DNA of 28,365 nucleotides, taken from positions 1 to 28,365 of the forward strand of contig JAFGOA010000010.1 of assembly GCA_016926735.1 (NCBI GenBank), written 5' to 3'. The position numbers were made by a program, and so were the translations under genes. This document shows positions 1 through 28,365 of the stretch, in pieces (the stretch's first letter is position 1; each line of letters begins with the position of its first letter). The notes beneath the pieces are model-generated. The model was not told where the DNA came from. It saw nothing but the letters and a program-made list of their open reading frames with translations, and made no database searches. Source of the DNA: Promethearchaeota archaeon. GTDB lineage: Archaea; Asgardarchaeota; Lokiarchaeia; Sigyniarchaeales; SOKP01.

Positions 1-140
1 AACAACCCTTGAAAGTTTGGATTTCCTAATAGAATAATCTAAAATAATTATTTCAGAATATAACAACCAGAACCATAAGGTTGGACAGTGATTTCAAAAT
101 TATTATTATCAATTGTTGTTATTAATGATCCAGAAAAAAA

Positions 141-345
141 CTTACTGTCCTATAATTATTACCCTTGACCTCTACTCTTAGAATAACTCTTATAGAAGTA
201 TAAATCCCGAAAGGTCCAGATGTGATCCGTAATCCCAGCACTCATAAATGGTGTCTGTTTTTCCCATTTCTCAAATAATATGTTATTTTTTATCCGTAAG
301 GAGTGATGGGGACGAATGAAATGATAATATCCAAAAAAAAGGTGT
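141..345 (-). mobile_element. IS1-family-like transposase C-terminal remnant
   Basis: ORF 159..362 reads YYHFIRPHHSL...TPFMSAGITDHIWT, typical of the C-terminus of IS1-family DDE transposases. The catalytic N-terminal part is missing. A possible degenerate end lies near 141-160 (cttactgtcctataatt). Confidence 0.75.
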
Positions 346-748
346 AATTGAAATAAATCCAAATGTTTTTTTTATATGGTTTAATTTAGGAGCTGTTTAT
401 AGAATTAAAAATGAGCAAGAAAAAGCAATAGAATGCTATCAAAAAGGAATAGAAATAAATCCAAATTTAAGTTTTGCATGGTATAATTTAGGAAATATTT
501 ATTATGATTTAAATCAGCGAGATAAAGCAATAGATAGCTATCAAAAAGTAATTGAATTAGATCCTGATTTCCATAGAGCATGGTATAAATATGCTTGTTT
601 AGAATTTTTAAAAAATAATCATTTAAATGCAATTAAATATTTGAAAAATGCTATTAAACTAAATAATAAATATAGAGATTTTGCAAAAAATGATAAGAGT
701 TTTGATAATATACAACATAGAGAAGAATTTAAGAATATTTTTATTTAA
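344..748 (+). pseudogene. 5'-truncated TPR-repeat protein (absent from ORF track)
   Basis: Open frame from 320 to the TAA at 746-748 with no start codon. From 344 it reads VIEINPNVFFIWFNLGAVYRIKNEQEKAIECYQKGIEINPNLSFAWYNLGNIYYDLNQRDKAIDSYQKVIELDPDFHRAWYKYAC...FAKNDKSFDNIQHREEFKNIFI*, i.e. canonical TPR units plus a C-terminal cap. Confidence 0.9.
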
Positions 749-897
749 TTAAATTAGTCTAAATTGTAAAATCAATCATTTTTAACAGTAATATTATTAC
801 ATAATTACTATTACACTAGTTTATCTCTTTATATCAATCATTAACTATTTTAATTAAAATACTAAAAAAAATATTATAATAATTTTACCTTGAGTTG

Positions 898-934
898 TTT
901 CACGATCGTTATTCATGAAAGGTTCATGAAGCGA
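898..934 (+). repeat. Dispersed ~37-bp TCATGA-triplet element, copy A
   Basis: tttcacgatcgttattcatgaaaggttcatgaagcga; ungapped 27/37 match to copy B and 28/37 to copy E. Confidence 0.75.
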
Positions 935-990
935 AAGAGAGAAAAATTTTTTTAGTATACTATTAAAAAGAGAAAAAGACAAAAATATTG

Positions 991-1329
991 TTATTGAAAT
1001 TTAGAAAAAATTTTATCCATTTCATTCCTGTAGAGAATATATGCTTCTCGACCACTAGGTGTAAGACTGATTTCTGTTATAGGTTTTTTCCCTTTAAACC
1101 TTTTTACAACTAAAATATATCCCACTTCCTCTAATTTTGAAATATGAGAAGATAAATTTCCTTTAGTTAATTTTGTTTGGGTTTTAAGAAATTGAAAATC
1201 AGAATTCTTTATTACATAGAGAATCGACATTATTAATAATCGTGCTGGTTCATGGATTATTTTATTGATATCCGAAATCAGAGGGATATCACTATTCTTA
1301 TCTATCTCTTTTTTTTTTATTATTAACAC
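991..1329 (-). CDS. Winged-HTH transcriptional regulator (MarR/ArsR-like, HTH_34 type)
   Basis: IHEPARLLIMSIL...DFQFLK...LTKGNLSSHISKLEEVGYI...F.GKKP.T...LT..GR motif pattern. Confidence 0.9.
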   Translation of the reverse strand: MLIIKKKEIDKNSDIPLISDINKIIHEPARLLIMSILYVIKNSDFQFLKTQTKLTKGNLSSHISKLEEVGYILVVKRFKGKKPITEISLTPSGREAYILYRNEMDKIFSKFQ

Positions 1330-1357
1330 CCATTTAGTTAAGGATATTATTTTATTA

Positions 1358-1981
1358 TTAATTCTTCTTTTCGATATTTTTGGGTAATCTATATTTCTTA
1401 AGAAATTTGTTAAAGGTTATAATCCCTATAGTTATAATCATAGGAGTTACAATAATAGATGAAATTATTAAATTTAGAGGTTCTGGTATTTTGGCTAGAA
1501 AAAGAAGTAATGCTAAAAAATAATTCATTTCAACTAGTAATGCAATTAGGTATCCTCGTTTATATTCTGTAAAATAAGAAAAGATGCATAATCCAAGGGG
1601 TAATACTACCATAATCATAAATAATTCAATAACATAATCCGAAAAGATTACTTTTAATTGATAACTCATGATGATAAAAAAGAAAACATAGATCAAAAGT
1701 ATCATCGAAATTTTAATTTTTTTAATATTTCTATAAAGACCATATTTTACTCTACCTATTCTTGGCTCAGAAATTTTTTTTTTCAGTAAAATAAAGGATA
1801 TAATAAATACTATTTGTATGATTAATCTGATAATATTCCCCATATATCCCCATTCAAATTGTAAATTCGATATAAAAAAGACTATCCCAAATAAAATCTC
1901 TAATAATCCATCTTCATATTGAATTAGAAACGCTTTTCTTTCAATTTCCTTTAAATCTATTTTTTCTGATATGAATCTCAC
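1358..1981 (-). CDS. Integral membrane protein (~6 TM), co-oriented with the wHTH regulator
   Basis: Multiple hydrophobic segments; ERKA....EDGL.EI.FG and PRIGRVK motifs; aggtga-type SD upstream. Confidence 0.8.
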   Translation of the reverse strand: MRFISEKIDLKEIERKAFLIQYEDGLLEILFGIVFFISNLQFEWGYMGNIIRLIIQIVFIISFILLKKKISEPRIGRVKYGLYRNIKKIKISMILLIYVFFFIIMSYQLKVIFSDYVIELFMIMVVLPLGLCIFSYFTEYKRGYLIALLVEMNYFLALLLFLAKIPEPLNLIISSIIVTPMIITIGIITFNKFLKKYRLPKNIEKKN

Positions 1982-2086
1982 CTTTAAATTTTCTTAATTA
2001 TAAGGTTTCAATAATACAGGAAAGAATTTGCTTTCAGAGTGTTATTTTCAGTATAATATATAATAGATCTTAATTATTTTTTATTC

Positions 2087-2560
2087 TTAAACTGTTACTT
2101 TAGATATTTTAGTTAAAAAAAAAAAAGGTAAATTATTTAGTTGTATTTTTTTAAGATGTGATAAAGAAGATTCTCGCCATCCAGATTTCATATTTAAAGT
2201 GCTACGAAAATAGAATCCAAAGAGAAATATAACTACTATATCCATGAGAAATATACTCATTGAAAATCCAACAGGAAATTCATTTCCTGATATTGCGAAG
2301 ATAGCTTGTATAACTAAATAAATTGCCATTGGTAAAATTATATTAATTAGAATAGATTTATAATTTATTTTATAGTCTCTCAAGGATTTAAGCAGATTAA
2401 CCTTTTTTTTTTTTGAAAAATAAATTCTTAAAAAAAAATAAACAAAAATTATAGATTCCAAAATAATAAGGGGATATATCTGATAATTAGGAATAAATAC
2501 TGAAAGACTATAAACGAGGAATAAGCAAAAAATAACTAAAGATATTACAATTTTTGTCAT
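2087..2560 (-). CDS. Hypothetical membrane protein (~4 TM)
   Basis: Four hydrophobic segments. The ATG at 2560 (MTKIVIS, preceded by aagga) is preferred over the TTG at 2659. The C-terminal tail crosses homopolymer runs and is uncertain. Confidence 0.6.
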   Translation of the reverse strand: MTKIVISLVIFCLFLVYSLSVFIPNYQIYPLIILESIIFVYFFLRIYFSKKKKVNLLKSLRDYKINYKSILINIILPMAIYLVIQAIFAISGNEFPVGFSMSIFLMDIVVIFLFGFYFRSTLNMKSGWRESSLSHLKKIQLNNLPFFFLTKISKVTV

Positions 2561-2858
2561 TTTTGTTTTTTCCTTCTGTAAAACTTTTTCTTCATGTATG
2601 TACAAGATTATTACCCTATATAATATGAAAATTCTTTGTTTTATGTTGGATAAGAACAATTAATTGTCCTTAATAATATAAAAAGTATATTGATATTTAA
2701 GGTTTGCCACACAGACCAGTGCCTGCGAAAAACCATTCATAAAATGTATGAAGAAGTGATCTTTATAGATCTCATTAAGCATATCTTTATTGGAGTAAGA
2801 CCTAATGCTATCAAATAATATTAATTGAGAATGATAAAATTTTTTTTCTGAAAATAGT

Positions 2859-2895
2859 TTTCATGATCTTTATTCATGATATCCTCATGTATTAA
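2859..2895 (+). repeat. Dispersed TCATGA-triplet element, copy B
   Basis: tttcatgatctttattcatgatatcctcatgtattaa; 2860-2877 is identical over 18 bp to 3670-3687. Confidence 0.75.
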
Positions 2896-3179
2896 GAATT
2901 TAGAGATAAATTTAGAAAAGATAAATCAAAATCTATCATGATAATTCAAGAAACCTCCCTCTACGATAGTAGAGAGTATTTTTTCTAAATAGATTATAAC
3001 TTTTGATTATTTTACTTTTTTTAAGGTAATTAAATCATGATATTAAAGACAATTAACAACTTGAATAAAAAAAACTCAGTATTGGGGAATGCTAGTTCAA
3101 AAAAGAAAAACCTTTATTAATAAGAAGGTTATATTTTTAATTAAATCCCTTAAAAGGAAAAAAAAAAAGTGTTGATTCC

Positions 3180-3404
3180 ATGGTCTGGACTGTGAGCCCC
3201 CCGAAAAAAATTACTGTAATTATCTCTATCATAATTGTTTTTATTGGAATTATTGTTTCAATAATAGGATATTTTTCATTGTTTCCTTCAGAAATAATTA
3301 TTTTTGATTTTGAAATTAACGATTTTTTAGTTTATGCTGGACTTTTTATAATTGGTTTTGGATGGTTTTTAATCTTTTTAGGGACAAGACTCAGAGGTAT
3401 ATAA
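3180..3404 (+). CDS. Small 2-TM membrane protein, paralog 1
   Basis: SPPKKITVIIS... start, two TM helices, GTRLRGI end. Confidence 0.8.
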   Translation: MVWTVSPPKKITVIISIIIVFIGIIVSIIGYFSLFPSEIIIFDFEINDFLVYAGLFIIGFGWFLIFLGTRLRGI

Positions 3405-3423
3405 TAATTAAGGAGATGAGAAA

Positions 3424-3642
3424 ATGGATTATAACCCTCCCACACAAAAAACTATAGAATTATCGCTACTTATATTAACTATAGGAATTTCCTTAGTAAT
3501 AACAGGTTATCAAGAATTAATTACTGAAGATATTGTTTTCTTAAATATTAATATTAATACATGGTGTTTTTTTGGTGGATTTTTACTCTCACTGCTAAGT
3601 TGGTTAATAATGTACATAGGAATTCGTGTAAAAGGCTTATAA
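3424..3642 (+). CDS. Small 2-TM membrane protein, paralog 2
   Basis: NPPTQKTIELS... start, two TM helices, GIRVKGL end; aggag SD; aligns end to end with 3180..3404. Confidence 0.8.
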   Translation: MDYNPPTQKTIELSLLILTIGISLVITGYQELITEDIVFLNININTWCFFGGFLLSLLSWLIMYIGIRVKGL

Positions 3643-3658
3643 ATAACTTTTTTTAAAT

Positions 3659-3690
3659 CCATGATGCGCTTCATGATCTTTATTCATATA
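3659..3690 (+). repeat. Dispersed TCATGA-triplet element, copy C
   Basis: ccatgatgcgcttcatgatctttattcatata; 18-bp identity to copy B. Confidence 0.7.
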
Positions 3691-3959
3691 ATAAAAAGTA
3701 GCGTTGGAAAAAAATAAAAATTAATAGGAAATGATCATGGAATTTATAGGTAAAAATAAATAATGTTATATTTGACGAATTCACTTAATCCTTAAGATAA
3801 AATTGAATATATTCATCAAACATAATAATTTGATATTTAAAATCAATATTTCCGTAATCCTATAAAAAATCCTCTCTTATATAATGAAGGATTTTAAAAT
3901 TTTATACATTATAAAATATACAATATAGGTTTAAATTAAAAAACAAAGATGAATAATTT

Positions 3960-4643
3960 ATGCAACAAGAATTTATTATTTCGAATATATTTCAGCTTAT
4001 TACGTTTATTATTCTTTTTATATTTACAATAATAATCTTTATTCGAGATCCAAAGTATCAAGGAAACCAATTTTTAGCAATTGCTTATTTTGGAATTTTA
4101 ATAAATGTATTGATGATAATTATAAGTAGGTTTGAATTTAGTGAGGAAATCATTAATATTGTGTTTAGAGTTAGCATCATGGGAATTATTCTAGGTATTC
4201 CCTGTCTTACACTTGGGATTTGGATCTTTTGCGAAAGTTGGAATGTAGTAAAAAAAACAATTTTTTTTAAAATATTTCCATTGATTATTGGAATGTTATG
4301 GATAGTAGTATGGATACCTGATTTTATTACAATACAATCACTTCAAACTCTCAATATTCAACGAAATCCAATATATATGTTATCTATCACAATTTGGATT
4401 TTTATAAATTTGATATATACATTGATACGTTTAAGAAGGGTGATTACATCTCCAAATTTGAAGGATAAAAAAATGAGTCAGAAATTAAAAAAATTATTAC
4501 TTACTATTTACCTTACTTTTGGGATACCAATTTCATCAATATTGGAAGGTATAACGGGATCGGTGATTTTTACAATATCTCAATCCATATTTTCACTAAT
4601 TATTACTTTAATCTTAGCATCATTTATTTTAAAACGCAAATAA
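3960..4643 (+). CDS. Stand-alone 7TM membrane protein (HisKA_7TM-like sensor domain, no kinase)
   Basis: About seven hydrophobic helices, RDPKY..NQF after TM1, no cytoplasmic output domain. Confidence 0.7.
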   Translation: MQQEFIISNIFQLITFIILFIFTIIIFIRDPKYQGNQFLAIAYFGILINVLMIIISRFEFSEEIINIVFRVSIMGIILGIPCLTLGIWIFCESWNVVKKTIFFKIFPLIIGMLWIVVWIPDFITIQSLQTLNIQRNPIYMLSITIWIFINLIYTLIRLRRVITSPNLKDKKMSQKLKKLLLTIYLTFGIPISSILEGITGSVIFTISQSIFSLIITLILASFILKRK

Positions 4644-4723
4644 TTGAAATATGATTTTTTTTATTATATCCTCAAATCTTCAGATCTTTTTTCCTTAATA
4701 TGATATAAAAAAAAAGAAAAGTA

Positions 4724-5761
4724 TTATTTTATACATTTGAATATGGTTAAAGGTGTTGAAAAATACATTTTTTTAAATCCAGATTCTGTAAGCCAATTTT
4801 TAAATTCTTGTTTATCAAAAAATCCATTTGCACCTTCAATAGTTCTTAGCATAATATGAAGATATTCATTTGCTGTTGGTTTCATTATTGTACTACCAAA
4901 CATGATTCCCCCTGGTTTTAAAACACGAGAGATCTCACTCAAAGCTTTCTTGGAATCTGTCCAATGGAGTACTTGTGATATAAATACAAAATCAAAATAA
5001 TCATCTTCAAAAGGGATATCTATTGCTGTTCCTACTTTAAATTTTGGAAAGAATTTTTTAAATTTTAATAATTCTTCTTTGGAATATGAAGAATTATTTG
5101 ATAAGGTTAGCAGAAATTCTTCCTTTGCAATTTTTAAAAAATCTTTATCTATATCCATTCCATATATTTCCATTATTTTATCTTCTGAAAAAAAGTCTTT
5201 CTCAAAATATATGTTCCAAATTTCTACGGTTTCTAATCCACTTCCACATCCTATATCGAGTAACCTTCCTGCTTTATCAAAAACATTTAAGAAAGCAAAA
5301 GAGGCTTTTCTTATTATAGAATATACTTTTAAATTTAATGCATCATCGAAATTAAATAAATTATAACCAGTTGTATATCTAAGATGTTCACCTTTTAATC
5401 TTGCAGGTATTGCAGCTGCAAATGATCTTATATAATCCATCATTGATTTATTTAATAACACGGGAAGTTTATCTTTAATAACTAATGGTTCCTTCAGAAA
5501 ATACGTTTTATCTTCATAATTAATAGTCTTATCTGATAGTAATGCAAATAAAACTTCTTTAAGATAATCTATATCTGTATAATTAAAATTTTTAGCGATT
5601 TCATCGATATTATGCTTACTTTTAAGAAAATCAAAAAATCCTTGATTATTTAGTTCCTCTACAACTATTCTTCTAAAGAATTGATTGACATCTTTAAGTC
5701 TTTTACCAAGAAAACCTAATTTTAATACTTCTTTCCACATAAATGCTTTATTTAACATCAT
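4724..5761 (-). CDS. Class I SAM-dependent methyltransferase with N-terminal wHTH-like region
   Basis: LLDIGCGSG motif I, GMDID, IPFEDDYFDFV, LHW, RVLKPGG. Confidence 0.9.
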   Translation of the reverse strand: MMLNKAFMWKEVLKLGFLGKRLKDVNQFFRRIVVEELNNQGFFDFLKSKHNIDEIAKNFNYTDIDYLKEVLFALLSDKTINYEDKTYFLKEPLVIKDKLPVLLNKSMMDYIRSFAAAIPARLKGEHLRYTTGYNLFNFDDALNLKVYSIIRKASFAFLNVFDKAGRLLDIGCGSGLETVEIWNIYFEKDFFSEDKIMEIYGMDIDKDFLKIAKEEFLLTLSNNSSYSKEELLKFKKFFPKFKVGTAIDIPFEDDYFDFVFISQVLHWTDSKKALSEISRVLKPGGIMFGSTIMKPTANEYLHIMLRTIEGANGFFDKQEFKNWLTESGFKKMYFSTPLTIFKCIK

Positions 5762-6152
5762 TATCTCCTTATTTTTTAAAAGATATTGTTGTTATAACTC
5801 ACTAAATATATTAATTTTAAAACTAGATGAATTGAGCTCTGATATAATTCAATATAGTGAATTGTTATAAATTATCTATATTATAGAATTAATAACAACA
5901 AGAACTCTTTTTTGTTCTATTTGTAAATTTTATCTTTTGATAATAAATTTTTAAAAGATTTGGTTAATAAATTTATTCATTCAAATATCATAATATTGTA
6001 GTTTTGGTTTTCTATTTATAAATTTATAAAAATAGAATAAAAAATGTGAACTGCACACGACTTAAAGGTTGTGCTTTCCTATGAGTATGTAATTATTTTT
6101 AGTACGGCTCGGTCTGTTTATCATAGAAAATAGTTTCAGTATGATTGAATTG

Positions 6153-6188
6153 TTTCAAGATCCTTATTCATTTATTTTCATGCAGTGA
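6153..6188 (+). repeat. Dispersed TCATGA-triplet element, copy D
   Basis: tttcaagatccttattcatttattttcatgcagtga; aligns to copy A with one gap, and the flanks (ttg... / ...aaag) are also similar. Confidence 0.65.
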
Positions 6189-6291
6189 AAAGAAATGATC
6201 TGTTTTATTGTATTTATATCGTTTTTTATATAAGCTGAAAAAATAATAACTACAATAATACTATTTCTTTCTTAAAAGATTTCTTAATTTC

Positions 6292-6411
6292 TTATGTTCT
6301 TCTATTTCTTCCTTTTCCAGTGCTTTTTATATCCTTACATCCCCCACGTCCGCGATTTGCTCTTACTCCTCTGCCAGATCCATCTCGTTTAGGGACTCCT
6401 TTCTTTGCCAT
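6292..6411 (-). CDS. 39-aa Arg/Gly/Lys-rich small protein (absent from ORF track)
   Basis: ATG at 6411, TAA at 6294-6292: MAKKGVPKRDGSGRGVRANRGRGGCKDIKSTGKGRNRRT. The ORF exactly spans a local GC-rich island, with A/T-biased third codon positions. Confidence 0.8.
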   Translation of the reverse strand: MAKKGVPKRDGSGRGVRANRGRGGCKDIKSTGKGRNRRT

Positions 6412-6493
6412 ATAATCATATCTTTTTTTTTTTGTATTTATAATAATCAACATTATTTATTATTTTTTTTTTTTCATTCTTTCATATCTTAAT

Positions 6494-6529
6494 TACAAAG
6501 ATCTACATTCTATTATCTTCATGGAGTAA
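6494..6529 (+). repeat. Dispersed TCATGA-triplet element, degenerate copy F
   Basis: ...gatctacattctattatcttcatggagtaa retains gatc and the tatcttcatg.ag tail seen in copy E. Confidence 0.45.
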
Positions 6530-6764
6530 AGAAAAAGAAGATAACTATAATTTTATGATTATTTTGTATCTAAAACTATACCTTCCTTCTCCTTAAAGAA
6601 AGAAGTCTTCTTGAGTGATTATGGCTAATTTTTCAATATTCAATTTATTCAACTATAGTTTTATATACAAGATAAAATAATTATAATCTGTAAATTAATA
6701 CTTCAATCATTAAATATAGAAATCTTTTTAAAATAGAACATATATTTAGTAAAACGATGATTTA

Positions 6765-8102
6765 ATGATGAAAAATCTAATTGGACATCTCTTAATAGGT
6801 AAAAAAAAGAGTAAATTTCTATTAAAAATTGTAATTGGTGCTTCTATTCTTTTTCTTATATGTTTTTTCTATCAGACTAAACATATTCTCGCTGCTGGTG
6901 GTGAATTAAATGTTCAAACTAATAAAAGCAATATTAATATTGGAGATAACGTAACAATAACGTGGATTGAATACAACGAACCGTATACCACACCATATGG
7001 ATCAGGATATTATGGAGGTTTTTTTTATTTAGTCTCGTTAAGAATAGATGATGGAAATTGGACTTTGTTAAACAATCAAACTAATAGGGGCTATAATTAT
7101 CAAATCAATACATCTGGAATAGCAAGATTTAGGGTAGAAGAATATGCAACTTGGACGACCTATGATGGTCCTAGTGGAATAACTACTGATTATGGCATAG
7201 CACTAATATATCAAGAAAATAGCATAAATATTGAAGTCATCAATCCATATACAACTACGTTATCAGAGATACAACTATTCCTAATTATCAATATAATTTC
7301 GAGTATTTTTATTACAGGAGCAATTGTATATTCACTGCATTTAAAAGAAAATATGAAGAACAAAGGTGAAATTAAAAAAAAGATCTTAATTGATATTACT
7401 AATATCTCTCTTTCATCATTATTTACTTCACTGCAAATTATCCAAATTAATGAAAATCAGAATATTGGCATTAATACCATAGATAATAATCCTCTCCTTT
7501 ATATATTTTCGTACTTAATGCTTTTTATTGCAATTCTTATTTTAATATTACTATCAATAAGTTTTGTTATTTCTTTACAAGAATACAGAAAATATTTAAA
7601 GAATAAAATAAATGAACCGATATATAATAGAAAATTAAATTTTAAGAAAGTATTTGAAAATGAAACAAGACAGAATTTAATTAAAACAATTTTACAAGAA
7701 CCTGGAATTCATTTTCAAGAATTATTGAGAAAGTGTCAATTACAGAGAGGTCAATTACAATGGCACCTTAAAATTTTAGATGAATTTGGTATAATAAAGA
7801 AGAAAAAAATAGGACAATATAGTTCCTTTTTCTCTCGTTTTAACAATGTTGAATCAAAAAAATATAATAAAATAATTACAAAATCAAACATACGAGTTGA
7901 ACTCTTAGATATAATTAGAAAAAATCCAGGAATTACACCTACAATAATAAAAAACATTAAAAAAATCAATCTAACAACAATAGATTATCATATTAATAAA
8001 CTAAAGAAAAATAACTTTATAAGAACTGAGAAAAAAGGAAGAGAAGTATTTCTTTTTATAGATGAGGATATTTCTATTAATTTAGAAGACTATATGACAT
8101 AA
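6765..8102 (+). CDS. Membrane-anchored transcriptional regulator: signal peptide, beta-rich ectodomain, ~3 TM, tandem wHTH (COG3398-like)
   Basis: Basic/hydrophobic N-terminus ending HILA-A; Tyr/Gly/Thr-rich domain; TM helices; FENETRQNLIKTILQEPGIHFQEL...GQLQWHLKIL and IRKNPGIT...TIDYHINKL. Confidence 0.85.
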   Translation: MMKNLIGHLLIGKKKSKFLLKIVIGASILFLICFFYQTKHILAAGGELNVQTNKSNINIGDNVTITWIEYNEPYTTPYGSGYYGGFFYLVSLRIDDGNWTLLNNQTNRGYNYQINTSGIARFRVEEYATWTTYDGPSGITTDYGIALIYQENSINIEVINPYTTTLSEIQLFLIINIISSIFITGAIVYSLHLKENMKNKGEIKKKILIDITNISLSSLFTSLQIIQINENQNIGINTIDNNPLLYIFSYLMLFIAILILILLSISFVISLQEYRKYLKNKINEPIYNRKLNFKKVFENETRQNLIKTILQEPGIHFQELLRKCQLQRGQLQWHLKILDEFGIIKKKKIGQYSSFFSRFNNVESKKYNKIITKSNIRVELLDIIRKNPGITPTIIKNIKKINLTTIDYHINKLKKNNFIRTEKKGREVFLFIDEDISINLEDYMT

Positions 8103-8204
8103 CTTATGCTATATTCTAAAATTAAAAATATATTTTTTATTTATTTTTATAGGATGTTCTATCTAAATCAATAAAAAGATCTGAAAAAAAGATCCAAATC
8201 ATTT

Positions 8205-8303
8205 ATACTTCAAAAAGTGTACCTCAAATCTTAAAAAGAAGCTAAAAAATTAAGTATTTTCTATATAATACTTCAAAAAGTGTACCTTAAATCTTAAAAA
8301 GAA
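8205..8303 (+). promoter_or_regulatory. 36-bp direct repeat x2 (35/36 identical, period 63 bp), putative operator
   Basis: atacttcaaaaagtgtacctcaaatcttaaaaagaa (8205-8240) and atacttcaaaaagtgtaccttaaatcttaaaaagaa (8268-8303), ending 66 bp before the hydrolase ATG. The repeat is seen directly; the operator role is inferred. Confidence 0.7.
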
Positions 8304-8369
8304 ATCTAACATATTTAAAATAATTCTCTAAAAAGAGAAATGAATTAAATAAAGAGGATTAGAGAAATA

Positions 8370-9950
8370 ATGCAAATTAAAAAAAAAAAAGGGAATTATT
8401 TTGTAAAATTAATTGTTGTTATTTTATTTTTTAATACAATCTTTCTTTTTAATTTTACACAACATACCTTGGCGACTACTCCTAATTTAAATGTACAAAC
8501 TAATCTTGATAAAAAGGACGTTGTATCTTGGAATGTAATTGAATTACATCCTGAATCAGGATCTTTTAGTGGATATTATTCTGAAATATATTCAAAAGCT
8601 AATGGTGAAGTAAATTGGACTTTATTAGATACTTATCAGGGATTGGGTTTAAAAAATCATATCCTTGAAGATGATAGAGAGATTTATGGAGAATTCAAAA
8701 TTATTGAAAAGGCAAGTGCCTATTATAACGATGGAATTCAATATAATGGAGAATTTATTCTCATCGATGATATAGAGAAGAATATAGAAAAAATGTTTAT
8801 TGGTTTTACAAGTGAAATAGTCTTTTTTTCTTGGAATGTAATTGAAATGCATCCTCAGGTAGGATCTTTTAGTGGATATTACTCAGAAATATACTCAAGA
8901 ATTTTAGGTGAAGAAGACTGGACTTTACTCCAAACAGACCAAGAATTAGGAGAGAAAGAGTATTCTCAATCATTAGACATCTCCGATACAATTATAGAGT
9001 TCAAAATTGTTGAGAAAGCAGAAGTGTATACTATGAATGGAAATACATACTATGGACCTCATATACTCTATGAGAAAATTTTAAAGATACTTACAGATAG
9101 TGATACAACTTTATTATTAGTTCATGGATTTTGGGGATCATCATCTACTTTTAATGATCTCTTAAGTGATACTAAATATGATAATAATGGAAATGGAATT
9201 AATGATTTCAAAGATCATTATGGAATAAATAACATCCTTAAGGTTGATTATTATTCTTCTCATGATCCAGATCCAGAATTTAGTGGATTTACAATAAATA
9301 CTCCTATTGAAGATGTTTCAAGGGCTTTAAAGAACTATATCATTAATAATAAAATTAATGGAAAGATAAAAGACCATTTGGATATAATTGCTCATTCCAT
9401 GGGAGGACTTGTTGTTAGATATATGATAGAACACGAACACTATTATGAGGAAATTAAAAATGCAGGAGTAACTATAGATAATATCGCGACTGTAGGCACA
9501 CCCAATCATGGAACACTCCTTAGCCAAATAGCATTAATAGGAGGTGTATTATCTCCAATTTTACCTATTGTCTTATCCGTTTATGGAGTTGGAACTCTTG
9601 GCATTCAAATATTTCAAATGGCTTATATCCATGCATTTATTTTGGATTTAAATTCTGGTGATGAGACACCACATAGTAGAGATGATAGTGGAGAGTATTC
9701 AGATATACATTGGTCTACCTATAGAGGTCATGTCAGGGATGTATGGTGGGAACCATTATTATGTCCAATAATATGGTTGGTTTATCCACTTTACAATCCT
9801 GCAATCTATAAGAGTGATAGTGTTGTTGATACTGGTTCTGTAAGTCTAGGAGATGGTGCTACCAATCATTATTATAATGGTTTTGACCATGATGAAATAA
9901 AATCAAAAACTTCTGCACTAAACGATATCTTTAATGAATTACAAAAGTAG
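8370..9950 (+). CDS. Secreted alpha/beta hydrolase (lipase/PGAP1-like) with duplicated N-terminal ~100-aa domain
   Basis: Signal peptide; LLVHGFWG oxyanion motif; AHSMGG nucleophile elbow; GTPNHGT; SDSVV (Asp); FDH (His); N-terminal repeat with a 303-bp period. Confidence 0.9.
   Translation: MQIKKKKGNYFVKLIVVILFFNTIFLFNFTQHTLATTPNLNVQTNLDKKDVVSWNVIELHPESGSFSGYYSEIYSKANGEVNWTLLDTYQGLGLKNHILEDDREIYGEFKIIEKASAYYNDGIQYNGEFILIDDIEKNIEKMFIGFTSEIVFFSWNVIEMHPQVGSFSGYYSEIYSRILGEEDWTLLQTDQELGEKEYSQSLDISDTIIEFKIVEKAEVYTMNGNTYYGPHILYEKILKILTDSDTTLLLVHGFWGSSSTFNDLLSDTKYDNNGNGINDFKDHYGINNILKVDYYSSHDPDPEFSGFTINTPIEDVSRALKNYIINNKINGKIKDHLDIIAHSMGGLVVRYMIEHEHYYEEIKNAGVTIDNIATVGTPNHGTLLSQIALIGGVLSPILPIVLSVYGVGTLGIQIFQMAYIHAFILDLNSGDETPHSRDDSGEYSDIHWSTYRGHVRDVWWEPLLCPIIWLVYPLYNPAIYKSDSVVDTGSVSLGDGATNHYYNGFDHDEIKSKTSALNDIFNELQK
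8526..9070 (+). repeat. Intragenic tandem domain duplication (period 303 bp / 101 aa)
   Basis: SWNVIELHPESGSFSGYYSEIYS..WTLL..EFKIIEKA vs SWNVIEMHPQVGSFSGYYSEIYS..WTLL..EFKIVEKA; DNA similarity starts at 8526 and 8829. Confidence 0.9.
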
Positions 9951-10023
9951 AGAAATGTATTTATCATTAAATTTAAAATATTTTTTTTTTTACTTCTATC
10001 TTATATTATAGATCTCAGAGTTA

Positions 10024-10060
10024 TTTTACTATCTTTTTTCATAATATCTTCATGAAGAGA
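10024..10060 (+). repeat. Dispersed TCATGA-triplet element, copy E
   Basis: ttttactatcttttttcataatatcttcatgaagaga; 28/37 ungapped match to copy A. Confidence 0.65.
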
Positions 10061-10095
10061 TATAATATTATATAATTATAATTTTCAAATTTATT

Positions 10096-11193
10096 TCATT
10101 TATTTTGTTTGAAATATCCTATAATACGATTTTTATTTTGAAATTTATTTGCATCATATATAAGCCCCTTAAGACCAGTTCCGTCATGATACATTTTTTT
10201 ATCAAATTTAAGTTTCAATTTCCCCGATTTTCCGGGTGTTATATCTTCTCCTTCTATAATTTTAAAGGGTGAGGATTTCAAGTCTGTTATTGCTGTATAT
10301 TGTATTACTTCTTGCGACGTTATTTTATCTTCTTTAGGTTTATAGAATTGATTTATATATACTTCTGCCAAAATTTCAGTTTCTGATTTAAAAATACCTT
10401 GGGTGACTAATAAGTTGTCTCTATTTATATCTTTCGAGTCAATATTTCCTTTTAAAGCCAGACCAACTCTATCTCCTTTATGAGCTTCTTTAAAATCTCT
10501 ATCATGTTTTTGAATACTTCTGATAATCAATTTTTTCTCTGGATTTTCAGAGCCTATAAGACCTACCATTTGACCTGCCTGAAGATTTCCTTGTTTTACC
10601 AAACCTAAGATTACCGTTCCTATCCCTTTTACAGGAAAACAGTGATCAATCAAGATTTTAGTATAATCAGAGCTTAATCCTTTTTTTTCATTAAGGATAA
10701 TATCAAAGGTTATAACTTTTTTCTTAAGTTTTTCAAAATCTTCTTTAGTTTCGATTAAAAACATCTCTGTGTTTTTAATATGAGTTGTTTCAAGAATTTT
10801 TTTCAGTTTTGCTTTGGTTTCTTCTAGTTTCCAATTATTTTTATCATTGATATTTGTAATTACAATTAGAGGATGTGTTTTATAGAGTTGATGAAATATA
10901 TCAAGACCTATAAGTAATTCACCTATAACAGCATTTAGTCCAATGTCTAAATCGACGACAAGAATATGGATCTCTGTTAGAATCAATGATTGTAAAAATG
11001 GTTTTATCTTTTCTGGATAATTTATTGGAGACATAGCACAAAATACTTGGCCCAATTTGGTGTCTAATCGATTATAGAATTGAATATCTGATTTTGTACC
11101 TGGAGCGCCAAAGGCTTGTCCAATCAGATTATTCTGATCGTTATTTTCTCCAAATATTCCTATAACAAAAGTATTCTCAAACATTTCATTCAT
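10096..11193 (-). CDS. Archaeal SelB-like (aSelBL) EF-Tu/EF1A-related protein with degenerate G domain
   Basis: GTKSDIQFYN, YPEKIKPFLQ, IDHCFPVKGIGTVILG, IRSIQKHD...GDRVGLALKG (EF-Tu domain II); no GKT P-loop. Confidence 0.85.
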   Translation of the reverse strand: MNEMFENTFVIGIFGENNDQNNLIGQAFGAPGTKSDIQFYNRLDTKLGQVFCAMSPINYPEKIKPFLQSLILTEIHILVVDLDIGLNAVIGELLIGLDIFHQLYKTHPLIVITNINDKNNWKLEETKAKLKKILETTHIKNTEMFLIETKEDFEKLKKKVITFDIILNEKKGLSSDYTKILIDHCFPVKGIGTVILGLVKQGNLQAGQMVGLIGSENPEKKLIIRSIQKHDRDFKEAHKGDRVGLALKGNIDSKDINRDNLLVTQGIFKSETEILAEVYINQFYKPKEDKITSQEVIQYTAITDLKSSPFKIIEGEDITPGKSGKLKLKFDKKMYHDGTGLKGLIYDANKFQNKNRIIGYFKQNK

Positions 11194-11317
11194 AAAGATA
11201 GTGAATATAGAATTTTACATATATTTTTTGGAGATATGTTTATATAAAAATAAGAAAAAAAAAAGTAAAAATAAAAATCATAAATAAAAACGAATACATT
11301 ACATTCAACTTTTCTTT

Positions 11318-12496
11318 TTATTCAAGTAATTTTCTTCTATTTATGAAATCATACATTTCAATAAATTGTTCTAATTGATTTTGGATTCCTTTCTTGCTTA
11401 AAAAATCAACTATACTTAGCTCTTGATTAAAAAATTCATCTAAGATTTCCTTATTTACTTCGAATGTTGTTTCTAATCGATTTATAATTGAGGGGACTCT
11501 ATCTTTATATTTTATTTGAACTTTTGAAAATAATAAATCATCATTTATTAATCTAAGAATCATGGGTACTTGTTCCATATAAATCTTTTTCTCATCGAAA
11601 TACTCATTGATCATTAGAAACCTAGAACTTTTCGTAACTAAATAATTAGTATCAGGTTCTTTATCAGCTATGCTATCAAGAAGGGAATTAAACCATAAAA
11701 TATGGTCATTATTTTTTATGTTATAACAGATAACATTTGAATTAAGAAATCTTAATTGATAATCTTGATCTGCAATTGAAAATTTCAGATTTTTTTGATT
11801 TTCGGAGTATATTTTTTTAGCTTCTTGGATTTTTTCATATAATAGATTTGTTAGCTTAAATGTATTTATTGAAGTAGCACTTACTAAATCATAGATCCAA
11901 TGTTCATAAATATTAAAAATCATAAAAAGATTAAACATTGAATGTTCTGTTAATGCTTCTTGTTTTAATCCCGAATATCTATAGAATTTCTGAGGCCCTC
12001 CCAGTTCTTTATTATCATATTCTTCAATTTTTAACCTACTTGAACTTAATTGATCATAAAATCTTCCGGTTTTATCTACAAAAACATTATTAATATGTAA
12101 TTCATTTTTGTAGTAGTGGGCAACTTTATAAAGAAAAAATTCTTTTCCAAAAAAGATATTCTGTGAAATCATTTCAATATATGAATTTTCATCATCAATC
12201 CTAAATTTAATTTTAGCATTGCATAATTGACAGTTAAAATCTGTTTCAATTATCCCTTCTTTTAACTCATAATCTACTTTTTGATATCCGCGTACTTTTA
12301 GATCATTATCTATATAAAATTGAAAATGATGTTCACAAATAGAATCTTTTGGGATAGAGATTGTTGTTAATCCATTAGGTTTTAGTATATTTTGTGGGAT
12401 AAAAATAAATTTTTTTGCTTTACAAATTGGACATGCAATAATTACACTCTGATTCAATAATTCTTGTTTATTGGACAACATGTTATTTTCACTCAT
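11318..12496 (-). CDS. Zinc-binding hypothetical protein (CPIC...CEHHF..D....VR.Y domain, second CxxC..H..H unit)
   Basis: CPICKAKK...IPKDSICEHHFQFYIDNDLKVRGY and CQLC...AH....LH; gtgat SD. Confidence 0.75.
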   Translation of the reverse strand: MSENNMLSNKQELLNQSVIIACPICKAKKFIFIPQNILKPNGLTTISIPKDSICEHHFQFYIDNDLKVRGYQKVDYELKEGIIETDFNCQLCNAKIKFRIDDENSYIEMISQNIFFGKEFFLYKVAHYYKNELHINNVFVDKTGRFYDQLSSSRLKIEEYDNKELGGPQKFYRYSGLKQEALTEHSMFNLFMIFNIYEHWIYDLVSATSINTFKLTNLLYEKIQEAKKIYSENQKNLKFSIADQDYQLRFLNSNVICYNIKNNDHILWFNSLLDSIADKEPDTNYLVTKSSRFLMINEYFDEKKIYMEQVPMILRLINDDLLFSKVQIKYKDRVPSIINRLETTFEVNKEILDEFFNQELSIVDFLSKKGIQNQLEQFIEMYDFINRRKLLE

Positions 12497-12798
12497 AATT
12501 GATCACTTTTATTATAGTTTTTTTTAGTATTATTTCGAAGAATTTTCATTCTTATAGATAAAATCTTGTAGTTCTATCTTTGATTTTTTCTATTTTTTAA
12601 AATATATATCTATAACCTTTAGGTTAAAATTTGTAACTGATTTCCTATTCATAAGTGACAAACAGACAAAATCAGTTTTTCATTTTGTTTGGTTAGTTTT
12701 AGATAAGAATTTTATCTACAATTATAATAAAAATTTCTTGATTTATAGTTTTCCATTAATTTCATTTGAAAAAAATGAAATGAAGAATAATTATGAAA

Positions 12799-14352
12799 TT
12801 ACGAAGTATTTTCGATTGTATTAAACATTAGATTTAGCTTTTCAAAAATCTCTATTTGATAATTAATACCAAACTTGAAAAAATATAGTGTGATTTTCTT
12901 ATTATCTGCTTGATTATTGATAAAACTAAAGTTTTCTATGTAACTGGACCAATCGACATTTTCATTAATTTGGATTCCTATTAATAAAATGTTATTTTCT
13001 TTAAGTTGATCTAATACTTTTAAAATAGTATTTTTCCAATTTAAAGGAGTGATTATATTATCTTTCCCCTTAAAAATACAAAATACTGCATCAGAATTAG
13101 AAATTTCAATCTTACTAAAATTAAAATTTTTTACAGTAAGACTATTTAGATATTCATATATTTGAGATCCTTCTTCAATTTTTGTATTATGAAGTGTGAA
13201 TTTGGTAAGGATTTTTTTTAATGATTCCATTCCAGGATTATATTCTAAATCTTCTACTATAAAGGAAATAGTTAATTTTTTCTTAATTGATAAAATTGTC
13301 TCAATAGATTTAGTCATTTGTTGTATCTTTGAAATTTCTTTTAATTCTTTATTTTTAATTATATAATGGTAGGAGAGAAGTTTGAAAGCATCCGCGATAT
13401 TTTCACCTGTTAAAGCACTTGTTTCTATGTATGATATAATTGAAATACCTTTTTCAGAAATATTTTTTGTAATATCAACTCCTTTTTGATATTCAATTTC
13501 TTTCTCTTCTGATAAATCAGATTTATTTCCTAAAATAACAATAGGTATTGATTCTACGCTCAAAAATTGATCTAGTTCATTAAACCAATTAATTATGTTA
13601 TCATATGATTCTTTTTTTGTCAGATCAAATACAATAAATGCTGCTTGAGTATTTTGATAATATAATTTTCGAATTCTTTTAAAATGTTCTTGAGATCCAA
13701 TATCCCAAATAATTAATTCTACTTTATTTCTTAAAAATTCAATATTATAAGAAGTAATATTCAATCCTATTGTTGCACGATATGCATCAGTAAATTTATT
13801 TTCAGTGAAACGTCTAATTATCGATGTCTTTCCTACACCGGGATCTCCAACTATAATAAATTTATATCTGTAATTTTCATTTTCATTTAAAGTAATAGAA
13901 TGAGATTCATTTGCAGATTCTGTTTTATTTTTTATATCAATACTAAATTTAGGGATTGATAATTCAATGACATTATCATCTTTTGAGGAGAATATTTGAG
14001 CTACTTTTTCAGCCAAGAAATATAAATACGCATTAATAATATCAGATGATGAATTCAGATTTACTACTAAAAAAATTACAATATCTTCAATTGCTAATAA
14101 GTAATATAATTGATAATCTTGCGTAATAAAATATTTTATTCCTAATTCATTGAATTCATTTCTAATTCGATCTATAATAGGATTTATAAGAGATGAATAA
14201 TAGATATTATTTTTAGTATTATCTTCTTCTCTATTCTTAGTAAACAGAATAGAACCATCTAATTTGGAAATAATTATCGCCTGAGTTTCAGGACTTACAA
14301 TAAAAAAGTTATCGAACAATAGTTTAAATAATAAATTTTGATTAGTAAACAA
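12799..14352 (-). CDS. Roadblock/longin-like + Rab-like small GTPase + degenerate GTPase-like domain, paralog 1
   Basis: AIIISKLDGSIL (roadblock-like); GDPGVGKTS, YRATIG, WDIGSQ, NKSD, ETSAL. TTG start with a gggga SD. Confidence 0.9.
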   Translation of the reverse strand: MFTNQNLLFKLLFDNFFIVSPETQAIIISKLDGSILFTKNREEDNTKNNIYYSSLINPIIDRIRNEFNELGIKYFITQDYQLYYLLAIEDIVIFLVVNLNSSSDIINAYLYFLAEKVAQIFSSKDDNVIELSIPKFSIDIKNKTESANESHSITLNENENYRYKFIIVGDPGVGKTSIIRRFTENKFTDAYRATIGLNITSYNIEFLRNKVELIIWDIGSQEHFKRIRKLYYQNTQAAFIVFDLTKKESYDNIINWFNELDQFLSVESIPIVILGNKSDLSEEKEIEYQKGVDITKNISEKGISIISYIETSALTGENIADAFKLLSYHYIIKNKELKEISKIQQMTKSIETILSIKKKLTISFIVEDLEYNPGMESLKKILTKFTLHNTKIEEGSQIYEYLNSLTVKNFNFSKIEISNSDAVFCIFKGKDNIITPLNWKNTILKVLDQLKENNILLIGIQINENVDWSSYIENFSFINNQADNKKITLYFFKFGINYQIEIFEKLNLMFNTIENTS

Positions 14353-14555
14353 AATAAATTCCCCTTATTTCATAATTTGGTATATAGAATTCAAATATGA
14401 TATTTTCCCTTAAAAATTCTATCTATTTATTTGAAGTTAAATGAATTATAAGGAACTTTTTGTAAGGAAAAAATAAAAAAAAATAATCCTAAAAGAGAAA
14501 AATTTCTTTTATATTAAAAATAATTAAAAAGAAAATTTTAGTTTTTAGGGAATAG

Positions 14556-15176
14556 CTACCTATTCTTACGTAAATCTGCTCCGCAAAATGAGCAAAAATC
14601 TGCTCCTTTTGAAATAATCTTAGAACCGCATTGAGGACAAAATCGAGCGAAATTCACATCTTTAGGTAATTTATTTTTAATATTTCGAAACATATCTTTA
14701 AGTACTTCTTTAATTTTTAGACTTTTTTCTTCAAATAATTCATCAGGGAATGATTTTATATAAGCGATTGAAAATTCAACTAAAAAATTCTCAATAAATT
14801 TTAACTGTTCTCCAAAATGGTCGCTAACTTTTGATTTTATGATTTGTTCTCCAGCATCAGTTAAAGAATAAACACTTTTTAAAGGGCCAATCGGACTTTT
14901 AACTTTTCTTGATATCAAATATCCATTATTTTCCAGTTTGTTTAAAATAGGATAGATTGTACCAGATTTAGCTTCCCATGTTTTTGCGAATTGTGTATTT
15001 AGAATTTCAATTAAATCATAACCAGATATTGTTTTCACATTAAAGATAGCTTCTAATACAGTAACTTCTAAAGGAGTCAATTTTTTTTTCTTGATTTTTT
15101 TAAATATATTATTTGTTGCTTTTTTACTTAATTTTTCAATATCTTCTTCAACATCAAGAAATTTATTCAACCACAT
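14556..15176 (-). CDS. PadR-family regulator with C-terminal zinc ribbon
   Basis: SGYDLI...W..KSGTIYPILNKLE..G...YSLTDAG; CPQCG...FCSFCG. Confidence 0.9.
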   Translation of the reverse strand: MWLNKFLDVEEDIEKLSKKATNNIFKKIKKKKLTPLEVTVLEAIFNVKTISGYDLIEILNTQFAKTWEAKSGTIYPILNKLENNGYLISRKVKSPIGPLKSVYSLTDAGEQIIKSKVSDHFGEQLKFIENFLVEFSIAYIKSFPDELFEEKSLKIKEVLKDMFRNIKNKLPKDVNFARFCPQCGSKIISKGADFCSFCGADLRKNR

Positions 15177-15189
15177 TTATTAATCACCC

Positions 15190-15732
15190 TTAATTTGTAT
15201 ATTCTCCAAACTTTTTCTTCATTTTATCCATTTCTCTTTCTACTGCTCTTTCTCTTCTTGTTTTAACTATTCCATCTTGGGTTATTTTTCCACTACAAAT
15301 AATTCTTGTGCCTATAAGATGTAAAAGCATTGGAATTCCCCATGATACACCAGGGTAATAAGCCCAATCAAAATGAGGAATTTGAAGAAGATTCCCTCCC
15401 ATAATATCAGCATCAGTAGCTAACAATAAAAGCATTGTTGTGACATATGCTGTAAGATGAATATAGGATAACCGTTTCATCATTGGATAAACGCCATTTG
15501 CATAACAATAATATGCTACAGCATGTATACTTAGACCAATTAGCCAACCAAATAAGGGATAAAGAACCCATCCATATGATGGACTTGAAAGATAATTTAA
15601 AATACCTAAAAATATAATTATCAATATATATGTAATTGCATGAAATCTCAATAATAACCTGTACTTTACTTTTTGAGCAGCTATCTTTCTTAAACTCTCC
15701 TCTGAGAATCCAGGATTTTCTTCTATACTCAT
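15190..15732 (-). CDS. Membrane protein with two 2TM-domain-like units
   Basis: FHAITY...W.LYPLFGWLIGL.IH and IHLTAY...WAYYP..SWGI..LLH; C-terminal ERAVEREM. Start 15732 was chosen for the ggtg SD upstream; the ORF-track start at 15810 lies within the promoter. Confidence 0.8.
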   Translation of the reverse strand: MSIEENPGFSEESLRKIAAQKVKYRLLLRFHAITYILIIIFLGILNYLSSPSYGWVLYPLFGWLIGLSIHAVAYYCYANGVYPMMKRLSYIHLTAYVTTMLLLLATDADIMGGNLLQIPHFDWAYYPGVSWGIPMLLHLIGTRIICSGKITQDGIVKTRRERAVEREMDKMKKKFGEYTN

Positions 15733-15821
15733 TAATAACACCATTTTAATATAATATTGTTTGTTGATTTTAAAGAATGATTTTAGATTTATTAAATTTA
15801 TATAGACCAATATTTATAAAA

Positions 15822-16019
15822 TTTGTTGTCCCTACATACTATTCATTTTAGAATAGAGATGTTTTTCTTACGTTTTATTTAAAATCCACCTTTTATTTAA
15901 AACTAGAAAGAAATATAAAAATTGTCAGATCTTATTTTATTAATATTAGAACAGTGAATGATTTGTTGATCCTATATAATAAAAATAGTATATTTTTTAA
16001 ATATTGTTTATCCTACATA
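15822..16019 (-). promoter_or_regulatory. Three 17-bp imperfect direct repeats upstream of the 2TM-PadR operon (putative operators)
   Basis: tttgttgtccctacata (15822-15838), tttgttgatcctatata (15962-15978), attgtttatcctacata (16003-16019); the first abuts tttataaa at 15813-15820. Confidence 0.6.
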
Positions 16020-16070
16020 TAATTGTGAGTAAGAGACCGATATTTAGAATGTTCAGTTTTGAGGCATGTC

Positions 16071-16769
16071 TTATTCAAGATAATATTCTAAAATACTATT
16101 TATATGAATTTCAGTGGTATTATAAACTTTTAGATTTTTAAAATCATCTTGACTTAAGATTAGGGGAAGTTCTGTACATCCTAAAATTATTGCTTCTATA
16201 TTTTCTTTTTCTTTCATATCTGCTATTATATTTAGATATTGATCTTTTGTCTCTTTTTTAACATTTCCATATTCAAGCTCTTGAAATATGGTTCTATTAA
16301 TATAATCCCGTTGATCTTGATTTGGAATAACAATATTGATATTATTTTTTATAAAAATATCTTTATAAAATTCTTTCTCCATAGTAAATTTTGTTCCCAA
16401 TAATCCAACAATATTTAAATTATTTTTTTTCACATTTTTGTAAGTCTCATCAACTATACTTATCATAGGAATAGATGATCGGTTTTTTATTTCATTAAAC
16501 ACAATATGAGGAGTATTTGCTGCTATAACTGAAAAAAATGCTCCACAATCTATTAGATTTTTATTAGCATTGGATAAATAATCAATAAGCTTTTCAAATG
16601 TATTATCTTGGATGTAATCAAATACTTTCTTCATATCTACACTTTCTATAATTATTTCAGGATAATTAATTTCATCAGAGTAGTGTACTTTTTTTATAAT
16701 CATTTTATAATATAAAATGGTTGATTCAGGTCCAAGTCCTCCAATTATTCCGATTTTTTTCATAATCAT
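16071..16769 (-). CDS. Aspartate/glutamate racemase family protein (RacX/YgeA-like)
   Basis: IGIIGGLGPEST, IAANTPH, VGLLGTKFTM, ILGCTELP. Confidence 0.92.
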   Translation of the reverse strand: MIMKKIGIIGGLGPESTILYYKMIIKKVHYSDEINYPEIIIESVDMKKVFDYIQDNTFEKLIDYLSNANKNLIDCGAFFSVIAANTPHIVFNEIKNRSSIPMISIVDETYKNVKKNNLNIVGLLGTKFTMEKEFYKDIFIKNNINIVIPNQDQRDYINRTIFQELEYGNVKKETKDQYLNIIADMKEKENIEAIILGCTELPLILSQDDFKNLKVYNTTEIHINSILEYYLE

Positions 16770-16819
16770 TTCCTCTAAAATAAGTCTTAAATATATTAAT
16801 ATTAAAAGAAAAAAAATAT

Positions 16820-18376
16820 TTATAACAAACGTTTGAGTGTCTCAAACATAATTTGTAAATGATCAAATATTTCAATTCTATATTTCTCACCTATTTTAAC
16901 AAGAAGTAATGAAATATTTTTGTTCTCTAATTGTTCATTAATATTAAATCCATTAATAAGACTAGTCCAGTCTGTATATTCATTAACACGAATTCCAACC
17001 AATATAATTTGTTTTGGAGTATTTGAATCTATAATTTTCTTTATTATATCTTTCCATTTAACATTTGTATGAGTTTTATTTCTTCCATCAAAAAGACAAA
17101 TAATAGCGTCAGAATAATCGATTTTATCAAAATTAAAATCATAACTTTTGATAATAAGACCATTTTTATATTCATATTTTTTTATATTACCAATATCGGT
17201 TGATTTCTCTAATGAATATTTAGAAGCTATATTTGAGAGAATTTGTAAGCCCGGATTCCAATATTGATTTTCTGAAATAAAAGAGACAATTAAATCTTCT
17301 TTATTTTCTAAAATCAAATCTATCTCAGCTTTAATGTTATGTTTGAGTTTTTCTTCCTCAAACTCTTTGTTTTTCATTATATAATGATAAGAAATTAATC
17401 GAAAAGCTTCATTGACATTTTCTCCTGTTAATGCACTAGTTTCGATATAAGATATATTGGAGATTCCTTGTCGATATAAAGAATTAGTAATATCTACACC
17501 TTGTTTATACTCTATTTGTCTTTGGTTTTTTAAATCTGATTTATTTCCAACAATTATTATTGAAATATCATTAATATCAATAAAATTTTTTACTTCATCA
17601 AACCATATTTGAATATTATTATATGATTCCTTATTTGTTAAATCGAAAACAATTAAAACCGCTTGAGCAGCTTGGTAATATGTTTCTCGAAAACGTTTAA
17701 AATATTTTTGAGCACCAATATCCCAAATTAATAATTCAATGCTATTATTAATAAATTTGATTGTATGAGAAATTAGATTTAATCCTATTGTTGCTCTATA
17801 ATCATCGGAAAATTTGTTTTCAGTAAACCTTCTTACAATAGATGTCTTTCCAACCTTTTCATCACCAACAAGAATAAATTTATATCTATATGTCTTCCCA
17901 TCATCTAAGTGTGTTTGATAGATTTGATTTTTAAGATAAGATTTTTTTTTTGTTTCATATTCAAATTTAGGAATAATTAATTGAATTTCATCATCGTTAT
18001 TAGCGTCAAGAATTTGAGCTGTTTTTTCTGCTAAAAAATAAGCATAAGAAGTAACTCTATCAATAGATGCTTCTGGATTAATAACATATATCATAAATAT
18101 AGTTTGATTTACAGAAACAAATAAAATTCTATGATCCTCAGTATTTAGACTAGCAGTTCCAAATTCTTGAATTGCAAATTCTTTTCTTATTCTTTCAATA
18201 ACAGGATGAATTAATGATGTAAGATCTGAAATAGTCTCCATATCAATTTCTTCTTTTTTGACTTCTTGTAAAATGTTACCATCTGCATTTGATAAAATAA
18301 CTGCCTCAACATCATTATTAATTTCAAACAAATTTGAACATAATTGCCTAAAATATAGATTTTGATATTCTTCCAT
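16820..18376 (-). CDS. Roadblock/longin-like + Rab-like small GTPase + degenerate GTPase-like domain, paralog 2
   Basis: VEAVILSNADGNIL; GDEKVGKTS, YRATIG, WDIGAQ, NKSD, ETSAL; colinear with 12799..14352. Confidence 0.9.
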   Translation of the reverse strand: MEEYQNLYFRQLCSNLFEINNDVEAVILSNADGNILQEVKKEEIDMETISDLTSLIHPVIERIRKEFAIQEFGTASLNTEDHRILFVSVNQTIFMIYVINPEASIDRVTSYAYFLAEKTAQILDANNDDEIQLIIPKFEYETKKKSYLKNQIYQTHLDDGKTYRYKFILVGDEKVGKTSIVRRFTENKFSDDYRATIGLNLISHTIKFINNSIELLIWDIGAQKYFKRFRETYYQAAQAVLIVFDLTNKESYNNIQIWFDEVKNFIDINDISIIIVGNKSDLKNQRQIEYKQGVDITNSLYRQGISNISYIETSALTGENVNEAFRLISYHYIMKNKEFEEEKLKHNIKAEIDLILENKEDLIVSFISENQYWNPGLQILSNIASKYSLEKSTDIGNIKKYEYKNGLIIKSYDFNFDKIDYSDAIICLFDGRNKTHTNVKWKDIIKKIIDSNTPKQIILVGIRVNEYTDWTSLINGFNINEQLENKNISLLLVKIGEKYRIEIFDHLQIMFETLKRLL

Positions 18377-18529
18377 AATATTACCCCTATTAATTGAGGA
18401 TTTGTTTATTTGAATATTTTAAAAAAACAATATAATTTTAAAAATAGATTTTAATATAGAATCTAGACTAATTCTATCTTTTTTAATATTTCTAAATACA
18501 AAAATAATTTTTCTATATGTAATAATTAG

Positions 18530-18964
18530 TTATAAAAAAGTATCTAATATTTTTACAGTGTCTCTAATATATTTTGGGCATTTTAAGTCAAAATAGTCTT
18601 TATTCTTAGCCACTTCTAAACCTTTTTTTGTATTAATATCACAATCTAGTAGTTTTTTACATTCTATTGTTCCATTTATTTCAACAAATTTTTTCTTGAA
18701 TTCATTTATCTTAAATAATGTTTTTTCTTTTGCTTCTGTGTCTTCTTCTTTAAATCTACCATATTCTAGACCTAAAACCATAAAAGCCCCCATTATCGCT
18801 CCGCAAATTTGTGCCTTATTTGCCATTCCACACTCAAATCCAGTGGCGATTTTCATAGCTAAAATTAAATCTAAATTATATTTTTTACAATATGTAGCTA
18901 ATACTGCTTGAGTTGAATTAAATCCCTTTTTTAAATAGTTTATTGCTATAGTGACATTATCCAT
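18530..18964 (-). CDS. C_GCAxxG_C_C family putative redox protein
   Basis: GFNSTQAVL...GFECGM....ICGAIMGA...IECKKLL...KCPKYI. The ATG at 18964 is preferred to the TTG at 19003. Confidence 0.85.
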   Translation of the reverse strand: MDNVTIAINYLKKGFNSTQAVLATYCKKYNLDLILAMKIATGFECGMANKAQICGAIMGAFMVLGLEYGRFKEEDTEAKEKTLFKINEFKKKFVEINGTIECKKLLDCDINTKKGLEVAKNKDYFDLKCPKYIRDTVKILDTFL

Positions 18965-19400
18965 GATTCTTTGAATCTTCTTTAGAATATAAAATTGTAT
19001 CAATAATGATATTGGATATAGTGAAGATTATTTATACTTTATCCCCTCTTATGAGATCTCAATAGACGAATATCAAGCAATGATAATATATTAAAAATAC
19101 AATAATAAATAAATTAATATTCCATTCACTATAATAAATTTAGTTTATTATTTTAAAGTATTATTGCTAAGAATAAGAAAAAAACCCAAAATAATCTATA
19201 GCTCTTATATTATCAATCTTTACTAAAAATCAACACTTTATTTTATAATAAATAAAATTTCATTTTTCCCTAATACACGAATCAAGAGTGTTAATAATAT
19301 TAATTCAATTAATAGTTGCATAAAATATAAATATTCAAAAAAATCCTTCTATCAAGGTACTGTCAAAGAGAAATTAAAGTAATAGAGATTAGATTAAAAA

Positions 19401-20027
19401 TTGCCTAAAGAAATAAATATAAAATTATTATTAAAAAAAATAGAAGAATGGGATAATAGAGTTTTTTTGGATTTTTATGAGAAACAGTTTCTAAGAAAAA
19501 AATCTATTGTAAAATTAGCTCAGATCTATTCTTTTTTTGGAAATATATTTATTTGGGGTATACTGTGGATATATTTTGGAATATATGGATTTATAACAAA
19601 AGATTATGATTTATTTATTTTAATGACTGCAGGTTTTGAACAATCTCTTTTACTCTATCTACTAATTCGATATATAATTGTAAAACGTAATCGCCCATTT
19701 ATAAAATTCCAAGAGCAGGGAGTAAAACAAGGAGATGAACTAATAAGAGAAAGAAGATCCTTTCCATCTGGACATGTAACCTTTTTCTTATTTTTTGGAT
19801 TTATTTTTGCATATCATTTCAATAATTCAATAATTTTGTTAATTTTCATTGTATTAGATATATTTATGGCAATATCTAGAGTTATCCTTGGAGTGCATTA
19901 TCCTATTGATGTAATCTTTGGGTTTATTTTTGGATTTATTTTTGCTATTTTATATCTATTTTTAACGTATCCATATTGGGAAGAATTCTATTATTGGATA
20001 GGCAATATTTTATCTCCATTCAAATGA
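19401..20027 (+). CDS. PAP2-family membrane phosphatase
   Basis: KRNRP, SFPSGH, SRVILGVHYPIDV motifs; TM helices. Confidence 0.92.
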   Translation: MPKEINIKLLLKKIEEWDNRVFLDFYEKQFLRKKSIVKLAQIYSFFGNIFIWGILWIYFGIYGFITKDYDLFILMTAGFEQSLLLYLLIRYIIVKRNRPFIKFQEQGVKQGDELIRERRSFPSGHVTFFLFFGFIFAYHFNNSIILLIFIVLDIFMAISRVILGVHYPIDVIFGFIFGFIFAILYLFLTYPYWEEFYYWIGNILSPFK

Positions 20028-20044
20028 ATTTCCTTATAAATTAA

Positions 20045-20578
20045 TCAATACCATTCTGTAAATTTTTCCACAAGTTCTCTCTTTCTTTCACTCGTCCTAT
20101 TATCTTTTTGTTGCATATCTATTTTACCAATTGCAACTACACACATTAATTCATAATCTTCTTCTTTAAGTTTGAATATTTCATTAATCTTTTCTTTCTG
20201 ATTAAGGATTTCTCCAATCCAAACGGCACCTAAATTATAAGCATGAGCCGCTAATAATATATTTTCTATAAAAGCTCCAATTGATTGGATATCTTTTACA
20301 CGATTATAGCATTTCTTCTTATCAAGAAAAATTACTAAATTATAATATGCTTCTTCAATTATTTCACTATATTTTGTATTCTCAGCAATCATATGTTTAA
20401 TTGTTGGATGATTTACTACATTAATTTTCCATGGTTGATTATTAAGTCCAGATGGTGCCCATCTCCCACATTCGAGAATATTATCAATAATTATCTTATC
20501 AATTTTTTCAAAAAGAAAGGTTCTTACACTTTTTCTTGATTTAATAAAATCTATCAATTCATCAGTTTTTTTTTCCAT
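20045..20578 (-). CDS. Nitroreductase family protein
   Basis: IKSRKSVRTF, WAPSGLNNQPW, ENILLAAH...LGAVWIG. Confidence 0.93.
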   Translation of the reverse strand: MEKKTDELIDFIKSRKSVRTFLFEKIDKIIIDNILECGRWAPSGLNNQPWKINVVNHPTIKHMIAENTKYSEIIEEAYYNLVIFLDKKKCYNRVKDIQSIGAFIENILLAAHAYNLGAVWIGEILNQKEKINEIFKLKEEDYELMCVVAIGKIDMQQKDNRTSERKRELVEKFTEWY

Positions 20579-20778
20579 AATAATATTTGATTTATACTTT
20601 CAATTAAAATTTAGTTATTTTATTTGTGATTTTAAGGTGTTCAAGATGGAGGAAAACAAAAATTTAAAAATATTATCTTTTATATTTTTTCTGAAAAGTT
20701 ATATATTTTTCATTTTTATATGTTTTATTTTTAAAATAAGACTTTAAATTATAGGAATAGAATATTAGGGTTATTTGT

Positions 20779-22026
20779 GTGGAAGAAAATTTAGATAAAG
20801 AAAAGGAATTTTTAGGTTTAAGTTCTTTAGATCTTTCACCATATTATATTGATGATTTTATTGAATATTTTAGTAATTTGGAATTAAATAGCTCAAGGAT
20901 TAATAATTTTAACACCCAGAAGGATCTTCAGAATAAAAAAAAAGAAAAAGAGGATTTAACATTTTGTTATGCTACAATGGAAGATGCAAAATTGATCACA
21001 GAAATAATAAAAGATGCATTTGAAAAATACCCCTTTCATGAAATGATAGATGTTGATAACGTTAGAAATTTGATAAAAAATCAAAATAGTTGTGTTTTTC
21101 TTTTTAAAAATAAAAATGATCAAGTAGTTGGTACTATTTCATTTGATATATCATTAAAAGAAAAAAAAGGTTATGTAAGAAGTCTTGCAATATATAAAAA
21201 ATATAGAGGAATGTATAATATAAAAAAAATAAATATCCTAGTTTATCTCCATGTATATAAAAAGTATAAAAATGATATTTTAGTATGGTATGGTGAATCT
21301 TTTCTTAGTGGATCGACATCACAATATATTACAAATATATGTTCTTTAAGACCTATAGGATTTCTGCCAAATAAAGATATTTTTAAAGATAATGTAGTTT
21401 CTGAATTTTTACAAATTGCATATTTTAAAAAAGCATTAAAAGAGGTCAGAAGTAAAAAAAAACCCAAAATAATAATTGAAGTATTAAAAAGTTTTATATA
21501 TGCATCGATAAAATATGATTTAACATGGGTAGATTGTGTTGAACCAAAATTAAAAATCGAACGACGCAAAATTCTAGAAAATATAAAAAAAATTAATATT
21601 AAAGAAGAGATAAATCAATATGGTTATAAAAAAATTAAAATGACCATTAAGGATTCAGATTCGTTTTTTTTATTTCTTTATACACCTCATTTGAACAATA
21701 TAACCAATGTAGAATTTAAAATAAATCAAATTGAAGAATTATCAGTTTTTCTGCATAAATTTAATTTATATATAAAAGAAAATAATGTGAGATATTGTGA
21801 ATGTTATGTTTCCGCTTATGATCCTATACAACAGAGAATCTTTACTTTTTATCAATTTAATCCTAGAGGTTATATCCCTAGTTGGAAATATAATCAAGAA
21901 TTAGAAAATTTTGAAGATTGTGTTCTCTTTAATAAAAATTTTGGTGCTATTCAAGATAATTTTGAAGGATTAAAAGAATTTGATTTAGTATTGAGCCATT
22001 TTTCAGAGAAAGAAAAAAAATTATGA
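20779..22026 (+). CDS. GNAT-fold protein (probably tandem GNAT domains)
   Basis: ATMEDA..I...I..AFEKYPF, VVGTI, YVRSLAI.KKYRG, two P.GF/Y.P motifs (PIGFLPN, PRGYIPS). Confidence 0.7.
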   Translation: MEENLDKEKEFLGLSSLDLSPYYIDDFIEYFSNLELNSSRINNFNTQKDLQNKKKEKEDLTFCYATMEDAKLITEIIKDAFEKYPFHEMIDVDNVRNLIKNQNSCVFLFKNKNDQVVGTISFDISLKEKKGYVRSLAIYKKYRGMYNIKKINILVYLHVYKKYKNDILVWYGESFLSGSTSQYITNICSLRPIGFLPNKDIFKDNVVSEFLQIAYFKKALKEVRSKKKPKIIIEVLKSFIYASIKYDLTWVDCVEPKLKIERRKILENIKKINIKEEINQYGYKKIKMTIKDSDSFFLFLYTPHLNNITNVEFKINQIEELSVFLHKFNLYIKENNVRYCECYVSAYDPIQQRIFTFYQFNPRGYIPSWKYNQELENFEDCVLFNKNFGAIQDNFEGLKEFDLVLSHFSEKEKKL

Positions 22027-22033
22027 AAAGGAT

Positions 22034-23224
22034 GTGAGAGGTACGATAGATCGAGAAATAAAAACAAGTGAAAGCAAAATAGAGATCCATGATGAAAATA
22101 ACCTTAAAGAGATAGAGAATGCTTTAGAATTATTATTATACGTCCCAGAACCTCAATTAAAATCAATAATTATTAAAAAATTCATAACATATTATAATGA
22201 CATCATAAAAGATGATATTTATAAAATAAAAATCTTTATTGCTTATAGGGAAAATATAATATGTGGGTTTGTATCGAGTTTAATCCACCCTACGTATAGA
22301 AGCTATGGTAAAAAATGTGGAACATTTGGTTGGTTAAATTGTATTAATGATTTTGATGTTTGTAGAAAATTATTAGAATCTTGTGAGAATTTTATAAGGA
22401 AAAATAATATTAGAAAAATAAGAGGAAATATCAATTTTCCAAAAGGATTAGGAGGATTAGGGATACAAACCGAAGGTTTCCATGAAAATATGTTATATGG
22501 TGTTGCTTTTAATAATTCTAAGTCTAATATACCAAATTATTTAGAAAAATTAGGATACAAACCCGAATCAGAGTATATTTGTATGGAAGTAACTCAAAAA
22601 ATATGGGATTCCAGTGATAAGCTAGATAATGATATTAATTTAGGTTATTTAACAATTGAAGAATTTTGTAATAGAAAAGAAGAAATACATGAATTAGCAC
22701 GTAATTCATTTCAAGGATCATTTCCTGTCCCTGATGCTTCAGGAAGATATAGACTTGAAGAGGTAATAAAATCTTACATAGATATATCAAAATCAAATAT
22801 CTTTATAAAAGATAATAATTATGACATAGAAACATATAAAAAAATCAAATACTATAAAGAAGCTTGGGAAAAATGTGAATTAGAAAAAGCTCTTATATTC
22901 GCTCCCCTCGCATTTGAAAAGAAAACAGACAAAATAGTAGGAATAATTTTAGGTATACCAAATTTATATGAATATTATTTACACCATCCTATTAAACAAG
23001 TAAATGTTGATACCGTGATGGTTGATAAAAACTATACAGGAAAAGGAATATTTTCTGCTCTAAACAATTTAGGACAAAAAACATGTGGTATTTTTGGAAT
23101 GAATTATTTTGAAGGAACTTCAATATGGAATAAAAATCCAGATGCGATAAAAGCAATCTTTCCACATGGAAAGCCTAAAAGAAAGCATATAATATATCAA
23201 AAAAGAATAAGACTTGATAAATGA
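22034..23224 (+). CDS. YghO/bacterial ceramide-synthase-like tandem GNAT N-acyltransferase
   Basis: GTFGWLNCINDF.V...LL...E......IRGNINF....G....GF.......N....PNYLEKLGY; IVGIILGIPN; V...YTGKGI acyl-CoA motif. Confidence 0.7.
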   Translation: MRGTIDREIKTSESKIEIHDENNLKEIENALELLLYVPEPQLKSIIIKKFITYYNDIIKDDIYKIKIFIAYRENIICGFVSSLIHPTYRSYGKKCGTFGWLNCINDFDVCRKLLESCENFIRKNNIRKIRGNINFPKGLGGLGIQTEGFHENMLYGVAFNNSKSNIPNYLEKLGYKPESEYICMEVTQKIWDSSDKLDNDINLGYLTIEEFCNRKEEIHELARNSFQGSFPVPDASGRYRLEEVIKSYIDISKSNIFIKDNNYDIETYKKIKYYKEAWEKCELEKALIFAPLAFEKKTDKIVGIILGIPNLYEYYLHHPIKQVNVDTVMVDKNYTGKGIFSALNNLGQKTCGIFGMNYFEGTSIWNKNPDAIKAIFPHGKPKRKHIIYQKRIRLDK

Positions 23225-23411
23225 AAGATATAAATAAAACTCTAAATGAATAATTTTAAAAAAAACTCAATTATTTCTAATGAAATAATCTTAAGGATAA
23301 TTATCTTACCAAAGAATCAAAAAAGAAATTTAGAAATAATATCATTTTTAAAAAAGAAATTTTATTATAGATTTATATTAAAAATATACAAGAAAGCAAA
23401 AATTAAAAATT

Positions 23412-25088
23412 ATGTCAATTGGTCTAATTAAAATATCAAATTTAAATAATAGATTAATTCCATTAGGATTAGCCTGTTTACAAGCATATTTAAAAATGAA
23501 TAATATTCCTGTTAAAGTATTTAATTTTCATTCTGATGATTATACAATTCCAAAAGCCTACTATGATCCTTTTACTAATAATAACCTTGTTAATTTAGTG
23601 ATGAATAATTCAGATTTTCCTATTTTATTACATCTCATTGATACTTTTTTAGAAGGAAGAGAACTTGATTTTAATGAAGATTTATTTACAATATTATTTA
23701 AAGATTTTGCGATAAGAGTCAGGGAAACACCAGAAATAATAGAAGAAAGATATAAACAAATAATCCAATATATAAAAAAGATATTACCTAAAATACAAAC
23801 ATTTTCAAAAATTGGAATATCTATTGATTATTTAAATATAATAGAAAGTGTTTTATTATCTTTTTTTCTAAAACAGGAAGTTCCAAAAATAAAAATAATA
23901 TGGGGTGGACCTTCTATTACACAATCTCCAGATGTATTTAAACTGATGCTGTTGAGGGGAATTTGTGATGGAATTGTTATAGGAGAGGGTGAACAACCTT
24001 TATTAGAATTTGCGTTGGGAAAAGAAATTAATCAAATCAAGGGGATTGTATCTATTAAAGATAAATCTAAAAAAGAATATTTTTATGAAAGAGGAGTTCA
24101 ATTGGATATAGATTCACTCCCTACTCCCGATTATACTGATCTAGAATTAGAATTTTATTATTATATTGCTTCTACCTATCGATCAAGAGGTTGTATTAAT
24201 CGCTGTAAATTCTGTGGAGAATGGTTCTTAATGGGGCCTCGATTCAGAGTTCGTTCAATAAAAAAAGTTATAGAAGATATTGAAACTATAATTGATAAAT
24301 ATCATCCTAGATATATTATTTTTGGAGAATCCTTAATAAATGATGATCTAGATTATTTCGCAAATCTATGTGATGCCATGATAGAAAAGAAGTTTCCAAT
24401 TAAGTTTGGCACACATTTTAGAGCAAATATTACACCTGAGCTAGCAGAAAAAGCAGCCTTAGCAGGTTTTGATGACGCGTGGATAGGATTTGAAACATTT
24501 AATGCAGATGAATTGTGTAATATAAATAAAGGTGTAGATCTCGATCAAAATATTTCAGCAATTAATAACTTTTCTCAAGCAGGGATCAATATAATTGCAA
24601 TGTTGATAGTCGGATTTTCTTCCATCGATGTAGAGATTAGAAATAAAGAATCAGATCTTCAGATAATTAAACATTATTCTGAAAAGAGATATACTACGAA
24701 ACTTGGAGAAGAAAAAAAATTAATGATACAATGGCGTCCAGCTCCAGCCTTTCTAGTACCAGGATCCTTATTATATAAGGAATATATTAAAACAAACAAA
24801 ATAATTCCATGGAGTCCCATGCAAGAAGATTATCCAGATAACAAAAAACTCAATTTATTAAAATTAGAATTATCTAACATTCCATATGAATTTAAACGGT
24901 CAATTTCAAATGAAAATATAATAAAATTTATAAGAGAAATTCAAGAAGCAGATAAAAAGGCTGGTTATGCAATTGGTGGAGTTGCTAAACATGTAATTCT
25001 TACAATAAAACAAATGCGAAAGGAAAATAAAAAATTTAAAAAACTAAAAGTACCTGGAGTAGGTGCTCAAAGAACCAAGCATACATAA
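23412..25088 (+). CDS. B12-binding radical SAM protein
   Basis: PLGLACLQAYL, IIWGGP, VIGEGE, LPTPDY, SRGCINRCKFC (CxxxCxxC), IGFET. Confidence 0.92.
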   Translation: MSIGLIKISNLNNRLIPLGLACLQAYLKMNNIPVKVFNFHSDDYTIPKAYYDPFTNNNLVNLVMNNSDFPILLHLIDTFLEGRELDFNEDLFTILFKDFAIRVRETPEIIEERYKQIIQYIKKILPKIQTFSKIGISIDYLNIIESVLLSFFLKQEVPKIKIIWGGPSITQSPDVFKLMLLRGICDGIVIGEGEQPLLEFALGKEINQIKGIVSIKDKSKKEYFYERGVQLDIDSLPTPDYTDLELEFYYYIASTYRSRGCINRCKFCGEWFLMGPRFRVRSIKKVIEDIETIIDKYHPRYIIFGESLINDDLDYFANLCDAMIEKKFPIKFGTHFRANITPELAEKAALAGFDDAWIGFETFNADELCNINKGVDLDQNISAINNFSQAGINIIAMLIVGFSSIDVEIRNKESDLQIIKHYSEKRYTTKLGEEKKLMIQWRPAPAFLVPGSLLYKEYIKTNKIIPWSPMQEDYPDNKKLNLLKLELSNIPYEFKRSISNENIIKFIREIQEADKKAGYAIGGVAKHVILTIKQMRKENKKFKKLKVPGVGAQRTKHT

Positions 25089-25239
25089 TTCACATTCATT
25101 CTAAATTCTTTTTGATTCATAATAACTTATAATAAAGTGTTAATAATTTCCAATTTTTATATATATTCCTCTCACTTTATTCTGATATAGAGACCTCTTT
25201 TCAGAATATTAGAATATTTAAAAAAAAGAAAAAAAAAAT

Positions 25240-25959
25240 TTATTTTCCTTTAAGGGATTTACCGACACCATAATAGAGAAGATAACCTCCGATCATTGTA
25301 GAGATTACCAAAAAGTATATGCTAAATGATCTGTAAATTTCATTATCCCAAGTTGCATATAAAAATCCATTAGCTAAAGCAAAACCTAACAATAAATATC
25401 CATAAAGATAAAATAGCCATCTTGTTTTGAGTTCTTTTGTCTCGATTGTTTTATATACAAGCATAATTGTGTATACAATAGGAATAAAAAAAGCACCAAA
25501 ATAGAATAATATCATAATTAAAAATTTAGTCCATGAATATCTAGGTATGAATTCTGCATTGATTGTCGTATCCATTGGAAAATATAAAGCAAAAAATAAC
25601 GCTATTGCATATCCAATAAAAATTAATTTTTGCTTTTTTGCTGTTAAAGTTGTTATAGATTTTAGGAGATTAAGATTAAATAATAACGCAAATATTTGTC
25701 CTATAAGTGTTAGATACATCATAAAAAAATCTAGGGTTATTATTGGTATTTGAGAAGTTAAAAATGCATATATAATATTCAATCCCAATCCAATAGCATT
25801 AAAGAGATAGACCATTGAAAAAAGCATACTATATCGATTTTTTTGTCTTTTCCATATCTTAATAAAAATAATAAGAAAGAATAAAATTACAACTCCATTA
25901 ACAATAAAAATACCAATAACTCTTTCAAAATCTATTTGTTGGCTAATCATGAGGTTCAT
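25240..25959 (-). CDS. Stand-alone 7TM membrane protein (HisKA_7TM-like)
   Basis: About seven hydrophobic helices, KIWKR..NR after TM1, YYGVG end, no output domain. Confidence 0.7.
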   Translation of the reverse strand: MNLMISQQIDFERVIGIFIVNGVVILFFLIIFIKIWKRQKNRYSMLFSMVYLFNAIGLGLNIIYAFLTSQIPIITLDFFMMYLTLIGQIFALLFNLNLLKSITTLTAKKQKLIFIGYAIALFFALYFPMDTTINAEFIPRYSWTKFLIMILFYFGAFFIPIVYTIMLVYKTIETKELKTRWLFYLYGYLLLGFALANGFLYATWDNEIYRSFSIYFLVISTMIGGYLLYYGVGKSLKGK

Positions 25960-26208
25960 CTTTTTTTATAAGTGATTTTTAAATACTTTTCTACATAATT
26001 TAATGAAGAAGAATAATTTTTAATCAAATCAATATTAATACTTAAAATATATAAATTTTTAGTTTTAAGTATCTCTATATCACTTTTGAGAAAAAGAAGA
26101 AGATATTATTTACAAATTGCAAGAATTGTTTCATGTTTATTTAAATTTGATTATATCTCATATCGTTAAAAATCTAAATTCGAAATTTATTGTTACACTA
26201 TCCATAGA

Positions 26209-27714
26209 TTAGGTATCTATTTTATTTAAATAATTTTTCTCTTGAGTATAATTTGGTTTAAAAAATTCTTTCCATGTGGGATAAAGTATTTTTCCAATAT
26301 TTTTATACCATTTCAAATCTCTTCTAATGATCCTTGGATGATTTGTATAATTAATTAAATTTTCATATGTACGAGCCATATTTATTAAAATACTACCTTT
26401 CTCCTGTTCTATGAATCTATAAATATTATAAAGTAAAGGAAGCATATCCTCAAAACCTGGTTTAAAATGAGGATGTAAAAAAGATTGAAATCCATGTATA
26501 TGATAAAAATCCGGTGGTAATGATAATAATCTTTTTTTAGATTTTAATTCATTCCATGTTGTTGTTTGAGGGAGTGGATGCAGATTTAATACAGAATATA
26601 GATCTGCATCAACATCCATCAATTTATTTATATCAGTCCAAATAGTATCTTTTTTATCAAAATCAAAACCAATAATATATGTAGCATAAGTACTTATTCC
26701 ATGATCAAATAATCTCTTTATTAATTCTTTAATATTAATATCTCTATTTTTAATATAATTTTTATTAAAACTTTCAATCCCAACATTTACAAAACCAATT
26801 CTTGCAGCAGAATTTGAAATTCTGTCTAAATCTAACTTGTTGAGAATAATTGATGGAGAAGCTACAAAAAAAGAAAAATCCCCATCATCATTTTTAAATA
26901 GATCAAATAATTCATACCACCATTTAAAATGAAAAACTGAAGTAGGTTCTGCCCAAAATACCTGTAGATTCTTGCTAGATGTTTTATCTCGATATTTTAT
27001 CAGAGCATTATGGACTTCGGAAGGATTAAATATATCACCACTGTAATATCCTTCAAATAATTTATTTGTTACACAAAAATCACATTTAAAAGGACATCCA
27101 ATTCGAGTTATTATTTTACATTGTTCTGAACTAATTTCTTTATCTTTAAACTTATAAGTTATTTTATCTGGAATAATTGTAATTTTATATGGATTATTTA
27201 GATCTTCTCCTAATAGACTTCTTAAAAAAGGCACTCCATTTCCAATACAAACATGATCCACATATTTATTAGTATCTTCTTCTAAAGCTCCTGGTCCCCC
27301 AGCAATTGTTTCTATTGAAGAATCAAAGTCTTTAACAGCTTTAGCATAATTTATAAAATTTGAAAAATCATTTGAAATTATGGAAAATCCTACATGGGTA
27401 TATTCATCTTGTTCTAATTCTTTTATAAGGCTATCAAGGTTAATTGGTTCATCGATAACTTTTGAAGGAGTAATAATATGATCTTTAAGATAATGACCTG
27501 GTACATTAATATTTTTATTCATAAACATGAAACTAACATTATTTGGCCAATCTCCTAAGTCAAAATATTCTTTTTTTATCCATTCAGAGATATTTGGGTA
27601 TTTATTTAAAAGATGGTCTCGATATTTTAAAGGAGATCTGTATAAATAATCTGATTTTAATGATCCTGTATCATAACATTGGGTGAATAGGATTTTCTTA
27701 TGATATTTAGACAT
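26209..27714 (-). CDS. B12-binding radical SAM protein
   Basis: HVGFS, TIAGGPG, CIGNGV, RIGCPFKCDFC (CxxxCxxC), VGIES, YIIGFDFD, PLPQT. Confidence 0.9.
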   Translation of the reverse strand: MSKYHKKILFTQCYDTGSLKSDYLYRSPLKYRDHLLNKYPNISEWIKKEYFDLGDWPNNVSFMFMNKNINVPGHYLKDHIITPSKVIDEPINLDSLIKELEQDEYTHVGFSIISNDFSNFINYAKAVKDFDSSIETIAGGPGALEEDTNKYVDHVCIGNGVPFLRSLLGEDLNNPYKITIIPDKITYKFKDKEISSEQCKIITRIGCPFKCDFCVTNKLFEGYYSGDIFNPSEVHNALIKYRDKTSSKNLQVFWAEPTSVFHFKWWYELFDLFKNDDGDFSFFVASPSIILNKLDLDRISNSAARIGFVNVGIESFNKNYIKNRDINIKELIKRLFDHGISTYATYIIGFDFDKKDTIWTDINKLMDVDADLYSVLNLHPLPQTTTWNELKSKKRLLSLPPDFYHIHGFQSFLHPHFKPGFEDMLPLLYNIYRFIEQEKGSILINMARTYENLINYTNHPRIIRRDLKWYKNIGKILYPTWKEFFKPNYTQEKNYLNKIDT

Positions 27715-27792
27715 GATTATAAAAAATTAAGTTTATAATTTTTGCTATTAACTATAATGCAAAATTAATAAATTACAGAGTTATAAAATTAA

Positions 27793-28266
27793 TCATTTAG
27801 CTAATACTTTTGAATTGAACATATTTTCAATACATTTAATATAATAATTAAATTGATTGACTTCACAGAAATTTTTTCCTGTATTCTCATCAATAAATCT
27901 ATTCAGGAGAATTTTGAGAATAGGATTTATTTTTTTCTTTATTATTTTATCTGTGTTCATTGTATTTATTTTATTTAATACAGCATAAGCAATAATTATT
28001 TCTTTTTCTTCTAATTCAATTGTTTTAATAAAATCTCTACTAAAAACAAAAATATATCTATTACCTTCAATATATTCGATAGGGGACATTGCTTCGTCTA
28101 TACAATGTAAAAGCCCAGTAAAAACTCCACTTCTTAATATAAATTGTAGATCTTCTTCATGATTTTCATAAAATTTTTTTGATACTATAGGAACTCCTCT
28201 TAATAAAATACCTGATTCATGAATTATTAAACCTTGTAAATTATTTTTATTTTTTTTTGCTTTCAA
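27793..28266 (-). CDS. Longin-like small protein
   Basis: IHESGILLRGVPIV...Y......LRSG.FT.L......SPIEYIE...Y.FVF pattern fits a longin-type alpha/beta fold; TTG start. Confidence 0.55.
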   Translation of the reverse strand: MKAKKNKNNLQGLIIHESGILLRGVPIVSKKFYENHEEDLQFILRSGVFTGLLHCIDEAMSPIEYIEGNRYIFVFSRDFIKTIELEEKEIIIAYAVLNKINTMNTDKIIKKKINPILKILLNRFIDENTGKNFCEVNQFNYYIKCIENMFNSKVLAK

Positions 28267-28365
28267 TTTATGTACTCAATTTTAAATGAATAAAAATATT
28301 CTTATGCATTGATTATAATATGAGACTTTATTATATTTATAGATTTTTAAAAAAAAAAAAAAAAG

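Follow-up and report, generated by a model that had tools for sequence, protein, structure and literature searches.

A transmembrane regulator and the lipase-like enzyme encoded next to it share an FN3-like domain family in a Promethearchaeota archaeon

INTRODUCTION

Are a membrane-held transcription regulator and the exported enzyme encoded beside it linked through the extracellular domain that they have in common? The question is raised by two neighboring genes in a 28,365-nt stretch of Promethearchaeota archaeon DNA, here called the window: one for a regulator, P0001, and one for a lipase-like hydrolase, P0002. Both open reading frames run as a first-pass annotation had placed them (Table 1). 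The hydrolase gene begins 267 nt downstream of the regulator gene and has its own promoter-like region. The transmembrane transcription regulators (TTRs) form a recognized class that is almost unstudied in archaea. We examined the two proteins, the DNA between their genes, and the recurrence of comparable pairs in other genomes.

Table 1. Features of the regulator-hydrolase locus, in window coordinates
Feature	Position	Strand	Basis
Transmembrane transcription regulator gene, P0001, 445 aa	6765..8102	+	ORF; Pfam wHTH matches; paralogs and orthologs
Regulator N-terminal signal peptide or anchor, residues 1-44	6765..6896	+	K-rich n-region; hydrophobic core 14-42; hydropathy; resembles family-wide signal peptide of secreted proteins
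Regulator FN3-like beta-sandwich ectodomain (predicted), residues 46-165	6900..7259	+	HMM match; AF2 model; structural alignment; ortholog P0008
Regulator membrane module, residues 166-283	7260..7613	+	TM1 164-193, K-rich loop, weak helix 207-228, TM3 241-275; hydropathy, charge counts, AF2
Regulator winged helix-turn-helix (wHTH) 1, residues 296-360	7650..7844	+	PF24266 HTH_HVO_0163_N; AF2 secondary structure; alignment
Regulator wHTH 2, residues 372-436	7878..8072	+	Sub-cut-off Pfam matches at 376-424; HTH_24; AF2; alignment
Direct repeat box 1, 36 bp, candidate regulator binding site	8205..8240	+	32/36 identical to C102 locus; flanks about 50%
Direct repeat box 2, 36 bp, candidate regulator binding site	8268..8303	+	34/36 identical to C102 locus; end 66 nt before hydrolase ATG
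A/T-rich TATA-like element, window-specific (inferred)	8312..8323	+	Sequence reading; comparison with related upstream regions
Perfect palindrome, 6-bp arms, between promoter and start codon	8324..8339	+	Sequence; related genes
Secreted lipase-like alpha/beta-hydrolase gene, P0002, 526 aa	8370..9950	+	ORF; Pfam; translation
Hydrolase FN3-like repeat 1, residues 36-140	8475..8789	+	HMM 84.3 bits; alignment to repeat 2
Hydrolase FN3-like repeat 2, residues 141-242	8790..9095	+	HMM 86.5 bits; alignment to repeat 1
Alpha/beta-hydrolase domain, residues 243-526	9096..9947	+	Pfam; invariant motifs; Ser343 codon 9396-9398

RESULTS

Architecture of the regulator and the hydrolase

According to Pfam, hydropathy, and the AF2 model, P0001 joins a DNA-binding domain and transmembrane regions within one polypeptide, and it falls in the known class of TTRs. 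The same analyses agree with the earlier description of the protein as one ectodomain copy followed by about three membrane helices and a tandem wHTH. Hydropathy marks segments at residues 14-42, 164-193, and 241-275 and a weak one at 207-228; in the model, helices span 168-195, 200-234, and 243-283, and behind them come two wHTH domains, each a helix-helix-helix-hairpin unit. The first of these matches PF24266 (HTH_HVO_0163_N) at residues 299-358 (54.5 bits, E=1.2e-14, cut-off 31). HTH_24 is matched in two stretches (31.7 bits, above its cut-off), and the second winged helix is matched at 376-424 by HTH_20, HTH_34, and MarR, each below its own cut-off. Two consecutive winged helices, the first of them PF24266, characterize the archaeal double-wHTH proteins of the HVO_0163 type, which we take to be those that the first-pass annotation labeled COG3398-like. 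Since K/R-rich segments come after TM1 (6 K/R) and TM3 (8 K/R), the wHTH domains are predicted to lie inside the cell. The positive-inside rule and the three-helix model, in which the middle helix 207-228 is only weakly hydrophobic, agree with a one-component transmembrane regulator with its sensor outside and its wHTH domains in the cytoplasm.

P0002 is predicted to be an exported lipase-like hydrolase whose catalytic domain follows two FN3-like modules. That it carries two copies of the domain, as first proposed, is evident from the nucleotide sequence (8512-8647 versus 8815-8950, 75% identical) and from the protein alignment (z=32.8). The catalytic part matches DUF7379 (PF24096; 44 bits, cut-off 33), PGAP1 (31 bits, cut-off 24.3), and DUF676 (28.9 bits, cut-off 20.3), and weakly PDB 7v3k, a “putative lipase” (E=5.7e-4). 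An intact Ser-Asp-His lipase core had been claimed. The HG motif, AHSMGG with Ser343, GTPNHG, and Asp483 are indeed invariant across seven aligned homologs, partial sequences included, whereas His507 of GFDHDE belongs to the consensus of this alignment and is not invariant.

An FN3-like domain common to both proteins

Along either translation one meets a K-rich signal peptide, then LNVQTN, (T/S)W, SGYY, NWTLL, and finally FRVEEYA or FKIIEKA, an order that had been noticed by eye. Whole-protein BLASTP aligns regulator residues 9-109, signal peptide included, with the hydrolase at E=4e-6. With the signal peptides removed, Smith-Waterman comparison of the ectodomain gives z=7.3 against hydrolase repeat 2, a score reached by none of 1000 shuffles, and z=4.1 against repeat 1, matched by 2 of 1000. 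A domain HMM for which 13 copies were taken from 7 secreted proteins, with the regulator left out throughout, matches regulator residues 80-135 with 25.4 bits (E=5.6e-10 for the one sequence and 2.2e-6 across 3934 genome ORFs). By sequence, then, the two proteins do share a domain, and the regulator ectodomain belongs to the same small FN3-like family as the front domains of the adjoining enzyme.

The AF2 model of the ectodomain is all-beta (pLDDT 91.4), with a predicted seven-stranded beta-sandwich of the FN3/Ig-like type. VIA-align pairs it with the titin FN3 domain 2nzi_B (Z=9.7, rmsd 2.6, 89 residues), the top rows being FN3 and many others lying at Z about 9. The Foldseek search that had been suggested as a check likewise returned FN3 and PKD in its top rows (E about 1e-3, TM about 0.5). 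Neither Pfam family, fn3 or PKD, is matched in either protein at E<=1; the domain constitutes a small family of its own, for which a search of 1.84 billion proteins gives 35 representatives at E<=1e-10. Within the genus, a set of surface proteins and exported enzymes have it in common as their N-terminal part.

The ectodomain had been described as a paralog of the adjoining repeats, with similar signal peptides on the two proteins. Its identity is 22% to the hydrolase repeats versus 25-28% to copies in other genomes, which argues that it is not a recent or specific copy of those repeats. Because the ectodomain is no nearer to them than to copies elsewhere, nothing ties it specifically to the adjoining enzyme. 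The similar signal peptide is a property of the whole domain family.

The shared domain may, in this regard, be an evolutionary by-product of shuffling and tandem duplication among neighbors in a fast-expanding family of exported proteins. The ectodomain would then be a spacer or envelope anchor with no part in choosing a signal, and the regulator may sense the state of the membrane or envelope or be constitutive. We consider this scenario unlikely, while granting it real weight. It gains from the use of the FN3 module as a generic N terminus before unrelated C-terminal domains (hydrolase, peptidase C13, and Laminin_G_3) and from the free swapping of FN3-like, lectin-like motif, propeller, and other ectodomains on one conserved membrane and wHTH module. 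It is opposed by the conservation of the ectodomain itself. Besides P0001, a single further regulator with an FN3-like ectodomain was found: P0008, a truncated protein and the only ortholog found. It is identical to P0001 at 65/120 ectodomain residues and 54/125 membrane-module residues; the ectodomain is thus the best-conserved part of the two known FN3-type regulators (54% versus 43%), which we count as a possible sign of selection on it.

Matched regulator-neighbor pairs recur

In this genome, the ectodomain matches an adjoining exported or surface protein for 5 of 9 regulators, at four loci and with three domain types. Chance adjacency is unlikely, since each domain occurs in only 4-9 other ORFs of about 3900 here. 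The same match was found in other genomes for 10 of 43 sampled regulators; the 33 without a matching neighbor speak for the by-product scenario. Against it, as does the improbability of chance adjacency, stand the range and persistence of the matched pairs, which span at least five ectodomain types unconnected by BLASTP and are kept across genera with both genes intact. The expectation that regulator/secreted-enzyme pairs would recur in Asgard genomes was borne out in part: regulator/surface-protein pairs sharing an ectodomain do recur, but through domain families other than the FN3-like type of the window. A literature search did not find the design of a sensor matched to a paralogous neighbor.

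For two pair types, 7 of 8 genome checks turned up no copy of the domain beyond the regulator and its neighbor. In the tree of one pair type, regulators cluster with regulators and partners with partners across species, with 100/99 support on three branches. The partner in other genera has no enzyme domain and consists only of the same ectodomain set between a signal peptide and a membrane anchor at the C terminus. All three observations (a partner that is often the only paralog in the genome, stable co-inheritance, and the anchored, enzyme-free architecture) favor a reading based on homotypic contact. The exported enzyme, or elsewhere the membrane-anchored paralog, would dock by its FN3-like modules on the regulator ectodomain and serve as ligand or co-receptor, so that the circuit would gauge its surface product and produce feedback or autoinduction, comparable to ToxR/ToxS and VtrA/VtrC. 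Paralogs derived from a self-associating ancestor often go on binding each other, which also counts for such contact. Further, co-encoded membrane partners of transmembrane regulators are described in bacteria in one report (PMC9214523). Homotypic contact nevertheless seems rather unlikely to us. The window ectodomain is only 22% identical to the enzyme repeats, and regulators of the same subfamily in sister genomes adjoin FN3-bearing proteins without having an FN3 ectodomain: in G001 and G002, they have a propeller ectodomain with no match to the FN3-bearing neighbor. Among propeller-type regulators in other genomes of the genus, 0 of 9 sampled had a same-locus match at E<1e-4.

Twin boxes upstream of the hydrolase gene

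The near-perfect 36-bp direct repeat reported between the genes was recovered: its copies agree at 35/36 positions, and 0 of 100 shuffles yield a match. The exact 18-nt core of the box occurs four times in the 3.9-Mb genome, at two places only. One is the gap between the window regulator and hydrolase genes; the other is the gap between the regulator on contig C102, the closest paralogous regulator locus, and its downstream secreted-protein gene. The two regulators are 51% identical, and in both loci the two boxes are laid out alike, spaced by 63 bp and with the ATG 66-67 nt away. Between loci, the boxes agree at 32/36 and 34/36 positions, compared with 37/73, 13/27, and 33/66 in the flanks. 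In the related species G001, one box copy with two mismatches lies 65 nt before the ATG of a secreted-protein gene, which adjoins, downstream, the best-matching regulator of that genome. Conservation at a paralogous locus suggests that the direct repeat is a genuine site of regulation, probably a cis-regulatory element.

A weak co-variation (n=4) connects the boxes with the regulators: the recognition-helix segments of the window and C102 proteins are nearly identical, and those of P0005 and P0006 diverge in step with box divergence. The upstream region of the regulator gene itself contains no box-like sequence (best match 16/27).

Since related promoters have their TATA-like element where the 3' half of each box aligns, the repeat could alternatively be a duplicated promoter for general factors rather than an operator, or the site of another factor, with the adjoining regulator acting elsewhere. 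The palindrome that follows, present in most genes of the family, could then be the real operator or a 5'-UTR hairpin. In related genes, the TATA-like ATTATAAATAA comes directly after the box core, and the palindrome is found at the equivalent place with different arm sequences, its position kept and its arms compensatory in seven genes (CTCT/AGAG, CCCT/AGGG, and GCCTTT/AAAGGC). Where no regulator gene adjoins a family member, the TATA element and palindrome are still there but the box core is missing. On the other side, promoters in general do not contain the upstream half of the box, ACTTCAAAAAGTGTACC. Exact copies of this half are confined to the two loci whose regulators are most alike, and it degrades in step with regulator divergence. 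We find this alternative as a whole quite improbable.

DISCUSSION

Tentatively, and short of calling it probable, we favor a reading in which the regulator switches the hydrolase gene via the twin boxes and in which sensor and enzyme recognize the same extracellular target. As we infer it, the regulator would bind the two boxes, which overlap the hydrolase promoter and lie directly upstream of it, and, while held in the membrane, would switch the gene according to what its ectodomain meets outside. The common target may be some surface or polymer, or else part of the envelope of the cell itself, and the enzyme would be produced when that target is present. With one kind of module on both sensor and enzyme, a shared target is the most economical explanation. 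The reading draws on the observed fold and domain homology, the predicted architecture and topology, the conservation of the ectodomain in P0008, the conserved boxes with their weak co-variation, and the recurring, stably kept pairs; box binding, the direction of regulation, and the ligand are proposed on that basis.

The proposed logic is, by analogy, that of the RsgI polysaccharide sensors of cellulolytic clostridia. Reports on RsgI/SigI of Clostridium thermocellum (PMC10328401, PMC6852018, PMC6582324) describe an outside binding module of the same kind as on the exported enzymes under control, with induction of the enzyme genes when the target is present; they also describe RsgI, unlike P0001, as a bacterial anti-sigma factor that acts by proteolysis and SigI release and does not bind DNA. 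Neither an anti-sigma nor a sigma domain was found in the window regulator or its neighbors. To our knowledge, archaea have no sigma factors. The modules of RsgI (CBM3, PA14, and GH10) have known polysaccharide ligands. FN3-like modules, for their part, often serve as spacers and have no fixed ligand, which counts against a shared target. Our reading is also weakened by the promoter-like 3' half of the boxes, the lack of a box-like sequence upstream of the regulator gene, the propeller-type regulators without a same-locus match, and an ectodomain no nearer to the enzyme repeats than to copies elsewhere. P0011, the closest ortholog of the hydrolase, weighs against it too, since no regulator is encoded beside it and its promoter is of another type.

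P0001 resembles other TTRs, such as bacterial ToxR, TcpP, and CadC, in uniting an outside sensor, membrane helices, and a cytoplasmic DNA-binding domain in one polypeptide and in its putative action on a promoter close by. In ToxR and CadC the wHTH is N-terminal and OmpR-type, whereas the DNA-binding part of P0001 is C-terminal and consists of two HVO_0163-type wHTH domains. A further difference is its sensor, an FN3-like module in common with the putatively regulated neighbor. The main text of a census of TTRs in bacteria and archaea (Demey et al. 2023, PMC10269533) contains neither “Asgard” nor “Lokiarch,” although its supplementary tables may list such proteins.

The co-component systems VtrA/VtrC and ToxR/ToxS offer, at most, an analogy. 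As in the window, the gene of a transmembrane regulator adjoins that of an exported or membrane protein. Kinch et al. 2022 (PMC9214523) describe the second protein as taking part in sensing, the cassettes as fast-evolving, and the partner in VtrA/VtrC as a lipocalin-like barrel unrelated to the periplasmic domain of the regulator, with overlapping genes. Here, in contrast, sensor domain and partner are paralogs, and the partner in the window is an enzyme whose gene has a promoter-like region of its own: FN3-like repeats joined to a hydrolase, encoded across a gap rather than by an overlapping gene.

Finally, ArnR and ArnR1 of Sulfolobus acidocaldarius differ from P0001 in having an N-terminal HTH, C-terminal membrane helices, and no large ectodomain, and we know of no paralogous partner for them. 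The resemblance is that these membrane-bound one-component regulators of the archaellum, as portrayed in one report (PMC6396743), are likewise membrane-tethered archaeal transcription factors with a nearby promoter as target, a putative one in P0001.

For a group whose members are very hard to grow, the locus yields a predicted regulator and operator that lend themselves to a test with no more than purified protein and 150 bp of DNA. The conserved twin box and the recurring matched pairs together make this a candidate surface-to-gene signaling module that is open to testing. The match between sensor domain and neighboring surface or secreted protein (5/9 here and 10/43 elsewhere, in at least five ectodomain types) may be a design rule. 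A functional match would reveal how surface proteins and exoenzymes are coupled to gene control without kinases in these archaea, and the signals of many orphan regulators could be guessed from the neighboring gene. An extended version, which we think unlikely, is that Loki-type Asgard archaea signal through a modular design free of kinases, in which a conserved membrane and double-wHTH chassis has repeatedly been fitted with an ectodomain derived from its exported or surface-anchored neighbor, sensor and product recognizing each other or the same target; the two-module enzyme of the window would then act as a ligand, clustering receptors and driving its own promoter via the twin boxes. If true, the closest prokaryotic relatives of eukaryotes would have a receptor-ligand circuit made of paralogous domains of an adhesion type (FN3-like).

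Architecture of the regulator and the hydrolase

The window has a G+C content of 24%, and the homologs of the proteins P0001 and P0002 encoded in it carry the source names Lokiarchaeota or Promethearchaeota, in agreement with the Asgard archaeon of the first-pass annotation. P0001 begins with a lysine-rich N terminus and a hydrophobic core, followed by about 120 residues without a Pfam match, and carries two winged-helix (wHTH) domains (Pfam PF24266, 54.5 bits; HTH_24, 31.7 bits). Hydropathy marks residues 164-193 and 241-275 as hydrophobic and, more weakly, 207-228. The full-length AlphaFold2 (AF2) model (pLDDT 59.8 overall) places helices at 168-195, 200-234, and 243-283, where its pLDDT is 70-88. 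Lysine and arginine residues number six in 191-208, after the first transmembrane (TM) segment, and eight in 271-300, after the third; the loop at 229-245 has none. Based on these K/R-rich segments and the three modeled helices, the ectodomain would face outside and the wHTH domains inside, with a weakly hydrophobic middle helix. In relatives from other genera, one clear TM segment separates ectodomain from wHTH, which gives the same orientation. P0001 has the architecture of a one-component transmembrane regulator whose ectodomain is FN3-like.

The neighboring P0002 has a signal peptide like that of P0001, two internal repeats, and a C-terminal alpha/beta-hydrolase domain, for which Pfam DUF7379, PGAP1, and DUF676 each exceed the cut-off. 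The repeats are 75% identical at the nucleotide level (protein z=32.8), which bears out the two domain copies described in the first-pass annotation. As to the "intact Ser-Asp-His lipase core" described there, HG, AHSMGG (Ser343), GTPNHG, and Asp483 are invariant across seven homologs, and His507 is the consensus residue only. The match to a "putative lipase" in the PDB is weak (E=5.7e-4).

An unusually long gene-free stretch of about 1 kb separates a methyltransferase gene from the regulator gene. It contains an inverted repeat (22 nt, 91% complementary) and a small Gly/Arg/Lys-rich open reading frame (ORF) with no Pfam match at E<=0.1. A remnant of a replaced ectodomain, propeller or other, within this stretch was rejected, since tblastn with nine related proteins gave no match better than E=0.017. 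The window also encodes Ras-family GTPases with long N-terminal extensions. Two are paralogs, each ~517 aa long, in which a Ras/Roc-family GTPase domain covers residues ~164-328 (E=2e-43 and 2e-44 to Pfam Ras); their extensions (160 aa N-terminal, ~190 aa C-terminal) have no family match. Another protein matches EF-Tu domain 2 (E=1.2e-7) and domain 4 (3e-4) only, with no match to a GTPase domain. Finally, one gene encodes a PadR-type regulator with a zinc ribbon fused at its C terminus; immediately upstream of it is the gene for a protein carrying two 2TM domains (PF13239). The two genes may form another membrane-linked regulator pair.

Features of the window and of related loci (L, related locus; C, contig of the window's genome, G000; G001, a genome of the same genus)
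Feature	Position	Strand	Description
Gene-free stretch	5762-6764		upstream of the P0001 gene
Small ORF	6292-6411	-	39 aa
Inverted repeat	6559-6580 / 6654-6675		within the gene-free stretch
P0001	6765-8102	+	regulator, 445 aa
Box 1	8205-8240		35/36 positions agree with box 2
Box 2	8268-8303
Palindrome	8324-8339		equivalents in L097 (C102), L056, L018, L021, L022, L019
P0002	8370-9950	+	secreted hydrolase, 526 aa
EF-Tu-like protein	10096-11193	-	365 aa
GTPase paralogs	12799-14352, 16820-18376	-
PadR/zinc-ribbon and 2TM-protein genes	14556-15176, 15190-15810	-
L021, FN3-like N-terminal module	4074-6011	-	unrelated C-terminal part
L019, FN3-like N-terminal module	1732-3255	+	unrelated C-terminal part
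L096, FN3-like N-terminal module	6363-9887	+	unrelated C-terminal part
L078, matched partner	7446-8573
L079, matched partner	11429-12511
L081, matched partner	11707-12897
C144, propeller and double-wHTH genes	2841-5382	-	613 aa and 212 aa
C91, secreted-protein promoters	upstream of 27319 and 30371
L017, P0002 ortholog of G001	upstream of 9161	-

Homology and fold of the shared domain

Whole-protein BLASTP aligned P0001 with P0002 at E=4e-6, signal peptide included. With the signal peptides removed, the ectodomain scored z=7.3 against repeat 2 (0/1000 shuffles as high) and z=4.1 against repeat 1 (2/1000); when the LNVQTN stretch was removed too, the latter fell to z=2.7 (18/1000). What we consider a stronger homology test than these pairwise shuffles comes from a profile, built iteratively from 13 domain copies of seven secreted proteins, among which the regulator never figured. 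This HMM matches P0001 residues 80-135 with 25.4 bits (E=5.6e-10 as a single sequence, 2.2e-6 among 3934 genome ORFs), in line with the earlier proposal that the ectodomain is a paralog of its neighbor's N-terminal domain. Judged by these comparisons, the P0001 ectodomain and the P0002 N-terminal modules are homologous. The similar signal peptides, also pointed out earlier, are real but not special to this pair, since the same-genus genomes G001-G003 encode secreted proteins, of the kind used for the profile, that carry the same signal peptide and one to four domain copies each. A recent copying of the ectodomain from the neighboring gene was ruled out: identity to each P0002 repeat is 22% and does not exceed that to the rest of the family (25-28% to copies in loci L018, L020, and L022). 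Nucleotide similarity between ectodomain and neighbor is confined to one 22-nt stretch.

Because the alignment behind the full-length AF2 model held no domain homologs, its ectodomain part is unreliable, and a separate domain model was used. This model, from a 14-row alignment, is all-beta with a pLDDT of 91.4. Foldseek, suggested in the first-pass annotation, ranked FN3 and PKD domains of the PDB first, with E-values of about 1e-3 and nothing at E<=0.001. The fold assignment was taken from VIA-align, where FN3 domains rank at the top (2nzi_B, Z=9.7, rmsd 2.6 over 89 residues) and many more score near Z=9. The domain has no match to Pfam fn3 or PKD. Searched against 1.84 billion representatives, the domain profile recovered only 144 proteins at E<=1e-3, of which 35 reached E<=1e-10. 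The domain family is thus small, lineage-restricted, and FN3-like. Three further proteins carry the module in front of unrelated C-terminal parts, namely, a domain resembling peptidase C13 (Pfam E=1.6e-8), a caspase-like His/Cys motif recognized by eye, and a Laminin_G_3-like domain with an HExxH motif. Exoenzymes of this genus seem commonly to begin with this module.

A twin box at the hydrolase promoter

The near-perfect 36-bp direct repeat noted between the two genes stood up to scrutiny, as no shuffled sequence contained one. The box core is ACTTCAAAAAGTGTACC. The exact 18-nt core occurs four times in the genome, twice in the window and twice on contig C102, in the interval that separates a secreted-protein gene from the regulator upstream of it, the closest paralog (C-terminal module 51% identical). 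There, two boxes stand 63 bp apart as in the window, and the ATG follows at 67 nt (window, 66 nt). Between the two loci, the boxes agree at 32/36 and 34/36 positions, compared with 37/73 upstream, 13/27 in the spacer, and 33/66 downstream; by this alignment, the twin box is strongly constrained. In G001, the gene for an FN3-bearing secreted protein of 750 aa has a box with two core mismatches 65 nt ahead of its ATG, and this gene is immediately downstream of the regulator best matching the P0001 C-terminal module. Weaker variants (21/27, 21/27, and 18/27) occur 67-80 nt before the ATG at three more loci.

Aligned on the ATG, the upstream regions share a common order of box core, TATA-like element, short palindrome, and start codon. 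Since the box lies just upstream of the core promoter and extends into it, its position suits an activator site; possibly, the 36-bp repeat is instead a duplicated promoter. The palindrome occupies a constant place ~30-45 nt ahead of the ATG, with arms that vary between genes in a compensatory, still complementary way; it could be an RNA hairpin, a DNA hairpin, or a second operator. An Rfam search of 8050-8450 returned one miRNA family at 23.9 bits (gathering threshold, 62.6), taken as chance. The window and C102 regulators have recognition-helix segments that are almost the same. Those of two other regulators, P0005 and P0006, diverge, as do their boxes; this joint variation, with four data points, is suggestive only.

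Two adjacent FN3-bearing secreted-protein genes on contig C91 have nearly identical upstream regions of ~90 nt, in which a palindrome encloses the TATA-like element. A similar element replaces the 36-bp box at the G001 ortholog of P0002. The palindrome-enclosed TATA element is a second promoter type within the FN3-bearing secreted-protein family.

Matched pairs in this and other genomes

At E<=1e-20, 52 of 61 related genomes contain the membrane and double-wHTH module, and the six genomes of families f3 and f5-f7 gave no match; its open frames measure about 250, 420-580, and 750-850 aa. G000 has nine regulators with an ectodomain, a repeat propeller of ~450 aa in five. We compared each ectodomain with its neighbors by BLASTP. 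The neighbor matched for the window regulator (E=1e-7), for the C102 regulator (E=5e-9, over a 25-residue motif, with 55 ectodomain residues visible before the contig end), for two tandem C41 regulators (next gene, E=7e-78 and 4e-78), and for the C222 regulator (next gene, E=6e-70). Neighbors of the C91 and C158 regulators did not match, and G000 encodes no non-regulator homolog of the two 421-aa forms. Altogether, 5/9 regulators are matched, at four loci and with three domain types, the paralogous loci C41 and C222 counting as one event. Among the 3934 G000 ORFs, non-regulator carriers number nine for the propeller and five for the C102 motif, and the FN3-like domain occurs in four other ORFs; given this rarity, chance adjacency is improbable. 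On contig C144, a gene for a propeller protein is directly followed by one for a double-wHTH protein, which may represent a split or frameshifted family member.

Beyond G000, we sampled 40 loci from the list of module matches, chosen non-randomly toward frames of at least ~395 aa (small forms left out), plus three further loci. They yielded 44 regulators, 43 after one without an ectodomain was dropped. A non-regulator ORF of the same locus matches the ectodomain at E<1e-4 for 10 of the 43 and for none of the other 33, which include all nine propeller-type regulators of G001-G003. In six pairs, the partner is 350-400 aa long and directly upstream; in three, it has 650-670 aa and lies downstream, once at a distance of 5.6 kb; the remaining pair is a singleton type. 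Partners combine a signal peptide and the shared ectodomain with a membrane anchor at the C terminus that has a basic tail. Pfam assigned no family to partners from other genera, apart from a sub-threshold NCU-G1 match (19.5 bits, cut-off 27) in one partner of the six-member type. At their C termini, the partners of L078, L079, and L081 have a Pro-Gly-aromatic motif followed by a hydrophobic helix and then a basic tail, and we take such ends to resemble archaeosortase-type C-terminal sorting signals.

In whole-genome searches, the partner was the sole other copy of the domain in 3/3 genomes for one pair type and in 4/5 for the other, the fifth having one extra copy. In a tree of the second pair type, the regulators of different species cluster together, as do their partners (100/99 on three branches; the deeper branches lack resolution and one long-branch row is unreliable), indicating that pairs are stably inherited rather than repeatedly re-formed. 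Matching of regulator and neighbor ectodomains is a recurrent, sometimes exclusive arrangement in this order.

Pairs that share an ectodomain, whose recurrence in Asgard genomes the first-pass annotation had proposed to test, thus recur with other ectodomain types, but an FN3-type regulator was found only once more. This is P0008, a P0001 ortholog cut to 293 aa by the contig end and 47% identical over 290 residues, with the ectodomain as the best-kept part (65/120 residues, versus 54/125 in the membrane module). Pattern searches based on the P0001/P0008 alignment gave 196 matches in metagenome contigs and 164 in genome contigs, none confirmed as a further FN3-type regulator, and the best matches to the P0001 C-terminal module in 60 relatives all have other ectodomain types.

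Possible roles of the shared domain

The regulator would bind the twin boxes and control the hydrolase gene, and the shared module would mean either a common target or mutual contact of the two proteins. Against a tight functional tie, propeller-ectodomain sister regulators adjoin FN3-bearing proteins without matching them, and no regulator adjoins the closest P0002 ortholog, whose promoter is of another type. The reading that the shared domain is a non-functional by-product of domain shuffling ranks third. Second comes direct contact between the paralogous modules, which could be likened to co-component systems (PMC9214523); complex prediction of the hydrolase repeats with the ectodomain scored 0.00 in both runs, which is uninformative either way. 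We rank first the reading that sensor and enzyme recognize the same external target, which would follow an RsgI-like logic.

According to PMC10269533, whose main text does not mention Asgard, transmembrane transcription regulators (TTRs) occur widely among bacteria and archaea; the membrane-bound ArnR/ArnR1 are archaeal examples (PMC6396743). In the literature searched, we found no description of the Asgard regulator family or of matched-ectodomain pairing. From its sequence, the window locus would represent a TTR with a paralog-matched sensor, together with a conserved candidate operator.
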